Positions 1 to 64,000 of a DNA stretch of 64,000 nucleotides are shown here, one piece after another. The notes beneath the pieces are model-generated. The model saw nothing but the letters and a program-made list of their open reading frames with translations, was not told the DNA's origin and ran no database searches. Numbering within the stretch: position 1 is the stretch's first letter; each line of letters begins with the position of its first letter. The position numbers were made by a program, and so were the translations under genes. The stretch is taken from assembly GCA_017642585.1 (NCBI GenBank), contig JAGCOR010000026.1, positions 7,776-71,775 of the forward strand. The letters run 5' to 3'. The DNA is from Alphaproteobacteria bacterium (lineage in GTDB: Bacteria > Pseudomonadota > Alphaproteobacteria > Rs-D84).

Positions 1-5
1 AAACA

Positions 6-440
6 TTGGGTGGTTTTGCCCTGGCCCGCGCTGATGCAATTAATACATTTGATATAAATTCTGTATCGGCATCTTTTTGGACCACTTTGTTTTCAACATA
101 TCAAACAAATCAAATTCAAACTGAATCCAGTAATTTATTATCTATAACGAATTCTGCGTTCATAGATTATGAATTTACATATACTCAAATGCCTTTGTTT
201 GTAAAAACTGTATTGGTATGTCAAACCGCCGAAGCGGGTTACAGCATAGATGACGAAGTGTCTGTATTTGGTGTGGGCGATTATTTGAACCCAGGCACAT
301 ACGATTATGTTTCAAATGGACATCTGCATTCCCGAATTTTTGTCGGCGAACAATCGTTTTGGGTATTCCATAAAACAGACGCAACCAAGACAAATATCAC
401 AAATTCAAACTGGAAAATAAAATTCACAGTTTATTATTGA
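6..440 (+). CDS. hypothetical protein, probably the C-terminal part of a gene that starts upstream of the window
   Basis: Open frame from the window edge to a stop at 440; no recognisable motif. Confidence 0.3.
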   Translation: MGGFALARADAINTFDINSVSASFWTTLFSTYQTNQIQTESSNLLSITNSAFIDYEFTYTQMPLFVKTVLVCQTAEAGYSIDDEVSVFGVGDYLNPGTYDYVSNGHLHSRIFVGEQSFWVFHKTDATKTNITNSNWKIKFTVYY

Positions 441-509
441 AACAAATAAAATCATTTGCTATTCTTGGGCGGTAAAAAAGGAATTTTATTTAACAAAAAA
501 GGATAGAAA

Positions 510-1760
510 ATGTATATACTTGCTTTGAACTGTGGTTCTTCATCATTGAAATACCAGGTTTTTGATGCCGACACAAAAAAAGTAATTGTTGGCGGAAATG
601 TTGAAAAAATCGGTTCTCCTGATTCTTTCTTGACCCAAAAATATCCAGACGGTCACAAAGATAAAAAAGTTACTGAAATGAAAAACCACAACGAAGCATT
701 AAATGTTGTTTTGTTTATGTTGCGTGAAGCATCTGTGGACATGAACGAAATCGGCGGTGTTGGACATCGTGTCGTTATGGGCGGTTCCAAATTCGCATCT
801 TCCGTTGAAATCAATGACGAAGTTATGCGTGCAATCGCAGAATGGAAAGATTTGATGCCTTTGCATATTCCTGCATCCCTGATGGGCATCGAAAGTGCAC
901 GTCAAACATTGCCAAATGCTAAACAGGTTGCTGTGTTTGATACTGCGTTCTTGCAAACAATGCCTGAATGTTCATATCGTTATGCAATTCCAGAAGCATG
1001 GTATAAAAACCTGGGGGTTCGCCGTTATGGGTTCCACGGAACATCTCATTTATATGTTTCTAAACGTGCAGCCGCAATGTTGGGCAAACCTGCAGATCAA
1101 TGCAATTTGATTACTATGCATATTGGTTCTGGGGCTTCCGGTGTTGCAATTAAAAATGGTATCGCAGTTGATACCACATTGGGTATGACACCAACCGCTG
1201 GTTTGGTTATGGGAACACGTCCAGGCGATGTTGATGCCGCTGCATTATTTTACGTGATGGAAAAATTGAAATTAACACCTGAACAAATGACAAAACATTT
1301 GAACAAAGATTCAGGTTTAATGGGTATTACAAAATGTTTTGCTGACCGTCGTGATGTCGAAGAAAATCGTGAATCAAACCCAGATTGCCAATTGGCAATC
1401 AATATCGAAACACACAATGTTAAAAAATATTTGGGTGCTTTCGCATTTGAATTGGGTCATGTTGATGCAATCGTATTCACAGCAGGTGTTGGTGAAAATG
1501 ATGCATATTTGCGTGAACAATTCTGTTCAGGGTTGGAAGAATTTGGCATCAAATTGGACAAAGAAGCCAATGCAAATGCTCTGGCCCGCAAAGGTGTTGA
1601 CGAAGCGGTTATCAGCACACCTGATTCAAAAATCAAGATTTTGATGGTTGCTACAAATGAAGAATTGGTTATTGTCGAAGATACTTTGGCAATTATGAAT
1701 GGAACATACGATCCAAATCATTTGAAAATGAATTATTCATTTGCTCAAAAAACCAGATAA
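510..1760 (+). CDS. ackA: acetate kinase
   Basis: N-terminal LALNCGSSSLKYQVF acetate/propionate kinase signature; 416 aa; end-to-end family architecture. Confidence 0.9.
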   Translation: MYILALNCGSSSLKYQVFDADTKKVIVGGNVEKIGSPDSFLTQKYPDGHKDKKVTEMKNHNEALNVVLFMLREASVDMNEIGGVGHRVVMGGSKFASSVEINDEVMRAIAEWKDLMPLHIPASLMGIESARQTLPNAKQVAVFDTAFLQTMPECSYRYAIPEAWYKNLGVRRYGFHGTSHLYVSKRAAAMLGKPADQCNLITMHIGSGASGVAIKNGIAVDTTLGMTPTAGLVMGTRPGDVDAAALFYVMEKLKLTPEQMTKHLNKDSGLMGITKCFADRRDVEENRESNPDCQLAINIETHNVKKYLGAFAFELGHVDAIVFTAGVGENDAYLREQFCSGLEEFGIKLDKEANANALARKGVDEAVISTPDSKIKILMVATNEELVIVEDTLAIMNGTYDPNHLKMNYSFAQKTR

Positions 1761-1781
1761 ATTGCGATTTTTATCGTATAA

Positions 1782-1810
1782 GACCGGCGGGGGTTCCCGT
1801 CGGTTTTTTT
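1782..1810 (+). terminator. rho-independent terminator after ackA
   Basis: GC hairpin ACCGGCGGG...CCGTCGGT followed by a T7 run. Confidence 0.5.
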
Positions 1811-1811
1811 A

Positions 1812-3908
1812 TTGAATAAAATGTATAAAATTTGCTACATTTATAATATGAACAAAGAATTGGCAGATTTTTTTAATACAGACCTACAATTCATCCATGG
1901 TGTGGGACCCGTATTGGCGGCAAAATTCAATGATGTTTTGGGTGGTCGTCGGGTTCTTGATTTTCTGTTACATGTACCCTCTTATGTTCGACCACGCGAT
2001 ATCTTGGATTCCATTATGATGGCACAAAATGGCGATACTGTTACAATTTCCGTAATGGTAAAATCGCATAAATCTGGTGGTGTATTCAAAGGGCGCCGTC
2101 GCCCGACACAAATTATGTGTGTTGATAAATTTGCAGCACCTTTAACTATTCAATTTTTCAATGTTAAATTCTTGGATTATTGGACTGAAAAATTGCCAGT
2201 TGGTCAATGGAGAATTGTCAGTGGTAAAATAGATTTTAATGGTAACAAAGGCGCGGTTATAAATCATCCTGAATTCATAGAATTACCTGAAAACGCATCC
2301 AAGATACCAACGCACCAGGCGATTTATCCATCCGGCGAAGGGTTAACACAAAAAACTTTTTCAAATGTTCGCGACCAGATTTTTAATATATTGCATGAAC
2401 GCGTAATATCTCATATAACAGATGACAGAATGTTGGAATTTTTGGACACTTTGGAACACGTTCATTTTCCAGAAACCAATGAAGATTTGGCACCAAATGG
2501 CAAATACATTCCAAAATTGGCTTATTGTGAATTGTTGGCACATCAAAGTGCGATTGCTATCAACAAACGCGCCAGAATCGAACAAAAAAATAAAAGAGTT
2601 GTTCGTGCGAAGAAACACGATTTGATTGATAAATTCTATGACATTTTGCCTTTTGCTTTGACCAACGCCCAGCAAAGAACTATTGATGAAATATTCGCAG
2701 ATTTTAATAAACCTGCTCCTATGATGAGATTGGTACAAGGTGATGTGGGATCTGGGAAAACTATGGTTGCAATGGCTGCTGCTGTCAAGATGGCTGAAAC
2801 GGGTGCGCAAACTGTATTGCTGGCCCCAACTGACACTTTGGCCCAACAACATTTTGCAAAATTACAACCTATGTGTGATAAATTGGGTTTGGTTTGTGAA
2901 ATATTGACTGGTCGTGACAAAGGTGTGCCACGGCGCGAAAAATTGATTTCATTAAAATCAGGCAGAACAAAAATAGCCGTTGGAACACATGCCTTGTTTT
3001 CAGAAGATGTCGAATACAAAGATTTGGGTTTGGTTATCATTGACGAACAACACAGATTTGGTGTTGTGCAAAGAACCGCCATGTGTGCCAAAGGAAACAA
3101 TCCTGATATGTTGGCGCTGTCTGCGACACCTATTCCACGAACATTATCTATGACGGTTTATGGCGATATGGATATATCTATCATAGATGAAAAACCGGCG
3201 GGTCGTATTCCAATCAAAACAACTAAATTGCCGATTGCACGAACCGATGCTTTGATTGCCAGAATCAGCGCCCAGGTTCAAAATGGGGCAAAGGTTTTCT
3301 GGGTTTGTCCTTTGGTCGAAGAATCTGAAATTTCAGATATGACCGCCGCCCAATCCAGATATGAAGAATTAAAAAAGCATTTTGCTGGCACTGGTTTGTG
3401 TCATGGGCAAATGGATAAAAAGATGCGCGACAAAGTTATGGATGAATTTGCAGATGTAAATTCCAACATGCGCGTTTTGGTTTCCACTACGGTTATAGAG
3501 GTTGGAATTGACGTTCCGTCCGCCACAATTATGGTTATTGAAAATGCAGAAAGATTTGGACTGGCCGCATTGCACCAATTACGCGGTCGTGTTGGTCGTG
3601 GGAACAGTCAATCTTATTGCATATTGTTATACGGAAACAACGTCAGTCCCGACGGATTAAAACGATTGGATGTATTATGCGAAACAGATGACGGGTTCGT
3701 TATCGCTGAACAAGATGCAATGATGCGTGGCGCTGGCGAATTATTGGGCACGCGTCAAAGCGGTTGGATACAATATCATTTTGTTGATTATCGTGAACAC
3801 AGGGATTTATTCAAATTGGCTCAAAATGCTGTTTTGAATAATAATGATGAAATGTGGTCTGCTAATTTAAGACAGATTTTTGATTGTTCGACTGTCGCGG
3901 GGGCATAA
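1812..3908 (+). CDS. recG: ATP-dependent DNA helicase RecG
   Basis: Walker A GDVGSGKT, DEQHRFGV motif and SF2 helicase C-terminal motifs (QLRGRVGRG); start may be an internal Met such as 1848. Confidence 0.9.
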   Translation: MNKMYKICYIYNMNKELADFFNTDLQFIHGVGPVLAAKFNDVLGGRRVLDFLLHVPSYVRPRDILDSIMMAQNGDTVTISVMVKSHKSGGVFKGRRRPTQIMCVDKFAAPLTIQFFNVKFLDYWTEKLPVGQWRIVSGKIDFNGNKGAVINHPEFIELPENASKIPTHQAIYPSGEGLTQKTFSNVRDQIFNILHERVISHITDDRMLEFLDTLEHVHFPETNEDLAPNGKYIPKLAYCELLAHQSAIAINKRARIEQKNKRVVRAKKHDLIDKFYDILPFALTNAQQRTIDEIFADFNKPAPMMRLVQGDVGSGKTMVAMAAAVKMAETGAQTVLLAPTDTLAQQHFAKLQPMCDKLGLVCEILTGRDKGVPRREKLISLKSGRTKIAVGTHALFSEDVEYKDLGLVIIDEQHRFGVVQRTAMCAKGNNPDMLALSATPIPRTLSMTVYGDMDISIIDEKPAGRIPIKTTKLPIARTDALIARISAQVQNGAKVFWVCPLVEESEISDMTAAQSRYEELKKHFAGTGLCHGQMDKKMRDKVMDEFADVNSNMRVLVSTTVIEVGIDVPSATIMVIENAERFGLAALHQLRGRVGRGNSQSYCILLYGNNVSPDGLKRLDVLCETDDGFVIAEQDAMMRGAGELLGTRQSGWIQYHFVDYREHRDLFKLAQNAVLNNNDEMWSANLRQIFDCSTVAGA

Positions 3909-5206
3909 TGAAAAAGATATTATTATTTTTGTTTGCTTGTTTGGTAACTATCAATGCAACCGCGGCGACATTGATAAACGATACAGAAATTGAATCTGGC
4001 ATTGTTAAAATCATAGAACCTGTGGTACGTGCCGCAGACATAGACACATCCAGATTGAAAATATATATTGTTCGTGATGATGATTTTAATGCATTTGTTC
4101 GTGGTGGCGAAGATATTTACATTTATACTGGTTTATTAAAAAAGATTAAAACACCAAATGCTTTGCGCGCCGTTGTTGCACACGAATTGGGGCACACTAT
4201 TGGTGGCCATATGGTTCAAATAGCGGACAGACAGCGCGCTGAAATGATGCGCACCATGCTTATCCAAGCATTGGGGGTTGGTTTAATGGTTGCAGGTGGC
4301 AATCCAACTGCAGGCATGGGTGTTTTGGCAGGATCGGCAGGTATTGCCCAACAATCTATGTTATCTTTCACACGCGACGAAGAACGCATAGCGGACGATT
4401 TCGCAGTTGATTTAATGGTCAAAGCGAACGAAAACCCAAATGGTTTAATTGAAGTTTTTGAACAAATGCGTGAAATGAATGATGCATTTGAAACACGTAT
4501 CAATCCAAATCGTATAAATCACCCGTTAACCAGTGAACGTTTGAATAATGCAAAGAATAAAATCAAAGGGTTATCAAAAACACCTAAGAAATCTAAAAAA
4601 GAAACCGAGACAGAAAACGCAAATTATGATATTCTGCGCGCTAAATTGATTGGGTATTTAGATAACAAACAAAATGTGTTAACTGTTTATCCATATAAAA
4701 ATAAATCAGATGCAGCCATCTATGCACGCGCAATCGCAAATATGCAGGCCGGCAATTTGGATGTTGCAAAAACGGGCACCCAAACATTAATTGGTCGCCA
4801 CCCTGATAATCCCTATTTTTATGAATTATATGGCGATATAGAATTTCAATACGGACATTATGATGACAGCATCATGGCATATGAAAAAAGTTTAACATTA
4901 TCCAATAATGCGCCACAAATCGAAACGGCTTTGGCTTTGGTTTTAAGCGAACGCAACAAACCGGATGATAAATCACGCGCCACAGAATTATGTAAACATG
5001 TTATTTTAATTGACCCCAGCCCATTGGCATATTGGATATTGGCACGCGTAACTGAAAACGGGGAATCAGATTGGGCTATGGCTGAATTCTATAAAATGAA
5101 CGGGGACAATGAAAACGCAAAAAAATATGCTAAATTGGCCCAGAAAAAATCTAAATCAAATTCTCCCGAATATATCAAGGCCGGGGATATATTAAAAAAT
5201 AAATAG
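3908..5206 (+). CDS. M48 family periplasmic metalloprotease with C-terminal TPR region (BepA/YfgC-like)
   Basis: Signal peptide MKKILLFLFACLV; HELGH zinc motif (VVAHELGHTIGGH); C-terminal TPR-like repeats; ATG overlaps the recG stop (taATG). Confidence 0.75.
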   Translation: MKKILLFLFACLVTINATAATLINDTEIESGIVKIIEPVVRAADIDTSRLKIYIVRDDDFNAFVRGGEDIYIYTGLLKKIKTPNALRAVVAHELGHTIGGHMVQIADRQRAEMMRTMLIQALGVGLMVAGGNPTAGMGVLAGSAGIAQQSMLSFTRDEERIADDFAVDLMVKANENPNGLIEVFEQMREMNDAFETRINPNRINHPLTSERLNNAKNKIKGLSKTPKKSKKETETENANYDILRAKLIGYLDNKQNVLTVYPYKNKSDAAIYARAIANMQAGNLDVAKTGTQTLIGRHPDNPYFYELYGDIEFQYGHYDDSIMAYEKSLTLSNNAPQIETALALVLSERNKPDDKSRATELCKHVILIDPSPLAYWILARVTENGESDWAMAEFYKMNGDNENAKKYAKLAQKKSKSNSPEYIKAGDILKNK

Positions 5207-5218
5207 AAAGGACAAATC

Positions 5219-5782
5219 ATGAATATTGTATTTTGCCATGGTGTAATGGGACCAGAAGATAATTGGGAAACCCGTGAATTCAGGGAAATAAAGGGATGGA
5301 AAGATTGGCTGCAATTCCAAGTTGAAAAAGACCATGATGTTTTGATGCAAATACCCCGCTTTCCACATGCGCACGCTTTGTTGATGAAATATGATGAATG
5401 GGAAAAAATCATGGATAAACAAGATATAAACCCATATACAACGTTAATTGGGCATTCTGCAGGTGGTGGATTTATCTTGAAATATATGGCAAAACATCCA
5501 CATTTACATGTAAAACAAATCATTTTGGTTGCGCCATGGGCAGATGCAGAAGATTTTCAACCCTTTGGTTTTTATCAAGATTTTAATTTGGATAACGATA
5601 TAGTCAAACAAACTGATTTTGGGTGTGATTTGCTGATATCTGATGACGATATGCCCCACATATTGACCAGTTTTGACAAGATTATGAAACATATCCCTGG
5701 TATCAGGGTTCATAAATTTTCTGGTCGTGGACATTTCTTGGACTCTGAATTTCCAGAATTATTACAGATGATAAAAATTTAG
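5219..5782 (+). CDS. alpha/beta hydrolase (RBBP9/YdeN-like serine hydrolase)
   Basis: GHSAGG nucleophile elbow; ~190 aa, the size typical of this family. Confidence 0.55.
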   Translation: MNIVFCHGVMGPEDNWETREFREIKGWKDWLQFQVEKDHDVLMQIPRFPHAHALLMKYDEWEKIMDKQDINPYTTLIGHSAGGGFILKYMAKHPHLHVKQIILVAPWADAEDFQPFGFYQDFNLDNDIVKQTDFGCDLLISDDDMPHILTSFDKIMKHIPGIRVHKFSGRGHFLDSEFPELLQMIKI

Positions 5783-5868
5783 ACAAAATGTCAAATTTAT
5801 AAAAAAATTTGTATTTTGTGTGTTTTTTGTTATAATATATACATATAAACATAACAAAAGGAAGAAAT

Positions 5869-6579
5869 ATGTCTATAATAGGAAACGCCATTTTACAGGC
5901 ACAATTAAGAGTCCAAGCGAGACGTTTGAAAAGAGCTAAAGACCGTGGTGACGTAGCTTTGGAAAAGAAATTGGAAGAAAGATACGCCAGACGTAAGCCA
6001 GCTCAAGACGCCTATATTGAATTTCAAAAACGTTTAGAAGATGCTTTGTCAGCACACAGCCGCGACAAAAAGAAAGTTGAAATGGACGGTGACAAAAACA
6101 AAGTTAAACACAAGGCAGGTGTTGAAATCAAAGCGATTCAGTCCTTGGGTTACGCTCTTGCTACACCTTTCAGAAAATTTAAAGAAGATATTAAAAACTA
6201 TAAAAACGATAAAGAACCAGTTGCTGCTATTTGTGACCTTATCAACCAGGCAAAAGAAATCAAAGACGTTACAAATAAATCTACTAAATCCAGAGTTACA
6301 AAAGGTATCAAAGGTGATATCAAAGAAGCACAAAGAATTAAACCAGGACTTTATTTGGTAGAATATGTCGATGAAAACCACAAAGAAGCAACTGCTTTGG
6401 TTCACTATTCAAAAGCTGGTGTTGAAGTTGTTGCAACAGTATATTCTATCATCGGCAGAAAACGTATCAAAGCTGCTGTTAACAACGTCAAAGAACGCAA
6501 TGACAGAATTGAAAAATCCAAAACAAATCCAGACTTGGCAAAAATATACAGGTTCATGGATGGAAAAACGCGAAAATGA
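5869..6579 (+). CDS. hypothetical lysine-rich protein
   Basis: 236 aa ORF, K/E-rich, no known motif; terminator immediately downstream. Confidence 0.4.
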   Translation: MSIIGNAILQAQLRVQARRLKRAKDRGDVALEKKLEERYARRKPAQDAYIEFQKRLEDALSAHSRDKKKVEMDGDKNKVKHKAGVEIKAIQSLGYALATPFRKFKEDIKNYKNDKEPVAAICDLINQAKEIKDVTNKSTKSRVTKGIKGDIKEAQRIKPGLYLVEYVDENHKEATALVHYSKAGVEVVATVYSIIGRKRIKAAVNNVKERNDRIEKSKTNPDLAKIYRFMDGKTRK

Positions 6580-6600
6580 CGTTTAAATATTAAATCTTTG

Positions 6601-6633
6601 CACCCCAATCTAAATGTTTGGGGTGTTTTTTTT
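6601..6633 (+). terminator. rho-independent terminator
   Basis: CACCCCAA...TTGGGGTG hairpin plus T8. Confidence 0.5.
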
Positions 6634-6707
6634 GCACTATGTTTTTATTGACATATTTATTATTTGTGTTATGCTATACGTAACAAGACAAACCAAAAGG
6701 AAATGAT

Positions 6708-7130
6708 ATGGATTTTGTAGAAATTGCTAAACCAGGACACCTTGGATACAGCGAAGATATTATCCAAGAATCTAATACATTATTGAACGAAAATGATGGT
6801 TATATCGTCATAGATGAAGTGAACGATGGTTATATTATATATTCAGAAAAACCAGAGAAAGATGCAAAATCTGTTAAAAAGGGTAAAAAAGCCAAAAGAA
6901 CACCTTTGAAAGAATTGTTCAAATTACAATTGTATATGGAAGGTCTGGGGGATCATGCTGAATATATCATTATGGACAAATTAGCCTATCCTATCGTAGG
7001 AAAAGAAGCAGATAAATTGTTGGTCAGAGTTGAAACTTTGTTGTCTCATCAAAAAGCAAAAGAAAACTTTAAGAAAGTTCAAAACACAAAACAAGCAAAG
7101 ATACAATCAACCAAACTTAGAGCTTGGTAA
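6708..7130 (+). CDS. hypothetical protein
   Basis: 140 aa ORF preceded by AAAGGAAATG Shine-Dalgarno and followed by a terminator. Confidence 0.4.
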   Translation: MDFVEIAKPGHLGYSEDIIQESNTLLNENDGYIVIDEVNDGYIIYSEKPEKDAKSVKKGKKAKRTPLKELFKLQLYMEGLGDHAEYIIMDKLAYPIVGKEADKLLVRVETLLSHQKAKENFKKVQNTKQAKIQSTKLRAW

Positions 7131-7140
7131 TAACAACAAT

Positions 7141-7170
7141 AAAAAAACCGCCAATTCGGCGGTTTTTTAT
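7141..7170. terminator. bidirectional rho-independent terminator between convergent genes
   Basis: AAAAAAACCGCCAATTCGGCGGTTTTTTAT: a perfect hairpin flanked by an A-run and a T-run. Confidence 0.6.
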
Positions 7171-7176
7171 TTGATT

Positions 7177-8976
7177 TTATCCAACCAATTTCTTCCACAA
7201 AGATTTTTTAGCCTGTGGTTTCTTAAATGGTTTACGATGACGTGATGCAGTCGATGTGATGCGTTTTGCCTCAACATGTTGGGCATTTTTCTTTTTCACA
7301 TCGGTTGATGGCTGGAAAGCTTCCAATACATCATCGGTTTTAACGTTTTCCGCTGCAACGCGTTGAATTGAATATTGGTCTATGTTCATCAAACTGTCAT
7401 CACCAACGATAACAATTTCTGTTCCAAATTCTTTTTCCATAGATGCCAATTCAGCACGTTTTTGATTCAACAGATAAATCGCAACATCACTTGGAACCGT
7501 CATAATGATTTTCTGGGCAGGTTTTGCCAACAGTTTTTCCTGTAAATGACGGAACAATATAATGGATGCAGTTTGAATACTTGGAACGACACCTGCCCCC
7601 ATACAGTGTGGACATACGACATACGAAGATTCAATAAAGCTGCTGCGCAATCTTTGACGAGACAACATCAAAACACCAAATGCATTGATTTTTGCAACCT
7701 GGGTTCTGGCGCGGTCGTGTTTCATAACTTCGCGCATTTTTTGTTCCAATTTACGATTATTCTTTTCATCTTCCATATCGATAAAATCAATCGCAACGAT
7801 ACCAGCCAAATCACGCAAACGTAATTGCAAAGCGATTTCTTCTGCCGCTTCCAAATTTGTATTCAATGCGGTTTGTTCGATATCTTTTTCTTTTATCGCA
7901 CGGGATGAATTAACGTCGATTGTAACCATAGCTTCTGTTTGGTTAATAACAATAGAACCACCAGATGGCAAAGTTACATATGGACCATGTAAACCTTCCA
8001 ATTGTTTTTCAATGCCTGCTTTGGTCATCAAAGGTACAGCCGCATCTTTGTATTGCACCAATTGTTTACGTGGTGCGCGACCATACATTTGTTGAAAATA
8101 AGATTTAGCTTCATTGAAAACTTCATCACCTTGGACATACATCACATCGTCTTTATCTGCGATAAAATCACGAACAACACGACGCAATAATGAATCTTCG
8201 GTGTGAATTGTTACAGGCGCAACAGATTCCAAAGTTGTTTTACGAATATCATTCCACAGGGACGTCAAATAATCGTAATCTTTTGTGATTTCTTCCGCTT
8301 TGGCATCCATAGCCGCAGTTCTTAAAACCACTGTCATACCCTTTGGTATTTTCAAAGTGTGCAATATTTCACGCAATCTGGCACGTTCCGCTTTGTCAGA
8401 TATTTTCTTTGAAACACCGTAACTGTTACGTTTTCTGGAATTAGGCATCAACACAGCAAAACGACCCGCCAATGACAAATAAGTTGTCATAGACGCACCC
8501 TTTTGACCGCGTTCTTCTTTGACACCTTGGATTAACAAAATTTGTTTTGGTTTGATAACATCTTGGATTTTGAATTCGTGAGCACGTTTCAAAAATTCTT
8601 TATTATCTTCACCGGCACTGCGATCATCGTATTCTGCGACTTCGTCTTCTTCATCATTCGGATCATCGTCATCATCAACGATATTGGCATGAGCCAATTC
8701 AATCAATTTTTTCTTTTGTTCAGGTGTAACCTGGTAATAATCTGGATGAATTTCAGAAAACGGCAGAAATCCGTTTTTCCCAGTTCCATAATCTACAAAA
8801 GCTGCCTGAAGTGACGGTTCAACACGAATAACCTTGGCCAGATAAATGTTCCCTTTTATCTGCGGTTTTGTTGTTGTTTCTACGTCAAAATCAGACACTC
8901 GGCTTGTGGCGGCGTCCACCACCACCACCCGGGTCTCTTCTGGATGGACCCCATCTACATATATCTTTTTTGACAT
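7177..8976 (-). CDS. rne: ribonuclease E (catalytic half only, with an acidic S1-region insertion)
   Basis: N-terminal MSKKIYVDGVHPEETRVVVVD..FVDYGTGKNGFLPFSE RNase E/G signature; acidic DDDDDPNDEEDE insertion of the kind reported in alphaproteobacterial RNase E (recalled, not verified); 599 aa without the long scaffold tail. Confidence 0.9.
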   Translation of the reverse strand: MSKKIYVDGVHPEETRVVVVDAATSRVSDFDVETTTKPQIKGNIYLAKVIRVEPSLQAAFVDYGTGKNGFLPFSEIHPDYYQVTPEQKKKLIELAHANIVDDDDDPNDEEDEVAEYDDRSAGEDNKEFLKRAHEFKIQDVIKPKQILLIQGVKEERGQKGASMTTYLSLAGRFAVLMPNSRKRNSYGVSKKISDKAERARLREILHTLKIPKGMTVVLRTAAMDAKAEEITKDYDYLTSLWNDIRKTTLESVAPVTIHTEDSLLRRVVRDFIADKDDVMYVQGDEVFNEAKSYFQQMYGRAPRKQLVQYKDAAVPLMTKAGIEKQLEGLHGPYVTLPSGGSIVINQTEAMVTIDVNSSRAIKEKDIEQTALNTNLEAAEEIALQLRLRDLAGIVAIDFIDMEDEKNNRKLEQKMREVMKHDRARTQVAKINAFGVLMLSRQRLRSSFIESSYVVCPHCMGAGVVPSIQTASIILFRHLQEKLLAKPAQKIIMTVPSDVAIYLLNQKRAELASMEKEFGTEIVIVGDDSLMNIDQYSIQRVAAENVKTDDVLEAFQPSTDVKKKNAQHVEAKRITSTASRHRKPFKKPQAKKSLWKKLVG

Positions 8977-9199
8977 TTAATAATCCTTTTACGTTATGGG
9001 TGTACGAAATGGACATGACACGTTCCCATGGGGCATCCACGCCCATGCCAAGGATGCATGCAATGGTAACCAACAGCACGACTCGCATCATAGTAAAAAG
9101 TGATAACACAAACACTATATTACCCCATCTTATACAACTTGTATAAGATAACAGATGCAATATATAAAGGCAAGTTTTTTTATTTTTGGAAAATAAATT

Positions 9200-10192
9200 T
9201 TATTGGGCTGATAATTTTTTCTGTTTGGCTTCTTCTAACCAACGTCTCATTCTGGCACCCAACCAATGTTCGTATATAAAGAACAAGCCACCCAAACCAA
9301 TCAAAGGCAATACATAATAAATAATTCTGTATGCCAATAAAGCACCGAATATGCTGGCTTTATCCACACTGTCCGGCAAAGCGACCATAAACACAGATTC
9401 AAACACACCTATGCCACCTGGGACCTGGCTGAAAGTACCCGCCGCCATAGCGATTACATACAGCCCGATAAACACAACAAAAGGCATATCTATGTATGAA
9501 TGAATACAAAAATACAGAACCAACCCCGCACAAACACCATCTGCAATACCCAAAATAGTTTGAATTAACGCGGTTCCAAATGAAGGTATTTTGAATTTCA
9601 TTGTTGACCCAATATGAATATTTTTATCACAGAACATCACTGTCAATGCATAATAAGCCAACAACATAGATAAACAAACTATGAACAAAGTGTTCAATCC
9701 TAATGAAGCACCCGCAGATTGAGCCAAAACATCACTGGGGACTAAAAAATACCCAACTATCGCGATTGCGGCATACCCAAGGAAGAAAGTAAAGCCAGAA
9801 AAAGTCAACATTTTAATAATATCTGCCGCTGGCACACGCCAACGTGTATATAAACGGTAACGAATTGCCCCACCACTGACCAGGGCATTACCAGCATTAT
9901 TACTGATTGCAAAACCCAACATACCGGCCAACATCCATTTCCACCAAGAAACTTTGCGACCAACATAATCAAGGGCCAAAAAATCATACAAAGACAAAGC
10001 CAGATATCCAGCCAAACAGGCAAAACAAGCAAAAACCAAATTTATAAATGGGATATTCCACAAAGCACGTGCAATATCCATCAAAGAATAATTTCTTAAT
10101 TGCCAATACAGCATTCCTGCAGCCAGCACAAAGAATAAAATCCCAGCAAAACTGACCAGTTTCTTAAATATGCGTTTAGTTCTAACAGACAT
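9200..10192 (-). CDS. lysylphosphatidylglycerol-synthase-TM-like / flippase-like membrane protein (UPF0104)
   Basis: 330 aa polytopic membrane protein; pattern resembles the LPG_synthase_TM family. Confidence 0.5.
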   Translation of the reverse strand: MSVRTKRIFKKLVSFAGILFFVLAAGMLYWQLRNYSLMDIARALWNIPFINLVFACFACLAGYLALSLYDFLALDYVGRKVSWWKWMLAGMLGFAISNNAGNALVSGGAIRYRLYTRWRVPAADIIKMLTFSGFTFFLGYAAIAIVGYFLVPSDVLAQSAGASLGLNTLFIVCLSMLLAYYALTVMFCDKNIHIGSTMKFKIPSFGTALIQTILGIADGVCAGLVLYFCIHSYIDMPFVVFIGLYVIAMAAGTFSQVPGGIGVFESVFMVALPDSVDKASIFGALLAYRIIYYVLPLIGLGGLFFIYEHWLGARMRRWLEEAKQKKLSAQ

Positions 10193-10313
10193 ACCTTTTC
10201 TCTTATGGGGGAAATCATAGCAACATACGAAATAAAAATCAAATCAAATAAATTACTGTTTGGTTTTACACTGTTTTTATGATAAAATATACACAAAACA
10301 AAGGAGAGTTGTA

Positions 10314-11438
10314 ATGCCTAAAGATGTGGAACCCAAAGAAAGTGTTTTTGATATTTTTATCCAGGATATGTTGAACCCGAATATCAGTTCCATTGACGAT
10401 TCAATTTGTGCCAGAATTGCAAAAGATTTCACAGCATTGATTCGTCAAAACCCCGACCCAAAACCATATATTAAAACATGTGCAGAACGGAACCCAGACA
10501 AAGAAAACGTTAAACGTTTATGGCAGCTATATCAAGAATTGGAAAAAAAGCCAGATGCTAAATTCAATGAATTTTTTAATTTCATCAGCCCTTTGTTTGA
10601 AGAATATGTAGACGACGACGAAAGGGGTTGTATTGATATGATTGGAAGTCGTCGCAAACAAAAACTATTCAGTGAAAAAACCCAATTGATGATATGTAAA
10701 ACAATTCTTCGTAAGGGATATTACAGTGGTCGCCCAGAAGAATCCACTATACTTGAAGCGATCGCCCTGAATCCATATTCTTCTACGGAAGATAAAGTAA
10801 TGGCTGCAAAGCGTTTACGTTCACCAGATATCGCACGAAAAGCAATAGAGGCTTTGGAAGCAGAACGGGATGCCGAATTGGCAAAAGATTTCACAAGCGA
10901 ACCCCAGCTTCGTGCAACATGCCGTAAATTTTGGGACTTATATGATGCTTTGAATCGATTGGATCCAGATTATTTTAATGAAGTATCCCCAGGTTTTAAT
11001 ATTGAGAAACTTAGAGATTTTGGATTTGAATACGTAGAACAATTTAAACAATCTTTGGTAGATCGTGCATTAGAAGCAGAACGGTTGGCAAAAGAACAAG
11101 AAAGCAAAGTACAAGCTCAAGATCAACAAATTGAAAAATTAAATGGACAATTAAAGGCAGAAATCAAGGAAAAAGAAGATTACAAAGCAAAATTAGATAC
11201 TGCATTAAAAGAAAAAGCCACATTGGAAAAACAACTGCGCGATGAACAAAACGCACGTACCAGATTGGCAAATCAATTAGATGAAGTCGAAAAGAAGTTA
11301 AGAGCGGAAAAGAACAAAGCAGTAAAATTCAAGGATGCAGCCGCGGCATTGGAAACCGGCTGGGGCAGCAAGAAAGGCATTGAAGCATTCAAGAAAGAAA
11401 TCGCCGAAGCCTACAAAGACGAAACTTATCAAATCTAA
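10314..11438 (+). CDS. hypothetical coiled-coil protein
   Basis: C-terminal 120 aa heptad-rich (EKLNGQLKAEIKEKEDYKAKL...); likely start MPKDVEPKE at 10314 (the ORF track starts at 10260). Confidence 0.45.
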   Translation: MPKDVEPKESVFDIFIQDMLNPNISSIDDSICARIAKDFTALIRQNPDPKPYIKTCAERNPDKENVKRLWQLYQELEKKPDAKFNEFFNFISPLFEEYVDDDERGCIDMIGSRRKQKLFSEKTQLMICKTILRKGYYSGRPEESTILEAIALNPYSSTEDKVMAAKRLRSPDIARKAIEALEAERDAELAKDFTSEPQLRATCRKFWDLYDALNRLDPDYFNEVSPGFNIEKLRDFGFEYVEQFKQSLVDRALEAERLAKEQESKVQAQDQQIEKLNGQLKAEIKEKEDYKAKLDTALKEKATLEKQLRDEQNARTRLANQLDEVEKKLRAEKNKAVKFKDAAAALETGWGSKKGIEAFKKEIAEAYKDETYQI

Positions 11439-11442
11439 AATT

Positions 11443-11474
11443 AAAAATCCCGATTTAATATCGGGATTTTTTTT
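11443..11474. terminator. bidirectional terminator
   Basis: AAAAATCCCGAT TTAATA ATCGGGATTTTTTTT. Confidence 0.6.
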
Positions 11475-13263
11475 ATTTATCTTCCTGCAAGAATCCACCG
11501 CTTTGCATTTGCCATAATTTGTAATACAAACCGCGTTTTCTTAACAGGTTTTTATGTGTACCCTGTTCCACAATAACGCCTTTGTTCATCACAATTATTC
11601 TGTCCATGTTTCTTAAAGTCGATAAACGGTGTGCTATGGCGATGGTCGTTCTGTTTTTGGACAATTTATCAAAAGATTTCTGTATTGCCATTTCTGTTTC
11701 GCTGTCCAGTGCAGATGTCGCTTCGTCCAACACCAAAATTGGTGCATTTTTCAAGAACGCACGCGCAATAGCAATACGTTGTCTTTGTCCACCAGACAAT
11801 TTAATTCCCCGGTCACCAACCAAAGAATCATAGCCTTTCTCGGTTTCCATAATGAATTTGTCGGCCGATGCCTGTTGGGCGGCATGTTTGATTTGTGCCT
11901 TGGTAGCATTGAATTTTCCATAACCTATGTTTTCACCGATTGTTCTGTTGAACATAGTTGGATCCTGGGGGATAAAGGCAATATTATCACGCAAAGAATC
12001 TTGTTTGATATCTTTGATATCTTGCCCGTCAATCAAGATTTCTCCGCGTTGTGGTTCGTAAAAACGCATTAACAAATTAACCAATGTTGTTTTACCCGCA
12101 CCACTGGCCCCAACAATACCAACGCGTTCGCCCGGTTTAATTGACAGAGACAAATCTTTCAATACATAACGTTTTTTATATTTAAAATACAGATTTTGAA
12201 ATTCTATTTGTCCCTGTTTTACAACCAATTTCTTTGCGTTTTCTTTATCTGTGATTTCAATAGGTATAACCAATTCTTTGTATGCTTTGTTACCAGATGC
12301 CAATTTATTTATAATATCTGGGAATCCATTGATTATAGTGGATAACATACCCATAACTGTATAATATACAGACAAAGTATAAACTATATCTGAAACCTGC
12401 ATTTCACCGCGTTCAAATAATACACAGCAAAACAATACTGTTGCACCCAACAAAACGTCCCACAACAATCCAGGTATCACCCAAAACAAACGTGTTATAT
12501 ACAATGAATACATTTGAGTTTTTACCATTTTAGAACGTGGTTCGCGCAATGCTTCTTTTTCTTTGTTTGCACCTGCAAATAATTTCACAATTGAATAGTT
12601 CGACAAACTGTCCACTATTTTTCCATTTAAACTGCTGTTTGCGCCAGATGCAGCTTCGCTTGATGTCTTGACTTTGCCACGCATACCATATGCATATAAT
12701 ACCCTGCAAACCAAAGCAAATATAAACAACAATGCGACATATCTGTTTACATAAAACAGCATATACCCGTTGATAAACACCATTATCATACGGCCCAATG
12801 TATCCCATATTTGTGTAAATGCATCAAATGTGTTTTCGATATAGCCAATCTGGCTGTTGATGGAACCAGACATACGCCCCACCCAGAACCCCATGGTCTG
12901 TTTATGTGCATATGTTGTTAATATTTCTGAAACCTGATTTTTTATTCCCGGCCCAGTATGTGCAGCAAATGTTTGATGCAAACAGGAACTGATTGTCAAA
13001 ACCATATTCAACAAAATAATTATGAATATAGTTGGTAATGCGTGTATAACAAAACTTTCACCATTTGGCACAGATTGTTCAAATAACCCAACCATTGTAC
13101 GTTCGATATATGGCCATATAACCGCACCACCCAATGATAAAAATGCGACAAACATATAACCTGCCAGCATCCAACCATAATTTTTGATGCCGTATTTAAT
13201 ATAAAATTTCAACAAAGATGTCGGCAATTTGCTTATATTGCCCATTTTAACTGATTTAGACAT
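11473..13263 (-). CDS. ABC transporter fused permease/ATPase (MsbA-like exporter)
   Basis: Six TM helices then Walker A GASGAGKTT, the ABC signature LSGGQRQRIAIARAF and Walker B ILVLDEATSALD. Confidence 0.85.
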   Translation of the reverse strand: MSKSVKMGNISKLPTSLLKFYIKYGIKNYGWMLAGYMFVAFLSLGGAVIWPYIERTMVGLFEQSVPNGESFVIHALPTIFIIILLNMVLTISSCLHQTFAAHTGPGIKNQVSEILTTYAHKQTMGFWVGRMSGSINSQIGYIENTFDAFTQIWDTLGRMIMVFINGYMLFYVNRYVALLFIFALVCRVLYAYGMRGKVKTSSEAASGANSSLNGKIVDSLSNYSIVKLFAGANKEKEALREPRSKMVKTQMYSLYITRLFWVIPGLLWDVLLGATVLFCCVLFERGEMQVSDIVYTLSVYYTVMGMLSTIINGFPDIINKLASGNKAYKELVIPIEITDKENAKKLVVKQGQIEFQNLYFKYKKRYVLKDLSLSIKPGERVGIVGASGAGKTTLVNLLMRFYEPQRGEILIDGQDIKDIKQDSLRDNIAFIPQDPTMFNRTIGENIGYGKFNATKAQIKHAAQQASADKFIMETEKGYDSLVGDRGIKLSGGQRQRIAIARAFLKNAPILVLDEATSALDSETEMAIQKSFDKLSKNRTTIAIAHRLSTLRNMDRIIVMNKGVIVEQGTHKNLLRKRGLYYKLWQMQSGGFLQEDK

Positions 13264-13322
13264 GATTATTTTCCCTGTTTACAGGGCCAATCATAACAAC
13301 TTATAATTATTTAAGCAATCTT

Positions 13323-15080
13323 TTATTTAGCGACCACATCATAAAATATTGTCGCAGGTAATGTTCCACCTGTTACATTCGAAGCCATTGGTGTATTATC
13401 GTCTTTGCCGACCCAAATACCCATTACATAATCAGCAGTCGCCCCCACAAACCACGCATCACGATTATCGTTACTGGTGCCTGTTTTTCCACCAAAAACA
13501 TTTTTAGCATATGCGCGTTTCCCGGTTCCTTTGGTAACAACTTCATATAATAATTGTTTCATATATTCGACAGTTTGATGCGACAATATAGTTATTTCAT
13601 CAGACGGATTGCGTTCATACACAACATTTCCTGCGCTGTCTTTTATTTTGTATATAGAATAAGGATGTACAGATTTTCCGTCATTCCATATCACAGAATA
13701 AATTGTTGTTAAATCCAGCAAACTCATTTCAGAAGCGCCCAACACGGTTGAATATTCGCGTCTTAATCTGTTTCCAACGCCCAATCTGGACGCCATATTT
13801 AAAACCGTATCTATTCCGTATTCTTGGGTTAATTTCAAAGGCACAGAATTAACACTTTTTGCAAATGCGGTTGCTAAATTAATTCCGCCATAGTAACGTT
13901 CATTGTAATTTTTTGGGTTATAATCACCGATTGTAACTGGGGAATCATTAACATAAGAATCAGGGGTCATACCATTTTCCAATGCAACTAAATATACCAC
14001 AGGTTTAAATGCAGACCCAGGCTGACGCGGTGATAATACCCTGTTAAATTGACTGATTTGATAATCATCACCCCCGACCATAGATTGTATCGCACCATCA
14101 CGTGCAACTGCGACAATTGCACCCTGATATTCGCCTATTTTGTCAGATAAAGACGCGGCAACTCGTTTTTGTAGATTAGTATCTATGGTGGTATATACAT
14201 ACAAATCTTGGTTTATACTTCCAATTCTGGATTCGACTTCATCCATAACGAAATCGGTCCAATAACGATATATGTTTTTATCCTGTTTTGCAGATACAGC
14301 TTTTAATTCTTTGGTGGCACGACGGGCAGTATCAATATCTATGTAACCCTGTTTCACCATTTCTGTTAACACAATTCTGGCGCGTTTAATATTGCGTTCT
14401 GGGTTCTTTAATGGACTGTAAGAAGTTGGTGCTTTTAACATAGCGGCAATTTGCGCAGATTCCGCCACCGTCATTTTGTTTGCACCATGTCCAAACAATG
14501 CGGTTGATGCAGCATCTATGCCACGCATACCGCCAACCAAAGATATTCTGTTAATATATAAATCCAAAATTTGATTTTTAGTAAATCTGTTTTCCAACCA
14601 TTGAGATAATATCAATTCTTGAATTTTGCGGGACATTTTCTTATCACGGGACAAGAATATATTCTTTGCAGTTTGTTGGGTAATGGTTGAACCGCCCGCT
14701 GCAAAATGCCCGTTAAACGCGTTGACTATCATTGCGCGCATTATGCCACGAACAGAAATCGCCCCATGTTTGTAAAAATTCTTGTCCTCTATGGCTATGA
14801 TTGCCTGCCATACGTGTGACGGCAAAGTTTCAACTGACACAGGGGTTCCCATTATGCGCCCCATAGCGCGAATTTCATTTCCATTTTTATCCAAGAAAAC
14901 AACCGCAGGACTGCGTGTTTCGTGCAATATAGAATCCAGGGACGGCATTTGTAAAAACACAAACAATATGTATAACCCGACACAGGCAACACCCACCAAA
15001 CACACATTTACGCAAAACATTATAAAACGCGATTTGAAAGAGCGCTTTTCTGGCATATCTAAATTTTGTTGATTTCTCAT
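13323..15080 (-). CDS. class A penicillin-binding protein (glycosyltransferase + transpeptidase)
   Basis: GT51 motif EDKNFYKHGAISVRG; transpeptidase SAFKP (SxxK), SxN and KTG (GGKTGTS) motifs; N-terminal TM anchor. Confidence 0.8.
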   Translation of the reverse strand: MRNQQNLDMPEKRSFKSRFIMFCVNVCLVGVACVGLYILFVFLQMPSLDSILHETRSPAVVFLDKNGNEIRAMGRIMGTPVSVETLPSHVWQAIIAIEDKNFYKHGAISVRGIMRAMIVNAFNGHFAAGGSTITQQTAKNIFLSRDKKMSRKIQELILSQWLENRFTKNQILDLYINRISLVGGMRGIDAASTALFGHGANKMTVAESAQIAAMLKAPTSYSPLKNPERNIKRARIVLTEMVKQGYIDIDTARRATKELKAVSAKQDKNIYRYWTDFVMDEVESRIGSINQDLYVYTTIDTNLQKRVAASLSDKIGEYQGAIVAVARDGAIQSMVGGDDYQISQFNRVLSPRQPGSAFKPVVYLVALENGMTPDSYVNDSPVTIGDYNPKNYNERYYGGINLATAFAKSVNSVPLKLTQEYGIDTVLNMASRLGVGNRLRREYSTVLGASEMSLLDLTTIYSVIWNDGKSVHPYSIYKIKDSAGNVVYERNPSDEITILSHQTVEYMKQLLYEVVTKGTGKRAYAKNVFGGKTGTSNDNRDAWFVGATADYVMGIWVGKDDNTPMASNVTGGTLPATIFYDVVAK

Positions 15081-15099
15081 ACAGCCCTCCCCCGTCGCT

Positions 15100-17914
<2,815 letters not shown>

Positions 17915-17974
17915 GATGTCCCCTTCCTTTTGTTACCTGTTATTATAAACAATAAAAAGATTTATTCAAGATGT

Positions 17975-18010
17975 AAAAAAATCCCCACACGACATGGGGA
18001 TTTTTATTTA
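17975..18010. terminator. bidirectional terminator
   Basis: AAAAAAATCCCCACACGACATGGGGATTTTTATTT. Confidence 0.55.
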
Positions 18011-18694
18011 TCTGATTTTGCCAGTTTTCATTATGTTTTCCGGATTAAATGTATTCAACAATACTAACTGCATCGAAGCCGGTAATTGTTTAGTGCTTTT
18101 TATCACATTATTACAGATATTTTCAACTTCCTGGGGATTTTTGAAATATTTCATTTCTGTTTCGATATCTGCTTTGGCTTGGTAAATTAAACTGGTAACC
18201 AATGTCATATAATTTGTTGAATCTATATCTTTATTATGTTTGATATAGTAAGCATAATCATATGAATTTGCCATGTTGTATTTTATTGCTGTTTTTGAAA
18301 CTAAATCAAAAACTTCATCTTCTTGGGTATATCTAAGATTATGTAAAACATTTCCATAGTTTCTGAAATAGAACAAAATACGTTTTTTTAAATCTTCGCT
18401 CATTTGTGGCAAATCATTAAATACCGTGACAATCGTGCTGTGCGGAATATTTTCAGGATTCATTCTGACATAACCTTCAGATGTCATACCGATTGCATTT
18501 CTAATATTTTGTTCAATTGGGTTTGTGTTATGTCTGTCGCGTGGAATACATGGCGCAGCCACAGCCGCATTAAAAGCGGTCTTTTTATGATAAAAAAAGT
18601 CAACAGGATTACCTTTCAATGCAGGCAATGTAAAATACATAGAATAAGATTCTTGTAATGTTTTATTTTGTGAAATTTCTTGATTTTCCGACAT
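18008..18694 (-). CDS. hypothetical protein, member of a local paralog pair
   Basis: Shares a ~170 aa conserved core (YF.LP..YH.K.A...KKR.L.FFR..ANS.DYA..I.H.KD...LI.QAK.DI..EM) with the adjacent gene. Confidence 0.5.
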   Translation of the reverse strand: MSENQEISQNKTLQESYSMYFTLPALKGNPVDFFYHKKTAFNAAVAAPCIPRDRHNTNPIEQNIRNAIGMTSEGYVRMNPENIPHSTIVTVFNDLPQMSEDLKKRILFYFRNYGNVLHNLRYTQEDEVFDLVSKTAIKYNMANSYDYAYYIKHNKDIDSTNYMTLVTSLIYQAKADIETEMKYFKNPQEVENICNNVIKSTKQLPASMQLVLLNTFNPENIMKTGKIR

Positions 18695-18713
18695 TTGTTT
18701 TTACCGCATATAT

Positions 18714-19793
18714 TTATCTTGTTAATTCATTTTCCAATCCAGATGTCAAAGTATCAATACGTTGTTTGCATTTATTCACCTTTCTGCTGAACAAACTGGC
18801 TTTGACCACTTTGGCATATTCACGAATTTCTTTTAATCTGGCAACCCAGGTTATATTTTTATCCGTCAATTCTGTGTTTAAATCTTCAAGACGTTTATTT
18901 TCGCTTTGTAAATTTATCACTGTTTGGCGCATGTTGTCGTAATCTAATACTTTTTGATAGTATTTGTCCAACTTTTTTTGCAATTCTTTGTTTTGTTGTT
19001 CTAATTTTGCTTTTTCCTGGGCCAAATTTTGATTTTGTTGTTTTGTTTTTTCATAATCAGTAATTATATTGCCACAGGCATTAATTTTATTCTGTAATTC
19101 AGTGGCTTCGGCATGTTGAATTTCAATAGTTTTTTCAAAATTACCGATGTAATCGCCACCTTGCATTATCTTATTTGCATCAAATTCTTTGGCCAATATG
19201 TCGTGTGTTTCGCGTGGCAAAGAATAAGTATTGTTAACAACAGCTTCACAAATCAATTGTATTTGTTTTGCATCAGGAGTTGGTTGTGCCATTTCTGCTT
19301 TGATATCCAATTTGGCCTGGGCTATTAAATCATTTATCAAATTCTTTTTGGTTTCAGCATCTTTAACATGTCTGATACGGCATGCATAATCATGGGAATT
19401 AGCCAAATTATTGACAATCGCGATACCAGCGACCAAATTTAATACCTCTTCACCGTCATTATAAACTTTGCTGTTCAAATCGTATGCAAATAATCTAAAG
19501 AAATGCAGAACACGTTTTTTTAATTGAACATCTTGAATTTTGGGTAAATTCATCAAAACCATTTCCATAAATTGCAAACTATATTCGTTACGATAAATCC
19601 ATAATTCGCCACGTTTATCCATTTTCATTGCATGTCTGATTTGCATTTCTAAATCTGATGCGTCATTTGGCAAATAGATAGCAGGTGCCATTTTGAACTT
19701 TGCAACCGCAGATTTTCTGTGGTACACAGCGTCAATATTGTCAGGCATACAAAAATACTTTGCATATAATTGTTCAACAGATTGGTTTTGCAT
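18714..19793 (-). CDS. hypothetical protein, paralog of 18008..18694 with a C-terminal coiled-coil extension
   Basis: N-terminal 170 aa alignable by eye with the neighbouring gene; C-terminal ~150 aa heptad-rich (QNLAQEKAKLEQQNKELQKKLDKYY...). Confidence 0.5.
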   Translation of the reverse strand: MQNQSVEQLYAKYFCMPDNIDAVYHRKSAVAKFKMAPAIYLPNDASDLEMQIRHAMKMDKRGELWIYRNEYSLQFMEMVLMNLPKIQDVQLKKRVLHFFRLFAYDLNSKVYNDGEEVLNLVAGIAIVNNLANSHDYACRIRHVKDAETKKNLINDLIAQAKLDIKAEMAQPTPDAKQIQLICEAVVNNTYSLPRETHDILAKEFDANKIMQGGDYIGNFEKTIEIQHAEATELQNKINACGNIITDYEKTKQQNQNLAQEKAKLEQQNKELQKKLDKYYQKVLDYDNMRQTVINLQSENKRLEDLNTELTDKNITWVARLKEIREYAKVVKASLFSRKVNKCKQRIDTLTSGLENELTR

Positions 19794-19926
19794 TATATCC
19801 CTCTTTTTGTTTTCACACTTATATTATAGACAAATTTTATGTATTGTCAATAGTTTTACAAAAAAATACATTACTTGCAAAAATTTATAAAATATGTATT
19901 CTTGATAAACAACGGGGGAGATTTCA

Positions 19927-20853
19927 TTGATATTAACCATATTATTATTGATTGCCGGTTTTATTCTGCTGGTGCGTGGTGCCGACTATTTTGTTGATGG
20001 GTCGGTTGCTTTGGCACAAAAATTACGAATTCCAGCGATTGTGATTGGTTTGACTGTTGTTGCCATGGGGACCAGCGCGCCCGAAGCAGCAATCAGCATT
20101 ATGTCCGCCATCAAAGATTCTGATGCCATAGTCGTTGGCAATGTAATTGGTTCAAACATAGTAAATATTTTGTTAATTTTGGGCATAACAGTATTGATAT
20201 CAAACCTGCCAATTAAAAAGAATACTATGCTGTATGAAATACCTTTTGTTGGGTTTATAACCTTGTTGTTATGCGGTATGGGGCTGATGTTTGGAAATAT
20301 ATCCAGATTATCTGCATTTGGTTTATTGGGATTATTCGTGTTATTTTTGGGTTATCTGTACATTGTATCTAAATATGAAAAAACGCCAGAAATCGAAGCA
20401 AAACAAATCGGTTCCTTAAAAACAGCATTATATTTAATCGGTGGTTTAACCCTGTTAATAATCGGCAGTGATTTAACCGTTGATTCAGCCATCAAATTGG
20501 CGCGTATTTTCGGTGTCTCAGAACGCATAATCGGCATAACTATCGTTGCATTCGGCACCAGTGTCCCTGAATTAGTAACCTGTATCGTATCCGCAATAAA
20601 AAAACAAACAGACATAGCAGTTGGCAATATTATCGGTTCAAACATATTTAATATTTTGTTTGTATTGGGTATTACGGGGGCTATATCACCAATATTGTTC
20701 AAACCAGAATTCTTGTTTGACGGCGCATTTGCCCTGCTGGCAGTCGCAATGTTGATGCTGTTGGGTTATAAAGATATGATATTAAAACGCTGGGCCGGCA
20801 TATGTTTTCTGGGTATATATGCCATCTATTTAGCATTGGCCTTTACGATATAA
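19927..20853 (+). CDS. Ca2+/Na+ antiporter (CaCA/YrbG family)
   Basis: Two internal repeats each with a GTSAPE-like alpha-repeat motif (GTSAPEAAIS, GTSVPELVTC); 10 TM helices. Confidence 0.85.
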   Translation: MILTILLLIAGFILLVRGADYFVDGSVALAQKLRIPAIVIGLTVVAMGTSAPEAAISIMSAIKDSDAIVVGNVIGSNIVNILLILGITVLISNLPIKKNTMLYEIPFVGFITLLLCGMGLMFGNISRLSAFGLLGLFVLFLGYLYIVSKYEKTPEIEAKQIGSLKTALYLIGGLTLLIIGSDLTVDSAIKLARIFGVSERIIGITIVAFGTSVPELVTCIVSAIKKQTDIAVGNIIGSNIFNILFVLGITGAISPILFKPEFLFDGAFALLAVAMLMLLGYKDMILKRWAGICFLGIYAIYLALAFTI

Positions 20854-20861
20854 CACACCGA

Positions 20862-22145
20862 TCAATATTCCCGTTGAATACCAGATTGTAATTTTTGTTG
20901 TTCGTATTCAGCCAAATCCTGTTCACGATGCGCCACATCATATGCCAACAAATAATAAGTAGAAATTTCATCCGTTATCGCTTGTTCTGTGGCATCATGA
21001 GCCTTTCTTGCTTTATCTTGATAATTTATCCCCATCAATCTTGTTATATCGTATATTTTGTTGTGTATCGCCGAAACACGACTGCCCATATTATATTTAT
21101 CGCCAGTATTAATTAAACTTTCTATTTCTTGTATATCTGATTTTAATCTTGTATGTTGGGTCATTAATTGCCCATCTTTTTTTACATCCTCTAAAATTTC
21201 CGATATAGTATCCAGATATTTTTGTTGCACTGTTTCAAGATTTTTTATTTCTTTGTAATACTTTAAACGCAGGGCTTTCATCCGTATCTTCGCCTTTGGT
21301 AAAAACCTTTTTGTCGCTTGCGTATACAAATCTGGTTTTTGCCGCAATTGTTCGTTTAATATATCACTCAAACGATTTTCAACGGCTTCACCAATAGCGA
21401 AAGAGCTTATTTCTGTTGGATTTTCTGTGTACAGTTTATTTTCAGTAGTATAAAGCTCTTCCCCATATGCTGCTATTTGTGCACCCAACATTCCAAGATC
21501 TGGGTTATTATGATCAACAAAATGCCCATATTCATGACTCAGTGTTTCCATAAAAGATGCAAAACTTCTGAAATGATCGTTAAGCATTACAATATGTTTT
21601 TTATTTTCAAAAAACTTTCCATGTGTTAGTTGGTCGGAATCTTGTTGCAAATACTTACTATGTTTAATAGTAAAACCCTTTAGAAAATTTCTTACAAAAG
21701 CAGCTATTACATGCATATCAAACACAGTTAATTTTGGCTTTTTTTTCAACATAAAACGTTTTGTCAGTTCATCTATAATTTTCCGTCCCAATTTTTCACG
21801 ATCTGATGGCCCCAGAATGTCATAAGCAACCGCATATTGTAATATTTCATCATCAGACGTAACTATATCAGCATACATTTCTGCATATTTGTTCACCACT
21901 TTATCCATAGCATCATCATCCATAGAATCTTGCAATGTTAATATTGCATCTTTGGTTGACATTTTGCCGGCTTTCTTTGCCTTCATCGCAACAGCCAATT
22001 CGGGATTAAATGTAGAAAAATTACCGTTGATATCGTCCAATAAACTTGGATCTTGTTTCACCATTTCTTCAAACTTTGCGAAACTAAGGTTTTTTGGGGC
22101 ATATTTTGTATATATCTCTTTTATTCTATTTTCTTTATCTGCCAT
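20862..22145 (-). CDS. hypothetical protein with an HExxH zinc-metallopeptidase-like motif
   Basis: TLSHEYGHFVD motif in a 427 aa protein with no signal peptide; otherwise no family recognised. Confidence 0.45.
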   Translation of the reverse strand: MADKENRIKEIYTKYAPKNLSFAKFEEMVKQDPSLLDDINGNFSTFNPELAVAMKAKKAGKMSTKDAILTLQDSMDDDAMDKVVNKYAEMYADIVTSDDEILQYAVAYDILGPSDREKLGRKIIDELTKRFMLKKKPKLTVFDMHVIAAFVRNFLKGFTIKHSKYLQQDSDQLTHGKFFENKKHIVMLNDHFRSFASFMETLSHEYGHFVDHNNPDLGMLGAQIAAYGEELYTTENKLYTENPTEISSFAIGEAVENRLSDILNEQLRQKPDLYTQATKRFLPKAKIRMKALRLKYYKEIKNLETVQQKYLDTISEILEDVKKDGQLMTQHTRLKSDIQEIESLINTGDKYNMGSRVSAIHNKIYDITRLMGINYQDKARKAHDATEQAITDEISTYYLLAYDVAHREQDLAEYEQQKLQSGIQREY

Positions 22146-22244
22146 TTTGACCTCTGGAACTTATATCACATGAATAATACCACAAAACAAAGATATAAAC
22201 TATTAAAAAGCAAAAATCGCCACTTTGGGCGATTTTTGAATTTA

Positions 22245-22264
22245 ATGGGGCGGGCGACCAGATT
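22245..22264 (-). repeat. 20-bp direct repeat identical to the 3' end of tRNA-His (att-like remnant)
   Basis: ATGGGGCGGGCGACCAGATT occurs at 22245-22264 and again at 22419-22438 inside the tRNA-His 3' end. Confidence 0.5.
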
Positions 22265-22386
22265 GATTCCGCTTCGCTTCATTCCCCTTGCAAAATTTGC
22301 CTGACGGCAAACCGGTATTATTCTGCCTTTTTGCTACGGGTCGAACGGCTTGTTCGCCAGTTCTCATCTGCCCTTCCAGATAAAAT

Positions 22387-22415
22387 TAACCCCCACCGTT
22401 TTGGTGGGGGTGAAT
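22387..22415 (-). terminator. rho-independent terminator following tRNA-His
   Basis: CCCCCACC GTTTT GGTGGGGG hairpin with a T-run on the minus strand. Confidence 0.5.
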
Positions 22416-22419
22416 TTTA

Positions 22420-22497
22420 TGGGGCGGGCGACCAGATTCGAACTGGCGACATTCGGTACCACAAACCGACGCTCTAACCAACTGAGCTACGCCCGCC
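22420..22497 (-). tRNA. tRNA-His (GTG) with genomically encoded G-1, C73 and CCA
   Basis: Manual fold of the reverse complement: acceptor G-1 + GCGGGCG / CGCCCGC, D arm GCTC-AGTTGGTT-AGAGC, anticodon stem TCGGT/ACCGA with loop TTGTGGT (GTG), T arm GCCAG-TTCGAAT-CTGGT, CCA. Confidence 0.85.
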
Positions 22498-22512
22498 ATA
22501 ACTTTTATTGCT

Positions 22513-22588
22513 TGGTGGAGCTGATCAGACTCGAACTGACGACCCCTTGCATGCCATGCAAGTGCTCTACCAACTGAGCTACAACCCC
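22513..22588 (-). tRNA. tRNA-Ala (GGC)
   Basis: Manual fold: acceptor GGGGTTG/CAGCTCC with the G3-U70 Ala identity pair, anticodon stem CTTGC/GCAAG with loop ATGGCAT (GGC), T loop TTCGAGT, CCA encoded. Confidence 0.85.
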
Positions 22589-22672
22589 ATGCGAAAGGTT
22601 ATTCTATATTTCTTCTTGCAAAAAGTCAAATATTTTTGCTAATCTTTTCTGGAAGATAAAGGAGTGATCATT

Positions 22673-23233
22673 ATGGATTACACAGTTTTAAAGGCCGAAG
22701 TTGAACAAAAAACAGCTCAAACATTAGAAGTTTTACAAAATGAATTCGCTGGATTGCGCACTGGGCGTGCGTCTGTGCATTTATTAGATGGTGTGAAAGT
22801 ACCTGTATATGGTGCCGAAATGCCATTGAATCAGGTTGCGACAGTTTCTACACCTGACACACAAACATTGTCTGTTACCGTGTGGGATGTTGCGAATGCG
22901 CCCGCTGTAGAAAAGGCGATTCGTGATTCTGGTTTGGGATTAAATCCTATGACTGCTGGTGGGGTTATTCGTTTGAATTTGCCACCTTTGACTGAAGAAC
23001 GCAGACGCGAATTAACAAAAGTCGCTGGAAAATATGCCGAAGAAGCAAAAATCTCTATGCGCAATATTCGCCAAGATGCTATGTCAAAAATCAAACGCGC
23101 AGTTACTGACAAAGAAATTTCAGAAGACGATCAACGCAAATACGAAGAAGATTTACAGAAAGTATTTGATGGTCGTGGAAATGAAGTTGATGCGATGGCT
23201 AAACAAAAAGAAGCCGATATCATGTCCGTTTAA
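22673..23233 (+). CDS. frr: ribosome recycling factor
   Basis: 186 aa RRF family length and composition; AAGGAG Shine-Dalgarno 8 nt upstream of the ATG at 22673 (the track start is a GTG at 22664). Confidence 0.9.
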   Translation: MDYTVLKAEVEQKTAQTLEVLQNEFAGLRTGRASVHLLDGVKVPVYGAEMPLNQVATVSTPDTQTLSVTVWDVANAPAVEKAIRDSGLGLNPMTAGGVIRLNLPPLTEERRRELTKVAGKYAEEAKISMRNIRQDAMSKIKRAVTDKEISEDDQRKYEEDLQKVFDGRGNEVDAMAKQKEADIMSV

Positions 23234-23257
23234 TTTTTGCAAACCAGGAATAAGAAT

Positions 23258-24016
23258 ATGTTTAAATTTTTCAAGAAACCAACAGTCGAAACACCAACAG
23301 GAACCAAGATTCCCCAACATATCGCGTTTATTTGTGATGGAAATCGCAGATGGGCCGAAAATCGTGGATTGCCACCGTTAATGGGACACCAGGCGGGAAT
23401 TGCTAATTTCGAAAATCTGGTTGATTGGTTTATCGCACGCGGTGTTTCTACAGTTACTTTCTTTATATTTTCTACTGAAAATTGGGACAGATCCGAAGAA
23501 GAAGTTAATTTCTTGATGGATTTATTCTATTCTGAATTAAGCAAAAATATAAAACATGCTGCCGAAAAAAATCTGCGGTATCGTGTGGTTGGTTCGCGCG
23601 ACAGATTGCCAAAAAAATTAGCTGAATTATGCGATAAATTGGAAGATGAAACCGCAGAAAACACTAACGGCACTGTGGTGTTCGCACTTAATTATGGTGG
23701 ACAAGATGAAATTGTTCGTGCTGTGAATGCGGCGATTGAAAATGGCGAACCTGTGACCAAAGAATCATTTGAAACATTTATGGACACAGGCGATTTATTG
23801 CCTATCGATTTAATGGTTCGCACCAGTAACGAAAACAGAATTTCCAACTTCTTGTTATGGAAATTGGCATACGCAGAATTGTTGTTCATCCCAGAACATT
23901 GGCCAGATTTGGTAAAATCTGAAAAATTATGGCAACATGTTTTGGACGAATACACTAAACGCGACAGACGTTTTGGTGGTGGAAAAAAGAAAAATTATTC
24001 AGGAAAACAAAAATGA
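23258..24016 (+). CDS. uppS: undecaprenyl-diphosphate synthase (isoprenyl transferase)
   Basis: HIAFICDGNRRWA motif; C-terminal ELLFIPEHWPD; conserved frr-uppS-cdsA order. Confidence 0.9.
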   Translation: MFKFFKKPTVETPTGTKIPQHIAFICDGNRRWAENRGLPPLMGHQAGIANFENLVDWFIARGVSTVTFFIFSTENWDRSEEEVNFLMDLFYSELSKNIKHAAEKNLRYRVVGSRDRLPKKLAELCDKLEDETAENTNGTVVFALNYGGQDEIVRAVNAAIENGEPVTKESFETFMDTGDLLPIDLMVRTSNENRISNFLLWKLAYAELLFIPEHWPDLVKSEKLWQHVLDEYTKRDRRFGGGKKKNYSGKQK

Positions 24017-24666
24017 AATTATCTAATACATCTTTACGTGTTGTAACCAGTGTCGCTATGTTGGCGGTGTTGGCTTTGGTCTTTGTTTTGGAAATGTATT
24101 TCCCAAAAATTCACGCGGTTCGTTGGGTCAGCATGTTGATTGTGTTGGGCAGCATTGTCGAAACAATCTTGTGTTTTTGCAAAACAAAGGCGGAAGAATT
24201 TCAAAAACATTCTATGACTTTCGTGTTATTTGTAATGTGGTTAATCTTCGTTTTGTTCAGCGCATATTTTGTTGGATCACGCCCATGGATAATGCTTGGT
24301 CTATTAATGATCATAGTTGGTGCAGATACTGGCGCATGGTTGTGTGGTAAAATATTCGGTGGCGACAAAATGTGGGAAAAAGTTTCCGAACATAAAACAT
24401 GGTCTGGTCAAATTGGTGGTATTGTGTGTGGCACTTTGATGGCTTTGTTATATGGTTGGATTGTTAAAGACGCCAGACCTGAATTAATATTAACAGGAAT
24501 CAGTGTTGCATTGCTGTCGCAATACGGTGATTTAACAACCAGTTTTATTAAACGTCGTTTAGGTATCAAAGATTTCAGCAATTTATTACCGGGGCATGGT
24601 GGAATATTGGACAGATTTGATGGTTGGATTTATGTTCTGCCTGTGTTTTGGTTGATAATAAAGTAA
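24013..24666 (+). CDS. cdsA: phosphatidate cytidylyltransferase (short form)
   Basis: Polytopic membrane protein; C-terminal CDS-like segment (YGDLTTSFIKRRLGIKD, PGHGGILDRFDG); position after uppS. Confidence 0.75.
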   Translation: MKLSNTSLRVVTSVAMLAVLALVFVLEMYFPKIHAVRWVSMLIVLGSIVETILCFCKTKAEEFQKHSMTFVLFVMWLIFVLFSAYFVGSRPWIMLGLLMIIVGADTGAWLCGKIFGGDKMWEKVSEHKTWSGQIGGIVCGTLMALLYGWIVKDARPELILTGISVALLSQYGDLTTSFIKRRLGIKDFSNLLPGHGGILDRFDGWIYVLPVFWLIIK

Positions 24667-24698
24667 TTGAAAAGGGAATCGGGGGAAAGGAAGAAAAC

Positions 24699-25757
24699 AT
24701 GCATACTATATTAACTATCATTGCTTTGCTGATTGTATTGGGTGTTGTAGTATTTGTCCACGAAGGCGGACATTTCTTGGCTGCGCGATGGGCGGGTGTG
24801 CGTGTTGATGCATTTTCTATTGGGTTTGGACCTGCCCTATTAAAATGGACAGATAAATACGGAACAATTTGGAAATTATGTTGTTTGCCTTTGGGTGGAT
24901 ATGTTTCTATCTATGGCCAAGAAGATATGTTCAATCGCAAAAAATATGCCAGATTACCCCGCGAAAAAAAGCAAGGTCATTATCTATCCGTTCCTGCATG
25001 GAAACAATTTATTATCATCGCAGCCGGTGTATTTATGAATTTTATGTTGGCATGGGCAATATATTCTGCTGATTTTATGTTCCGTCCAAAAACCGTTCAA
25101 TTACCCATAATTGGTCAGGTTGTCCGCGACAGTGTTGCATTTAACGCAGGTGTTAAACCGGGCGACACAATCGTCAAAATTGATAAAGCGCACATTACCA
25201 ATTGGGGTGAATTGATTATCGCAAAAGAATTGGCATCTAAACATTCTGCAGATGTCGTGTTATTGCGTGGTAATGATTTTATTCGTGTAAAATTGGAACC
25301 TGCACAAAGATGGGGCCTTGTCGCAGACGGCAGTAAAACTGAATTCCGCAAGAAAGGATTTTTCAGCGCTATCTATTCGGGCCTGCGTGAAACATATTAT
25401 CAATCAAAAACCCTGTTGACTGTGTTGAATCAAATTATAACAGGGGAACGTTCTTCTAAACAACTGGGGTCGTTCATCACAATTGCCCAGGTTTCTGGCC
25501 ATGCATTAGAGGCAGGATTCTTTGTATTCTTGTCCATCATTGCTTTGATTTCTGTTAATTTAGCGGTCATCAATTTGTTGCCTTTGCCAGTGTTAGATGG
25601 TGGCTATTTATTGATATTGTTAATAGAAGCAATTATTCGTAAAAAATTGGGTGGCAAAGCAATGGAAATAACAATATTGTTGGGATGGGTTTTGATAATG
25701 TTATTGTTTGCTTTCACTATGTGGAACGATTTGGCCAGGGTATTTCATTTAGGTTAA
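24699..25757 (+). CDS. rseP: RIP site-2 zinc metalloprotease RseP
   Basis: HEGGHFLAARWAGV HExxH motif in TM1; PDZ region; C-terminal LPVLDGG; GGAAAGGAAG Shine-Dalgarno before the ATG at 24699. Confidence 0.85.
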   Translation: MHTILTIIALLIVLGVVVFVHEGGHFLAARWAGVRVDAFSIGFGPALLKWTDKYGTIWKLCCLPLGGYVSIYGQEDMFNRKKYARLPREKKQGHYLSVPAWKQFIIIAAGVFMNFMLAWAIYSADFMFRPKTVQLPIIGQVVRDSVAFNAGVKPGDTIVKIDKAHITNWGELIIAKELASKHSADVVLLRGNDFIRVKLEPAQRWGLVADGSKTEFRKKGFFSAIYSGLRETYYQSKTLLTVLNQIITGERSSKQLGSFITIAQVSGHALEAGFFVFLSIIALISVNLAVINLLPLPVLDGGYLLILLIEAIIRKKLGGKAMEITILLGWVLIMLLFAFTMWNDLARVFHLG

Positions 25758-25760
25758 CAC

Positions 25761-28043
25761 ATGAAAAGATTTGTTTTTGGTTTTTTGTTTTTATTTTTGA
25801 TTTGCCAAAATGCGAATGCTGTTGTTTTGTCTAAAATAAATGTATCTGGCAACCAACGCATGGATGCTGAATCTATTCGTATTTTATCTGAAGTCAAAGT
25901 TGGCGATAACATAGGGGCTGAAAAAGCAAATGATATTGCAAAAAAATTACAGGCCAGCGGTTATTTTTCCAGTGTTAATGTTCAATTAAACGGTAATGTT
26001 TTGGTTATCAAAGTAACTGAATCCCCACTGGTGAATATGGTAACCGTCGAAGGTAATGATAAAATAGATACCGAAGATTTAAAGAAAGAAATCAAAACCA
26101 AAGAACGCGTATCTTATGATATATCTGTGATTGGTGGCGATGTGCAACGCATGTTGACTTTATATCAACGAAAAGGATTTTTCGGCACTAAAATTAACCC
26201 AAAGAAAATTGAATTAGAAAACAATCGTGTTAATGTCGTTTTTGAAATCAGCGAAGGTCACCCTACATACATCAGCGACATAGATTTTGAAAACAATAAA
26301 AAGTTTTCAGATCGCACTTTGCGTGGCGAAATATTATCACGCGAACATGCGTGGTGGCGTTTTATGACCCAATTTGACGTATATGACGAAGACCGCATAC
26401 AATACGATCAACAAATGTTACATCAATTTTATATGCGCAACGGCTTCTTGGATTTTCGTGTCACAGATGCCAAGGGTGAATTTACCCCGGATCGTGAATA
26501 TTATTCTGTGAAATTCACTGTGGATGAAGGCAACCAATATAAAATCGGCGATATTAAAATTGAAAATCCTTTTAGTGATGTTCCTGAATCTGAATTATAT
26601 GATGCTTTAAAAATATCTAAAAAAGATATTTATAATATTGATAATGTCGAAGCATCTATAAATGCTCTGCGTGGTGTAATTGCAGATCATGGTTATGCAT
26701 TTATAAATGTTGAACCAATTCCAAACAAACATGACGATACACGAATTGTTGATATCAATTTCAAAATTCAAAAAACAAATCGTATTTATATAAATTCTAT
26801 CAACCTGTTGGGCAATGTCAGAACCTTTGACAATGTTATTGAACATCACCTGCCCATGCGCGAAGGCGACCCATTTTCGTTACAAACAATTGAAACTGGC
26901 CGTCAAAATTTGATGCACACACGCTATTTCAAAGACGTTCAAATGGTTCCAACCAGATTGGCAGATGCCAACATGATGAATTTGGATGTCAAAGTTGAAG
27001 AACAACCCACAGGCGAATTATCTGGCGGTTTTGGTTGGTCTTCTATCAATGGCTTTATGGTTGATGCGGGTATAACTGAAAGTAATTTTATGGGACGCGG
27101 TCAAATTGTTCAATTACGTGGATCGATTGCACAATATCAACGTCAAGCGTTATTCAGTTTCACAGAACCTTTCCTGTTTAATCGTGAATTGTCCGGTGGA
27201 TTTGATATATCATATACCCAATATAAATATTCTAAATTGGGTGGTTATGGATACGACCGCGATTCATTTTCTGTATCTGGGCGTTTAGGATGGCGTTTAA
27301 CAGACCATTGGACACAAACATTGCGTTTATCTGCTACGTTCGACCAAAATTATGATTTACAGTTGGGTGGTTGGCAGAAAGCAAACCTGTATGCTTTGGG
27401 GACAAATTTAAGATATTACAATCTGGATACAAATTTCCAACAAAATACACATACCGGTGTTGTAGGTAATATTGGTGTTTCATATACTGGTTTTGGCGGA
27501 ACAAATACATTTATGCGATACAGTGCTGATATTACTGGTATGGTTAAATTCTTGGATGACAGATGGCAATTGCGTTCATCATGGAATTTGGGATATTTAC
27601 AATCTCTGCAAAACGATAATTATATTCCACGTGTTTATCGTTATTTCTTAGGCGGAGAATCTTTGCGTGGATTTGAAGTTGCCGGTATTGGTTCACGAAA
27701 CTGGTATTTTCAAACCTATTCTTTGGGTGGATTATGGAAAGCAAATGGTTCAACCCAGTTGAATTTCCCTGTATTTATCCCTGATGAATATCAGGTCAAA
27801 GGATTCATCTTTGCCGATTATGGTATTTTGGGCAAACCTCCAAAACGCGAATTTGAATACAAAAATCCTTATAATGTAACCAAAGACAACATTATTGATG
27901 AAGATTGGCGTACATCTATCGGTTTTGGTATTTATTGGAACACACCTATGGGACCAATGAATTTCTCGTGGGGATGGCCAATGAAATTAAACAAATATGA
28001 CCAAGAAGAACGTTTTCTGTTGTCATTTGAAACACAGTTTTAA
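25761..28043 (+). CDS. bamA: outer membrane protein assembly factor BamA
   Basis: 760 aa; signal peptide; POTRA repeats then a C-terminal beta-barrel ending ...LLSFETQF; position after rseP. Confidence 0.9.
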   Translation: MKRFVFGFLFLFLICQNANAVVLSKINVSGNQRMDAESIRILSEVKVGDNIGAEKANDIAKKLQASGYFSSVNVQLNGNVLVIKVTESPLVNMVTVEGNDKIDTEDLKKEIKTKERVSYDISVIGGDVQRMLTLYQRKGFFGTKINPKKIELENNRVNVVFEISEGHPTYISDIDFENNKKFSDRTLRGEILSREHAWWRFMTQFDVYDEDRIQYDQQMLHQFYMRNGFLDFRVTDAKGEFTPDREYYSVKFTVDEGNQYKIGDIKIENPFSDVPESELYDALKISKKDIYNIDNVEASINALRGVIADHGYAFINVEPIPNKHDDTRIVDINFKIQKTNRIYINSINLLGNVRTFDNVIEHHLPMREGDPFSLQTIETGRQNLMHTRYFKDVQMVPTRLADANMMNLDVKVEEQPTGELSGGFGWSSINGFMVDAGITESNFMGRGQIVQLRGSIAQYQRQALFSFTEPFLFNRELSGGFDISYTQYKYSKLGGYGYDRDSFSVSGRLGWRLTDHWTQTLRLSATFDQNYDLQLGGWQKANLYALGTNLRYYNLDTNFQQNTHTGVVGNIGVSYTGFGGTNTFMRYSADITGMVKFLDDRWQLRSSWNLGYLQSLQNDNYIPRVYRYFLGGESLRGFEVAGIGSRNWYFQTYSLGGLWKANGSTQLNFPVFIPDEYQVKGFIFADYGILGKPPKREFEYKNPYNVTKDNIIDEDWRTSIGFGIYWNTPMGPMNFSWGWPMKLNKYDQEERFLLSFETQF

Positions 28044-28113
28044 TGATTGTTTTATCTTGACGTAGGGGGCGAATTTTTCTTATACTTTTAACGAAGGAAA
28101 GGAGTTTAAGCAG

Positions 28114-28269
28114 ATGAAAAAGTTTCTTATGATTTGTGCTTTGTTGACTGTGTGTGGCGGTTTGGTTGGATGTGGTCAAATTTATGATGCAGAACCGGTC
28201 AGCATTGGTTATGACAATAACGAATTGAAATTAAGTCCATGTGCTTGTGTTTTGATATACCAAGCGTAA
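28114..28269 (+). CDS. small lipoprotein (VirB7-like candidate), 51 aa; below the ORF-track size cutoff
   Basis: MKKFLMICALLTVCGGLVGCGQ... lipobox LVGC; GGAG Shine-Dalgarno upstream; sits immediately upstream of a VirB8-like gene. Confidence 0.4.
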   Translation: MKKFLMICALLTVCGGLVGCGQIYDAEPVSIGYDNNELKLSPCACVLIYQA

Positions 28270-28295
28270 TTTGGTTTTGACCATGGGGGGATTGA

Positions 28296-28991
28296 TTGGA
28301 TTATCCAAACGATTTTGACACACCAGCTTTCCCAGCGGGCAAAAGTATTGCTTTGACCCGCAGCATTTCTATTTGGATTTCAATTATTTTCTTTTTAATA
28401 GTTTGTGCATGCGGGTTGGTTTTATACACCACACATATGCGTGGAAATTATCCTTTCTTGATATCTGTTGACCCAATCACAAATGAATGGAATGTTGTTA
28501 CATATCCAAACAAAGATGCAAAAAACATTACCCCACAATACCAGGTTATCCAGGAAAAATTGGTCAGTGATTATGTTATGAATTGGTTTACTATATCGAA
28601 AAATCAAAAAATTAATAATCAACGTTGGCAAAGATGTGAACCCGAAGATTGTGATTTGCCTGAACAATTCAGACCAAACAACATAGAATGTTTTTTATTC
28701 TGTAATTCCAGCACTAATCTGTTTGAACAATTTGAAACCAAGGTTACACCAGAATATGTGGCCAGAGTTGATGAACGTGCGGAAGAATGGAATGTAGAAA
28801 TCAAAAACATAATGATAAATTCCGTGGGTGAAAACGGCGGTTTTTGGCAGGTATATTTTGTTGTACATTCAACAATCAATGGGCCTTTTGATGTGTTGGC
28901 TTTCGTGAAAACAGCACGTTCTGTTGATTCTCACACCGCAACACTGGGCTATTATGTGGACGATTTTAACGCATACAGGATGAGCAGATGA
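28296..28991 (+). CDS. type IV secretion system protein VirB8-like
   Basis: N-terminal cytoplasmic part plus one TM, then PFLISVDPITNEWNVV (compare A. tumefaciens VirB8 PYLVVVDKITGEPRIV as recalled), EKLVSDYVMNWF, and C-terminal TLGYYVDDFNAYR (compare NPLGFTVTSYR as recalled); TTG start. Confidence 0.65.
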   Translation: MDYPNDFDTPAFPAGKSIALTRSISIWISIIFFLIVCACGLVLYTTHMRGNYPFLISVDPITNEWNVVTYPNKDAKNITPQYQVIQEKLVSDYVMNWFTISKNQKINNQRWQRCEPEDCDLPEQFRPNNIECFLFCNSSTNLFEQFETKVTPEYVARVDERAEEWNVEIKNIMINSVGENGGFWQVYFVVHSTINGPFDVLAFVKTARSVDSHTATLGYYVDDFNAYRMSR

Positions 28992-29659
28992 ACAAAATAA
29001 AATCTTTTTTCTTGGGGATTTTATTATTGGCTATGACAATTGCCAGTATCGGGGTTGTCACATTGGTTTATCGTGCAAACGAACAAATATCTGTTAAATC
29101 TTATATTTTTCAAATGGGAAATTTTGCCAACGAACGTGTTGGTTTGTTACAAAATATAAATGATATATCTGTGATTGGTTTAAGAAACAGTTTGATTAAA
29201 AAATATGTTTCCGAATATTTCAAAGTTATTCCTGGGGAAAGTGATGTTACAAATCGCCCTGCTTTGCGTCAATTATCAAGTTCTGCGGCATACAGCCAAT
29301 GGGTATCAGGCGAAGCAAAAATAATTGAAGAAATGTCACGAAACAAAATGTTTAGAATGGTTTGGGTTTCAGACGAAGGTATAATACCTATGAATATGCC
29401 TGCTGACCATGATTATGCCCAAGCAATTATATCAGAAGATATATATTACGCAGTTCATTATGAAACAACAACTTGGCGGGAATCTAATTTTATGGCGGTT
29501 GAACCTGAAACAGAACATGGTGTATTATATATCGAAGCACGCTTTAAACCTGGCATCAACAAAAACCAAGATGTAAAAAAATATCTGGAAGCTGGGAAAG
29601 ATCCTGCGGGGTTATTTATGTTTAAAGTAACACACATAGGAAGTAAAGGAATAAAATGA
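28988..29659 (+). CDS. VirB8-like paralog (bitopic, NTF2-like periplasmic domain)
   Basis: Same topology and size as the upstream VirB8; weaker motif conservation (NSLIKKYVSEYFKV). Confidence 0.45.
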   Translation: MNKIKSFFLGILLLAMTIASIGVVTLVYRANEQISVKSYIFQMGNFANERVGLLQNINDISVIGLRNSLIKKYVSEYFKVIPGESDVTNRPALRQLSSSAAYSQWVSGEAKIIEEMSRNKMFRMVWVSDEGIIPMNMPADHDYAQAIISEDIYYAVHYETTTWRESNFMAVEPETEHGVLYIEARFKPGINKNQDVKKYLEAGKDPAGLFMFKVTHIGSKGIK

Positions 29660-30438
29660 TTAAAAAATTATTGATTTTATTATCGTTATGTTCCGCATTT
29701 ATTTGCACATCTGTATCATACGCAGAAGATGATATGGATTTTGATGAATTTGCAGTCGTAGACGACGAAGGCGAAGATATGAACACTGAAAGCGTTTCAC
29801 TAAACGAAGGCGATGGCCCTGTGGATGTGAAACAATTTGATATTGCGGGTATAATGTTGGGTATGGGATATGAAGAAATAAACAATCTGTTTTTTGAAAA
29901 TCCGTCATTGTATGCTCCACGCAGAAAAAACAGTGTGATTTATACGATAAACCAAGATTGGAAATATAATTTAGATTATGAATGTCGGCAAAACAATGTG
30001 TTCTTGCCTGAAAAATTGGAAAAATGTATTTATTCCCTGGCTCGCAATCGTGGTTTGCTGTATGTATCCGAAGTGCATTTGGTTCGTGATTTTACGGGCG
30101 AAACCATTGATGTATATTTTACCAGCAATGCAACAGATAACAAAGTATGGAAAGTCGTTTATAATAATGATGTAGACAAAGTGGATGGTCCATCGGCTGT
30201 GTATGCCAATCAACGCGAAAAAAAGATTTTGTCTTTCTGGCAAAGTGTTGTATCAAAATATGGTTCACCTAATTCTGACCAAGATAAATGGATTTCATCA
30301 GAAAACGCCTATGATCCAATGATGCGTGCATATTATGGACAATTGGTTTTGACAGATAATGGTTTAAATGCAACAGATTCTGCCAAAAACATCCAGGCTG
30401 CACGTGATAAATTCCAGGCAAAACCATATGCGTTCTAA
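29656..30438 (+). CDS. hypothetical secreted acidic protein
   Basis: Signal peptide MIKKLLILLSLCSAFICTSVSYA, acidic N-terminal region; no VirB9 motif recognised. Confidence 0.4.
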   Translation: MIKKLLILLSLCSAFICTSVSYAEDDMDFDEFAVVDDEGEDMNTESVSLNEGDGPVDVKQFDIAGIMLGMGYEEINNLFFENPSLYAPRRKNSVIYTINQDWKYNLDYECRQNNVFLPEKLEKCIYSLARNRGLLYVSEVHLVRDFTGETIDVYFTSNATDNKVWKVVYNNDVDKVDGPSAVYANQREKKILSFWQSVVSKYGSPNSDQDKWISSENAYDPMMRAYYGQLVLTDNGLNATDSAKNIQAARDKFQAKPYAF

Positions 30439-30781
30439 AAAAACATCTTATCAAATTGGTTTATTTTCTGAATTTTTAGCACGCTGGTATTTGCGCTTTC
30501 GTGGATATCATATTTTAAAAAGTCGATATGTTACTGGCAAAAACACTAATCGTGCAGAAATTGATATAATCGCAAAACATAAAAACACTATTGTTTTTAT
30601 CGAAGTAAAATCACGACAAAGTATTTCTGCGGCATGGGATGCGATTACTCCAACCCAATCGGCCAGATTACGTCGTGCCGCAGAAACTTTTCTTATAAAT
30701 TCACATTGGACAGGTGATGCAAGATTTGATGTGATAATTGTTTGCGGTCATAAAATATATTGGTCCAAAAACGCAATTTAA
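30428..30781 (+). CDS. YraN/UPF0102 family endonuclease-like protein
   Basis: MRSKKTSYQIGLFSEFLARWYL...GKNTNRAEIDIIAKHKNTIVFIEVKSR pattern typical of UPF0102; start at the internal ATG 30428. Confidence 0.65.
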   Translation: MRSKKTSYQIGLFSEFLARWYLRFRGYHILKSRYVTGKNTNRAEIDIIAKHKNTIVFIEVKSRQSISAAWDAITPTQSARLRRAAETFLINSHWTGDARFDVIIVCGHKIYWSKNAI

Positions 30782-31038
30782 TTTTTTATAACTGCACTTT
30801 TTATCAATGTGACATCTTCTTTGATACCGTCTATTTTTAATTGTAATTGTCCTATACCCGATTCAAGAATCGTGGTTCTGTTTTCTAATGATGTTATTCG
30901 CTGGTCTTGGCGTTCTAATTCGTTAAGTGAAGAATCTTGACGTGCAACCCAATAAATTGCTCCTGTGATAACAGCAATTAAAAACCAACCATCACGAATA
31001 ATCTCTAAAAAATTACTTATTTTCTGTTGTTTTTGCAT
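30778..31038 (-). CDS. small membrane-anchored coiled-coil protein (phage module, function unknown)
   Basis: One TM helix (WFLIAVITGAIYWVA) then a coiled coil; last gene of the phage-like operon. Confidence 0.35.
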   Translation of the reverse strand: MQKQQKISNFLEIIRDGWFLIAVITGAIYWVARQDSSLNELERQDQRITSLENRTTILESGIGQLQLKIDGIKEDVTLIKSAVIKN

Positions 31039-31040
31039 AT

Positions 31041-31241
31041 TTATGTTGGGTTATTCCCTTTGTTTATTAAATTTTCTATGTAATGAACCAATGCACTTTG
31101 CGCTGCCCACCAACGCAAATCATTGTCAGTTATGTTTTGCCCCACCGTTCGTTCAATGGTCAAAGAACGCAGATGTTTTAAAACACATTGCCCATCAATG
31201 CTGGCAAACGTTCTGGCGTATTGTTTTTCCAATTCAGACAT
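31041..31241 (-). CDS. hypothetical small protein (phage module)
   Basis: 66 aa ORF tightly packed between the portal gene and the next gene. Confidence 0.3.
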   Translation of the reverse strand: MSELEKQYARTFASIDGQCVLKHLRSLTIERTVGQNITDNDLRWWAAQSALVHYIENLINKGNNPT

Positions 31242-31257
31242 AACTATTCCTTCGGTC

Positions 31258-32481
31258 TTATATTAACATTTCTTCGTGTGCCATTTGTGCAATCGGGGCA
31301 ACATATTTTAATTCAGCATCAGAATGCAAAGATATTTGTTCTATCAATCCGCGTCTGGATAATATTTGCAATCCACGTTCACACATAGGCTTTATAAATT
31401 CGTGTAACAGGCGACCATATGTAGCACCTAAAATTCTAACCATATCTGAATTGCGTGCCAATATTTCAGTGGCGGTCATTTCTTTGTCTGATAACAACCC
31501 CAACCTGTCCGCCAATAAAGTGTGTCTGATTCTGTCGCGTAAATCGCGTAATACAATTTGCGAAACATCAAAATCAGCACCACTGGATAATGGGGTTAAA
31601 CCTGAACTGCCCACAGCTTTTGGAATAATTGCCCCCGGTGTTAAATTTATATTGGACAGATTTATAACACCATCATCATCCGCCTGCCATATACCGCTGA
31701 CCGCGATAGTCGCATTTTTTAAAACTAATTCCACAACTTTGTTGGCTGTTTTGATATCTGGCAACGCGCGCAATACTGGTCCACGACCATATGTTTCACC
31801 ACTGACCAAAGACCAACGGAAAATTATATATGGGTTGGTTTCAAATGTTCCACGTGAAACAATATTGTTTTCAAAATCGCCACCTACATCCAACCACGCA
31901 GTAAAATCATTTCCATCTAAACATTGAACCAATTTAATTGGTGTGTCTGGGTTGTTTTTTATAGTTTCCTGTAATTGTTTTGGAAAAACAAAATGCGGAT
32001 ATTTTTCAACAATTTCATTTGCAGGCATAGATGTCGTATGAAATACCATTCCCGGCAACAAAGCGATATTTGTCATAGGAATCGCAGTGAATGAAAATGC
32101 AGAATCTGCACCGATTGGATTTTCTGCCATAAACAAACAAGCAGTTCCCAACACAACCAAATCAATATAGCATTGATGAATTGTCGTATAAAAATTTGAA
32201 TCATTTAAATGTGCACGAAAAACAGATGTTGCATGTTCTGCATCTGGGGATAAATCACTTTCTTTGATAAAATTCACCCACAAAGATTCAGGTGGGGTCA
32301 ACAAAGAATACATAGAAGCAGCCAAATTATCCACTGCATCTGCCGCAGTCGCGTCAAATAAAGTTGCTGATTCTGTATCGTCCATTGGAATTGTGTATCG
32401 CATTGCTGTTTTCCAACGATTTAACCATATTTCGCGTTCATTTAATGCGCGTTTATATAATTGCATAAGATTTTTTTGCAT
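31258..32481 (-). CDS. T7 gp8-like head-to-tail connector (portal) protein
   Basis: RWKTAMRYTIPM...NLAASMYSLLTPPESLW and GETYGRGP align by eye with T7 gp8 (CAQYTIPSL...NLASKLMLALFPMQTW, GESYGRS, as recalled); 407 aa. Confidence 0.7.
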   Translation of the reverse strand: MQKNLMQLYKRALNEREIWLNRWKTAMRYTIPMDDTESATLFDATAADAVDNLAASMYSLLTPPESLWVNFIKESDLSPDAEHATSVFRAHLNDSNFYTTIHQCYIDLVVLGTACLFMAENPIGADSAFSFTAIPMTNIALLPGMVFHTTSMPANEIVEKYPHFVFPKQLQETIKNNPDTPIKLVQCLDGNDFTAWLDVGGDFENNIVSRGTFETNPYIIFRWSLVSGETYGRGPVLRALPDIKTANKVVELVLKNATIAVSGIWQADDDGVINLSNINLTPGAIIPKAVGSSGLTPLSSGADFDVSQIVLRDLRDRIRHTLLADRLGLLSDKEMTATEILARNSDMVRILGATYGRLLHEFIKPMCERGLQILSRRGLIEQISLHSDAELKYVAPIAQMAHEEMLI

Positions 32482-32498
32482 TTAATTTCCTTTTGTTT

Positions 32499-33347
32499 TT
32501 ATATTTTGAAATCTGTGTTTGCATGTATCAGTTTGTTGCCAAACGTCACAGGTCTGATTGTGCCAGGATTCATCATCAAAGCCCCTGCAACCGCATCCAA
32601 ACCGTCATCATGTTCTGTGGAACCAATCGGTGTCCAAGCCAACATTTCTGACAACAACATTGTTTGTTTAATTTTGTTGTGCATAAATAACCTGCCCGTG
32701 TTTAACACAGGTTCTATGGCATTTAAAATTCTGGTTTCTTTCTTGGTGTGATTTGCAATTTGAACTATGTTTATTTGCAGATTATGTTTATCGGCAACAC
32801 GTCGCATTATTTCAGGCAACGCATTACCCAGTCCGTTTATTTCTATCCCCACACGATATATTTTATGTTTTTGCATAAAATCTATAATTTTGTCGCATTG
32901 GGTAGACAAGGGATGTAAATCATCATCGTCTACAACCATATACATAATGTCATGAACAAAAACGGTTTTGTTTTTATCATCCCTGTACACTAATACACAT
33001 ACACTGCCATCTGCCCTGTTGTATCCAGATGACGGATCCCAATACATTGAAACCCCAGTTATACAATGTTGCCCGATTCGACATAATTTTGTATCGAAAT
33101 CATCATCATAAAACTGTAAAGCCCCTGGATCCAAATAAACACGTTCTTCGGGGACATATTCCAACATCATTTGGGCTGAAAAATGTCTGGGGCCGACAAT
33201 TCTTTCCAGTTCATGTATTTTTTCGATTGGAAACATTTCTGGCCATGCTGAATTTCCAGCACTGTCAACAATAGGTATCTTTAATTGTTTATAGCCACTT
33301 AAAAAATGTATTGAATTATTAAAATTTTCGTTTAATCTAAAAGACAT
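32499..33347 (-). CDS. large terminase subunit, C-terminal nuclease fragment (T7 gp19-like)
   Basis: SAWPEMFP, GPRHFSAQMMLEYVP, MYWDPSSGYNRADGSVCVLVY and HDDGLDAVAGAL match recalled T7 gp19 IWPALYP, GKAGFTLQFMLNPNL, VIDPSGRGKDETGYAV and HDDRLDALALGI; possible own start MSFRL at 33347 with a GGAG Shine-Dalgarno (track ORF extends to 33527). Confidence 0.75.
   Translation of the reverse strand: MSFRLNENFNNSIHFLSGYKQLKIPIVDSAGNSAWPEMFPIEKIHELERIVGPRHFSAQMMLEYVPEERVYLDPGALQFYDDDFDTKLCRIGQHCITGVSMYWDPSSGYNRADGSVCVLVYRDDKNKTVFVHDIMYMVVDDDDLHPLSTQCDKIIDFMQKHKIYRVGIEINGLGNALPEIMRRVADKHNLQINIVQIANHTKKETRILNAIEPVLNTGRLFMHNKIKQTMLLSEMLAWTPIGSTEHDDGLDAVAGALMMNPGTIRPVTFGNKLIHANTDFKI
33270..33282. repeat. 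left copy of a 12/13-bp direct repeat AATAG(G)TATCTTT flanking the cassette inside the terminase gene
   Basis: Near-identical copy at 36659-36670; both lie at the homologous break point of the terminase coding sequence. Confidence 0.4.
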
Positions 33348-34896
33348 GAACTTTACTCCAAAAACATTACCAATGAACCTGGAAGCAGAACAAGCAGTTC
33401 TGGCTGCCGTTTTTACCAGCAGTCGTGCACTGGAATTGATATCTGATTTCTTGTTGCCGGAACATTTTTCACACCCTGCGCACCAAGAAATATACAGATA
33501 TGCCATGCGTGTATTTGCAACTGGCAAGATTGTTGATGTAATTTCTGCAAAAAACTATTTAGAACAACAGGGCGCATTGGAAAGTGTTGGTGGACCTGAT
33601 TATTTGACTAAATTAGCATCTGCGGGTGCAACGGTTGTAAATGTTGAACATTATGCCCGTATAGTTTTTGATAATGCCCGCCGTCGTGATTTAATCAATA
33701 TTGGTCAATCTATTGTTGATAACGCATATCAAGAAGATTTGGATGTAACCGTTGATAACCAGGTTGAAACTGCTGAACAGAAATTGTTTAATTTGGCATC
33801 TACTGGTCAATCTGAACAAAATATGGTATCTTTGGCCCAGGCATTAAAAGGTGCTTTGAAAGAAGCAGAATATGCCTATAAAGCCGAAGGCAAATTGTCA
33901 GGTTTAACCACAGGTTTGGATGAACTGGATAAATCTATCAGTGGTTTGCACCATTCCGATTTAATTATTATAGCTGGTCGTCCAGGTATGGGTAAAACCA
34001 CATTGGCTATGAATATTGCGTTTAATGCGGCCAATGCTATATACAACAAACGCGCAAATGATAAATACCAAGGCGCTGTTATATTCTTCAGTTTGGAAAT
34101 GTCCAACGAACAATTGGCGGCACGTGTTTTGTCATCTCAATCAAAAATACCTGCATCCAGAATTCGTGACGGTCATTTAACCGACGAAGATTTTATGACG
34201 ATGTCACAATATTCAGACGCCCTGTCAAAATTACCATTGGTTATTGATGATTCTGCTGATGTGTCTGTACCTATGATAAAAACCCGTGCACGCAGAATTG
34301 CCCGTAAATTCGGCGGGGTTGCATTAATTGTTATCGACTATTTACAGTTGATGAAATTGCCAGGCGGCAAAAGCAACGAAAACCGTGTGCAAGAATTGTC
34401 TGAAATCACCCGCAGTTTGAAAATCTTAGCAAAAGATTTGGATGTTCCTGTGATTACCCTGTCACAGTTATCACGTAGTGTTGAACAACGTGATGATAAA
34501 CGCCCGGTATTGTCAGATTTGCGTGATTCTGGTTCTATTGAACAGGATGCGGATATCGTTATGTTCACTTTCCGTGAAGAATATTATCTGGACGGACACG
34601 CACCAAGCAATAAATTATCCAGTAACGCATCTGAAAATTCTATGCAACATTACCACAATCGTCTTGAACAATCCAGAAACAAGGCGGATGTTATCATTGC
34701 TAAAAACCGTCATGGTAAACCAGAAACTGTGCATTTAAGCTTCTTTGGCGAATATTTCTTGTTCGATAATTTGGCACAATTTAATATGCAACCTGCCCCC
34801 CAGGATATGAACGAACAACCTGTATTTGCGCCAACACCATCACCTGACGAACAAGCGGATTCATCTGTCGGTGATGCACCTGACGACATGCTTTAA
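33346..34896 (+). CDS. dnaB: replicative DNA helicase (DnaB family) with a C-terminal acidic/Pro-rich tail
   Basis: N-terminal LEAEQAVLAAVF..., Walker A GRPGMGKTTLA, Walker B IVIDYLQLM, SRSVEQRDDKRPVLSDLRDSGSIEQDAD; embedded in phage DNA on the strand opposite the structural genes. Confidence 0.85.
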   Translation: MNFTPKTLPMNLEAEQAVLAAVFTSSRALELISDFLLPEHFSHPAHQEIYRYAMRVFATGKIVDVISAKNYLEQQGALESVGGPDYLTKLASAGATVVNVEHYARIVFDNARRRDLINIGQSIVDNAYQEDLDVTVDNQVETAEQKLFNLASTGQSEQNMVSLAQALKGALKEAEYAYKAEGKLSGLTTGLDELDKSISGLHHSDLIIIAGRPGMGKTTLAMNIAFNAANAIYNKRANDKYQGAVIFFSLEMSNEQLAARVLSSQSKIPASRIRDGHLTDEDFMTMSQYSDALSKLPLVIDDSADVSVPMIKTRARRIARKFGGVALIVIDYLQLMKLPGGKSNENRVQELSEITRSLKILAKDLDVPVITLSQLSRSVEQRDDKRPVLSDLRDSGSIEQDADIVMFTFREEYYLDGHAPSNKLSSNASENSMQHYHNRLEQSRNKADVIIAKNRHGKPETVHLSFFGEYFLFDNLAQFNMQPAPQDMNEQPVFAPTPSPDEQADSSVGDAPDDML

Positions 34897-34964
34897 ATTT
34901 ATTTCTTGCCAAACTTATATTTTTTGACTATTATTTTGTCAACACATCTTCAAGGAGGTTTAAT

Positions 34965-35972
34965 ATGGCACAAGAAGAAATCATATTTCCTAATAACATA
35001 CGAAACATACGTGCTGCCAAGGGTATGAAAATGACCGAACTGGCCAGACGTGCCAATTTATCTTTGTCTGCTGTTTCCAAGATTGAAAAAGGCGTCAGAC
35101 GATTAAACCAAAAACAATTATTGAATGTGTGCAGCATATTGGGTTGCAAATTATCTGATATATTTATTCACGAATCAGATACTGTTGCAGATCAATGGCA
35201 AAACGAAATTAAACGCCGTTTGACTGACAATGAAAAAAGCGGTTTGAAAGTTTTCGGTTCTGGTTTGCGTAAAATCCGCCAACGTGCAGAAAAAACTATC
35301 GCAGAAACCGCGAAGGCTGCAAAAATGACATTGTCTGTTTATCATAAAATCGAAGTTGGTCAACGCGAAATTTATGAAAACGAAATTGAAGTTTTGGCAA
35401 AAACTTTTGGTTATACCACCGAACAATTATTTGATGAAATCGCAAATCTGTACAAGGCTGGCGAATTAACAAAACAAATCAACAAAGTTAAAGAACGCGT
35501 AAAATCTGTTTTGGAACCGGGTAATCCTGTATCTGGTTTGGACATCCAAGACGGTTTATATGGCGCACAATTATATGACAATGCCAGAAAAAAATTGGTT
35601 CCTGTGTTTGGAAAACCAAATGGCAAAGAAATTTCTTTGAAAAAATCAGACGAAAATATGATTGTCGCACCAAGTACATTGGAAGGTTTGGTCAGTGTTT
35701 ATGCTGTCGTTCCAAATGCAAAACGTTTGGGTGGTTTTATCCCAGAAACTTCTTATGTATTTGTTGATGCTGATTCAACACCAGAAGTTGGTGATTTGGC
35801 AATGTTCATTGATGCAGATTTTTCAAAAATGACATCTGATGATGTCGCATCTGCACAAATTGCCGTTGTGCGCCAGGATACACATGGTAAAAAATATGGT
35901 CATGTGTCCAATCCAGACGACAAAATCAATTATAAAACTATGCACAAAGTTATTATGATTGTAATGAAATAA
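34965..35972 (+). CDS. XRE-family regulator with two HTH domains and a degenerate CI/LexA-like C-terminal domain
   Basis: Two HTH_3-like segments (MKMTELARRANLSLSAVSKIEKG; KTIAETAKAAKMTLSVYHKIEVG); the C-terminal beta-rich domain lacks the S24 Ser nucleophile. Confidence 0.6.
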   Translation: MAQEEIIFPNNIRNIRAAKGMKMTELARRANLSLSAVSKIEKGVRRLNQKQLLNVCSILGCKLSDIFIHESDTVADQWQNEIKRRLTDNEKSGLKVFGSGLRKIRQRAEKTIAETAKAAKMTLSVYHKIEVGQREIYENEIEVLAKTFGYTTEQLFDEIANLYKAGELTKQINKVKERVKSVLEPGNPVSGLDIQDGLYGAQLYDNARKKLVPVFGKPNGKEISLKKSDENMIVAPSTLEGLVSVYAVVPNAKRLGGFIPETSYVFVDADSTPEVGDLAMFIDADFSKMTSDDVASAQIAVVRQDTHGKKYGHVSNPDDKINYKTMHKVIMIVMK

Positions 35973-35997
35973 CAATGTCAATTTGTAGGGGGGGCAT

Positions 35998-36663
35998 ATG
36001 CAACAACAAACCGCACATACGATTGCACAGCGTTTATTAAACCTTTATCGCCAAGCACATGTTATTAATGGTGGTTGGATGGCTGTTAACCAGGTTTTAT
36101 TGAACGAATCAAACGATCCCCGTGTCATAGAAGAACTTGAAAAATTGCCTACAGGAAAAAGGCTTGCTATGCATATCAGCAATTTAAAGTCTGGCAAAAC
36201 CCCTATGAACACCATTGATAAAGATTTATTGCCATACGGCGGTTTAATCATGGGTCAAGATACAATTATAACTTTAACGCCCGATGAATTAAAAGAGTTA
36301 CAAACCGCACTGGCATCTTTTGAACCAACCACCGAAGGATTAAACAAGATAAAAAAATTATCATGTGTTAAAAAATTCGGTAACGACTGGTTATACAGCA
36401 TCAAATCGGCATTAAACGACCACCCAGAAATAGCATCAAAATGGGCTGATGTTGTTCGTACAGAACGTGCTTATACTATGTGGAACAGTGCGCGCCAATT
36501 GATATCCGAAGATTTAACAGAACGTGACCGTGCCAGAATCCAGGTTGACATGCCAGATTTTGAAACATATTTACCTATGTTTGGCGAACCAGGCAAAGAA
36601 GTGTTGGCAAAACTGCGTACATTTATGTCTTCGGTTGCACCTGCTGTCAAATCTGATAAATAG
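35998..36663 (+). CDS. hypothetical protein (possible helicase-loader or accessory protein, speculative)
   Basis: 221 aa ORF, last gene of the cassette; its stop overlaps the terminase N-fragment stop. Confidence 0.35.
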   Translation: MQQQTAHTIAQRLLNLYRQAHVINGGWMAVNQVLLNESNDPRVIEELEKLPTGKRLAMHISNLKSGKTPMNTIDKDLLPYGGLIMGQDTIITLTPDELKELQTALASFEPTTEGLNKIKKLSCVKKFGNDWLYSIKSALNDHPEIASKWADVVRTERAYTMWNSARQLISEDLTERDRARIQVDMPDFETYLPMFGEPGKEVLAKLRTFMSSVAPAVKSDK

Positions 36664-37285
36664 TATCTTTGGTGTGTGGTGTCCCTATAAAAATCATTGT
36701 TCCGCGCGGGGATAAAATAAAATCTAATTCCCGTAATCTTTCACGAAGATTATTTCTTTTTTGCAAAGTGTTGCATGTATTTGGGACTTCTACGTCATCG
36801 CATATAATTAAATCAGATCTCATACCTGTTATATTTCCAGAAATTCCCTGACATATAACCGAAGGTTCCCTGATTCCTATAGGGCGTTTAATAGTAATTT
36901 TATGTGTTCCCCACTCTTTTTTGACATCAGGCAAAATATCACTGCACCACGGATGGTTTTCCAAAATATTTTTTACATGTGAAACCATACGCGATGACAA
37001 TCCAGATTCTGCTGACAATATCAATATTCTGGTTTCTGGTCGATAATATAATACACACGCTGCGAAAATCCCAACAACAGTTGATTTTCCAGAATGCCTG
37101 AACGCTGTCAATAATCCACGTCGCGGTTCATTATTAAAAACATCCACTAAAAATTCCAGTATCTGTTTATGGTGTTTCGGCGTTTCAAAACCCAAAATTT
37201 TATTCCAAGCATTTAAGAAATCAAAGGCTTCCGTAATCGTCAGATTGTTCATTGTCTGCTGTTTCTGTAACAGAACCATAATCAT
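36647..37285 (-). CDS. large terminase subunit, N-terminal ATPase fragment (T7 gp19-like)
   Basis: LTAFRHSGKSTVVGIFAACVLYYRPETRILILSAE, GISGNITGMRSDLIICDDVEVP and MIFIGTPHTKDTIY match recalled T7 gp19 [47 protein letters not shown] and VIYLGTPQTEMTLY; ends 3 codons after the conserved GTPxT motif. Confidence 0.8.
   Translation of the reverse strand: MIMVLLQKQQTMNNLTITEAFDFLNAWNKILGFETPKHHKQILEFLVDVFNNEPRRGLLTAFRHSGKSTVVGIFAACVLYYRPETRILILSAESGLSSRMVSHVKNILENHPWCSDILPDVKKEWGTHKITIKRPIGIREPSVICQGISGNITGMRSDLIICDDVEVPNTCNTLQKRNNLRERLRELDFILSPRGTMIFIGTPHTKDTIYQI
36659..36670. repeat. right copy of the direct repeat AATAGTATCTTT
   Basis: See 33270..33282. Confidence 0.4.
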
Positions 37286-37769
37286 TTATTAAATTTGGTA
37301 ATGCCTGGTCCAGAACATTAAGCAAATTATTATACAGCCCCAATACAGAACCTCCTGATAATTTGTCTTCTATTAACCCCAGCAAATAATTTATTTGATA
37401 CAATACATTGTTGTGTGTGTTTGCCCATTGACTTAAATCTATATTTATACTTTGAATATCATGCAACGCAGCGATTAAAAAATTAAAATCAGAATTCAAA
37501 TCTTCTGGGTCTATCTTTGCAGTCGGTTGATAATCGATTACTCTGGATAATGATATTTGCCGGAAAATATCTATTTGCGTTCCGTTTGCTGGTGCAGTTG
37601 CAAATACCACCAAACCACCATTAAAATCATTATCAGGGTTCACATCATATTGCGAATCATCTAAAACAACATTGTCTATCGCGACTTTAATATCTGCATT
37701 TTGAAAAAAAGGGAAATTAAAAACAAATTCCGTATCATTGCCATTTCCCGTATATGATATTTTATACAT
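37221..37769 (-). CDS. tail fiber N-terminal (tail-attachment) domain protein, T7 gp17-N-like stub
   Basis: MYKISYTGNGNDTEFVFNFPFF resembles T7 gp17 N-terminus VLTYQLDGSNRDFNIPFEY (recalled); only 182 aa, no receptor-binding region. Confidence 0.55.
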   Translation of the reverse strand: MYKISYTGNGNDTEFVFNFPFFQNADIKVAIDNVVLDDSQYDVNPDNDFNGGLVVFATAPANGTQIDIFRQISLSRVIDYQPTAKIDPEDLNSDFNFLIAALHDIQSINIDLSQWANTHNNVLYQINYLLGLIEDKLSGGSVLGLYNNLLNVLDQALPNLINDYGSVTETADNEQSDDYGSL

Positions 37770-37778
37770 GAATGCCCC

Positions 37779-38126
37779 CTATCCTGCTATTTTATCTATC
37801 TGCGACAGCCACTTTTTCAATAAATTAGGTTTTGTTGTTTTTATCTTTTTTAAATTTTCTATGCTTGTTTTATTTTTTTCATCATATGGTTGTGCAGTTT
37901 CATCACGCAATCTTTTTAATACCGCGTTTTCAGACAAACCATCACCAGCATTGCCAGACGCTCCGTATTTTGCGCGTTGTCCCGCCAATACTTTTTTTAT
38001 TAAATTATTTTTCGCTGTTTCATTTTCAGCCATTTGTTCCAATATTTTTTGACGTTGGTTGCCTGCTTTCTTCTTAGATTCTTGATAATCCAGAATTTGC
38101 GTTACGTCAGATACCAATTGTCCCAT
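37779..38126 (-). CDS. hypothetical lysine-rich protein (phage module)
   Basis: 115 aa ORF between tail tubular B and the fiber stub. Confidence 0.35.
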   Translation of the reverse strand: MGQLVSDVTQILDYQESKKKAGNQRQKILEQMAENETAKNNLIKKVLAGQRAKYGASGNAGDGLSENAVLKRLRDETAQPYDEKNKTSIENLKKIKTTKPNLLKKWLSQIDKIAG

Positions 38127-38144
38127 AAAAAACTCCTTTTGTTT

Positions 38145-39857
38145 TTATATTGAATACCAACCCTCTGTAGTCACAGACAATATTGTCGCGCTTAATTGTT
38201 CACTGCTGGACAAAGTCCACAAAGGTTGAATTGTATCGGCCTGTATACCCAGCAAATTTAATGACAAATCCCCGCTGTAACCAAGGTTATCGTTTGAATA
38301 AACAACATTTGGTATTTCAATTCTGTAATCATTTGCAAATAATGTTTTTGTGTTTATCACACGCACAGATATTTTTCTGGTTCGTATTTTCTTTGGACAA
38401 TGTCCATTTACAACCATAGGCACAGCCGATATTTTATATGAAAAACCATATTGGGTTGCGTCTTTCAAACAAGATGCATCAAATTTTTCAAGATAATGAT
38501 TGCCTTTTCTTTTTACAATAACATAAGTTGAATCATCTAATACACAAACATATTTGAATTCGCCGTCTGTTTTATATGTTCCCCACGCAGAAATATCTGT
38601 ATTTGGATATTTATGTAATACGGCCATATATCCGCTTTGCATAACAACAAACAATTGATGTGTGTTTTGGTTATAAGAAACACTGACCGGATTTTGCATA
38701 AGATGTTTTGCATACAAACATAAATCTGTAGCGTTGTAATTTTCACCCAATGCATCTAAATCTAATTCACGAATATCTTTGCCTGATTCAGAAATGAAAA
38801 CTGTGCTACCTTCTATTTGCTGTGGAGGCAAATATCTTGTCGCAATACTGCCGACAGATGTATGTTGTTTAATATTGACATTTGATGGTGTTAACGGGGA
38901 ATTTGAAATCGACCATTCGCCCACAGATGTCAAAATCTGCAACGAATCACTGCTGACAATTGTACAAATTTGATGGTGTTGTGCAGATAATAAAGCTGCA
39001 TAAATTGCTTCATCATCTAAACCTGTGCCAGAATCAAAATTATGAAAATCAGAAACTTTGGACATCCATATACAATTCGGCAAAGCATGTGTTCCGCCAA
39101 AAACTAATCTGTTTTGATGGAAAGATACACATGATGGCCATCCGCGTCTGTTGTTAAACACAGATTCATACCAATCGTATATTGGACCTTGGGCTAATGT
39201 AAAATTACCATTTGTATAAACAGTAACAGCCGTAGCACTTTGAACGCTGGCAACAACCCATTGTCTGTTGTCCACATATAATCTTTCACCCACAGCATTT
39301 TCAGGCCAAAAATCTGCATTTGTTGTAAATGTAGCGTAATTGGTATCTATGTCGCTGCTGGACATTGTTATAGTGATATTTTTCGAATCTTCAAAACGCG
39401 TAAACGGTATATTTACACTGGCATCTGAATTGGAAGAAAAATTAAAATCAGTAAAACCAAAACCACTGGCTGTTTTTGTAAATATCACAGGTTTATAATC
39501 TGGATGAACAAAAAATATAGAATTAAATCTTTGTGCATATTGTAATTTTGCCAAATCAGCACGTTTCCACGGCGCAATCATTGTCGTTATTTTGGTATCA
39601 TTACAATATATATCCATAGAAATATTGTATATAACCAACAAATATTTTTCTGATTCTGTAATTGGAAACGGCACAATTATTGCATCTTGGTATGTATTAC
39701 CTATGCTTTTTAACCCACTGCGTCTGGTTAAACCGCCTGATTTTAATACATCTGTATTTTCCAACACAGATAACCCGTTTGCATTATTCAATGCGTAAAA
39801 TTCAGAAGACACTTCCCCACAAGCAAATGAATTTTGTGTTTTAATAAAATTACCCAT
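38145..39857 (-). CDS. tail tubular protein B (T7 gp12-like), shortened
   Basis: FHQNRLVFGG...SKVSDFHNF resembles the gp12 FFFRNRLGFLSG...AKYFNFY segment (recalled); sits downstream of a gp11-like gene; 570 aa. Confidence 0.55.
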   Translation of the reverse strand: MGNFIKTQNSFACGEVSSEFYALNNANGLSVLENTDVLKSGGLTRRSGLKSIGNTYQDAIIVPFPITESEKYLLVIYNISMDIYCNDTKITTMIAPWKRADLAKLQYAQRFNSIFFVHPDYKPVIFTKTASGFGFTDFNFSSNSDASVNIPFTRFEDSKNITITMSSSDIDTNYATFTTNADFWPENAVGERLYVDNRQWVVASVQSATAVTVYTNGNFTLAQGPIYDWYESVFNNRRGWPSCVSFHQNRLVFGGTHALPNCIWMSKVSDFHNFDSGTGLDDEAIYAALLSAQHHQICTIVSSDSLQILTSVGEWSISNSPLTPSNVNIKQHTSVGSIATRYLPPQQIEGSTVFISESGKDIRELDLDALGENYNATDLCLYAKHLMQNPVSVSYNQNTHQLFVVMQSGYMAVLHKYPNTDISAWGTYKTDGEFKYVCVLDDSTYVIVKRKGNHYLEKFDASCLKDATQYGFSYKISAVPMVVNGHCPKKIRTRKISVRVINTKTLFANDYRIEIPNVVYSNDNLGYSGDLSLNLLGIQADTIQPLWTLSSSEQLSATILSVTTEGWYSI

Positions 39858-39875
39858 GAAATCACCCCTGAATTA

Positions 39876-40394
39876 TTAAAATCTTGAATTTATCAAAGAA
39901 AAATTATCTATGTTTGATTGATTTAAAATCGTGCTGTCTATGAATTTTGCAGATTGATATTCTGATTCATACAAAATATTCATCATTTTAAAGATATTCA
40001 TATCTCCAATCAAAGGAACACAAAATTCCACAGCCAATTTAGATGCAACCAATGATGCAAAATAGCCCGGAAAATTTTCTGGTTCTGTTTTTACAATCGC
40101 AATAATTTCTATTTTTTCGGCTGCGGCAATTATCTTGTTTCCAACGATTTGACCAGGATGTTTAATTATGCGTAATACATTGGTGGGTATAATAAAATCA
40201 CCATTTGAATCTTTGGTTAATTCTATGTTTTGTAATGCAAAATGCCATGGAAATGTCGACAACAAAGTATCAACAACCGAATCAAATAAACTTCTGGCCA
40301 ATTGAGCAGGTGCAGAATCTTCACGCAAAGATTGAATTGGCTTTTCGCCTAACTTTAACAAAGCCATTGAACATAAATCTATTTTTGTAAACAT
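39876..40394 (-). CDS. tail tubular protein A (T7 gp11-like)
   Basis: IDLCSMALLKLGEKPIQSLRED..AQLARSLFDSVVDTLLSTFPWHF versus recalled T7 gp11 [41 protein letters not shown]; 172 aa. Confidence 0.6.
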   Translation of the reverse strand: MFTKIDLCSMALLKLGEKPIQSLREDSAPAQLARSLFDSVVDTLLSTFPWHFALQNIELTKDSNGDFIIPTNVLRIIKHPGQIVGNKIIAAAEKIEIIAIVKTEPENFPGYFASLVASKLAVEFCVPLIGDMNIFKMMNILYESEYQSAKFIDSTILNQSNIDNFSLINSRF

Positions 40395-40407
40395 ATTTTA
40401 TTCCTAT

Positions 40408-40440
40408 GTAAAAAGGGGCCGTATAAAACGGCCCGGTTAT
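40408..40440 (-). terminator. strong rho-independent terminator downstream of the capsid gene region (T-phi-like position)
   Basis: CCGGGCCGT TTTAT ACGGCCCC TTTTT on the minus strand. Confidence 0.5.
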
Positions 40441-40467
40441 AAAATAATTAACAATTTGATTTGTTTT

Positions 40468-40698
40468 TTAAGACAAAGCAGCAACTGTTATAGCATCAGC
40501 TGTAACACTTAATACTTTGATTGATGTTCCATTTGAACCATTAATTAAAATGATATCGCCTGTATTCATCAAAGATTTTACACTGGCAAAATATCCAGAT
40601 GCAGTTATTGTCGCCAATGTCGCATTTTCTTTATAATGCCACAATGTAAAACCATTTGCGTATGCAATCACAGACAAATTTTTATTTTGAAATGCCAT
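40468..40698 (-). CDS. hypothetical small protein downstream of capsid
   Basis: 76 aa ORF with no motif, tightly packed. Confidence 0.3.
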   Translation of the reverse strand: MAFQNKNLSVIAYANGFTLWHYKENATLATITASGYFASVKSLMNTGDIILINGSNGTSIKVLSVTADAITVAALS

Positions 40699-40734
40699 TT
40701 GATTTTCCTTTTGTTTTATTTAAGTTATGAATGT

Positions 40735-41562
40735 TTAGGCTGCATCATCATCACATTTAATACGAACGATACCTTCTGCATCAATCAACACAGCGCCTTG
40801 GGACATACTGTTGCTGATGAAATGCGCAGCACGTTCGCCATGCCATGTAATATCAGTTTTAACTTCTTGACCACAGGCATGACCAATGCTGGATGCATGA
40901 TAAATGAAACAATCACGATCATCTGTGTTTGCCAAAGGCAAAGAATTGCACAGAATCCAATTGATACCCAACCATCTTCTTGATTCACAACCATCAACCA
41001 AAGGTGTTGAACCACCGACATAATCAGCAGATACAAATTCATTCATACCCATCAATTCATTCCATTGATGAACACCAACGACTGCATATCTGCGACCGTC
41101 ATCTGGAACGTCATTTTCGTTTAATTTTTCAACAGCACTCATAATCAATGCTTTTGTTAAACCTGTTGAATAATCGCCAACATATTGGGTTGCATTGTTC
41201 ATCGCAGCGATGATTAATTCATCTGTTTTACGACCCAATGCATATGCACCGGCTGATGCAACAACACGACGTTCATCAACATTGGTTTTCAATTCATCCA
41301 AAGCATCAATCCAATCGCCTGCGTAATAATCTTGCAAAGTGCATTCCACAGGTGTGTGATTCAAATTCATCACTGGAACAATACCATGACGTGATTTAGT
41401 ACTGGCAATTCCTTTGCCAACTTTTTGGAAAGTTGTTGAAGTTCCAACAACGCCAGATTTACTGCGAATTGTGGAACGCAATTTTGTGCCCATTTGCTGA
41501 TAAGCCAAATGAACATCTGCTTCAAATTGTTTTATAAACACTTGATCTACAGATAAAGACAT
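40735..41562 (-). CDS. major capsid protein (T7 gp10-like)
   Basis: VFIKQFEADVHLAYQQMGTKLRSTIRSKSGVVGTSTTF versus recalled T7 gp10 LFLKVFGGEVLTAFARTSVTTSRHMVRSISSGKSAQF; start MSLSV at 41562 with an AAGGA Shine-Dalgarno (track ORF extends to 41655). Confidence 0.65.
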   Translation of the reverse strand: MSLSVDQVFIKQFEADVHLAYQQMGTKLRSTIRSKSGVVGTSTTFQKVGKGIASTKSRHGIVPVMNLNHTPVECTLQDYYAGDWIDALDELKTNVDERRVVASAGAYALGRKTDELIIAAMNNATQYVGDYSTGLTKALIMSAVEKLNENDVPDDGRRYAVVGVHQWNELMGMNEFVSADYVGGSTPLVDGCESRRWLGINWILCNSLPLANTDDRDCFIYHASSIGHACGQEVKTDITWHGERAAHFISNSMSQGAVLIDAEGIVRIKCDDDAA

Positions 41563-41793
41563 AAAAAATCCTTTTTGTTTTTCTTGTAAAAAATTACGCC
41601 AAAACGGCAACATATTTTGAAAAATGGTTATACGAAAAATCGCGCCATAAAACAAAATTCAAAAGTCAGGGTCCACAAAATGGATTATCCAATAAAAGAT
41701 TCAGTCAGACACAAAATCTGACTGAAAATTTTATCAAAAAACCCCAAAACACTTATGCTTTGGGGTTAAAAATGATACATAATTAATGTATTA

Positions 41794-42114
41794 TTATTTT
41801 TTCTTTGCAACTTTTTTTGCAGGTTTTTTTGCAGCAACTTTTTTTGCAGGAGCTTTTTTAGCAACTGGTTTTTTTGCTACAACTTTTTTTGCAGGAGCTT
41901 TTTTAGCAACTGGTTTTTTTGCAACAACTTTTTTTGCAGGTGCTTTTTTAGCAACTGGTTTTTTTGCTACAACTTTTTTTGCAGGTGCTTTTTTAGCAAC
42001 TGGTTTTTTAACTGCAACTTTTTTTGCAGGTGCTTTTTTTGCTGCTGGTTTTGCAGCTACTTTTTTAGCAGCTGGTTTTGCGCAAGCACATTTTTTCTTA
42101 GAACCAAAGAACAT
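41794..42114 (-). CDS. lysine/alanine-rich histone H1-like repeat protein
   Basis: 106 aa, about 45% Lys, with repeating KKAPAKKVVAKKPVA units; strong AAGGAGA Shine-Dalgarno 6 nt before the ATG. Confidence 0.6.
   Translation of the reverse strand: MFFGSKKKCACAKPAAKKVAAKPAAKKAPAKKVAVKKPVAKKAPAKKVVAKKPVAKKAPAKKVVAKKPVAKKAPAKKVVAKKPVAKKAPAKKVAAKKPAKKVAKKK
41812..42070. repeat. 45-bp tandem repeat, ~4.5 copies (coding; encodes the 15-aa KA repeat)
   Basis: Unit GCAGGAGCTTTTTTAGCAACTGGTTTTTTTGCTACAACTTTTTTT repeated at 41846, 41891, 41936 and 41981 with 1-2 substitutions per copy. Confidence 0.75.
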
Positions 42115-42218
42115 AATTCTCTCCTTTTAAGTTTTTGGATAGAACAAAATTATTTTGTTCATACTTTTATTTTATATGAATTAAATAAAATAGTAAAGAA
42201 TAAAAGTTAAAAATTATG

Positions 42219-42875
42219 TTATGAATATAATTTTTTAAATCCGTTTTCTATTTTTCTTACATACTCCGGATCTTGATCACGCCAATATTTTGGATTCTTC
42301 ATCATGTTGCGTAATTCATCATCAGTTAAATTTTCATCACCACTTTTGTTTGTAAAAACTTCTGGTTCCATTGATTGCATCATCTTGTATATGCCTTGAA
42401 TTCCCTGGGGTGTAGAGCATAGTTCATCAAACGCAGATGCAGGTAAAAACTTTTCACCAAATGCATTTATCTCTTTCAATGCATCATTCATTTTTTGTGT
42501 TGAACCAAAAAAATTTTTTAATTCATTTATTGCATTTGTTTCATTTTGCATTTCAAATAAATTTTTTATCGCAGGTTGTAAAAAATCTTCTGCAATTTGA
42601 TAAATTGTTTCAACTTGTTTTGATGTTAAACCAATTTCATGAAATTTTTCACGCACCGATTCGTCATCAAATAAACTGTTTGTTGGATATTCTGATGCGT
42701 TATCCGGTACACCAATTGCGCGATTAAATTTTTGTTTAGTTGAATCATCACTATCCGCAGATGGTACAGATATCATCGTTCCCATCTTTTTTTCTAATTC
42801 ACAATACGATTTAATCAACGCAGATGTATTTAATTCACCATTTTCATTTAGAAATTTTTCTGGAACCTGTTCCAT
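42219..42875 (-). CDS. capsid scaffolding protein (T7 gp9-like)
   Basis: Acidic; C-terminal ELRNMMKNPKYWRDQDPEYVRKIENG versus recalled T7 gp9 SEMIKAMSDPRYRTDANYRRQVEQKV; position upstream of capsid. Confidence 0.55.
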   Translation of the reverse strand: MEQVPEKFLNENGELNTSALIKSYCELEKKMGTMISVPSADSDDSTKQKFNRAIGVPDNASEYPTNSLFDDESVREKFHEIGLTSKQVETIYQIAEDFLQPAIKNLFEMQNETNAINELKNFFGSTQKMNDALKEINAFGEKFLPASAFDELCSTPQGIQGIYKMMQSMEPEVFTNKSGDENLTDDELRNMMKNPKYWRDQDPEYVRKIENGFKKLYS

Positions 42876-43065
42876 TGTTTTTTCCTTTTGTTGAAGATTC
42901 TTGTTTCAAAAAATAGATACCACCCAACATAAAAATTGTTTGCAACATTGAAAAGATATCTTGTTCCCCAATTAAATAAGCACCTATGGCAGAAATTATT
43001 CCAACACTTGAAACGACATAGGTTTTGCGCCCTTTCAAATATCCGCCATTTATAAATTTGTTCAT
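42844..43065 (-). CDS. small membrane protein (hypothetical)
   Basis: 73 aa ORF with one predicted TM helix; overlaps the scaffold start by 32 nt. Confidence 0.3.
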   Translation of the reverse strand: MNKFINGGYLKGRKTYVVSSVGIISAIGAYLIGEQDIFSMLQTIFMLGGIYFLKQESSTKGKNNGTGSRKISK

Positions 43066-43085
43066 AAAAATTCCTTTTGTGTAAT

Positions 43086-43532
43086 TTATAAATAAAATAA
43101 GATATCATCTATCTCTGCAATATAACCACGTGACATGGCCCATTGTGGCATAACATCTGTGTGATGAAATTTAGTAGCACCAAAAACCAAATCTCGCAAA
43201 GCGCCATTCATCATTTTTTGAACAACGCGTAAACACATTTGAAATTTTTTATCTTTTGCATTTACATTTAATAAATGATTTCGTTTTGAATTATCATTTA
43301 ACACTTCAAAAATATTTGCATCATTCGCAATATCTTCAAAAGATTTATCATATTTTATATGTATGTTATAAATCATAGAAGAAAAAGCTTCGACCAAATG
43401 CAGAGATTGTGCCAAAGTTTCTGCGTAAACAATGCGCGATAGTTTATATAATACAATTTTTGTATTATCCGGATTTTCAATCAAAGTTAATTGCATGTTA
43501 AGACCTGTTTGGGTTATAAAAAAAACGCACAA
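43086..43532 (-). CDS. hypothetical protein (first gene of the phage-like operon)
   Basis: 148 aa ORF with no motif. Confidence 0.35.
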   Translation of the reverse strand: MCVFFITQTGLNMQLTLIENPDNTKIVLYKLSRIVYAETLAQSLHLVEAFSSMIYNIHIKYDKSFEDIANDANIFEVLNDNSKRNHLLNVNAKDKKFQMCLRVVQKMMNGALRDLVFGATKFHHTDVMPQWAMSRGYIAEIDDILFYL

Positions 43533-43645
43533 AAAATGTGCGTCATGGAACCAGAATAAAAAAAATCCGCATCTAAATCGCGGACAGAATCTTTATTCTT
43601 GATGTTCATCATTATATCACAAATCGACTATAAAGTCAAGACCAT

Positions 43646-44326
43646 TTACAAACTGATTTCATCACTGTATGTCAAAATATATTTAGTATCATCGCGTAAT
43701 ACCAACGCACCATCATCATTTAAACCTATCAATTCCATTGGTTTCCCGTGATATGTAATGATTTTATTTATTCGTGTTGCCAATTCCATCCAACGATTTT
43801 TCACAACGCAAAAATCTGCATCATACCATTTATCAATTTTCTTCATCAATACACCAAACACATCTTCCACAGAAGTTTCCACATAATCATTTACTTTTGT
43901 AGTTTGATATTCTTTTACTGTTGGACATGTTTTCACATTTATACCAATTCCTATGATTACAAAATTTTGTGCGTATTCGATTAAAATGCCACTGATTTTT
44001 TTATCATCGACCAAAATATCATTAGGCCATTTGATTTGGGGTTTAATTCCAAAACTGATTAAAGTTTCTGCCACAGCAACAGCCATAGTATAAGATAACT
44101 TTGGATTACGTTCATAAATTTTGAAAATAAAACTGGCATACAGATTCCCAGTGTGCGAAACCCAACTACGTCTGTATCTGCCCCGCCCCATTGTTTGTGC
44201 AGTAGCAACTATCACCGTTTTATTCGTGGCTGTGCCATCTGCAATTAATTGCAACGCATAATTTTGCGTACTGGGTATTTTATCCAAAGAAATCAGTTTA
44301 TATGCGTCCAATTTTATATTTCCCAT
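43646..44326 (-). CDS. birA: biotin--[acetyl-CoA-carboxylase] ligase
   Basis: BPL_LplA_LipB catalytic domain motifs (QTMGRGRYRRSW, GIGINV); 226 aa with no DNA-binding N-domain. Confidence 0.85.
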   Translation of the reverse strand: MGNIKLDAYKLISLDKIPSTQNYALQLIADGTATNKTVIVATAQTMGRGRYRRSWVSHTGNLYASFIFKIYERNPKLSYTMAVAVAETLISFGIKPQIKWPNDILVDDKKISGILIEYAQNFVIIGIGINVKTCPTVKEYQTTKVNDYVETSVEDVFGVLMKKIDKWYDADFCVVKNRWMELATRINKIITYHGKPMELIGLNDDGALVLRDDTKYILTYSDEISL

Positions 44327-44759
44327 TTATGTTTTTTATAAAATCGTGTCCGTATTTTTTTCTTAATTGATAAACAGCAGTTTCCACAGCATGAGTTGTA
44401 ACCCCGGGCATTACCCCCAAAGCATTTTTCAATTCGTTCATTGTAATACCGGGATTTTTATATAATAAGACAACTATTTTATGCTGCAAAGTTGGCAAAA
44501 CAATATCATTATCGCCAAAAACATCTTTGATAATATCTTGGTTATTCAAACAATCCAATATAATCTTCTGTAAATCGACAACAGAAATGGGTGCTTTTAT
44601 GTCGATATCATCCAATACCACATCAGCAATATTTGGATTATCGACAAGAACAGCACCCAAATCAGTCAAAATATGATTCCAACAAATATCAGACGTATAA
44701 ATCTTTATATTTTCCAACATGATTTCACAATACCCCATAAACAGGCTTTGTGCAACCAT
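44298..44759 (-). CDS. putative winged-helix (OmpR/PhoB C-terminal-like) DNA-binding protein
   Basis: C-terminal LLYKNPGITMNELKNALGV...THAVETAVYQLRKKYG resembles Trans_reg_C; no receiver domain. Confidence 0.4.
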   Translation of the reverse strand: MVAQSLFMGYCEIMLENIKIYTSDICWNHILTDLGAVLVDNPNIADVVLDDIDIKAPISVVDLQKIILDCLNNQDIIKDVFGDNDIVLPTLQHKIVVLLYKNPGITMNELKNALGVMPGVTTHAVETAVYQLRKKYGHDFIKNINGKYKIGRI

Positions 44760-44768
44760 TTATTTGAA

Positions 44769-45011
44769 TTATAAAGTGTGGTCCGGTGATGGAATAAATT
44801 TAGTAAAATCTTCCAAAGATGCGCCCGTAGATGCCAAAATCTTAGAAATACTGTTTGTAGACGGCCATCTGGGTTGACCTTCTTTGGACCAACGTTTACT
44901 TCTGTTAAATGTTGTTGGATCTAAACCACTGCATCTGGCAAGGCCAGAACAAGACATATGATGTTCCGTTGCAAATTTTTCTATTGCCTGCCATACATCT
45001 TCATGAGTCAT
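44769..45011 (-). CDS. CI/LexA-type repressor N-terminal HTH domain protein (no peptidase domain)
   Basis: MTHEDVWQAIEKFATEHHMSCSGLARCSGLDPTTFNRSKR...RWPSTNSISKILASTGASLEDF: conserved N-domain of alphaproteobacterial S24-family phage-type repressors. Confidence 0.55.
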   Translation of the reverse strand: MTHEDVWQAIEKFATEHHMSCSGLARCSGLDPTTFNRSKRWSKEGQPRWPSTNSISKILASTGASLEDFTKFIPSPDHTL

Positions 45012-45156
45012 TTTATTTCTCTCCTATATTGGTTTTCCAATTCAACTTTCTAATCATAGTTGATTTTTTGAATAAATTCAACCTGTGTTTATTTGTTTCT
45101 TTTCCTAATACACAACCGGCCATAAAACAACCCAAAAAAATTTTTTGACAAAATAC

Positions 45157-45185
45157 TTGACAAATTGTTTTTTATGTATTACATT
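45157..45185 (+). promoter_or_regulatory. sigma70-like promoter candidate for the sRNA
   Basis: TTGACA (45157-62), 17 bp spacer, TACATT (45180-85). Confidence 0.35.
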
Positions 45186-45191
45186 ACGATT

Positions 45192-45390
45192 CGTCAAAGG
45201 GGAGATTAATTCCATTTGACCAGATGCCAAGCATCTGTCGGGCCCAGAGTTTTCAGACTCCCTCCTACATTCTCTCTCCTCTGGACTTTGGGCCCAAAAC
45301 ATGAAAGTTTAGGATGCACATTTCTTTTTCTCCTTTCCTTCCTTTCAGTGCATCCGAAAAAAATACCGCCAATTTGGCGGTGTTTTTTTA
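45192..45390 (+). ncRNA. candidate small RNA with two CU-rich (anti-Shine-Dalgarno) apical loops and an intrinsic terminator
   Basis: Hairpin CAGATGC-CAA-GCATCTG; stem GGGCCCAGAG/CTCTGG..GGGCCC enclosing CUCCCUCCU; stem GGATGCAC/GTGCATCC enclosing a 28-nt UC-only loop; terminator CCGCCAAATTGGCGG plus T7; no credible ORF. Confidence 0.4.
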
Positions 45391-45402
45391 TAAATTTTCG
45401 AT

Positions 45403-46221
45403 TTACTTTGCAATATGGACATCCATTTGTGGAAATGGGAAATGCAATTTGTTCTTTGGAAATTCTTTGTATATGGTTTCCAAAACCTCTGCACGCACAG
45501 GCCACAAATCTTCATATGTTGTCCAATAACGAATAGTTAATGTAACCGCGCTGTCATCCAACGAAGATAACAAAATCTGGGGTTCTGGATCTTTTAACAC
45601 ACGTTTGTCAGCTTTCAATATCTTCAGGGCCAATTTACGTGCTGCCTCTACATTATCTCCATATGATATAGCGACGGTTAAATCAGTTCTGCGGTTTTCA
45701 CCACGCGACAGATTGGTTATAACACCGTTTGATAACGCACCATTTGGCAAAAATAATACCTGGTTATCAAAAGTATGTAATTCAGTTGTGAATATCATGA
45801 TTTCTTTCACCACACCCATTTTTCCATCAGCTGTTACAATTGTGTCGCCAACACGAAATGGTTTGAACAATAATATAACCATACCGCCCGCCACATTTTG
45901 CAATGTGCCAGACAGCGCCATACCCACAGCCAATGAAGCAGCACCCAAAACCGCAACAATAGATGTCATTTGAACACCCAAAGTGGTCAAAATAATCACG
46001 ACTACAAAAAATTTCAACGTGATATTAAGAAATGATAAAACAAATGATGCCAACGAAGGTTCTACATTATGACGTTTCATTGTATAACGCAAAGAAGCGA
46101 CTATCTTCTTTACAACCCAGAAACCGATAACCCATATGGCAATCACAGCCAATATTTTCATACCGAAATCAGCAACCATATTACCCAAAGTTGTAATCAC
46201 AGAAGTCAATGTTGCGTTCAT
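45403..46221 (-). CDS. mscS: small-conductance mechanosensitive channel (MscS family)
   Basis: Three TM helices then the MscS beta-domain (FRVGDTIV...GMVVKEIMIF.T). Confidence 0.85.
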   Translation of the reverse strand: MNATLTSVITTLGNMVADFGMKILAVIAIWVIGFWVVKKIVASLRYTMKRHNVEPSLASFVLSFLNITLKFFVVVIILTTLGVQMTSIVAVLGAASLAVGMALSGTLQNVAGGMVILLFKPFRVGDTIVTADGKMGVVKEIMIFTTELHTFDNQVLFLPNGALSNGVITNLSRGENRRTDLTVAISYGDNVEAARKLALKILKADKRVLKDPEPQILLSSLDDSAVTLTIRYWTTYEDLWPVRAEVLETIYKEFPKNKLHFPFPQMDVHIAK

Positions 46222-46294
46222 GATATATCCTTTTGTCTTTCACACAGGAATATCTAACAAAAAAATGAATTTTTAATCAAGCAAAAATATAAAA

Positions 46295-47224
46295 TTATTT
46301 TTCAAACACTGAAAATATTTCCCAATGCTGCGAACCCACAAATTGATCCACAGGCATTGCCGTTGTCATTTTATATCCGCCCTGTTCCAATATTTCTTGG
46401 TCACGAATAAAAGTATTTGGATTGCAAGACACATATATAATCTTTTTTACATTTGATTTGGCCAGATTTTTAGATTGTGTCATTGCCCCACTGCGTGGTG
46501 GATCCATTATAACAACATCATATTGATTCAAGTTTTGAACCGTTAATGGCTTTTTAAACAAATCACGTGTTATACCATTACCAACTATGTCAAAACCAGT
46601 TGCATTTGTTGCAAATGTAAAATTCCCAATACCACAGAATAAATCTGCAACACGTTTTGCACCACCAACGTATTTCACGACCAAATCCCGCAAAATTTGC
46701 TCTGTTTCTACACAGGGTTGTAAAAACGCGTTTGGCGGATAATTCACAATTTTATTTTCAAATTTGATTTCAGGTTCTGCATATTTGCGAATTATTTTAT
46801 CGTTCCATATAAATCTGATTATATTGTTTGGTAATTTTTCTACCGCCTTTTTGAATTCCGCATTGCAATACATAACATCACAGTTAACAACAACATCTAT
46901 GCCGTTTTCGCATTTTGTTATCAAAACATTACCAGATGCAGACCAAGGTAATTTCGCAATATTTGGTAAAACAGAATTTATCTCGGGCACCACATTTATA
47001 CAATTTGTTATATCCACTATGTCCTTAGTTTTCGTTTTGAAAAAACCAAAATGTCCATCAACAAAAGCAAATTCAGCCCGTCTGCGTTTACCGTATTCAC
47101 CCCAAATCGCATCACCAGTAAATTTTATTTTTGGCAAAACGGACAATTTTTCATCGCGATATGAACTGGATGTAAAATCATATTTACAGCCACCACAAAT
47201 ATTCAAGAACGGACATGTTTTCAT
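46295..47224 (-). CDS. Fe-S cluster RNA m5U methyltransferase (RlmD/TrmA family)
   Basis: N-terminal CPFLNICGGCKY cysteine cluster; SAM motif DLFCGIGNF; catalytic MDPPRSG. Confidence 0.8.
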   Translation of the reverse strand: MKTCPFLNICGGCKYDFTSSSYRDEKLSVLPKIKFTGDAIWGEYGKRRRAEFAFVDGHFGFFKTKTKDIVDITNCINVVPEINSVLPNIAKLPWSASGNVLITKCENGIDVVVNCDVMYCNAEFKKAVEKLPNNIIRFIWNDKIIRKYAEPEIKFENKIVNYPPNAFLQPCVETEQILRDLVVKYVGGAKRVADLFCGIGNFTFATNATGFDIVGNGITRDLFKKPLTVQNLNQYDVVIMDPPRSGAMTQSKNLAKSNVKKIIYVSCNPNTFIRDQEILEQGGYKMTTAMPVDQFVGSQHWEIFSVFEK

Positions 47225-47295
47225 AATTTACCTCGCCAATATTTTAACACAATTTCTGTCTTGATTCCAAATAGTTTTGAATTTATCATATAAGT

Positions 47296-48114
47296 ATGAC
47301 AAAAGATACAGATAAAAAGATTGCTTTATTCGCCGGTGCATTGTCTCTGCCGTTTTTAACACGTGATGCGTTGCGTAAAAATGGGTGGGATGTGTATGTT
47401 GTTGGTATAAAGAATTTTTACGATCCAAAATTGAATCCAGATTTGGTTATTCGTATTGGTGGTGGCGGTCGTGCTGCCCGCGAATGTAAAAAACGTGGTA
47501 TTCACAAATTGACTTTTGTTGGGGCATTGGGACATTTGACCCCGTCAGACATAAGGCCTGATTTGTGGTCTATTTCTGTATTGTTAAGTGTATTAAAAAA
47601 TCAACGGGGGTATGATTCTATGGCTGTTGCATTTACCAAAGCATTGGAAAAACGCGGATATGAAATTGTCGCCGCGCAGGATTTGGCGCCAGAATTGACA
47701 TTTGAAAAACCGGGTATACAAACAAAAACAAAACCTGCAAAATCTGATATGAAAGACATAGAACGCGCAATCCAGGTATCACATACCATTGGGACGGAAG
47801 ATATTGGTGCATCTGTGGTTGTTGATAAACAAGTTATCGCTGTCGAAGCCGCCGAAGGAACCGCCCGCATGTTGGACAGGGTTGTAGAAATGCGTAAAAA
47901 CCGTAAAAAGATAGGTGGCGTTTTTGCAAAAATGACTAAACCAGGTCAAGATTTAAGAATTGATATTCCTGCGATTGGCGTTGATACGGTCAAAGCGGTT
48001 GTGGCTGCAAAATTACACGGAATCATAGTTAATGCAAAAACATGTTTTGTGATTGATAAACCTGCTGTGATTGCCGCCGCGAACAAGGCAAAAATATTTA
48101 TCCAGGCAATATAA
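47296..48114 (+). CDS. lpxI: UDP-2,3-diacylglucosamine hydrolase LpxI (DUF1009)
   Basis: 272 aa; pattern consistent with the alpha-proteobacterial LpxI family (recalled, not searched). Confidence 0.6.
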   Translation: MTKDTDKKIALFAGALSLPFLTRDALRKNGWDVYVVGIKNFYDPKLNPDLVIRIGGGGRAARECKKRGIHKLTFVGALGHLTPSDIRPDLWSISVLLSVLKNQRGYDSMAVAFTKALEKRGYEIVAAQDLAPELTFEKPGIQTKTKPAKSDMKDIERAIQVSHTIGTEDIGASVVVDKQVIAVEAAEGTARMLDRVVEMRKNRKKIGGVFAKMTKPGQDLRIDIPAIGVDTVKAVVAAKLHGIIVNAKTCFVIDKPAVIAAANKAKIFIQAI

Positions 48115-48123
48115 AAATAAAAT

Positions 48124-48152
48124 AAAAAACCGCCGTTATGGCGGTTTTTTGT
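48124..48152 (+). terminator. rho-independent terminator
   Basis: AAAAAACCGCCGTTATGGCGGTTTTTTGTT. Confidence 0.6.
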
Positions 48153-48164
48153 TATTCGTATTGG

Positions 48165-48497
48165 TTATTTGATAATTTCTTTAATAGTAACTTTGAATAC
48201 TACATCTTTACCTGCCAAATGTGGAACATAATCCACAGGGAAAGTAATGTTTACATCGCGTGTTTCACCAACTTTGGCACCAACCAATTGATCCTCAAAC
48301 CCAGGAACAAACATACCAGAACCCAATTTCAAATCAAAGTTCTGGGCTGTACCGCCTTCAAATTGTTCTTCGCCCAAAAATCCAGCGAAATCAATTTTAA
48401 CTGTATCTCCCAATTGTGCAGTATCCTGCGCATTGCTATCGCATCCCGTTAAAAACACAGCACCACACACGGCCATTGCCCCAAGTAATTTTTTCAT
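48165..48497 (-). CDS. FKBP-type peptidyl-prolyl isomerase lipoprotein
   Basis: Lipobox LTGC; FKBP_C domain (GDTVKIDF...GSGMFVPGFEDQLVGAKVGE). Confidence 0.8.
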   Translation of the reverse strand: MKKLLGAMAVCGAVFLTGCDSNAQDTAQLGDTVKIDFAGFLGEEQFEGGTAQNFDLKLGSGMFVPGFEDQLVGAKVGETRDVNITFPVDYVPHLAGKDVVFKVTIKEIIK

Positions 48498-48511
48498 CTT
48501 ATATCCTTTTG

Positions 48512-49054
48512 TTAATCGTTATAAACACATCTGAAACCATATTCGCGCATTGTTTCGCCTTCGGCTTCAATTCTGTAATCAAAGAAAGTTGTTGGGCGCA
48601 TCACTTCAGCGGATGGTCTGTCATAAACAATCACAATACTTTCTGCGTTACGGCCACAAACCTTTTTCATTTCGTAATCTGCAACTTTTCCTAAAATAGT
48701 TCTGGCATCCGCATCAACATCTGTACCTGCCGCATTTTGCATCAAACGCAAACGCATTTCACGAACACTGGAATCACCCAACAAGATTTCAACACGAACA
48801 ATGGTTCCTTTGTAATCTTGCCATCTAACTTCTTTTCTGGATGTATCCCAATGTTTTGCAATAGCTTCACGTTCCGCCATAGTTTTTGGCTTATACGAAT
48901 CGATTTCTGCAAATTCATTTTTTTCGGTTATATATGCGCTGGTCGTTTCTGTGTATGCTTCGCCGTCATCTTCGTTACTGGCATAGAAAGCGCCATTGTT
49001 GCACCCTGCCAACATCAAAACCAGACCTAACATATAAAAAATTGATTTTTTCAT
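48512..49054 (-). CDS. hypothetical lipoprotein
   Basis: Signal peptide plus LAGC lipobox; 180 aa. Confidence 0.45.
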   Translation of the reverse strand: MKKSIFYMLGLVLMLAGCNNGAFYASNEDDGEAYTETTSAYITEKNEFAEIDSYKPKTMAEREAIAKHWDTSRKEVRWQDYKGTIVRVEILLGDSSVREMRLRLMQNAAGTDVDADARTILGKVADYEMKKVCGRNAESIVIVYDRPSAEVMRPTTFFDYRIEAEGETMREYGFRCVYND

Positions 49055-49101
49055 GGTATTTTCTCTTTTCCTGTTTTTTATATTTTAACAAATAAACTTT
49101 T

Positions 49102-50097
49102 TTGATTCAAGCCACGATTTATGATAAAATAAAAATGATGTCGAATGTAGTATTGGAATCTTTATTAAAACCATTGGAAGAATTTTATTCGCCTTCGTTT
49201 GTCGAAGAAATCGCGATAAATCATGCGGGTGAAGTTTGGATGCGTCTTCATGGCGCCCGTGTTCCGTGGGTTGCATACAGTGCGGACAAACTATCTAAAC
49301 AATATTTGGTTGATTTAATTCATACCGTTGCAAATATTTATGAAAAACCATTTGATCCAATTCATGGCATACCTGTGGTTTATGCTACATTGCCCGGCAA
49401 TCACAGATTTTCGGCGATTGCGGGCCCAAATGTTCAATATGATGAAAATGATGTAACGGGCGGTGTCGCATTAAATATTCGTGGTGGAAACGCCGCAGAA
49501 ACCAGTTTTGAAAACTATCATCTGGAACGCGGTAAAAAATTATTAAAGGTTAAACCACGCGAATCGATTCGCCCTGATGACCCATATGACCGATTGATGT
49601 CCGCCATAAATGACGGCAGTCCTATTTTGATAAGTGGTGCAACTGCAACTGGTAAAACAACATTTTTGAATCATATGCTGACATTGATTGACCAAAACAG
49701 TCGTGTTATCACTGTCGAAGATGCTCGCGAAATTCGTGTTCCACAAAAAAATCGTGTTCATTTTGTATTGTCCAGAACTGAACAATCAAATGATTTTAAC
49801 TATGCCAGATTGCTTGATTTGGTTGTCCGTATGACACCTGACGTTGTCATCGGCGGGGAAATATCTACGGATAATGCATCTGTGCTATGGGAAATGTTGG
49901 GTACAGGACACGACCATTTTTATACTACAATTCACGCGGAATCTGCAGAATCTGCATACGCCGCATTTGCAGACAGAATTTTACACACTCAACCTGCATA
50001 TAACAGAACAGATTTAATCGCGGAAATGAAAAAGAAAATTCACGTTGTTCAATTATCGCGTGATGGTGCTCTGCGTGCTGTTACAGAGGTTGTTTAA
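49102..50097 (+). CDS. VirB11-family secretion ATPase (orphan)
   Basis: Walker A GATATGKTT; Walker B/Asp box VVIGGEISTDNA; His box GTGHDHFYTTIHA; ~330 aa. Confidence 0.7.
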   Translation: MIQATIYDKIKMMSNVVLESLLKPLEEFYSPSFVEEIAINHAGEVWMRLHGARVPWVAYSADKLSKQYLVDLIHTVANIYEKPFDPIHGIPVVYATLPGNHRFSAIAGPNVQYDENDVTGGVALNIRGGNAAETSFENYHLERGKKLLKVKPRESIRPDDPYDRLMSAINDGSPILISGATATGKTTFLNHMLTLIDQNSRVITVEDAREIRVPQKNRVHFVLSRTEQSNDFNYARLLDLVVRMTPDVVIGGEISTDNASVLWEMLGTGHDHFYTTIHAESAESAYAAFADRILHTQPAYNRTDLIAEMKKKIHVVQLSRDGALRAVTEVV

Positions 50098-50114
50098 ACC
50101 CAAGGGCAATAAAA

Positions 50115-50537
50115 ATGTATACAGATATTCAAAAACAATTAGATGACATTGAAACAAAAATGTACGCTAAATTGAAAGCAACAAACTCTATTGATGCGGA
50201 TAAAAATGTCATAAACATTGAACTGTTCAAAATAATCGTTCAAGAATCTATTAATTCAATGAAAAAATTAAATTCCCAGGTTGAACAAGACGGTTTTGTT
50301 CACGACAGATATGGTTTTAATATTTTGCAGGCGCGCATTGATTTCTGGACAGAAAAATATATGACGGGTACATTACCTTTCATACAACCGATGATTAACC
50401 ATGAAGAAGAAATATACAAGAAAGGACGCAGACAACCATTCCCTGTCGCATCAAAAATAAAAAGAAGTGTGACTAAATTGTTCAAACGTTCTAAACCAAC
50501 CCCACCAATTTGCATAGAATCTGACAGACAAAGATAA
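50115..50537 (+). CDS. hypothetical protein co-transcribed with the VirB11-like gene
   Basis: 140 aa ORF 17 nt downstream; followed by the terminator at 50536-50560. Confidence 0.35.
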   Translation: MYTDIQKQLDDIETKMYAKLKATNSIDADKNVINIELFKIIVQESINSMKKLNSQVEQDGFVHDRYGFNILQARIDFWTEKYMTGTLPFIQPMINHEEEIYKKGRRQPFPVASKIKRSVTKLFKRSKPTPPICIESDRQR

Positions 50538-50561
50538 AAAAGCCCAACTGGGCTTTTTTCT

Positions 50562-52799
50562 TTACATAAAACTTTGTGGATTCACATCTATTTTTATACG
50601 AACATTTGGTGGTTGTTTTACTTTGTTCAACCACGCACGAACCACAGGTTGTAAATTCGCCCGCACATCACCAGATATTAAAAATCTCATACGATACCAA
50701 TTTCTGATTTGATATATTTGTGCAGCAATTGGTCCCATTATTTTTCCACCGTTTAATACAGGCGCAACCTTGGCCAATTGGTCGCAATATTTCCTTAAAG
50801 TTTGTTCTTTGTCCGCTTCCACTATAACCGCAATCAGTTGCCCAAACGGTGGCATTTTTGCCATCTTTCGTGATTCCATATCGTTCCACATAAAATCATC
50901 TCGATTGCCCGCACAAATTGCACGAATCACAGGATGTTCAGGTTGATAAGTTTGCAAAAACACATGGCCCGGGAATTCGCCACGACCCGCACGACCTGCC
51001 ACTTGGAATAATTGTTGGAAAGTATGTTCACCGGCACGAAAATCAGTTCCAAACAATCCCATATCTGCATCAATTACACCAACCAAAGTCAAATTTGGAA
51101 AATGATGACCTTTGGCTAAAATTTGTGTTCCTATGATAATATCGATTTCGCCATTTTCCATTTTATTAACCAAACGTTCCAACGCTTCGCGGGACATCAT
51201 AGTATCACTGGAAACCAACGCAGTTCTGGCATTTGGGAATTTTACTGATATTTCTTCTTCTATTTTTTCCAATCCCGCCCCACGCATAGAAACTTCATTT
51301 CCACATTGTGGACATTTGTCGGGCACAGACATCATTTTGCCACACATATGGCATACCATTTTTCCCAGATGTTTATGATAATTTAATCCGATTGAACAAT
51401 CAGGACACTGGGCCACCCAACCACATTTTTTACATTGAATAATTGGGGCAAAACCACGACGATTTATAAACAACATAACCTGTTGTTTTGATTCCAGGGT
51501 ATTACGAATTTCTTCACATAATTTTGGTGATAAATTTCCCGGTATTTCTTTGTCATCTAATTTATAAACTTCGGGGTGTTGTTCACGCATATCTATGGCC
51601 TCTATGCTGGGCAAACTGGCACCACCAAAACGCGAACGTAAACATAATCTGGTATATTTACCCAAAACAACATTATGCAGTGTTTCAAAAGATGGGGTCG
51701 CACTGGCCAATATAATCGGGAAACCCGAAATCTTGGCACGCAACACAGCCATATCACGCGCATGATATAACCCCATGTCTTCTTGTTTATATGACGTATC
51801 ATGCTCTTCATCAACAACTATCAAACCCAAATCTTGCCATGGCAAAAACAGAGCACTGCGTGTTCCAACAACAATTCTTATTTTGCCTGACGCAACCCCA
51901 CGCCAAATATCACGTCTGCGCGCAGCGGTTAAATTGCTGTGCCACACAACAGGTGGCGCACCAAATTTCTGTTTAAATCTGTTTATAAATTGTGCAGTCA
52001 GCGCAATTTCAGGCATCATCAATAACACAGATTTTCCATTATTATATGCACGCAACACAGAATCAAAATAAACCTGGGTTTTACCAGAACCGGTTATTCC
52101 GTCTAATAAAAACACAGAAAATTCGTTTTTGTTAATTGAATCTGCAATAATATCTGCCACAGATTGTTGTTCATCATTTAACACAACTGATTTGGTATCA
52201 AAATAAGAATAATTAAATGCATCATTTGATTTTTCGCGCGTGTCCACAGGCACCAAGAAATTGGATTTAATCATATTTTTTACGACAGCACTGCTGACAT
52301 GTGCAATGTTTTGAATGTCAGCAACGGACATAGATTCATTATCATTAGATTGAAACGCATCACATACCGCCTGGCGTGAATCTGTCATTTTCCCAGTCGC
52401 TTCAAAATTATACGCATACAATTGTTCGACCCGTGGCGGATTAAACGCATCTGGAACATTAATTATCAAACGTAATACCGCCCCCGGCGACATCAATGTC
52501 CATTCAGACATTTTATGTATCCATTTTATATCTGCCTGGGATAAAAGCCCTAAATCACAAACTTCTATGATTGGTTTTATCTTGGATATTTCCAGATTAC
52601 TGTCGCCTGGCCCTATGATTACACCTATATATTGGCGGTTCATAACAGTACACCTGACAAAAGCACCAATATCAGCATCAGACGTCAATTTATAGTCATA
52701 ACCTGTATTTATGACATTAGGAATTAAAACTTTTACAATATCGCCAGATTTAAACATATACATAAAATACTTGTTTTTTTTTATTTTTTCAATAATCAT
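50562..52799 (-). CDS. priA: primosomal protein N' (replication restart helicase)
   Basis: Walker A GITGSGKT, DEEH box, Cys4 zinc-binding region (CKKCGW..CPDC....CHMCG...CPQCG). Confidence 0.9.
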   Translation of the reverse strand: MIIEKIKKNKYFMYMFKSGDIVKVLIPNVINTGYDYKLTSDADIGAFVRCTVMNRQYIGVIIGPGDSNLEISKIKPIIEVCDLGLLSQADIKWIHKMSEWTLMSPGAVLRLIINVPDAFNPPRVEQLYAYNFEATGKMTDSRQAVCDAFQSNDNESMSVADIQNIAHVSSAVVKNMIKSNFLVPVDTREKSNDAFNYSYFDTKSVVLNDEQQSVADIIADSINKNEFSVFLLDGITGSGKTQVYFDSVLRAYNNGKSVLLMMPEIALTAQFINRFKQKFGAPPVVWHSNLTAARRRDIWRGVASGKIRIVVGTRSALFLPWQDLGLIVVDEEHDTSYKQEDMGLYHARDMAVLRAKISGFPIILASATPSFETLHNVVLGKYTRLCLRSRFGGASLPSIEAIDMREQHPEVYKLDDKEIPGNLSPKLCEEIRNTLESKQQVMLFINRRGFAPIIQCKKCGWVAQCPDCSIGLNYHKHLGKMVCHMCGKMMSVPDKCPQCGNEVSMRGAGLEKIEEEISVKFPNARTALVSSDTMMSREALERLVNKMENGEIDIIIGTQILAKGHHFPNLTLVGVIDADMGLFGTDFRAGEHTFQQLFQVAGRAGRGEFPGHVFLQTYQPEHPVIRAICAGNRDDFMWNDMESRKMAKMPPFGQLIAVIVEADKEQTLRKYCDQLAKVAPVLNGGKIMGPIAAQIYQIRNWYRMRFLISGDVRANLQPVVRAWLNKVKQPPNVRIKIDVNPQSFM

Positions 52800-52823
52800 T
52801 TACATATAAACATTGGGTTTCAT

Positions 52824-53543
52824 ATGTGGAAGTTTTTATTTGAATTTTGCGATTTTGTATTTGCCATAATCCCTGTTAAAAAATGGCGAAACTATTTGCG
52901 TGAACGCGTTTTGTTTGATTACAGAAAAAAACTAAACGCCCTGTTACGTAAATACCCGAATTTAAGCAAAAACCACATGCGTTTGGCCAAAGGCGGTGGC
53001 AGTTTAGTTTTCATTTTTAATAACAAATACACTTTTAAAGTTCGCAAATACAAACATGAAACTACCAACTTTGACCGTTTTTATCGTGAAAAGCGCATCA
53101 CAGATGCCCTACGTGATTTTTGCTCTATCCCAATTCCAAACATAGAATTCATAGAATTGGATGGTTTTACTTTCTATAAATCTGATTTTATACCCGGCAA
53201 ATTATTGGTCAGCATACCAACGCACCGCATAAAAAAATATCAAAATCAAATCAGCAAACAATTGGCTGAATTTATATATAAAAAATCTTTTGCAAATCCA
53301 CCTGAATTAAAAGATCTCCGGAACGAAATCCAGGCTGATTTTGCATGGAACCATACCGACATGTGCAGTAATATTTTAATAGATCCAAAAACAATGGTTA
53401 TTACCGGCATAATTGATTGGGAATGGGCAAGATATACCCCATTGGACAAAGAATTTTACGGGCTGGTACGTGTTCGTAAAAAAATGCAAAAAATTGGGCT
53501 GGACCAATCGACAAAAGAATACTATTTGAAATTGGTAAAATAA
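52824..53543 (+). CDS. protein-kinase-like fold phosphotransferase (APH/choline-kinase-like)
   Basis: Brenner motif HTDMCSNIL (HxDxxxxN) and IIDWEWA (DxE) Mg-binding motif; 239 aa. Confidence 0.45.
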   Translation: MWKFLFEFCDFVFAIIPVKKWRNYLRERVLFDYRKKLNALLRKYPNLSKNHMRLAKGGGSLVFIFNNKYTFKVRKYKHETTNFDRFYREKRITDALRDFCSIPIPNIEFIELDGFTFYKSDFIPGKLLVSIPTHRIKKYQNQISKQLAEFIYKKSFANPPELKDLRNEIQADFAWNHTDMCSNILIDPKTMVITGIIDWEWARYTPLDKEFYGLVRVRKKMQKIGLDQSTKEYYLKLVK

Positions 53544-53545
53544 TT

Positions 53546-54448
53546 TTAACTGATTTTATTTGTTACTCTGTCCAAATCTTCTTCGTTTGGGACATGCAAA
53601 ATTTCTAAATCTGGGGCATATTGTGTTTTATACCAAGTCCTTTGACGTTTTGCATATTGATTGGTTTTAACAATCCAATTATCAATCGCCTGTTGTTCTG
53701 TGATTTCACCTCGCAACATCTGGCATAATTGCGACGCACCTATGGCCCGGTCTTCGTTTAGTTTATTTGCCACAATATATTTTGCCTCTGCCAATGCAGA
53801 ACCACGAACCATTTCTGGCACACGTTTTGCAATACGATTCAACAACAATTCGCGTGGTGGCGATATCAGTATTTTATATGCATCTGGTATCAAAGCACCT
53901 TTGCGTGGCAATTTTTGCCATTGTGACAAAGGCGTGCCTGTTTCCAAGAATACCTCCAATGCACGTGCTGTTCTTTGTGGATCTGTTTTTTCAAAATCTT
54001 CTGGTAATAATTCATGCACAGCATCTGGACATTGTGCCACCATTTTGCGTGCTTTCTCTCTGTTTTCAGCACTTATTTCTGGGATTGGTGAAATACCATG
54101 AATTAAAACATTTATGTAATATCCACTGCCCCCTACAAAGACGGGGATTTTACCCATTTCAACAACTTCTTTCACAGCATTGGTCGCCAAATTCAAATAA
54201 TCTGCCACACTGATATGTTCTGACAAAGGCAGAATTGAAAATAATTTATATGGCACACCATCTATCTCATCAAACCCATTTTTAGTGTTTTCAGCAAAAG
54301 GTGATGCAGATATAGTTTCAATATCACGATAAATTTGAACACTGTCGCAATTTATAATCGCACCGTTTATCCGTTTTGCTAATTCGTGCGCAAAATCAGA
54401 TTTTCCTGATGCTGTTGGTCCCGCTATGATTACAGAATTTTTCTTCAT
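53546..54448 (-). CDS. miaA: tRNA dimethylallyltransferase
   Basis: P-loop GPTASGKS then DSVQIYRDIETISASP. Confidence 0.9.
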   Translation of the reverse strand: MKKNSVIIAGPTASGKSDFAHELAKRINGAIINCDSVQIYRDIETISASPFAENTKNGFDEIDGVPYKLFSILPLSEHISVADYLNLATNAVKEVVEMGKIPVFVGGSGYYINVLIHGISPIPEISAENREKARKMVAQCPDAVHELLPEDFEKTDPQRTARALEVFLETGTPLSQWQKLPRKGALIPDAYKILISPPRELLLNRIAKRVPEMVRGSALAEAKYIVANKLNEDRAIGASQLCQMLRGEITEQQAIDNWIVKTNQYAKRQRTWYKTQYAPDLEILHVPNEEDLDRVTNKIS

Positions 54449-54562
54449 GTTTTCATTATAAAACCACCATTTGTTTTTTCAAGCATTCAATAGAAAAAAA
54501 TCAAATTGTTTTTTATACCCGTCTCGTGATATTATATAAGCATAAAATAAGGGAGAATATTT

Positions 54563-55564
54563 ATGAAAAAAATTAGAGTCGCAATTAATGGTTTTGGCCG
54601 CATAGGTCGTTTGGTTTTGCGTGCCGCATTGGAATCTGGACGCAAAGACATTGAATTTGTCGCCGTTAATGATTTGATGCCTGTTGAACAAAACGCATAT
54701 TTATTACAATATGATTCTGTGCATGGCAAATTGCCAATGGATGTAACGACCAAAGACGATTATTTATTGGTTGGCAAACAAAAAATCAAATGTTTGTCTG
54801 AACGTGACCCGTCTAAATTGCCATGGAAAAAATTAAAAATTGATGTGGTTATGGAATGCACAGGAATATTTACCAGTGCCGACAAAGCACGCGTTCATAT
54901 TGATTGTGGCGCAAAACGCGTTTTGGTTTCTGCCCCATCTACTGGTGCAGATAAAACTATCGTATTCGGTGTAAATGAAAAAACTTTGACCAAGAAAGAT
55001 ATTATTGTTTCCAACGCATCTTGCACAACAAATTGTTTGGCACCTGTGTTAAATGTTTTGGATAAAAAATTTGGTATCATTGACGGTTGGATGACCACAG
55101 TTCATGCCTATACTGGCGATCAACAATTATTGGATAAAAATCATAAAGATTTCCGTCGCGCCCGCGCCGCGAATTTATCTATGATTCCAACCAGCACAGG
55201 CGCAGCCAAAGCAATCGGTTTGGTATTACCAAAATTGGCTGGCAAATTGGACGGCATTGCAATACGCGTTCCAACACCAGATGTATCGGTCGTCGAATTG
55301 GTTTTGAATATGAAGAAAAAGGTTAAACCAGAATCTGTAAATACCGCTATGTTCGCAGCCCAATCTGATATTTTGGGATTCACCGATATGCCTGTGGTAT
55401 CTATCGATTTAACCCACGATTCACACAGTTCTATATTTGATGCAACATTAACCAAAGTCGTTGACGGTAATGTATTACATGTTACGGCTTGGTATGACAA
55501 CGAATGGGGATTTTCAAATCGTATGTGTGATACCGCGGTCGCAATGGGAAAATATATTGCATAA
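54563..55564 (+). CDS. gap: glyceraldehyde-3-phosphate dehydrogenase
   Basis: N-terminal INGFGRIGR Rossmann motif; active site SNASCTTNCLAP. Confidence 0.9.
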   Translation: MKKIRVAINGFGRIGRLVLRAALESGRKDIEFVAVNDLMPVEQNAYLLQYDSVHGKLPMDVTTKDDYLLVGKQKIKCLSERDPSKLPWKKLKIDVVMECTGIFTSADKARVHIDCGAKRVLVSAPSTGADKTIVFGVNEKTLTKKDIIVSNASCTTNCLAPVLNVLDKKFGIIDGWMTTVHAYTGDQQLLDKNHKDFRRARAANLSMIPTSTGAAKAIGLVLPKLAGKLDGIAIRVPTPDVSVVELVLNMKKKVKPESVNTAMFAAQSDILGFTDMPVVSIDLTHDSHSSIFDATLTKVVDGNVLHVTAWYDNEWGFSNRMCDTAVAMGKYIA

Positions 55565-55570
55565 AATTTA

Positions 55571-55598
55571 AAACCGCCGATATGGCGGTTTTTTGTTA
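55571..55598. terminator. bidirectional terminator between gap and zapA
   Basis: AAAACCGCCGATATGGCGGTTTTTTGTT. Confidence 0.6.
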
Positions 55599-55874
55599 AG
55601 ACATTTTGTGTTTAATTTCACGAATTCGTGCCAATATTTCATGCAAATCTTCATCTGTGACAGACGGCTGTTGCGTCTTGTTTTGAATTTCATCAATCAA
55701 TACTATGCACAAAGTAGCTAACAATGAAGATTCTTGTAATGGCCCGATTTTATCCAAAATTTGACGCGCACGCATATCAACCATGCGCCCCAGTTCCATT
55801 AAACGCCCTTCCTGGCCGTCTTCACAGCCCATTTGATAAACGCGGTTAACAATAGGTATAGAAACTACACTCAT
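55596..55874 (-). CDS. zapA: cell division protein ZapA-like
   Basis: IPIVNRVYQMGCEDGQEGRLMELGRMVD matches the ZapA consensus (I.GR.Y.L.C..GEE..L). Confidence 0.55.
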   Translation of the reverse strand: MSVVSIPIVNRVYQMGCEDGQEGRLMELGRMVDMRARQILDKIGPLQESSLLATLCIVLIDEIQNKTQQPSVTDEDLHEILARIREIKHKMS

Positions 55875-56119
55875 TTCTTTAACTTCTCTAATATAGAAAC
55901 AGATTTTTCAATCAAACTTTGCGCCATTTTGTTCTTTTCACGCAAACTGTCGACCTGTTTGGTCAAAATAGCCACTTCTAAATCGGTTTGTTTACTGGCA
56001 CATGTGGCATCAGCCCTTAAATGAGTGGCCAAAGCCTCTATGGAATCTAATTCTTGAAAAATTTGTTGTTTTATATCTGCCATATTGGATATATTAAGAC
56101 ATTTTTTATATGCGTTCAA
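55871..56119 (-). CDS. small coiled-coil protein upstream of zapA (ZapB/DUF4164-like, tentative)
   Basis: 82 aa heptad-rich ORF; start overlaps zapA. Confidence 0.35.
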   Translation of the reverse strand: MNAYKKCLNISNMADIKQQIFQELDSIEALATHLRADATCASKQTDLEVAILTKQVDSLREKNKMAQSLIEKSVSILEKLKK

Positions 56120-56168
56120 CCTTAAAATGTGATATAATACAAGTTGTTAAATCGAGGGGTATCTTTTT

Positions 56169-57068
56169 ATGAAAACAAAAATCATATATATTTCGGGCAG
56201 TGAAATTTTTGATATGGCGGATATACGCAGTGCTTTTGAAGAGGTTCGTAGCGCATTAAACCTGGACAAAGATACGGTTTTGTTTGGTGTACCAGTTGAT
56301 GCAGATGATGCAGGACTGGAAGCAACAAAGGACAATGAATTGACATCGGCGATAGCTGAAACCATAGATATAACCGCTGTTCCAGAATCAATCGAACCCA
56401 CGGAAATTCAAGAACCAGAACCTGTTGTTGAAAAAACAATAAAAAAACGCACTTCATCTCGCAAAAAAACAACTGAAGAATCAACAGAAACAAAAGTTGA
56501 AACCGAAACCTCAGAAACGACTGATGAAGCCGTAGAAAAGATTGTTCCTATTTTATCCATACTGTCGGTCAATAACGAAGATTCTGTTGAACCTGCGGAA
56601 CAAGAAACAACTGAAAATATCGAAATCATAGAAGATGTTGTCCAAGAAACAACCGTTACAGAAGAAGAAACCCCAGAAGAATCAGCTGAAGAACAAACAA
56701 ATGAAGAATCTGGATTGGATGAATTATTGTCTTCTATGACACCTTTGGAAGATATTGTTCCAGAACCAGAAGAACACACAGAAGAAGAAATTATAATCGA
56801 TACCGACAATACCAAGGATGAAGAAAATATTGATGAAACCTTGAAACAGTTGGCAACTGAATTTGTTAAAAAACAAGATTCTATGCCATCAACAAAATCA
56901 TCTGGTAACGGCAGATTGGGTAAATTGCGTAAATATTTACCATTTAAACCCCAAACAAAAAAAGAAGATCCAGGATTGGATAATTTGTTTGATTGGGCGG
57001 GTTCCGCTGCAAATGACGAAGATTTTTCTGTTCCCGGATTTTTCACTAATATTGCATCCAAGAAATAA
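56169..57068 (+). CDS. hypothetical highly acidic (E/T-rich) protein
   Basis: 299 aa; central region 35% Glu/Asp; no TM or signal. Confidence 0.4.
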   Translation: MKTKIIYISGSEIFDMADIRSAFEEVRSALNLDKDTVLFGVPVDADDAGLEATKDNELTSAIAETIDITAVPESIEPTEIQEPEPVVEKTIKKRTSSRKKTTEESTETKVETETSETTDEAVEKIVPILSILSVNNEDSVEPAEQETTENIEIIEDVVQETTVTEEETPEESAEEQTNEESGLDELLSSMTPLEDIVPEPEEHTEEEIIIDTDNTKDEENIDETLKQLATEFVKKQDSMPSTKSSGNGRLGKLRKYLPFKPQTKKEDPGLDNLFDWAGSAANDEDFSVPGFFTNIASKK

Positions 57069-57070
57069 AT

Positions 57071-57562
57071 ATGAACCAAATAGATGTTATTAATTTATTA
57101 AAAAATTCCGGGCTGAAAGTATTCGGCATGGACGATAAATACATCTATTTCGAAGATCCAACTTGTATTTTTCCTGCATTTGATTCTGTTTTCAATTTCG
57201 CATGGATTATTCTGTTAACATTTACCGCTATATTATTATTTGGATGGGGCGTGTTATACATAAAAAACGGTGTAAAATTAGATTCTTTGTTTAAAAACAT
57301 TCGTTCTTTGGTTTTAATTTTAACCGTATTCATTTTAGTTAAACCAATTGTAAATGTTATATATGGTGACAATTTGTTTGCAAGATTATGTGAAAAGAAA
57401 CAGGTGGAAATATCGACAGTCCAAGAATTAATGGATCAAAGAAATAAAAAATTTTCTAATTCAGATAATGCATTGATGTATGAAACTTTCAACGTAACAG
57501 ATACAGGCGCATTGATATCTCCTGAAACAGAAGCAGAAATTCGCGAATCTTTGGGAGAATAA
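57071..57562 (+). CDS. hypothetical membrane protein
   Basis: Two TM helices; ATG 3 nt after the upstream stop. Confidence 0.4.
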   Translation: MNQIDVINLLKNSGLKVFGMDDKYIYFEDPTCIFPAFDSVFNFAWIILLTFTAILLFGWGVLYIKNGVKLDSLFKNIRSLVLILTVFILVKPIVNVIYGDNLFARLCEKKQVEISTVQELMDQRNKKFSNSDNALMYETFNVTDTGALISPETEAEIRESLGE

Positions 57563-57564
57563 GA

Positions 57565-58263
57565 TTAATTTTTATTGTTATCCAATAAAAACATATTACG
57601 CGCAGAATAAACAACATCAGCAGATACCAACAAATGATCATATAAATTTATATCTAATTTATCCAAAGCGTTTTGTAATTCTTGGGTAATCTGTATATCT
57701 TGAGATGAAAAAGATGTATATGGTGTTGGATGATTGTGTAACAAAACAACACTGCGCGCATTCAAATCTAACGCACGTTTTACAATTTCGCGGATATACA
57801 CCGCAGCCCAATCTATTGTTCCCTTGCTGTGTGTTTCATCTTGAATCAATTTGAATTGTGCATCTAAATATAAAACATGAAATTCTTCGACAGATTTTCC
57901 GCCAACCACCAATTTGCAATAATTTTCCAGTTTTTCATAATTGTGAAATATAGGCGCGTTATTCAAATAATATTTATAATCTAATTCCATCAATTTATGA
58001 ATCATTTTGAAAAACGTTGCCGCGTTTTCTTTGATACCAGGATTCGTAATTAAATCTTCATAAGATGCAGAAAACAAATTATGTAAATTGCCATACTTTT
58101 TATATAATTGTCGTGATAAAGTCCTGACATCACGTCTGGGTATAGCATAAGTTAACAATAATTCTAAAATTTCATATTCAGCCAACTGTCCATCTAAAAA
58201 CTTTTTGCGCAGACGTGTTCTGTGACCTTGTTGCAAAGATTGTATTTTGTTATCTTTAATCAT
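57565..58263 (-). CDS. radC: RadC-like JAB-domain protein (UPF0758)
   Basis: JAMM motif HNHPTP...S..D; N-terminal HhH-like region. Confidence 0.8.
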   Translation of the reverse strand: MIKDNKIQSLQQGHRTRLRKKFLDGQLAEYEILELLLTYAIPRRDVRTLSRQLYKKYGNLHNLFSASYEDLITNPGIKENAATFFKMIHKLMELDYKYYLNNAPIFHNYEKLENYCKLVVGGKSVEEFHVLYLDAQFKLIQDETHSKGTIDWAAVYIREIVKRALDLNARSVVLLHNHPTPYTSFSSQDIQITQELQNALDKLDINLYDHLLVSADVVYSARNMFLLDNNKN

Positions 58264-59023
58264 GGGTCATTTTTTCTGTGAATATGATTACACCATCTTC
58301 TGTGATTCCCAATGTGTGTTCCCACTGGGCCGACAACCCGCCGTCCACAGTACGTGCAGTCCAACCATCAGGATCGATTTTGCATTCTGGACGACCTGTG
58401 TTTATCATAGGTTCAATTGTAAACACCAACCCCGGAACCATTTTAACTTTGTCCCACATCTTGTCATAAAAATGATAAATTTGTGGATCATCATGCATAA
58501 CTTTGCCAATACCATGTCCAACAAAATCACGTGATATAGAAAAACCATGCGGTTTTACAACAGCTTCTATGGTTTTACCAATTTCGGACAATGGAACACC
58601 CGGTGCACAAATTGATATAGCGGCATTTAACGCATCTTGACATGTTTGAACCAATTCACGTGCTTTGTTTGATACATTACCAATCATAAACATACGCGAT
58701 GCATCGCCATGAAACCCATGATATTCAGCAGTCAAATCAACATTAACTATATCGCCATCTTTCAAAATTACATCATCACTGGGAATACCATGCACAATAA
58801 CATCATTCACCGATGTACAAATACTTTTTGGATATCCCATATACCCCAAATCGGAAGACCGTGCACCATTTTCCTTTAAAAACTGGGCAACCAATCTATC
58901 TATTTCACCGGTTGATATTCCCGCAACAATATGTGGGGTAATAAAATCAAAACAACGCGCGACTAAATCACCAGATACGCGTAATCTTTTAAAATCTTTT
59001 GGGGCATAAACAGATGCTAACAT
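58256..59023 (-). CDS. map: type I methionine aminopeptidase
   Basis: 255 aa; metal-ligand pattern (D..D..H..E..E) in a pita-bread fold sequence; FTIEPMIN motif. Confidence 0.9.
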   Translation of the reverse strand: MLASVYAPKDFKRLRVSGDLVARCFDFITPHIVAGISTGEIDRLVAQFLKENGARSSDLGYMGYPKSICTSVNDVIVHGIPSDDVILKDGDIVNVDLTAEYHGFHGDASRMFMIGNVSNKARELVQTCQDALNAAISICAPGVPLSEIGKTIEAVVKPHGFSISRDFVGHGIGKVMHDDPQIYHFYDKMWDKVKMVPGLVFTIEPMINTGRPECKIDPDGWTARTVDGGLSAQWEHTLGITEDGVIIFTEKMTHD

Positions 59024-59026
59024 TTT

Positions 59027-60013
59027 TTATTTCCTTCGTTTTAATGCCAATTTTGCAGCACGCACAGATAATTTTAACGAAAAATCACGAATTAAAATTT
59101 CTGGCTGATAACCGTTTGTTCTGCATGATTTTTCTAAATCATTTAATTTAGATAAAACATTTGATATCTCATCCGCAGGCCATATTTTCATAGCCATATT
59201 AAATTTATCTTGGACTTTCCAAAACAGTTTTGGTAATTGACCATCAACAACCGCTGTTAATAATCTTGTAAAATGAATATATAACATACGCACCAACATA
59301 TTTGCATCTGCCCCGGCATAAATTAATCGATCCAACGCAACCATAGTTTGATTTATATGCCCCGCAGTTAATGAATACATATAATCATCTGCACTGGATG
59401 CAGATGTATCAGGCAAACATTTTTCAACATCTTCCAAATCTACAACATGTTTATCAGAAACGTATATCGCTATCTTTTGTAAAAAACTGCGTGTAATTCC
59501 ACGATCCCCACCGAAATGAGATAACATATAAGACATAGCATCAGGTGTTATCTGGTTAATTCCAGATTGGGCAGATAATTCCTTGCGAATCAAAGCTTCT
59601 AATGTCTTGGCATCATCTGTATAACATGCCACAGTCGCTATGTCTTTACCGTCTTCAAACAATTTACGCAAAGATCCTGCACGCAAATCGCCAGCAGTTA
59701 CAATGACAGTTGCACACAAAGACGAACTGGATACCAATTCAGATATTATTTTACTGTCCCCGTCGCCTGCCCCCGATATTATTACGGCTTTGCGACCACC
59801 GAACATGGATGGACTGCAACTTTCTGCAAATACAGCATCTTGTTTATCACGTAATTCGTCGGCATCGATTGCTAATAAATTATCTTTTTCAATTTCCAGT
59901 TTTTCAATGGCCTTGTCGCATAATTCATCAACCAACCCAGCGTCAGGTCCATATATTAACACGGCATTAATATTTGCTATCCCAGAATTAAAATCAGATT
60001 CTTTCCACTTCAT
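59027..60013 (-). CDS. holA: DNA polymerase III delta subunit
   Basis: 328 aa; N-terminal LIYGPDAGLV pattern; conserved lptE-holA adjacency. Confidence 0.7.
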   Translation of the reverse strand: MKWKESDFNSGIANINAVLIYGPDAGLVDELCDKAIEKLEIEKDNLLAIDADELRDKQDAVFAESCSPSMFGGRKAVIISGAGDGDSKIISELVSSSSLCATVIVTAGDLRAGSLRKLFEDGKDIATVACYTDDAKTLEALIRKELSAQSGINQITPDAMSYMLSHFGGDRGITRSFLQKIAIYVSDKHVVDLEDVEKCLPDTSASSADDYMYSLTAGHINQTMVALDRLIYAGADANMLVRMLYIHFTRLLTAVVDGQLPKLFWKVQDKFNMAMKIWPADEISNVLSKLNDLEKSCRTNGYQPEILIRDFSLKLSVRAAKLALKRRK

Positions 60014-60018
60014 AATTT

Positions 60019-60486
60019 TTAATCAATCTTGCTTTTTTCTATCTCTGCGATAACACGCGTACTTATTTTTTCAGCCAACACCTGAATCGTATTCATCACA
60101 GCATTATTATAAGATGCATTTGATGCGACCAAATATCTTACAAAAGTATAACTTTCTGCCGCCTTTTCGGTTCCTTTGGCTATTTCTTTATCGCCTTGTT
60201 TCAAAACATAGGACGCACTTAAATTAACTTCTTGCCATGTGGCATCGCCTGTTATCTCGAAAGCCTTGTACTGGGTCACAGGATCTTTTAAATTTACCGT
60301 CAATGTATATTTTGCACCCTGTTCATGTATACCACCAAAATTAGTATTCAATGCATTACGCAATTCTATACCCGTAATACCACTGATTGGGGCAACATAA
60401 ACGTCTGTATCAGTGCCGGAAAAGATCGGTTTGAAGCTGCAAGCTGACACAATTAAAGACATCATTATTAAAAATATTTTTTTCAT
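60019..60486 (-). CDS. lptE: LPS-assembly lipoprotein LptE
   Basis: Lipobox VSAC; 155 aa; position immediately upstream of holA as in most proteobacteria. Confidence 0.65.
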   Translation of the reverse strand: MKKIFLIMMSLIVSACSFKPIFSGTDTDVYVAPISGITGIELRNALNTNFGGIHEQGAKYTLTVNLKDPVTQYKAFEITGDATWQEVNLSASYVLKQGDKEIAKGTEKAAESYTFVRYLVASNASYNNAVMNTIQVLAEKISTRVIAEIEKSKID

Positions 60487-60547
60487 GACATTTCCTGTTG
60501 AACTACATTTTTATATTAGCTATAGTTTTTACGAATCGCAAGGGGGA

Positions 60548-63500
60548 ATGATGAATATTTTTTTATTATTTTTATCTATGTTTTTTATGATTGGATATTA
60601 TATGATTTCCAGTCCCTCACAAAACCTGGGTTATGACGAAGTTCAATATGAACACCAAAACTCTGAAATGCGGTCTTTGGTTGACTGCGTTGTGGCTAAA
60701 CAAAACGCGTTTATCAATAACGCCCCCTTTAATGACGAATGCGTAAAACGCTATAAAATCAACAGCACAGAAGTTTGTACTGATGAAAAATTTGAATTGT
60801 CCAATTGTTCGGTGGACCCCTACTACGATTTCATCATAACAACCAGCTATAAAATAGATCATTCTCAATACAAAGACGCATTTAGAATTATTGATAAAAC
60901 CCGCCAAGATTTTGGAACTTTGGGTTTATTCATAGATCCAAATGTTATTGCGGCTAATTCTATTGGTAAAAAACTGATTCCAGAATCTGTTATAAAAGGT
61001 GCAGAATTAGAAAACGGTCAAATTGCATATATTATCCAAAATTCTGTCCAAGCATTTGACCCCAGCCAGCCAGATCCAGGTGACGATGACGATTGTCGTT
61101 TCACAATATTTGGTAAGGTCTGTGACGATGTTGAAATAGAGGTTTGCACAGGTAACGAAGTATGGGATGAAGATCAGAAAAAATGTGTAGATCAAACAGG
61201 TTTATGTGAAGCTGGTAAAATCTTATTAATAGATGAAAGTGATAATTCTTATTATTGTGTAGATCCTACAAGCAAAATATGTACAGGTAACACAACATTA
61301 CAATATAATCACAAATTAGAGGCATGGGAATGTATCGAAGTTGAAAACTCTGATGATACAGAATGTGATTTGTCTCAATTTTCTTTAAGATTACACTCAA
61401 CTTTGGATTCTGCTGCCCCAACAGCCCGTATCAGAACCATCAATTGTAATAATTGTGAAAAACGCGTGTTGGATGAATCTACTTGCACCATTTATTGCAG
61501 CCCAGACGCCTCAAAACTTAGTTTGGGCGAATGTTATAATGACAGAAATGTGCCTTTGGCAGATTGCAAAGGCGAAAAACGTGGGGTTTATTTTGGATTT
61601 GCCCCTGGCCGTACCCAATATGCAGTTAATACCAGTACCGCGGACGAATCTTCCCAAAACAGTGATATTATTTTAAATGTAGAAAAATTCTTGGACAAAG
61701 ACCATTTACAAGACCGTTTATTCCACTGCTTTGAATGTGCAAATGGTATGAGTGATCGTTTATCTTTTTCTCCATTTTCTGCAATGTGCAAAACCGAAAA
61801 CGACGAAGATGACGATGATATAGTTTGTGCTGATGACGAAATGATCGCTATAGATCAGAAAACTGGAAAATTTTATTGTGAAAAAATCCCAGAAGAACCA
61901 GACGAACCAGATGAACCTGGTGAACCAGACGAACCTGATGACCCACATTCTTATGGCATATCATTAAGCGCATACAGCGGTATAACCACATACCCAACCG
62001 CAGCAACATTTTATGTTACAGAAAACACTTCTAATGGGGAATTGACTGTACAAACCAGCAATCCAAAGATTGCTACTGCTTCCATCAGTGGCAGTATTGT
62101 TACAGTTAAACCTGTGTCCAAAGGTAAGGTTGCTGTCTATATCAGAAGTGCCGCCAGAGGCAGTTACAATGTTGCTGTTGCTACATATAGTTTGCAAATA
62201 AACGGGGCAAATATTGTTGTTAATGCGTCAGATTTAGTATTGGAATATAACGGAAGCGAACAAAGTTGTGCTAATGTACGTGTAAAAAACCCAGCTACAG
62301 GTGCCAAAGTTGGTTATAGTTTAGTAGAAGGAGGCCCATACAGCAGTGCTCCTGTACTGACAGACGCCGCATCTGTTACTGTCTTTTACCAAGTTTCAGC
62401 CGAAAATTATACAGATTTAACAGGTCGTTATCAATGCACATTGACAGGTGGTCAAGAAGGTGGTGTGGTATTAAGTGCTTCCAGCGGAACAATAACATAT
62501 CCAACAACAACTACATCATTCACTGCATCTTGTTTAAGTGGTGGTACATTCTCTATAAAAAATTCGAATCCAGATGTTGCATCTGCCAATGTTGACAAAG
62601 ACACTGTTACTTTGACATATAACAAATCAGGAACTGCTTACATAACAGTGGATTGTCCCGAATATAATGGTTATTTATCTGCCAATGCAACATACACATT
62701 GACCGTCAAACGAGGTGTAATCGAAGCAACAGCCCAGAACAAAACATTAACTTATTCTGGTTCAGCGCAAAGTTGTGCAAATGTGTCCGTCAAATCACCA
62801 GTTGGCGCCAATGTAACATACAGCACTTCACAAAATGGTACATATTCAAACCAAGCACCTACATTGACAAACACAGGCGACATTAATGTATATTATAAAA
62901 TTACCGCCGATAACTACGAAGACAAGACCGGCAGTTATAAATGCATCATGTCAAAAGGTGGAAACAGCACAATAACTTTAAGCGAATACAGCGGGACAAT
63001 CACATATCCTGAAACCACCACTTCATTCACTGCAACATGTAACAGTGGTGGTGATATGACTGTTAAAAGTGATGATAAATCTATCGCAACAGCCACTATC
63101 CACAATGGTACTGTAACCGTAACATATGAATCTGCTGGTGAAACAACAATTCGTGTTATGTGTGATAAAACTAACAATTATGATGAATCAGAGGCAACTT
63201 ATAACATCGTTACCCAAAAAGGTACATTAAAACCAGAAGTAGACGATAAATACTTAACATATTCTGGTTCCGCACAAAGTTGTGCTAATACATTTAATAT
63301 TAAAGACGTATCATCATTCACTGTCAAATATGCTTCCTCATCAAACGGAACATATTCTTCGAGTGCACCTACCCTGACAGATACAGGTTCTATAAGTGTA
63401 TTCTATAAAATAATTGCGGACGATTACGAAGAATTCTTTGGCAACTATAAATGTACTATGGGCACCGGCGGCAATTCTTTGGAATTAAATTCATACAGTG

Positions 63501-64000
63501 GCAACACCGAATTCCCAAATGACAAAACCATTGAAGTAACAAAAAATATCAGCAATGGTACATTAAGTGCAAAAAGCAATAAAACAGGTGTCGCTACCGC
63601 AGTTGTCAAAGGTAGCAAGGTTATTATAACCCCTGTGGCAACAGGTTCTGCAGTAATTACTGTTACCAGTGCCGCCACATCTAATTATGCTGCCGCATCT
63701 GTAGAATATCAATTGACAGTAACCAAAGGCACAATCAGTGCTTCTATATCCAGTCCATCGAAACCATTTGATACAAAACCTTTAACATGTAATGGTGTAT
63801 CAAGTGTCAAACCAGATGGTGCTACTGTAAAATATAAAACGTCACAAAATGGCAGTTATTCATCAACTGTTCCAACTGTTACAAATGTTTCAGACAGCAA
63901 GACTATTTATTATCAAATTACAGCGGATAATTATGAAACAAAAGAAGGTGTGTTCTCTTGCTCTATAACCAGTGCTGGTGAATCTGTTATCGGCTTCAGT
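60548..64000 (+). CDS. giant secreted/surface protein with an N-terminal signal anchor, a Cys-rich region, an acidic EPDEPDEPGEPDEPDDP linker and at least four ~170-aa tandem Ig-like (Big_2-type) repeat units; runs off the window end
   Basis: Continuous open frame of 1151 codons with no stop (manually translated; absent from the ORF track only because there is no stop); GGGGGA Shine-Dalgarno before the ATG; repeat signature TYSGSAQSCANVSVK...GTYS..APTLT.TG...VYYKI.ADNYE...G.Y.C alternating with TITYP.TTTSFTA.C.SGG...V....IATA...G.VTVTYE. Confidence 0.6.
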   Translation, partial: MMNIFLLFLSMFFMIGYYMISSPSQNLGYDEVQYEHQNSEMRSLVDCVVAKQNAFINNAPFNDECVKRYKINSTEVCTDEKFELSNCSVDPYYDFIITTSYKIDHSQYKDAFRIIDKTRQDFGTLGLFIDPNVIAANSIGKKLIPESVIKGAELENGQIAYIIQNSVQAFDPSQPDPGDDDDCRFTIFGKVCDDVEIEVCTGNEVWDEDQKKCVDQTGLCEAGKILLIDESDNSYYCVDPTSKICTGNTTLQYNHKLEAWECIEVENSDDTECDLSQFSLRLHSTLDSAAPTARIRTINCNNCEKRVLDESTCTIYCSPDASKLSLGECYNDRNVPLADCKGEKRGVYFGFAPGRTQYAVNTSTADESSQNSDIILNVEKFLDKDHLQDRLFHCFECANGMSDRLSFSPFSAMCKTENDEDDDDIVCADDEMIAIDQKTGKFYCEKIPEEPDEPDEPGEPDEPDDPHSYGISLSAYSGITTYPTAATFYVTENTSNGELTVQTSNPKIATASISGSIVTVKPVSKGKVAVYIRSAARGSYNVAVATYSLQINGANIVVNASDLVLEYNGSEQSCANVRVKNPATGAKVGYSLVEGGPYSSAPVLTDAASVTVFYQVSAENYTDLTGRYQCTLTGGQEGGVVLSASSGTITYPTTTTSFTASCLSGGTFSIKNSNPDVASANVDKDTVTLTYNKSGTAYITVDCPEYNGYLSANATYTLTVKRGVIEATAQNKTLTYSGSAQSCANVSVKSPVGANVTYSTSQNGTYSNQAPTLTNTGDINVYYKITADNYEDKTGSYKCIMSKGGNSTITLSEYSGTITYPETTTSFTATCNSGGDMTVKSDDKSIATATIHNGTVTVTYESAGETTIRVMCDKTNNYDESEATYNIVTQKGTLKPEVDDKYLTYSGSAQSCANTFNIKDVSSFTVKYASSSNGTYSSSAPTLTDTGSISVFYKIIADDYEEFFGNYKCTMGTGGNSLELNSYSGNTEFPNDKTIEVTKNISNGTLSAKSNKTGVATAVVKGSKVIITPVATGSAVITVTSAATSNYAAASVEYQLTVTKGTISASISSPSKPFDTKPLTCNGVSSVKPDGATVKYKTSQNGSYSSTVPTVTNVSDSKTIYYQITADNYETKEGVFSCSITSAGESVIGFS

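Follow-up and report, generated by a model that had tools for sequence, protein, structure and literature searches.

A 12.8-kb cluster of T7-like head, short-tail, DNA-packaging and lysis genes lies at positions 30778–43532 of the 64,000-nucleotide window, the whole stretch of DNA analysed here. The first-pass annotation had drawn these boundaries correctly, but had counted thirteen co-directional genes in a Rickettsiales/Holosporales-like endosymbiont; there are 15 minus-strand genes and three plus-strand genes within them (dnaB, an XRE-family regulator and a gene for a 221-aa protein), and the host is Ca. Enterousia of the order Rs-D84, gut bacteria with ~0.9-Mb genomes. Profile searches (Pfam, PHROGs, NCBIfam) bear out the T7-like identities proposed for portal (gp8), scaffold (gp9), capsid (gp10), tubular proteins A and B (gp11, gp12) and a fibre N-terminal stub (gp17), and likewise back a T7-type large terminase. 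Following the minus strand, the genes are:

43086..43532, minus: SleB-like cell-wall hydrolase, endolysin candidate (PF07486, 27.9 bits, cut-off 27; phrog_938 endolysin, E 2e-7)
42844..43065, minus: 73-aa protein with two hydrophobic segments (2-TM, called by eye), holin candidate
42219..42875, minus: scaffolding protein, T7 gp9 family (PF05396, E 5.7e-9; phrog_3742)
41794..42114, minus: Lys/Ala-rich histone H1/HC2-like protein (PF07382, E 2.8e-14; NF038053 and NF038052 below cut-off)
40735..41562, minus: major capsid protein (PF19821, E 7.8e-73; phrog_3437, E 4.6e-72)
40468..40698, minus: u76, small protein after the capsid (phrog_18004)
39876..40394, minus: tail tubular protein A or adaptor, gp11-like (PF17212; phrog_394, E 1.3e-27)
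38145..39857, minus: tail tubular protein B or nozzle, gp12-like (phrog_376, E 4.8e-83)
37779..38126, minus: u115, 115-aa protein after the nozzle gene, positional analogue of gp13/14 (45/45 loci)
37221..37769, minus: 182-aa protein with only the N-terminal, tail-attachment domain of a tail fibre (PF03906; phrog_1640)
36647..37285, minus: terN, N-terminal piece of the large terminase, ATPase core (NF033889 termin_lrg_T7, 215 bits)
35998..36663, plus: u221, 221-aa all-helical protein, its stop overlapping the terN stop by 17 nt
34965..35972, plus: XRE-family regulator, two HTH domains (PF01381 twice) and a C-terminal domain
33346..34896, plus: dnaB, cellular-type replicative DNA helicase (NF006606, 592 bits, cut-off 540; TIGR00665, 497, cut-off 385)
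32499..33347, minus: terC, C-terminal piece of the large terminase, lid and RNase-H-like nuclease (PF22530, phrog_38, NF033889)
31258..32481, minus: portal, T7 gp8 family (PF12236, E 8.5e-80)
31041..31241, minus: Bbp19-like small phage protein (PF25181, 27.3 bits)
30778..31038, minus: 86-aa protein, hydrophobic helix at the N-terminus followed in the alignment by conserved coiled-coil

As first described, RNA polymerase, DNA polymerase, integrase and gp14–16-sized genes are absent from both the cluster and the rest of the 64-kb window, which holds no phage genes outside the cluster. Neither att-like repeats nor a replication initiator were found at the cluster, and the window has no small-terminase (TerS) homolog, whereas sister clusters do carry TerS. 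Relatives were compared as 20-kb loci rather than whole genomes, so genes missing from the cluster could sit elsewhere in the genome. Lysis genes, reported at first to be lacking, do have candidates: the hydrolase (45/45 loci, dN/dS 0.09–0.36; likely start, the ATG at 43496), whose homologs in sister lineages also bear PF07486, and the 73-aa putative holin (45/45 loci, with homologs in loci L090 and L091). The 86-aa protein (mean column identity 77% in an alignment of 27 species) was assigned by eye as a candidate membrane or lysis-accessory protein.

All 45 full-length loci, each from a different species, had the same gene order at the same birA/yraN site, with single full-length matches for the cluster genes. 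Cluster genes showed purifying selection, with dN/dS mostly 0.02–0.25 (birA 0.05–0.25 and lpxI 0.04–0.09 in the flanks), values that are approximate because dS is near saturation (0.5–2). The capsid was 82–95% identical between species, above flanking housekeeping genes, with dN/dS of 0.02–0.075 and the lowest synonymous-site entropy; values for the portal and nozzle genes were 0.04–0.09 and 0.07–0.22, and scaffold proteins were 62–82% identical (45/45 loci). Protein distances in the element tracked those in the host flanks (r 0.98, rho 0.91, slope 0.96; 300 species pairs). In favour of a decaying remnant, close to the first-pass suggestion of a very degraded prophage, many canonical T7 functions are absent, an interruption splits the terminase gene, and the fibre has been shortened or is gone altogether. 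A functionless, decaying remnant is nevertheless contradicted, and is the least probable of the readings considered: none of the 15 genes had a frameshift or stop in any of the 45 species, dN/dS is far below 1, catalytic motifs are invariant, the terminase interruption is conserved to the nucleotide, and the flanks, only 50–78% identical between loci, show that these are not near-identical recent copies. We have considerable confidence that the cluster is some form of domesticated module, functional and under selection.

Sister gut lineages, and cultured Azospirillum, Thalassospira and Acetobacteraceae on their chromosomes, carry related compact clusters whose terminase is intact, and a close capsid relative is present in 460 species genomes. 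Clusters of sister lineages are just as compact and come under a divergent CI/LexA-like S24 repressor; similarity of the Enterousia XRE regulator (45/45 loci, 66–84% identity) to S24 was not significant. With lengths of 11–14 kb and a CI-like repressor, these clusters have the dimensions of a satellite, they are labelled proviruses by IMG/VR tools, and full-size phages nest among them in a rough capsid tree, all of which would suit a mobile element, whether temperate mini-phage or helper-dependent satellite. Such an element is very unlikely here, given the identical chromosomal site in every Enterousia species, the co-divergence with host flanks, the lack of integrase, att-like repeats and replication initiator, a capsid more conserved than housekeeping genes, and an essential-type dnaB inside the element.

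The large terminase is encoded by two genes, split by a 3.1-kb block on the opposite strand. The gp19 assignment thus stands as to type (a T7-type TerL, NF033889) and falls as to its being a single gene (36647–37285 and 32499–33347). The two pieces align colinearly, as one segment, with intact T7-like TerL: terN spans positions 4–189 of 500 in NF033889 and 274–458 in phrog_38, and terC positions 333–500 and 483–707, respectively. Walker A, Walker B and motif III are invariant in 38 terN orthologs (dN/dS 0.03–0.11), as are the nuclease acidic motifs in 46 terC orthologs (dN/dS 0.09–0.16). Neither an intron nor an intein signature was detected, and with a separate start and stop for each piece the expected products are two polypeptides. 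Terminase coding is likewise parted by opposite-strand genes in herpesvirus UL15, an ATPase/nuclease subunit in two exons, although there splicing yields one protein.

The terC ATG overlaps that of dnaB in CATG, and the terC Shine-Dalgarno (GGAG) lies within dnaB codons 2–5, a junction kept in ~65/72 loci. The helicase itself (45/45 loci, dN/dS 0.03–0.13) scored below cut-off as a phage DnaB (TIGR03600, 408 against 499), and u221 gave no informative fold. Might the cluster persist through its embedded host genes (dnaB, the regulator, the H1-like gene), deletion being lethal and the phage genes mere transcriptional context? In every Enterousia-type locus, and in L091 and L103, dnaB sits within the terminase gene, which fits this, as does synonymous constraint on the terC codons in which the dnaB promoter region falls. 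Embedding would, however, block large deletions only and cannot account for purifying selection at the amino-acid level in capsid, portal, nozzle and terminase, and sister lineages retain the same compact cluster with no embedded dnaB; we consider this explanation highly improbable.

The structural genes place the cluster close to T7-like phages and to Pelagibacter phage EXVC031P Hodr, with homologous portal, Bbp19-like protein, scaffold, capsid, u76, tubular proteins A and B and fibre N-domain. The Enterousia capsid is 42% identical to that of Hodr, and TerL 26–28% identical to those of T7-like phages. In all compact clusters and in Hodr u76 keeps its post-capsid position, the Bbp19-like gene comes next after the portal gene in all relatives, and the tubular protein B homolog in L085 bears PF25675 (Phage_nozzle). 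Unlike these phages, the Enterousia cluster has a fixed chromosomal site and lacks polymerases, gp14–16-sized genes, TerS and a full fibre. Behind tubular protein B, where Hodr has genes of 159, 783 and 1247 aa, lies the 115-aa protein, which has weak homologs at that position in L085, L088, L091 and L092 and no match in PDB or Pfam. The fibre stub is present in only 19/45 loci, u115 elsewhere adjoining terN directly, and no receptor-binding fibre part was found in the 45 loci; fibres of related compact clusters are 450–860 aa long. The portal C-terminus is ~55 aa shorter than in relatives (alignment to the 501-aa L091 portal stops at residue 445). Between scaffold and capsid, the H1/HC2-like gene keeps its position in 45/45 loci and in L091, and is missing from sister lineages with intact TerL.

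Several regulatory elements accompany these genes:

43611..43639, minus: near-consensus extended −10 sigma-70-type promoter, TTGACT-17-TATAAT with TG (11/12 match), in the birA–hydrolase spacer
43585–43565 and 43544–43524, minus: two tandem terminator-like elements (hairpin and T-run) between promoter and first gene
41700..41767, minus: two terminator-like hairpins between the HC2-like and capsid genes
40416..40434, minus: GC-rich hairpin and T-run downstream of capsid and u76
34906..34943, plus: promoter-like site for the regulator gene; a TTGAC-N9-GTCAA palindrome covers its −10

The hairpin at 40434–40416 is the T-phi-like terminator already noted after the capsid region, and the palindrome recurs in 62/72 loci. 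In the leader, the −35 and TG/−10 positions are invariant (alignment of 45 species), and the hairpin pair occupies conserved positions in the leaders of 62/69 species, and the stems come in 36 and 50 distinct sequences; the leader is conserved in its structure and not in its sequence. The leader promoter is a candidate for driving the structural operon. Once it fired, the tandem terminators would hold the operon off until read-through was permitted, which would yield hydrolase, holin, scaffold, H1-like basic protein, capsid, adaptor, nozzle and the terminase ATPase piece. The nuclease piece, portal and two small proteins would be expressed beyond the dnaB block, where transcription could begin at a promoter within the first part of dnaB or arrive by read-through running antisense to that gene. 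The two terminase polypeptides could then assemble and fill capsids, and packaging is expected to be sequence-independent, with cargo mostly of host DNA, because there is no small-terminase homolog.

On balance, comparison of sequences leans towards a domesticated, vertically inherited, gene transfer agent (GTA)-like system of T7-like podovirus descent, which would make DNA-filled, short-tailed particles released by lysis; the first-pass idea of a domesticated packaging machine is supported as far as such comparison reaches. Particle formation, cargo, mode of induction and arrival of DNA in other cells are what we infer from it. Counting against the GTA-like reading are the missing receptor-binding fibre part, the two-piece terminase, whose activity is putative, the lack of any identified antiterminator or activator, and the absence of gp14–16 ejection proteins, which leaves delivery into a recipient mechanistically unexplained.

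The GTA of Rhodobacter capsulatus (RcGTA), which has relatives in other Alphaproteobacteria, is a ~15-kb phage-derived head, tail and packaging cluster, with an HK97-type capsid, prohead protease and siphovirus tail; it relies on a separate lysis function, and its non-specific packaging is tied to altered or missing TerS function. RcGTA-like elements resemble the Enterousia cluster, whose GTA-like function is putative, in being compact, chromosome-fixed, vertically inherited, under purifying selection and devoid of replication and integration genes. They differ in that the Enterousia proteins are T7-type (portal, scaffold, adaptor/nozzle, TerL) with a PF19821 capsid, and that dnaB lies between the two pieces of a split terminase.

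Particles or capsids might instead serve a non-transfer role. They could act as killers in the manner of PBSX or as defective-phage particles, carry an interaction with the animal host or with a microbial partner, or dispose of or export DNA in a controlled way, a possibility that we rate as real but clearly the less probable. An element with neither receptor-binding fibre part nor ejection core, with a shortened portal C-terminus and an added basic H1-like protein, would fit such a role, and the same idea has been raised for the RcGTA-like head genes of reduced, tail-less endosymbionts (Rickettsiales, Holosporaceae; George et al. 2022, PMC9254644). There, too, purifying selection preserves head and packaging genes in reduced alphaproteobacterial genomes from which tail components are absent; those genes are RcGTA homologs, however, whereas the gut Rs-D84 cluster is T7-like and has a minimal tail (adaptor and nozzle) and a lysis cassette. 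Against a non-transfer role, both terminase pieces keep all catalytic motifs, so that selection acts on DNA packaging, conservation extends to adaptor and nozzle, and no sequence feature points to any specific alternative use. By description rather than sequence, the GTA-like system also recalls FpGTA of Faecalibacterium prausnitzii, another gut bacterial element inferred to be podovirus-like, although that is a two-locus system in a Firmicute with experimental evidence for random DNA packaging (PMC12946183).

No published description of such a T7-like chromosomal element was found in the searchable literature, in keeping with the initial claim of novelty. The cluster of Ca. Enterousia is part of a much wider family of compact clusters and, from its sequence, appears to be a new relative of gene transfer agents with a podoviral origin, not a dying prophage.

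The cluster (window 30778–43532) comprises 15 minus-strand genes, broken up by three plus-strand genes, and not 13 co-directional minus-strand genes as counted in the first-pass annotation. It lies between the housekeeping genes yraN and birA, and no viral-looking genes were found in the remainder of the 64-kb window. Assignments were made from PHROGs, Pfam and NCBIfam.

Genes of the cluster, from highest to lowest window coordinate
43086–43532, minus strand: SleB-like hydrolase (hyd), first in minus-strand transcription order
42844–43065, minus strand: 73-aa two-TM protein
42219–42875, minus strand: scaffold, T7 gp9-type
41794–42114, minus strand: HC2/H1-like protein, Lys/Ala-rich
40735–41562, minus strand: capsid (PF19821)
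40468–40698, minus strand: small phrog_18004 protein (u76)
39876–40394, minus strand: tubular A
38145–39857, minus strand: tubular B/nozzle
37779–38126, minus strand: 115-aa protein of no assigned family (u115)
37221–37769, minus strand: fibre N-terminal domain
36647–37285, minus strand: large terminase, N-terminal piece (terN)
35998–36663, plus strand: 221-aa protein (u221)
34965–35972, plus strand: regulator with two HTH domains (XRE)
33346–34896, plus strand: dnaB
32499–33347, minus strand: large terminase, C-terminal piece (terC)
31258–32481, minus strand: portal
31041–31241, minus strand: Bbp19-like protein
30778–31038, minus strand: 86-aa TM and coiled-coil protein

T7-family virion and packaging proteins (gp8, gp9, gp11, gp12, the gp17 N-domain and gp19) are represented in the cluster: PF12236, PF05396, PF17212, PF03906 and NF033889 all matched at or above curated cut-offs, and PF22530 passed for terC. 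HMM search thus bears out the T7-like identities proposed by eye for the portal, scaffold, tubular proteins, fibre N-domain and large terminase (TerL); the capsid, proposed as a T7 gp10 homolog, instead belongs to PF19821. Lysis candidates, said to be lacking, are present in the SleB-like hydrolase and the 73-aa two-TM protein. The original observation is therefore largely real, with important details mis-described, for example the terminase, which is in two pieces interleaved with dnaB. For u115, a PDB profile search gave no match.

Elsewhere in the window, an ORF at 49102–50097, ~5.5 kb from the cluster, resembles by eye a VirB11/type IV secretion-type ATPase (Walker A GATATGKTT). Adjacent paralogous genes at 18008–19793 (228 and 359 aa, neither with a PHROG match) have similar N-termini, the longer having a coiled-coil tail. 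Between bamA and yraN, three consecutive plus-strand genes (28296–30438) with signal-peptide-like N-termini and no family assignment are weakly conserved and located elsewhere in some species (comparison loci L057 and L080).

The terminase appears split rather than broken. On the 500-position T7-type TerL model (NF033889), terN, the ATPase-core piece, covers positions 4–189, and terC, the lid and nuclease piece, positions 333–500; joined in silico, they align as one colinear segment with intact T7-like terminases (28% identity, E 1e-51, to that of Acinetobacter phage TPWB-05). The break falls directly after motif III (GTPHT), in a variable region with some gaps in the phage enzyme. Walker A (GKST), Walker B (CDDVE) and motif III were invariant in 38 orthologs, and the acidic nuclease motifs of terC (WDPS, xExNG and HDDGLDA) in 46. 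Only chance-level short repeats flank the 3.1-kb insert, no intron or other credible RNA family was detected (Rfam, E≤1, 30000–44500), and translations of terN and terC revealed no intein-like extension, so that two predicted polypeptides are expected.

The stop codons of terN and u221, which lies on the dnaB strand, overlap by 17 nt. The start codons of terC and dnaB lie in a common CATG, and the terC Shine-Dalgarno sequence GGAG falls within dnaB codons 2–5, a junction kept in ~65/72 loci, the remainder having a 14–17-nt spacer. There is a steep drop in third-codon-position entropy across the opening ~15 codons of terC and ~10 of dnaB, as expected if the start signals of each gene sit in the coding sequence of the other. 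The inserted dnaB passes two cellular replicative-helicase equivalog models, fails the phage_DnaB model and has housekeeping-like dN/dS (0.03–0.13); it looks like the cell's own helicase. A bacterial packaging ATPase/nuclease encoded as two genes around dnaB is an unusual architecture, open to experimental test.

Carriers are numerous. The protein collection held 3911 capsid relatives, of which the best 120 were 82–98% identical, and close relatives occur in 460 GTDB species genomes. Named carriers are Candidatus Enterousia or Alphaproteobacteria MAGs from rumen, horse, goat, deer and human gut, and one carrier genome is circular (958,618 bp). Enterousia belongs to the order Rs-D84, with genomes of ~0.75–1.0 Mb (PMC12306168); at ~0.9 Mb, such genomes devote >1% of their DNA to the cluster. 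The Enterousia genome paper makes no mention of phage genes (PMC12306168), and no published description of the element was found in the open-access literature.

The check across species suggested in the first-pass annotation showed order and site to be kept and the genes to be under purifying selection. In 45/45 loci from different species with complete 10-kb flanks, each gene gave one full-length match at constant order and site, save the fibre stub, present in 19/45. Pairwise dN/dS was low for capsid (0.02–0.075), portal (0.04–0.09), terN (0.03–0.11), terC (0.09–0.16) and nozzle (0.07–0.22), with flanking genes at 0.04–0.25, all these ratios being approximate because dS is 0.5–2. Capsid identity (82–95%) exceeded that of birA (55–75%), rumA (50–78%) and lpxI (65–90%), and protein distances of the element tracked those of the host flanks (r 0.98, rho 0.91, slope 0.96; 300 species pairs). 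Taken together, these findings rule out simple decay and weigh heavily against a mobile prophage. A degraded prophage, one of two readings offered at the outset, is rejected on these grounds, and the other, a domesticated, GTA-like system, is best supported.

Synonymous divergence is uneven: dS for capsid, scaffold and the HC2-like gene (window 40735–42875) is 0.4–0.8, clearly below that of neighbours (1.0–2.0), and third-position entropy is at its lowest in the capsid gene, a pattern that would fit strong selection on codon usage and hence possibly high expression.

As defined in the literature, a GTA or viriform has a structural gene cluster of caudovirus origin, maintained by purifying selection and co-evolving with the cellular genome; it does not self-replicate or integrate and cannot propagate itself, its production is host-regulated, and its particles package and transfer to recipient cells host DNA that is essentially random (PMC9662315). 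By this definition (PMC9662315), the Enterousia cluster shows both co-evolution and purifying selection and, within the window and 20-kb loci, has no means of replication or integration, its DnaB scoring as cellular. Single-subunit RNA polymerase, family-A DNA polymerase and primase-helicase were absent from the 64-kb window and from the 10-kb flanks of the 45 loci, and no integrase, excisionase, phage replication initiator or att-like repeats were found in the cluster (window and 20-kb loci). Internal core/ejection proteins gp14–16 were likewise absent, the nozzle gene being followed only by a 115-aa gene, whereas in true phage relatives genes of about 160–310, 720–780 and 790–1270 aa follow it. 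The reported lack of polymerases, primase, integrase and gp14–16 thus holds for cluster and 64-kb window alike.

Compared with its phage relatives, the cluster also has no receptor-binding fibre, and its portal is ~55 C-terminal residues shorter. Nor did the candidate small-terminase (gp18/TerS) family encoded upstream of TerL in sister clusters have a match in the window; loss of TerS would fit sequence-independent packaging, a GTA hallmark. With fibre and ejection proteins lost, delivery is difficult to account for, and for that reason a non-transfer role, as a PBSX-like particle or in host interaction, stays a serious rival to gene transfer.

The cluster thus has virion and packaging families in common with T7-like (Autographivirales-type) phages and differs from them in the absence of polymerases, gp14–16 and gp18. 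Rhodobacter-type RcGTA, in contrast, has an HK97-type capsid, prohead protease, RcGTA-type portal and TerL and a siphovirus-type tail, none of which occur here: no protease or tape-measure gene was found in the cluster (Pfam, PHROGs, NCBIfam), and portal, scaffold, tubular proteins and TerL are all T7-type. The satellites known as cf-PICIs are mobile, with an integrase, a regulatory and replication module and their own capsid and packaging genes, and use helper tails; the Enterousia cluster, unlike these, has no integrase or replication module, encodes its own adaptor and nozzle, and co-diverges with its host at a fixed chromosomal site. Among the closest published parallels are FpGTA, called the first podovirus-like GTA-like element and compared here by its description only (PMC12946183), and the RcGTA-like head genes that purifying selection maintains in reduced endosymbionts (PMC9254644). 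Judged from its sequence, the element is a phage-derived, host-maintained putative particle system, distinguished by a terminase whose two pieces are interleaved with dnaB.

The best promoter match in the region lies in the birA–hyd spacer (TTGACT-17-TATAAT with an upstream TG), and two hairpin and T-run elements separate this late promoter from the first gene. Its −35 and extended −10 are invariant across species, and the two hairpins, counted per sequence, hold constant positions in 62/69 leaders with stems of 36 and 50 different sequences; RNAalifold found no consensus in the leader alignment because loop indels misalign the stems. In lambda, the late operon is controlled by antitermination at pR′/tR′, and the predicted strong promoter followed by terminators before the late operon resembles this control, although the leader may alternatively be a short RNA gene. 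Neither an antiterminator nor an activator was identified, and no leader of this type was found in L091, a distant split-terminase relative. Further hairpins lie 3′ of the HC2-like gene and of the capsid/u76 pair, the latter paralleling T7 T-phi. At the regulator gene's own promoter, a TTGAC-N9-GTCAA palindrome covers the −10 in 62/72 loci and suggests that XRE may be autoregulated; its C-terminal domain showed no significant similarity to LexA/CI S24 domains (hhalign probability 2%). An XRE operator at the late promoter was rejected, the TTGAC-N6-GTCAA palindrome there being poorly conserved (perfect in 22/68 loci) and at chance frequency in the window.

Related clusters occur beyond Enterousia. 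A sister gut lineage (capsid ~63% identical) has an equally compact cluster with an intact 475–499-aa TerL, in the order putative TerS, TerL, x, hydrolase, x, x, portal, Bbp19, scaffold, capsid, u76, tubular A, tubular B, u115-like. Its neighbours are host genes and a divergent HTH and S24 repressor. In two sister clusters (L085 3482–4214, L092 5608–6749), the S24 repressor is separated from the structural genes by a conserved small-gene pair (110/128 aa, with the motif WFWFC, and 146/181 aa), absent from the window, whose products are candidate early regulators. The cluster of GCA_050175015.1 has an additional 363-aa fibre, lysozyme and GTA_holin_3TM protein.

In L091, a contig of 194 kb that bears the label Rickettsiales bacterium, the arrangement is that of Enterousia, HC2-like gene included, except that terN, dnaB and terC are all on a single strand and regulator and u221 are missing. 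In L103, an IMG/VR fragment with a split terminase, the gap (7367–9871) holds dnaB and an 834-aa ORF without Pfam match, and not the regulator and u221. These arrangements indicate that the dnaB insertion is ancient and that the gap contents have since changed; a rough NJ capsid tree groups the split-terminase loci in one clade, with a low-GC intact-terminase clade as its sister. In the window, priA and miaA lie a few kb past the cluster (50562–54448), and in L091 miaA-priA lies directly upstream (1718–4796), which suggests a common ancestral neighbourhood. L091 also has, between dnaB and terC (16307–16373), two copies of a 23-nt palindromic hairpin containing TTGACA (ATCCCGGTG..CACCGGGAT), which may serve that lineage as operator or promoter of the terC-portal half, and, inserted between terC and portal (17418–17873), a gene for a 151-aa protein whose N-terminus has a type IV pilin-like methylation motif (PF07963, below cut-off).

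Many 11–14-kb IMG/VR 'proviruses' (GC 0.29–0.75) are of a related compact type, ordered portal, Bbp19, scaffold, capsid, u76, tubular A, tubular B, (u115), fibre, TerL, hydrolase, with no gp15/16-sized genes. Public 'phage' or 'provirus' records, namely L082 (MT838907.1) and L093–L104 (IMG/VR UViGs), are pieces of such clusters on chromosomes; as the cellular dnaB and regulator are found in several IMG/VR entries, the element contaminates virus databases. By exact-sequence look-up, compact-cluster capsids lie on chromosomes of cultured genera, with single 90%-identity clusters covering many species: Azospirillum (multispecies), Niveispirillum, Thalassospira, Roseomonas/Falsiroseomonas and Roseicella, with Paracraurococcus, Dankookia, Belnapia and Magnetovibrio-type MAGs as further carriers. 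The capsid family also takes in true phages of ~34 kb, which have large genes after the nozzle gene (rough NJ tree). Azospirillum particles with ~10-kb DNA have been reported as suspected GTAs, in papers that point to RcGTA-like genes (PMC3899980), and the Azospirillum compact clusters may bear on these old reports.

A wider proposal is tentative, its four parts being put forward jointly and judged rather less likely than not to hold as a whole: that Alphaproteobacteria may possess a second, unrecognised GTA-like lineage of T7-like podovirus origin; that this would extend from cultured Rhodospirillales-type bacteria (Azospirillum, Thalassospira and Acetobacteraceae genera) to the gut order Rs-D84 with its tiny genomes; that in the Enterousia branch TerL would work as two polypeptides, their genes flanking the replicative helicase gene head-to-head; and that the switching-on of particle production would be coupled transcriptionally to dnaB and chromosome replication, probably antagonistically. 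The chromosomal compact clusters of Azospirillum and Thalassospira make the idea open to laboratory test. Few GTAs are known, and those known in Alphaproteobacteria trace to a single HK97/siphovirus-type ancestor. An independently domesticated podovirus-type system, present in every Enterousia species examined, would widen the routes by which a phage may become a host organelle.

Follow-up and report, generated by a model that had tools for sequence, protein, structure and literature searches.

The question raised by this locus is whether a large terminase gene cut in two by opposite-strand genes encodes a terminase made of two polypeptides, is the scar of an insertion, or is restored by excision of the intervening DNA. 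These three readings were offered by the original prediction for a stretch of 64,000 nucleotides from an Alphaproteobacteria contig, hereafter the window. In Candidatus Enterousia the T7 gp19-type large terminase (TerL) consists of two genes, TerL-N and TerL-C, separated by a 3.3-kb cassette of three genes on the + strand: dnaB, a regulator with two HTH domains, and Unk221 (Table 1). We consider it probable that this arrangement is an ancient, fixed fission of TerL within a domesticated, compact podovirus-like cluster, and that the terminase is formed by two polypeptides.

Table 1 Positions of genes and other features at the split terminase locus
Feature	Position	Strand	Description and evidence
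86-aa protein	30778-31038	-	Hydrophobic N-terminal stretch; downstream of TerL-C
Bbp19-like protein	31041-31241	-	PF25181; downstream of TerL-C
Portal	31258-32481	-	T7-type; PF12236, E 8.5e-80; downstream of TerL-C
TerL-C	32499..33347	-	282 aa; disordered linker head, lid/linker region, RNase H-like nuclease domain; phrog_38, E 6e-41; PF22530
Repeat copy 1, AATAGGTATCTTT	33270..33282		Encodes K-I-P-I in conserved TerL-C sequence; chance similarity
dnaB promoter (inferred)	33298..33345	+	Sigma-70-like; inside TerL-C codons 1-16; synonymous-site entropy dip and consensus
dnaB	33346..34896	+	Chromosomal-type replicative DNA helicase; NCBIfam equivalogs
HTH-gene promoter	34906..34942	+	TTGCCA-N17-TATTAT; palindrome TTGAC-N9-GTCAA covering the -10 (putative operator)
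Regulator	34965..35972	+	335 aa; two XRE-type HTH domains (PF01381, E 1e-17, two stretches); C-terminal domain without assignment
Unk221	35998..36663	+	221 aa; clade-specific all-alpha protein of no known function; last cassette gene
Repeat copy 2, AATAGTATCTTT	36659..36670		Encodes K-D-T-I at TerL-N end; chance similarity
TerL-N	36647..37285	-	Rossmann-core ATPase fragment of T7 gp19-type TerL; phrog_38, E 2e-43
T7 fibre N-terminal stub	37221-37769	-	Upstream of TerL-N
p115	37779-38126	-	Upstream of TerL-N
Tail tube B	38145-39857	-	Upstream of TerL-N
Tail tube A	39876-40394	-	Upstream of TerL-N
Major capsid	40735-41655	-	Upstream of TerL-N
Scaffold	42219-42875	-	Upstream of TerL-N
Endolysin	43086-43532	-	Upstream of TerL-N
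Cluster leader	43515..43640	-	Strong promoter (cTTGACTtt, TG-extended TATAAT) with TTGAC-N6-GTCAA-like palindrome, then two tandem intrinsic terminators before the first gene; conserved in 22 species

Identity and collinearity of the terminase fragments

In profile searches, TerL-N and TerL-C matched contiguous stretches of phrog_38 (positions 274-458, then 483-707), and TerL-C scored 41.1 bits against PF22530, the T7 terminase RNaseH-like domain, for which the cut-off is 27 bits. The terminase gave a fold match to the TerL of the T7-like phage PhiV-1 (8dgc; E 1.6e-26) and PDB profile matches to 8dgc and 4bij (E ~1e-39). An alignment with intact gp19-like homologues, which the original prediction had called for, demonstrated that the concatenated fragments are collinear with those proteins at ~41% identity, and that the join neither omits nor repeats a residue. 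The fragments are thus contiguous parts of one terminase.

Both catalytic cores are present. The ASCE ATPase residues (GKST, CDDVEV, and GTP) were invariant in an alignment with intact homologues and in 68 species, and the TerL-N motifs (Walker A FRHSGKS, Walker B CDDVEV, and motif III GTPH..TIY) did not vary among those 68 species. The RNase H-like nuclease core was represented by D316, E381, and D459-460, all invariant in the alignment with intact homologues. The break falls within the ATPase domain, in a disordered loop (residues 213-224, pLDDT <50) between Rossmann core and lid, and residues that are invariant in intact terminases remain invariant on both sides of it. Because the cut follows ATPase motif III, TerL-C also holds ~95 residues upstream of the nuclease core; the earlier description of ATPase and nuclease halves is therefore approximate.

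TerL is not encoded here as a single polypeptide. The TerL-N reading frame has the C-terminal end ..GTPHTKDTIYQI*, with the stop after TIYQI; its likely start is the ATG at 37252 (201 aa), and the longest open reading frame begins at 37285 (212 aa). TerL-C has its own ATG 3.3 kb away, with the Shine-Dalgarno sequence GGAG at 33359-33356, within dnaB codons 4-5. Rejoining of the two products by a split intein (protein trans-splicing) was ruled out: 2-19 variable residues follow TIY and ~14 precede the conserved FLxGY, so that there is no space for intein blocks.

Distribution and conservation of the split

A relative was encoded in 236 species-representative genomes, and the best 80 all had a separate C-terminal gene. 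The junction was resolved at 77 loci, most of them from species-representative genomes of Ca. Enterousia and its gut alphaproteobacterial relatives. The split architecture, with the same gene order and the ATG start of TerL-C, was present at 74 of these, the window included. Neither half contained frameshifts, and ORF lengths were constant; in 67 of 71 species TerL-C measured exactly 282 codons. The dN/dS ratios were 0.02-0.07 for TerL-N and 0.06-0.13 for TerL-C, equal to or below that of dnaB, and dS was saturated between subclades. TerL-N (69-88% identity across species) and the portal (74-89%) were conserved like DnaB (58-81%). Judged by these comparisons, the fission of TerL is old and fixed, and both halves are under strong purifying selection and probably functional.

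These results bear on the proposal that the locus is a dead insertion scar, in which the terminase was inactivated and its fragments persist through overlap with dnaB signals or through slow decay. A dnaB promoter embedded in TerL-C, and not protein function, could constrain the first 15-20 codons of that gene (see below). Moreover, two species (loci L013 and L063) have lost the segment from the capsid gene to TerL-N and kept full-length TerL-C and portal genes; either the cluster is dispensable at least sometimes, or these are assembly artefacts. However, the constraint spans all 282 and 200 codons of the two genes, the catalytic motifs are invariant in 68-71 species, and the whole structural cluster is co-conserved. 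Genomes of the order Rs-D84 are <1 Mb with ~90% coding density (PMC12306168), so useless DNA should have been lost. A dead scar is very improbable; the idea of an insertion holds in that the insertion was ancient, but the halves are not decaying. Conservation of the split, the catalytic motifs, and the TerL-C start codon and Shine-Dalgarno sequence, together with the purifying selection, instead supports a terminase of two polypeptides.

The direct repeat and the proposed excision of the cassette

The original prediction had placed a 12/13-bp direct repeat around the cassette at the homologous junction, and had proposed that joining across one copy restores a continuous frame. Both copies exist, but they are not at the junction: homology with intact homologues restarts at FLSGYKQL, upstream of the TerL-C copy. 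Joining across the repeat does maintain the frame, but it deletes 29 residues, including the invariant Y210, L228, L234, and P237.

As an excisable element, comparable to the sigK skin element or to regulatory switches of phages, the cassette would be removed in particle-producing cells by site-specific recombination between the two AATAG(G)TATCTTT copies, which would restore terL. A cell already bound for lysis could do without dnaB, a copy of the repeat is present at both cassette ends, and among random pairs of segments spaced as here only 2.25% gave a one-error match of 12 nt or more. However, 70-odd other species have the same architecture without the repeat, their best one-error repeats being 8-9 nt, equal to the null level, and the repeat is already down to 11 nt in a 99%-identical MAG. 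The repeat does not clearly exceed what chance would give, and the 5-kb region contains at least 60 short direct-repeat families. Searches of Pfam, PHROGs, and NCBIfam detected no recombinase domain in any of the three cassette genes, nor was there a structural match. Among 2208 database homologues there was no fused TerL of this clade; metagenome matches numbered 0 for the fused DNA junction and 1 for the native junction, which makes a weak control, and assemblies show whichever state is in the majority. Independent translation, as opposed to rejoining, is also favoured by the conservation of the TerL-C N-terminus and of its ATG and Shine-Dalgarno sequence. The same split without a repeat in related genomes had been named beforehand as the sign of an old, fixed split, and it is what these genomes contain. 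The prediction of an excisable element was not borne out, and we consider excision scarcely credible.

The intervening genes and a putative dnaB promoter

The opposite-strand dnaB, double-HTH regulator, and third gene were all found as predicted between the terminase halves. The dnaB product cleared the NCBIfam equivalog cut-offs (NF006606, 592 bits vs 540; TIGR00665, 497 vs 385), whereas a phage-type DnaB was rejected, the score for phage_DnaB (TIGR03600) being 408, under the cut-off of 499. By these profile scores the cassette dnaB is host-type and encodes the chromosomal replicative helicase; it is probably single copy, given the genome size of <1 Mb. The regulator is of constant length, with 50-85% identity across species, and the palindrome in its promoter was exact in 49 of 71 species. 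In the window's subclade, the dnaB-HTH spacer also has a weak antisense promoter-like site (TTGACA-N17-TATAAG).

As predicted, the cassette limits abut the break points. At one end, dnaB and TerL-C share a CATG (33345-33348) in which their oppositely oriented ATG codons overlap, an arrangement common to the same 74 of 77 loci. At the other, convergent end, which is as tight in the 74 loci, the stop codon of Unk221 (36661-36663) overlaps the 3' end of TerL-N by 17 nt. The dnaB start in the CATG is translated, judging by codons 1-12, which show 96% amino-acid conservation alongside synonymous variation at the usual level.

Synonymous-site entropy was 0.09-0.21 in TerL-C codons 1-18 vs a gene mean of 0.71, the sole such dip among six genes. 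Upstream of dnaB are an A-tract, a -35 sequence TTGAAT (33311-16), a 16-nt spacer, a -10 sequence TAATCT (33333-38), and 7 nt to the ATG; the consensus TTGAAw-N16-TAnnnT-N7-ATG was kept across 71 species. The dnaB promoter thus appears to be placed within the first ~15 codons of TerL-C, and the dnaB mRNA is predicted to be leaderless. These codons, which specify a disordered linker, would double as a sigma-70-like promoter.

The surrounding cluster and terminase expression

The terminase genes belong to a cluster of head, tail, packaging, and lysis genes whose only replication gene is the host-type dnaB. It is flanked by lplA in both subclades. No integrase, phage replication, or lysogeny module was found in the cluster, no small terminase was identified, and fibre genes are absent from half of the species. 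In the leader, the palindrome had at most one mismatch in 16 of 22 species, and the terminator stems differ in sequence yet keep pairing in the 22 species. A compact cluster without integrase, with a conserved promoter and two terminators in front, looks domesticated and GTA-like, and its fixed position by lplA in both subclades, its presence at 77 loci, and dN/dS of 0.13 or less agree with the vertical inheritance and purifying selection of a GTA. It belongs to none of the recognised GTA families (RcGTA-like, BaGTA, VSH-1): all structural genes match T7 or podovirus families, and there were no RcGTA homologues apart from a weak GTA_holin_3TM match in intact relatives. Literature searches gave no description of such a podovirus-type GTA-like element.

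In CcGTA, the promoter is followed by terminators, and GafZ, which binds between the -35 and -10, anti-terminates (PMC11150451). The two terminators after the cluster promoter of Enterousia likewise imply anti-termination control; no anti-terminator protein was identified. No conserved promoter that could serve TerL-C and the portal was detected inside the cassette, nor a terminator between the convergent genes. Given this absence of internal signals, TerL-C and portal transcripts most likely start at the conserved cluster promoter and read through the cassette in antisense.

We propose that the block of dnaB, two-HTH regulator, and Unk221 lodged on the opposite strand in the variable, disordered loop after motif III. 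Conservation suggests that TerL-N, with the Rossmann ATPase core, and TerL-C, with lid/linker and nuclease, are made as separate polypeptides, the latter probably initiated at its own ATG with the help of its Shine-Dalgarno sequence; the two would presumably associate non-covalently into the packaging enzyme. A non-covalent link between Rossmann core and lid is mechanistically demanding, and we know of no TerL precedent for it. This demand, together with the lack of an identified small terminase and of fibre genes in half of the species, fits a separate exaptation, in which the ATPase of TerL-N and the nuclease of TerL-C are kept for different non-packaging roles and no terminase forms. We regard that outcome as unlikely because the halves always adjoin and are co-conserved with portal, scaffold, capsid, and tail-tube genes, because the portal gene directly follows TerL-C, and because the invariant residues of intact terminases are unchanged across the break.

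Beyond the two-polypeptide terminase that we favour, it is possible, though doubtful, that the nesting is a regulatory device and the T7-like cluster a new podovirus-type GTA of reduced-genome gut symbionts. Anti-terminated antisense read-through would then be the sole means of expressing the distal essential genes, TerL-C and the portal, and would both silence the regulator and occlude the promoter of dnaB. The commitment to particles and lysis would in that case be bistable, and linked to turning off the replicative helicase.

Comparison with known systems

The Enterousia terminase shares with TerLs of the T7 gp19 and PhiV-1 type (4bij, 8dgc) its family, fold, Walker A, Walker B, motif III, and RNase H-like nuclease, and it too adjoins T7-type portal, scaffold, and tail-tube genes. 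It differs in being two genes with 3.3 kb of opposite-strand host genes between them, in its length (~480 aa in total vs 586 for T7 gp19-type), and in having only 25-28% identity to TerLs of cultured phages. The literature searched contained no description of a split TerL.

Other phage enzymes made from split genes are T4 topoisomerase gp39/gp60, where inserted DNA divides the gene into two functional polypeptides, and the NrdA of Aeromonas phage Aeh1, whose gene is split by a homing-endonuclease gene. As in these, the cut in the enzyme gene falls in a loop that tolerates it, the split is evolutionarily stable, and the halves are translated separately, with presumed reassembly. In contrast, the insert here is a host replication gene and a regulator on the opposite strand, and not a homing endonuclease or mobile element.

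Known excised elements and phage switches include the sigK skin element of B. subtilis, the nifD element of Anabaena, and the comK prophage of Listeria. They resemble this locus in that a gene with both halves on one strand is interrupted by several kb of unrelated genes. Unlike them, the cassette has neither a recombinase nor conserved att-like repeats and holds an essential gene, each terL half has its own translation signals, and excision at the repeat would yield a damaged protein.

Convergent or face-to-face promoter switches occur in coliphage 186 (pR/pL) and pCF10 (prgQ/prgX). There too, opposed units overlap without a terminator and a repressor gene lies in the overlap; at this locus the overlapped stretch would span 3.3 kb, an essential host gene among it, with interference as a conjecture.

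RcGTA and CcGTA are likewise compact clusters that hold head, tail, packaging, and lysis genes but neither an integrase nor phage replication genes; they are vertically inherited and under purifying selection, and the CcGTA promoter also has terminators after it (PMC11150451). They are of the HK97-type siphovirus lineage, whereas the Enterousia cluster is of a T7-like podovirus lineage.

Organization of the split terminase locus

The gene for a T7 gp19-type large terminase is divided here into an N-terminal fragment (TerL-N) and a C-terminal fragment (TerL-C), with an opposite-strand cassette of dnaB, a two-HTH regulator gene and a 221-aa ORF (Unk221) between them. The ORFs found matched the layout of the original prediction, including the CATG shared by the dnaB and TerL-C start codons; at the other end of the cassette, predicted to abut the break, the Unk221 stop overlaps the end of TerL-N. 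The coordinates are collected in the table. TerL-N terminates in ..FIGTPHTKDTIYQI*. TerL-C begins at its own ATG, with GGAG or GGGG lying 8 nt before it, and also matches Pfam PF22530 (T7 terminase RNaseH-like domain; 41 bits vs. a 27-bit cut-off).

Positions of the terminase fragments, cassette genes and associated sites in the window
Feature	Position	Strand	Description
TerL-C	32499..33347	−	phrog_38 positions 483–707, E 6e-41
dnaB promoter (inferred)	33298–33345	+	Within TerL-C codons 1–16; −35 at 33311–16, −10 at 33333–38
Shared CATG	33345–33348		dnaB ATG and TerL-C ATG
dnaB	33346..34896	+	Between the terminase fragments
HTH-gene promoter	34906–34942	+	Carries the palindrome TTGAC-N9-GTCAA over the −10
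HTH gene	34965..35972	+	Two XRE-type HTH domains
Promoter-like site	35981–35952	−	Antisense in cassette; rejected
Unk221	35998..36663	+	221-aa ORF without family
TerL-N	36647..37285	−	phrog_38 positions 274–458, E 2e-43
Fibre stub	37221–37769	−	182 aa; T7 tail-fibre N-terminal (adaptor) domain only
Intrinsic hairpin	40416–40434	−	Terminator-like, strong; flanks major capsid gene
Intrinsic hairpin	41700–41767	−	Terminator-like, strong; flanks major capsid gene
Cluster leader	43515–43640	−	Strong promoter (cTTGACTtt, TG-extended TATAAT) just upstream of the first gene
Leader palindrome	43618–43639	−	TTGAC-N6-GTCAA, overlapping −35 and spacer

DnaB scored above the cut-offs of the chromosomal replicative helicase equivalogs of NCBIfam (NF006606, 592 bits vs. 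540; TIGR00665, 497 vs. 385) and under that of the phage type (TIGR03600, 408 vs. 499). Rs-D84/Enterousia genomes are only 0.75–1.0 Mb, with ~90% coding density (PMC12306168), and a second dnaB copy in the genome is therefore unlikely. For the regulator, a C-terminal S24/LexA-like domain was considered and rejected, there being no Pfam match at an E value of 10 and PDB matches to the HTH domains only. Unk221 is clade-specific and all-alpha, and a structure search returned no significant neighbours for it.

The junction and the direct repeat

The junction was tested by aligning a plain concatenation of TerL-N and TerL-C to ten intact homologues (468–505 aa, ~41% identity) from other alphaproteobacterial chromosomes. 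TerL-N ended with the family motif GTPHTxxTIYxx, and TerL-C started with a short variable linker followed by the conserved FLxGYxxLKIPI..GxSAWPE; relative to the ten homologues, no residues were missing or duplicated in the concatenation. Residues Y210, L228, L234, and P237 were invariant in split and intact terminases alike. A split intein was rejected, because the split ends leave too little room for one.

The original prediction held that a 12/13-nt direct repeat (core AATAG(G)TATCTTT) flanks the cassette at the homologous junction and that joining across one copy restores a continuous terminase frame, an excisable element being one of its three readings. Both copies were located correctly, and the join (..KDTI-VDSAGN..) is in frame; however, the product would not be an intact terminase, since 29 residues are lost, including all four of the invariant residues. 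The repeat does not mark the aligned junction; codons for K-D-T-I merely happen to look like those for K-I-P-I. In most relatives, the longest direct repeat that the two junction regions shared with one error allowed was 8–9 nt, and random window segment pairs at the same spacing also yielded 8–9 nt; the 12-nt repeat of the window fell in the 2.25% tail of this control and was merely 11 nt in a 99%-identical MAG. The 5-kb region contained short, imperfect direct repeats of at least 60 families. On the basis of these families, the null distribution and a comparison of 77 loci, the repeat was rejected as an att site. The original prediction had named a split without the repeat in related genomes as grounds for refuting excision, and this is the situation observed. 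A low-power exact-match scan of JGI metagenomes gave no matches to the fused junction and one to the native junction. The original observation largely held; the repeat and the excision idea did not.

Age and conservation of the split

The protein database contained ~75 clusters of C-fragment proteins (279–284 aa, 57–100% identical) and no fused terminase of this clade. A relative was encoded in 236 species-representative genomes, the best 80 of which belonged to Candidatus Enterousia or were MAGs of unnamed gut Alphaproteobacteria, the hosts being horse, ruminants, mice, birds, and termites. When nine window proteins were compared by tblastn with all of the relatives' loci, the same order was found, apart from the exceptions below, in every locus that was long enough: TerL-N, the opposite-strand trio of Unk221, HTH, and DnaB, and finally TerL-C with portal. 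The TerL-C and dnaB start codons overlapped as CATG in 74 of 77 loci, and the convergent end was as tight, with gaps mostly of −63 to +7 nt.

The exceptions shed light on this pattern and do not contradict it. Two of them are mouse-gut MAGs, probably mis-binned, with the label Muribaculaceae (L055 8395–10843 and L072 8379–10840); their dnaB was reversed and had the direction of terL, and TerL-C was not followed by portal. In a termite-gut MAG (L061 9734–9995), a 260-nt spacer separated dnaB from a 314-aa TerL-C. Apart from these exceptions, two species (L013 6413–6711 and L063 ~5905–6664) had a deletion from the capsid gene to approximately residue 145 of TerL-N and retained the cassette, a full-length TerL-C and portal; the deletion reflects either recent cluster decay or an assembly artefact.

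Selection was assessed with Nei-Gojobori dN/dS for the window against five relatives. The values were 0.02–0.07 for TerL-N, 0.06–0.13 for TerL-C, and 0.09–0.16 for DnaB, with synonymous sites saturated in the between-subclade comparisons. TerL-C was exactly 282 codons long in 67 of 71 species. The Walker A, Walker B, and motif III sequences were invariant in 68 species, with a tail of 2–19 residues beyond the TIY of motif III. Taken together, the data make it very probable that a T7-type large terminase underwent fission around host dnaB long ago and has been under selection since, within a domesticated podovirus-like cluster of reduced-genome gut Alphaproteobacteria.

A horse-faeces MAG 99% identical to the window (L009) stood apart over window 35998–37285 (L009 5204–6458): Unk221 was only 87% identical, compared with 97–99% otherwise. 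The pS was 0.28 for TerL-N vs. 0.07–0.09 for dnaB and TerL-C. Such a pattern suggests a tract of local recombination.

Where the cut falls in the protein

An AlphaFold model built from the concatenated fragments (pLDDT 77.5) placed the break in a disordered loop (residues 213–224, pLDDT <50) directly after the strand bearing motif III. The top structural match of the model was TerL of the T7-like phage PhiV-1 (8dgc, E 1.6e-26), and a PDB sequence-profile search found the same protein and T7 gp19. ATPase-only crystal structures aligned over ~275–300 columns of the model, well beyond residue 212, and the nuclease core (Pfam Terminase_6C, WDPS motif) began only at approximately residue 100 of TerL-C. 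On this basis, TerL-N is the Rossmann core and TerL-C is the lid/linker plus nuclease. The predicted division into ATPase and nuclease halves was thus right as to the split but not as to a clean two-domain border, since the cut lies inside the ATPase part.

A putative dnaB promoter within TerL-C

Across 71 species, synonymous-site entropy in TerL-C codons 1–18 was 0.09–0.21 compared with a gene mean of 0.71; no like dip occurred in dnaB, HTH, Unk221, portal, or TerL-N. On the strand of dnaB, the same codons spell out a conserved A-tract, TTGAAw, a 16-nt spacer, TAnnnT, 7 nt, and the ATG. We infer from this conservation a sigma-70-like promoter with its start at or beside the dnaB ATG. The spacing predicts a leaderless dnaB mRNA beginning at the shared CATG, which would fit both the invariance of the CATG and the lack of a Shine-Dalgarno sequence for dnaB. 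Codons of a phage-derived gene carrying the promoter of an essential gene would be an unusually clear case of dual coding.

The phage-like cluster

The split terL lies within a compact minus-strand cluster. Its order is endolysin, scaffold (T7 capsid assembly), major capsid, tail tubes A and B, p115, fibre stub, TerL-N, cassette, TerL-C, T7-type portal, a Bbp19-like protein, and an 86-aa protein with a hydrophobic N-terminal stretch. The fibre stub, which overlaps the longest TerL-N ORF by 65 nt, occurred in about half of the species; the others lacked it and showed no gap in its place. The cluster contained no integrase or phage replication module and was adjoined by lplA in both subclades. 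Identity across species was 74–89% for portal, 73–93% for capsid, and 58–81% for DnaB, so that conservation of portal and capsid is no lower than that of DnaB.

Relatives with intact terL in other Alphaproteobacteria had equally compact chromosomal clusters with a different gene order (L005 1–12874 and L007 1779–12546). Their genes are those for portal, Bbp19, scaffold, capsid, tail tube, TerL, hydrolase, and holin. One weak GTA_holin_3TM match was found among them, and another such cluster, with an S24 repressor, adjoined the S10 ribosomal operon. Together they appear to form a broader family of domesticated elements of T7-like type. The nearest cultured phages were T7-like, at only 25–28% identity, and the IMG/VR matches, 4–14 kb long, were these chromosomal clusters called as proviruses rather than genomes of free phages. 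The features of the cluster would fit a domesticated, GTA-like element.

Transcription signals

In the cluster leader, the promoter, which is conserved, was followed by two tandem intrinsic terminators ahead of the first gene, and their stems co-varied, differing in sequence with pairing kept (22 species). The leader palindrome had at most one mismatch in 16 of 22 species. A separate conserved promoter (TTGCCA-N17-TAttAT) precedes the HTH gene, and the palindrome over its −10 was exact in 49 of 71 species. Because the half-sites of the leader palindrome are the same as those of this putative HTH-gene operator, there is a hint that the two-HTH protein regulates both promoters. An Rfam search returned two tRNAs and nothing else; the leader matched no known RNA. 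A generic sigma-70 scan was uninformative (65 sites vs. 74 expected).

No terminator was found between TerL-N and the convergent cassette, and no synonymous-site dip marked a conserved antisense promoter for TerL-C inside dnaB, HTH, or Unk221; the antisense promoter-like site at 35981–35952 was rejected because it was not conserved. For these reasons, TerL-C and portal would be reached by read-through, antisense across the cassette. Given the hairpins around the capsid gene, the genes downstream of them would also need read-through. That antisense read-through also silences dnaB and the regulator, the whole forming a regulatory device, we consider rather unlikely.

Discussion

To our knowledge, and in the literature searched, tailed-phage large terminases are single polypeptides. 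The search found no paper on a TerL in two pieces, on a GTA of T7-like type, or on phage elements of Enterousia, and no earlier description of this locus. The locus presents a natural split between Rossmann core and lid, which selection has maintained across dozens to hundreds of species, and thus a ready-made test of how much linkage is needed among ATPase core, lid, and nuclease. Genomes of <1 Mb retain a ~9.5-kb T7-like structural cluster that is as well conserved as the replication helicase. This suggests that these symbionts of animal guts carry a domesticated element, possibly GTA-like, that has gone undescribed.

The promoter followed by terminators suggests that the cluster is under anti-termination control, as at PR'-tR' of lambda. 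Such control has been shown for the Caulobacter GTA, in which GafZ binds between −35 and −10 (PMC11150451).

Follow-up and report, generated by a model that had tools for sequence, protein, structure and literature searches.

The window, i.e., the whole 64,000-nucleotide stretch of DNA that was analysed, harbors a 12.8-kb chromosomal module that probably specifies a domesticated, independently arisen particle of the T7 type, resembling a gene transfer agent (GTA), with a minimal tail, known here from its genes alone. It encodes a scaffold, a capsid protein, a portal, an adaptor, a nozzle, the small, lineage-specific post-nozzle protein g115, an optional fibre stub and a terminase on two chains, and further a histone-like protein, a putative endolysin and proteins that may be holin- and spanin-like. 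If this reading is correct, the particle of the Candidatus Enterousia/Rs-D84 bacteria most likely represents a new, independent domestication.

Organization of the module

The module consists of two operons, A and B, and is flanked by host genes (BamA, YraN, LipB, MscS, LpxI), from which it does not differ in GC content. Its features are the following.

43086..43532, minus strand: SleB-type cell-wall hydrolase, putative endolysin, 148-aa ORF, first gene of structural operon A (PF07486, E 3.8e-6; phrog_938, endolysin; found in 65 loci; dN/dS 0.146)
42844..43065, minus strand: g73, small protein containing a pair of hydrophobic segments plus a charged tail (found in 65 loci; dN/dS 0.048)
42219..42875, minus strand: T7-type scaffolding (capsid assembly) protein, 218 aa (PF05396, E 5.7e-9; dN/dS 0.096)
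41794..42114, minus strand: histone-H1-like AKKP-repeat protein, 106 aa (PF07382 HC2, E 2.8e-14)
40735..41562, minus strand: major capsid protein, 275 aa (PF19821, E 7.8e-73)
40468..40698, minus strand: g76, small conserved virion-module protein (phrog_18004, E 3.2e-13; in 80/80 loci; dN/dS 0.032)
39876..40394, minus strand: tail tubular protein A or adaptor, gp11-like, 172 aa (PF17212, E 4.1e-6; phrog_394, E 1.3e-27)
38145..39857, minus strand: tail tubular protein B or nozzle, gp12-like, 570 aa (phrog_376, E 4.8e-83)
37779..38126, minus strand: g115, Lys-rich protein of an orphan family, 115 aa
37221..37769, minus strand: fibre stub, 182 aa (PF03906, phrog_1640, AF2 and Foldseek)
36647..37285, minus strand: terminase large subunit, N-terminal half (NF033889, positions 4-189 of 500, 215 bits)
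33346..36663, plus strand: dnaB operon, opposite in direction and between the terminase halves (Pfam DnaB and DnaB_C)
32499..33347, minus strand: terminase large subunit, C-terminal half (PF22530; phrog_38, positions 483-707; NF033889, positions 333-500)
31258..32481, minus strand: T7-type portal (head-to-tail connector), 407 aa (PF12236, E 8.5e-80)
31041..31241, minus strand: g66, Bbp19-like small phage protein (PF25181, E 3.3e-6; found in 74 loci)
30778..31038, minus strand: g86, coiled-coil protein with a membrane anchor at its N terminus, encoded by the last gene of operon B (weak phrog_736 match; found in 74 loci; dN/dS 0.039)

Profile searches with g73 yielded no family match; its hydrophobic segments suggest a holin-like protein, and g86 may, by its architecture, be spanin-like. 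The capsid protein starts at Met32 of the listed ORF, as relatives have stop codons in the upstream extension. Between the scaffold and capsid genes, an ORF equivalent to the histone-like one, of 52-164 aa, is present in 67/67 loci. An earlier note on this DNA mentioned neither the portal gene past the dnaB operon nor the lysis genes at the borders of the module, the dispensability of the stub and the core-less sister modules of Acetobacteraceae.

The nozzle, g115 and the fibre stub

As the earlier note had claimed, only two ORFs, both on the minus strand, lie between the nozzle and terminase genes, i.e., those for g115 and the stub. In Foldseek, the AF2 model of this protein finds the nozzle chains of Carin-1, of LME-1 and of T7 (gp12), at E 2e-23 to 1e-9. 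More than 1000 homologues of the protein, 63-97% identical, are found on contigs of up to 320 kb, and nearly all of them measure 568-571 aa (range 568-580). The g115 protein, which contains ~17% Lys and occupies the position of T7 gene 13/14, is encoded in 80/80 loci. Its family is marked by the core motif NL[IV]KKxLAxQRAKYGAxG and has no match in Pfam, PHROG or NCBIfam, and it comprises only 42 representative clusters among 1.84 billion proteins, 41 of which are of 41-151 aa and one of 225 aa. A weak link connects g115 to a 146-aa post-nozzle protein of Roseomonas.

The stub resembles T7 fibres in their N-terminal domain only, with matches to PF03906 (aa 4-93; 25.4 bits at a cut-off of 25.2) and phrog_1640 (E 2.9e-18). 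Its AF2 model, in which aa 1-72 have a pLDDT of ~90, is placed by Foldseek on the fibre N-domains of solved podovirus tails, i.e., those of LME-1 (E 2.6e-7) and of T7 gp17 (7boz/7ey9; E 1e-3 to 6e-3). Thus, the earlier proposal that the 182-aa protein corresponds to just the attachment domain of gp17 is upheld, also at the level of the modelled structure. After the anchor domain of the gp17 type (~aa 1-100), the chain is helical and then ends in an acidic, conserved C terminus with two DYG motifs. There are 556 homologues, and the 120 listed are all of 178-185 aa.

The stub gene is present in 56 of 78 scorable loci (57/80 by tblastn) and missing in 28% of the species. It is ancestral, but has been removed by at least 12 clean deletions, whilst the rest of the module is still under purifying selection in the stub-less clades. 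Hence, the stub is dispensable. It might serve as an accessory collar or docking piece, conserved where present and not needed for the selected function.

A terminase split by the dnaB operon

It had gone unrecorded in the earlier note that the terminase gene is split and that only its N-terminal half lies beside the stub. This half, which also matches positions 274-458 of phrog_38, contains the ATPase core with the Walker A, Walker B and GTP coupling motifs. Its gene starts before the 3' end of that for the stub is reached, and in alignments this half stops exactly where unsplit relatives run on. The C-terminal half contains the lid and the RNase-H-like nuclease; together with the portal, it lies 3.1 kb beyond the N-terminal half. 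Its gene actually begins with the ATG at 33347; this codon and the ATG of dnaB overlap back to back within the sequence CATG, and at least 70 of the 77 loci show this arrangement. Aligned to unsplit relatives, the two halves abut without loss of sequence, and together they make up a complete, putatively functional T7-type terminase on two polypeptides.

The intervening operon consists of a dnaB gene of the cellular type (33346-34896), the product of which has cellular DnaB proteins as its best PDB matches, and the genes for a double-HTH regulator (34965-35972) and a 221-aa protein of unknown function (35998-36663). At least 77 loci have the operon in this place, and its dN/dS values are 0.03-0.06.

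Missing functions

Pfam and PHROGs searches of the ORFs in the window (all those of at least 100 aa outside overlaps plus the small ORFs of the module) revealed no gene of the size of gp14, gp15 or gp16, no lytic transglycosylase, no distal fibre and no TerS. Likewise, tblastn queries taken from the nearest phages (their core and fibre proteins and TerS) gave no match in the ±10-kb flanks of the locus in 80 related genomes, 1.6 Mb in all, although tblastn is insensitive to fast-evolving core proteins. The earlier observation that the gp14-16 core and the distal fibre are absent is thereby extended from the window to these flanks. Hodr, the nearest cultured phage, has genes for proteins of 159, 783 and 1247 aa directly after its nozzle gene, and BPP-1 and MEP301 carry internal virion proteins, including an SLT protein, in this position; no counterpart of the post-nozzle proteins of these three phages was found in the 1.6 Mb of Rs-D84 DNA. 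Neither a receptor-binding gene was found in the module, nor an integrase, a phage-type replication gene or a nearby tRNA in or beside it.

Assembly error was considered as a cause of the gene junctions, with core or fibre genes turning up next to the tail genes in a corrected assembly. It was rejected, since the same junctions are present in 80 independent assemblies; they are also found in a circular long-read chromosome (L059), which is one of these, and in 61 IMG/VR contigs.

By the rules of T7, a particle without TerS, ejection proteins or receptor-binding proteins would be unable to initiate packaging in the ordinary manner or to inject DNA. That T7-style ejection would fail may reasonably be expected from T7 biology.

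Conservation and selection

Relatives of the nozzle protein are found in 468 GTDB species genomes. The order of the genes in the module is identical in at least 80 species-level genomes, with amino-acid identities of 50-97% among the 80 loci fetched. The hosts are gut Alphaproteobacteria, Ca. Enterousia of the order Rs-D84, with genomes of <1 Mb, and all Rs-D84 genomes compared are MAGs of uncultured bacteria. Distances between modules track those between the DnaB and LipB proteins, host markers that are physically linked to the module (Mantel r 0.85; reached in 0 of 999 permutations).

All genes of the module, including those for g115 and the stub, are intact, with dN/dS values of 0.015-0.15. 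NG86 medians over 9 close pairs, dS being near saturation in more distant ones, were 0.015 for the capsid protein, 0.023 for the portal, 0.053 for tubular protein A, 0.055 for tubular protein B, 0.056 and 0.081 for the N- and C-terminal halves of the terminase, 0.079 for the stub where present, and 0.085 for g115, as compared to 0.029, 0.056 and 0.051 for the housekeeping proteins DnaB, LipB and LpxI, respectively. Thus, purifying selection on all genes of the module is as strong as on the neighbouring housekeeping genes.

Proposed function and alternatives

A T7-like morphogenesis module of the BPP-1/pelagiphage HTVC010P type was probably domesticated in the ancestor of Enterousia/Rs-D84 and inherited vertically since. 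The two operons would be expressed in a subset of the cells, T7-like heads would assemble on the portal, and the two-chain terminase would pack cellular DNA into them, presumably with no recognisable specificity factor because TerS is missing. The adaptor, the nozzle and g115 would close the particle, the hydrolase and the membrane proteins would lyse the cell, and the particle would act as a gene transfer agent (viriform). Since neither this module nor its sisters in Acetobacteraceae (discussed below) encode the three ejection proteins, DNA entry is expected to depend on the uptake machinery of the recipient, as it does for RcGTA, or on factors with genes at other places, and not on a trans-envelope channel as in T7. 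By the classical criterion, the capacity of a GTA is smaller than its own gene cluster. A T7-size head (T=7) holds roughly 35-40 kb and could in principle accommodate the whole 12.8-kb cluster, so that its capacity does not evidently fall below the size of the cluster.

A less likely, but still sizeable, possibility is that the GTA is complete, with receptor-binding and ejection proteins encoded at other loci and the stub serving as an adaptor on which a tailspike or fibre provided in trans would dock, as in phages of the SP6/K1-5 type. Both RcGTA and FpGTA have fibre or receptor-binding genes outside the main cluster, the invariant region with the two DYG motifs past the anchor domain of the stub resembles an interaction surface, and a full 759-aa fibre is retained in the Roseomonas sister module, which implies that cell binding matters in that lineage. 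However, no relative of a fibre, tailspike, SLT or core protein was found in the window or within ±10 kb of the locus in the 80 relatives, genomes of <1 Mb have little space for extra loci, and at least 12 deletions of the stub under continued selection on the rest are hard to square with an essential receptor-binding protein that docks on the stub alone. It is rather improbable that the particle is kept for a use other than the delivery of DNA to kin, such as exporting or protecting DNA that serves as a public good or biofilm matrix, programmed lysis with release of DNA, or interaction with a partner organism. The absence of an adsorption and ejection apparatus, the histone-like DNA-binding protein within the head operon, the dispensability of the stub and the predicted lifestyle of the hosts as obligate symbionts or parasites (PMC12306168) would fit such a use, but the strong selection on the adaptor, the nozzle and g115 suggests that a gated exit channel and controlled release of DNA matter; besides, a full fibre is retained in the sister lineage, and positive evidence for any alternative role is absent.

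The gene set, with the structural core present and the proteins for ejection and adsorption absent, is also complementary to that of a helper phage, and IMG/VR lists the loci as proviruses of ~10 kb. Nevertheless, it is very unlikely that the module is a phage satellite or mobile island in the style of capsid-forming PICIs that steals fibres, ejection and replication from a T7-like helper: it lacks an integrase, an excisionase, a replication initiator and att-like repeats, occupies a fixed chromosomal site between lipB and yraN/bamA, encloses the essential dnaB operon and co-diverges with host genes, whilst no close helper is known, the best cultured relatives being 25-42% identical. The earlier note had left the choice between decay and a repurposed particle, and only the latter fits all the evidence. 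A functionless remnant of a T7-like prophage on its way to full loss could explain that the early genes, the core, the distal fibre and TerS are missing, that the terminase gene is interrupted and that the stub gene is disappearing from many lineages. Yet, this reading is hardly tenable, as all 16 genes are intact, syntenic and under the selection described above in at least 80 species-level genomes that have co-diverged with them, the capsid protein and the portal are as conserved as DnaB, and both terminase halves have kept their full sequence and motifs. The gradient of 50-97% identity excludes the recent horizontal spread of one sequence, and neutral DNA would not survive in the streamlined genomes of these hosts, which are of <1 Mb with ~90% coding density and no accumulation of pseudogenes (PMC12306168).

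Comparison with known systems

The module of the proposed GTA-like particle resembles T7 in that its portal, scaffold, adaptor and fibre N-domain belong to T7-named Pfam families and its terminase to the NCBIfam T7 terminase family, in that the modelled nozzle and stub can be superposed on the gp12 and gp17-N chains of T7, and in that the genes are ordered scaffold, capsid, 11, 12, fibre, terminase. Unlike T7, it has no equivalents of gp13-16 except for the unrelated 115-aa protein, its fibre ends at residue 182 and its nozzle is ~220 aa shorter than gp12, it lacks TerS, its terminase is on two chains, its portal gene comes after the terminase, and it is chromosomal, non-replicative and vertically inherited. 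The nearest cultured phages, i.e., the Hodr/HTVC010P type, Methylophilales phage MEP301 and Bordetella phage BPP-1, are 24-30% identical in tubular protein B and up to 42% (in the closest one) in the capsid protein, and have small genes in common with the module (the Bbp19-like g66 and the g76 family). However, they carry at least three internal virion proteins, including the SLT enzyme, after the nozzle, as well as full fibres, TerS and replication modules, all of which the module lacks. Phages of the SP6/K1-5 type have a short gp17-N-like adaptor that carries separate tailspikes. Like the stub, these adaptors consist essentially of a gp17-type anchor and a small C-terminal extension, a likeness drawn via the shared N-domain only. 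In contrast to them, the stub has no tailspike partner gene beside it in the window or within ±10 kb in the 80 relatives, and is dispensable in 28% of the species.

With GTAs and viriforms (RcGTA, BaGTA, CcGTA, FpGTA), the module has in common that it is a chromosomally fixed, phage-derived cluster of head, tail, terminase and lysis genes, inherited vertically under purifying selection, without genes for integration or phage-type replication. It differs from them by its split terminase, by the lack of a detectable TerS and by being known from sequence only; the RcGTA-type clusters, which are HK97 siphovirus-like, are not homologous to this T7-like module. According to PMC12946183, the first podovirus-like GTA is FpGTA of Faecalibacterium (Firmicutes), whose fibre/RBP operon (locus II) lies ~125 kb away and is missing in 7/12 strains. 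The fibre genes are thus variable in both systems, those of FpGTA being provided in trans.

Core-less sister modules, apparently undescribed, exist in Acetobacteraceae and as a low-GC variant (the L149 type), which has no fibre gene. That of Roseomonas fluvialis (AP025637.1), a cultured genus, encodes an S24 (LexA/CI-like) regulator, the proteins from the portal to tubular protein B, the 146-aa protein, the 759-aa fibre, TerL and a Hydrolase_2 enzyme; it is flanked by host genes, and neither core genes nor an integrase were found in it, as also holds for the L149 type. This Roseomonas type is conserved at 68-98% identity across genera of the family. Compared to Rs-D84, identities are 52-59% for the capsid protein, 42-45% for the portal and 43-48% for TerL, and the portal, scaffold, capsid, adaptor, nozzle, small post-nozzle protein, TerL and Hydrolase_2 enzyme are common to both. 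The sister modules of both types differ in that their terminase is unsplit and the portal gene comes first, as in T7.

Organization of the module and its split terminase

The T7-like head, tail and terminase genes are found on the minus strand in two operons, A and B, which are separated by a plus-strand operon containing dnaB.

Genes of the module, in the order in which operons A and B are transcribed
43086-43532, minus, SleB-type hydrolase, first in transcription order of operon A
42844-43065, minus, small two-segment membrane protein (g73), operon A
42219-42875, minus, T7 scaffold protein, operon A
41794-42114, minus, histone-H1-like AKKP-repeat protein (Pfam HC2), operon A
40735-41562, minus, capsid, operon A
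40468-40698, minus, small protein g76, operon A
39876-40394, minus, tube A, gp11-like adaptor (PF17212), operon A
38145-39857, minus, tube B, gp12-like nozzle (570 aa; phrog_376, E 4.8e-83)
37779-38126, minus, g115, Lys-rich protein of 115 aa
37221-37769, minus, stub, 182 aa, gp17-type anchor domain only
36647-37285, minus, TerL-N, ATPase half of the large terminase, last in operon A after tube B, g115 and stub
35998-36663, plus, g221 (protein of 221 aa), between the terminase halves
34965-35972, plus, double-HTH regulator, between the terminase halves
33346-34896, plus, dnaB, between the terminase halves
32499-33347, minus, TerL-C, nuclease half of the large terminase, first in operon B
31258-32481, minus, T7-type portal (PF12236), operon B
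31041-31241, minus, Bbp19-like protein (g66), operon B
30778-31038, minus, membrane-anchored coiled-coil protein (g86), operon B

Like a T7 virion, the module has a portal, a gp11-type adaptor and a gp12-type nozzle (PF12236, PF17212 and phrog_376, respectively). The listed ORFs of the capsid (40735-41655, TTG start, 306 aa) and of TerL-C (32499-33527, TTG start, 342 aa) are extended spuriously at the 5' end, and these extensions hold stop codons in related loci; the true starts are Met32 (41562) and Met61 (33347), respectively.

The ATPase and RNase-H-like nuclease domains of a T7-type large terminase are both present with intact motifs (Walker A GKST, Walker B CDDVE, GTPH and DDGLDA), but they are not joined in a single polypeptide: each is encoded by a gene of its own, and these genes lie 3.1 kb apart and enclose the dnaB operon. 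In the family profile NF033889, TerL-N covers positions 4-189 (215 bits) and TerL-C positions 333-500. Compared with unsplit relatives, TerL-N, which ends in "...GTPHTKDTIYQI", and TerL-C abut without loss of sequence, and TerL-C only adds a leader of 14 residues. The terminase is split by the dnaB operon in at least 77 related loci, and in at least 70 of 77 the ATG codons of dnaB and TerL-C overlap back to back in the sequence CATG (33345-33348 here). An intron was rejected as the nature of the interruption, as the insert consists of three opposite-strand genes and Rfam shows only two tRNAs in the window; intein motifs are also absent from the junction.

The histone-like ORF has an equivalent in all 67 of 67 related loci, with a repeat length that varies from 52 to 164 aa, and its product may be a DNA-condensing head protein. 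At either end of the module, conserved genes encode proteins with a predicted lytic role, namely the hydrolase and small membrane proteins of holin-like and spanin-like type. The double-HTH regulator, which is highly conserved (dN/dS 0.033), consists of two HTH_3 domains and a C-terminal domain of ~150 aa without detectable relatives; its weak NCBIfam matches include the Wmk double-HTH family of Wolbachia phage WO. It is a candidate for the control of the module. That its C-terminal domain is a degenerate S24 (CI/LexA) domain as in Roseomonas was considered and rejected, as neither BLASTP nor a sequence search of the PDB gave a match.

The flanking genes bamA, yraN, lipB, mscS, lpxI, priA, miaA and gap are host genes. 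No integrase, phage-type replication gene, nearby tRNA, att-like feature or GC anomaly was found at the module or its flanks in the window. Likewise, replication genes of its own, early genes and a small-terminase gene (TerS) are absent in and beside the module, the sole replication gene being the cellular-type dnaB. Between bamA and yraN, there are three consecutive plus-strand ORFs (28296-30438; 231, 223 and 260 aa) without Pfam or PHROG match, which adjoin the module in one Enterousia clade only (30-34 of 80 loci). Further away, a plus-strand ORF of more than 1150 aa (60548-64000) runs off the end of the window; its product has a signal-like segment at the N-terminus and no match in Pfam, and could be located on the surface of this bacterium with its reduced genome.

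Nozzle, stub and g115

The AlphaFold2 (AF2) model of tube B (mean pLDDT 70.6) matched solved podovirus nozzles in Foldseek searches, i.e., those of Carin-1 (E 2e-23), LME-1 (E 4.5e-21) and T7 gp12 (E 1e-11 to 1e-9). Tube B is ~220 residues shorter than the matched proteins.

The PF03906 domain of gp17-type fibres of T7 docks on the junction between adaptor and nozzle. This domain was recognized at residues 4-93 of the stub with 25.4 bits, which barely exceeds the cut-off of 25.2, and the N-terminal ~100-120 residues are matched by twenty PHROG fibre families. A sequence profile of the stub matches LME-1 orf22 (E 1e-5), and its AF2 model (pLDDT ~90 at residues 1-72, followed by low-confidence helices) resembles the fibre N-domains of LME-1 (E 2.6e-7), T7 gp17 (E 1e-3 to 6e-3), Carin-1, HRP29 and P-SCSP1u. 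Profile and model agree on a docking domain. In contrast, the long trimeric shaft and the C-terminal receptor-binding tip of gp17 are lacking, as the stub stops at residue 182, its last ~80 residues past the anchor domain comprising predicted helices and an acidic tail. The earlier note had reported that only a lysine-rich ORF of 115 aa and a 182-aa protein corresponding to the gp17 N-domain alone separate tube B from the terminase; coordinates and identities are as claimed, and PF03906, PHROGs and the structure check concur.

The 120 listed of the 556 stub homologues found are all 178-185 aa long, which indicates that the short form has been stable and did not arise by recent truncation. In the stub alignment, 43 of 183 columns are invariant, and the invariant C-terminal region, outside the anchor domain, contains two DYG motifs. 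Fibres of relatives are longer than the stub, i.e., 349 aa in the pelagiphage Hodr and 759 aa in Roseomonas; tblastn alignments between the Hodr fibre and the stub extend to as many as 188 residues.

The g115 protein has no match in Pfam, PHROGs or NCBIfam. When 1.84 billion representative proteins were searched exhaustively with HMMER, its family comprised only 42 clusters, 41 of them of 41-151 aa and one of 225 aa, with the core motif NL[IV]KKxLAxQRAKYGAxG. The possibility that g115 is a diverged internal virion protein was rejected: comparison by hhalign with the first post-nozzle proteins of phages MEP301 (gp27, E 0.4) and BPP-1 (bbp12, E 0.16) was negative, and the absence of a family match and the almost uniformly short homologue clusters also oppose it. 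The sole relation detected, a weak one, is to the 146-aa post-nozzle protein of Roseomonas (hhalign E 0.029; transitive BLAST via P0282). From its position, we infer that g115 is the sole candidate for a plug or for a gp13/14-like role. In one locus, from a MAG labelled Rickettsiales (Gx481_bin12; L052, 8265-8585), an extra ORF for a multi-pass membrane protein of 106 aa is located between g115 and stub; it is unrelated to TerS and the distal fibre, of which it was rejected as a remnant.

Missing core, distal fibre and TerS

Neither gp14-, gp15- or gp16-like proteins nor a lytic transglycosylase, tailspike, fibre or TerS were found with Pfam, PHROGs or both among the scanned ORFs of the window, i.e., the remaining ones of at least 100 aa, excluding overlapping shadow ORFs, and the small ORFs of the module. 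When core, fibre and TerS proteins of Hodr, MEP301 and BPP-1 were compared by tblastn with the window and 80 related loci (1.6 Mb), a search that is insensitive for fast-evolving proteins, the sole matches were those of phage fibre N-domains to the stub. The claim that the gp14-16 core and the distal fibre are absent therefore stands for the scanned ORFs and this 1.6 Mb. In Hodr, the nozzle gene is directly followed by three genes for proteins of 159, 783 and 1247 aa, whereas the module has no such genes. In MEP301 and BPP-1, which both have TerS, internal virion proteins including an SLT enzyme follow the nozzle, and fibres come next.

Conservation, descent and selection

More than 1000 homologues of tube B were found, with 63-97% identity and nearly all of 568-571 aa (range 568-580), on contigs of up to 320 kb. 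Among the species representatives of GTDB, 468 genomes were confirmed to contain relatives. The best 80 of these 468 are MAGs labelled as Candidatus Enterousia or as uncultured Alphaproteobacteria from gut, rumen or faeces, and include a circular chromosome of 958,618 bp. Enterousia belongs to the order Rs-D84; its members have genomes below 1 Mb with ~90% coding density and without pseudogene accumulation, and are regarded as obligate symbionts (PMC12306168).

Essentially all 80 loci share one gene order, with 50-97% amino-acid identity: lipB, hydrolase, g73, scaffold, histone-like protein, capsid, g76, tube A, tube B, g115, the stub where present, TerL-N, the opposite-strand genes for g221, the HTH regulator and DnaB, and then TerL-C, portal, g66 and g86. 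The same architecture is found in 61 IMG/VR "proviruses". Median identities across loci are 81% for capsid and 79% for portal, against 78% for LpxI, 70% for DnaB and 61% for LipB. Distances between six module proteins track those of DnaB and LipB with a Mantel r of 0.85 that was reached in none of 999 permutations (61 genomes), with the caveat that both host markers are physically linked to the module.

dN/dS values (Nei-Gojobori medians of nine closely related pairs)
capsid, 0.015
portal, 0.023
g76, 0.032
g86, 0.039
tube A, 0.053
tube B, 0.055
TerL-N, 0.056
g66, 0.071
stub, 0.079
TerL-C, 0.081
g115, 0.085
scaffold, 0.096
hydrolase, 0.146
DnaB (housekeeping), 0.029
LpxI (housekeeping), 0.051
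LipB (housekeeping), 0.056

The module values are comparable with those of the housekeeping genes, and decay is therefore rejected. Public virus collections class this chromosomal module as viral, as in the ~10-kb IMG/VR "proviruses". In addition, a 5-kb "Bacteriophage sp." contig in GenBank (MT838907.1) encodes a capsid with 63% identity; as it was obtained from human faeces, relatives may occur in the human gut as well.

The stub is missing in 22 of 78 scorable loci, in which TerL-N starts no more than 48 bp after g115. In the close pair L016/L005, a clean deletion of the stub left the terminase reading frame intact. When its presence and absence were mapped by parsimony on a neighbour-joining tree of 75 taxa, the ancestor was found to have had the stub, and 12 changes were required. 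In stub-less clades, the remaining module genes show dN/dS values of ~0.02-0.2, estimates that are conservative since dS is near saturation there. Repeated loss with continuing purifying selection elsewhere in the module indicates that the stub is an accessory part. Therefore, adaptor, nozzle and g115 are the only tail parts that the selected function requires.

Sister modules

More distant relatives were found in IMG/VR, with ~30% identity in tube B and 52-59% in the capsid, the latter being closer than any cultured phage (best, Hodr, 42%). A high-GC type is present in the Acetobacteraceae genera Roseomonas, Neoroseomonas, Paracraurococcus, Siccirubricoccus, Belnapia and Roseicella, on contigs of up to 5.5 Mb, with tube B proteins of 624-627 aa (one entry, 610 aa) that are 68-98% identical. 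In Roseomonas fluvialis (AP025637.1; L164, 4001-17606), the module of ~13.6 kb encodes an S24 regulator, three small proteins, portal, scaffold, capsid, tube A, tube B, the 146-aa protein, a 759-aa fibre, an 87-aa protein, an unsplit TerL and a Hydrolase_2 protein; integrase and core proteins are absent from it, and host genes flank it. Its S24 regulator hints at SOS control. Other loci of this type are L144, L146, L150, L152, L154-L157 and L159-L161. Apparently, such a core-less T7-like module in Acetobacteraceae has so far not been described. A still smaller, low-GC type (GC 34%) is represented by the IMG/VR metagenome contigs L149 (1-10243) and L148. L149 contains genes for portal, scaffold, capsid, tube A, tube B, proteins of 106 and 96 aa, unsplit TerL and hydrolase, and no fibre gene. 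That this 10-kb contig is a complete mini-genome with terminal repeats was rejected, as it has no repeats.

As these sister modules also lack the core, the absence of an ejection core is a trait of the whole group of compact modules, in which the fibre ranges from full length via a stub to none. In contrast, the terminase is split in the Rs-D84-type loci, while both other types have an unsplit TerL.

A candidate gene-transfer agent

These findings agree with the domestication of a phage particle as a kind of gene-transfer agent (GTA). The module is of phage origin, and, as in GTAs, it is fixed in the chromosome, vertically inherited and under purifying selection (synteny in 80 loci, Mantel r 0.85, dN/dS 0.015-0.15). 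Flanked by host genes, it has no mobility genes and no means for autonomous replication, integration or self-transmission, and it retains a complete set of head, portal, terminase and nozzle genes together with lysis-type genes. We tentatively propose an independently domesticated T7-derived GTA, ancestral to the whole Rs-D84 order and with a sister in Acetobacteraceae, which would move DNA by means of adaptor, nozzle and g115 without ejection proteins or fibres. The splitting of the terminase around the essential dnaB operon would lock the element in the chromosome and might couple particle production to replication control. Judging from gene content, the module would direct the production of particles, the two-chain terminase would package cellular DNA without TerS, and the particles would be released via lysis. 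DNA would then enter the recipient without T7-type ejection proteins, perhaps through the recipient's uptake machinery as in RcGTA, or with the help of factors encoded elsewhere.

Alternatively, the module could be part of a complete GTA for which receptor-binding and ejection genes are supplied in trans. In FpGTA of Faecalibacterium (Firmicutes), described as the first podovirus-like GTA, the main operon is separated by ~125 kb from an operon for fibre/receptor-binding protein and lysis, which 7 of 12 strains lack (PMC12946183). The repeated loss of the stub opposes its being an essential docking site for trans-supplied parts, and we consider this alternative rather unlikely. A role that is not aimed at DNA delivery to kin is improbable. 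It is very improbable that the module is a satellite using helper-phage parts: satellites of the cf-PICI kind have integrase/excision and replication modules and variable insertion sites, whereas the module has a fixed position in 80 genomes, no integrase or replication initiator, and dnaB embedded in it. Neutral decay of a prophage, one of the two explanations offered in the earlier note, is excluded, given 80 syntenic loci and purifying dN/dS throughout the module. The other one, a repurposed particle, has gained support and can be considerably extended. The most surprising features adjoin the region to which that note drew attention, i.e., the dnaB-split terminase and the order-wide conservation in genomes below 1 Mb.

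The proposed GTA would be of interest for several reasons. The host bacteria, with genomes of less than 1 Mb, have lost most of their biosynthetic pathways and still devote ~1.3% of the genome to the module, which points to a strong benefit under selection. The module also poses the question of what the smallest short-tailed apparatus is that can still release or deliver DNA, a question that is testable because there are natural variants in which the fibre is complete, reduced to a stub or absent. The sister module in cultured Roseomonas offers a route to experiments. If functional as two chains throughout the radiation of the order, the terminase would be of a new kind. In the UL15 terminase gene of herpesviruses, two exons flank antisense genes; we know of no other similar layout.

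At present, the module may be considered a putative GTA-like viriform. Homology to RcGTA-like elements (Rhodogtaviriformidae) was not found, all structural matches of the module being to T7-type/podovirus families. The RcGTA cluster, in contrast, encodes an HK97-type capsid and a siphovirus tail, and siphovirus genes, such as those for a tape measure or a tail tube, are absent from the module. Literature searches yielded no description of a T7-like GTA in Alphaproteobacteria, nor of a T7-like or podovirus-like one in Rs-D84, Enterousia or Acetobacteraceae, and the sole podovirus-like GTA reported to date is FpGTA of the Firmicutes (PMC12946183). If its particles are made and carry DNA, the module would be the first GTA of the T7 type and would add to the Alphaproteobacteria a second GTA lineage, without relation to RcGTA or BaGTA.
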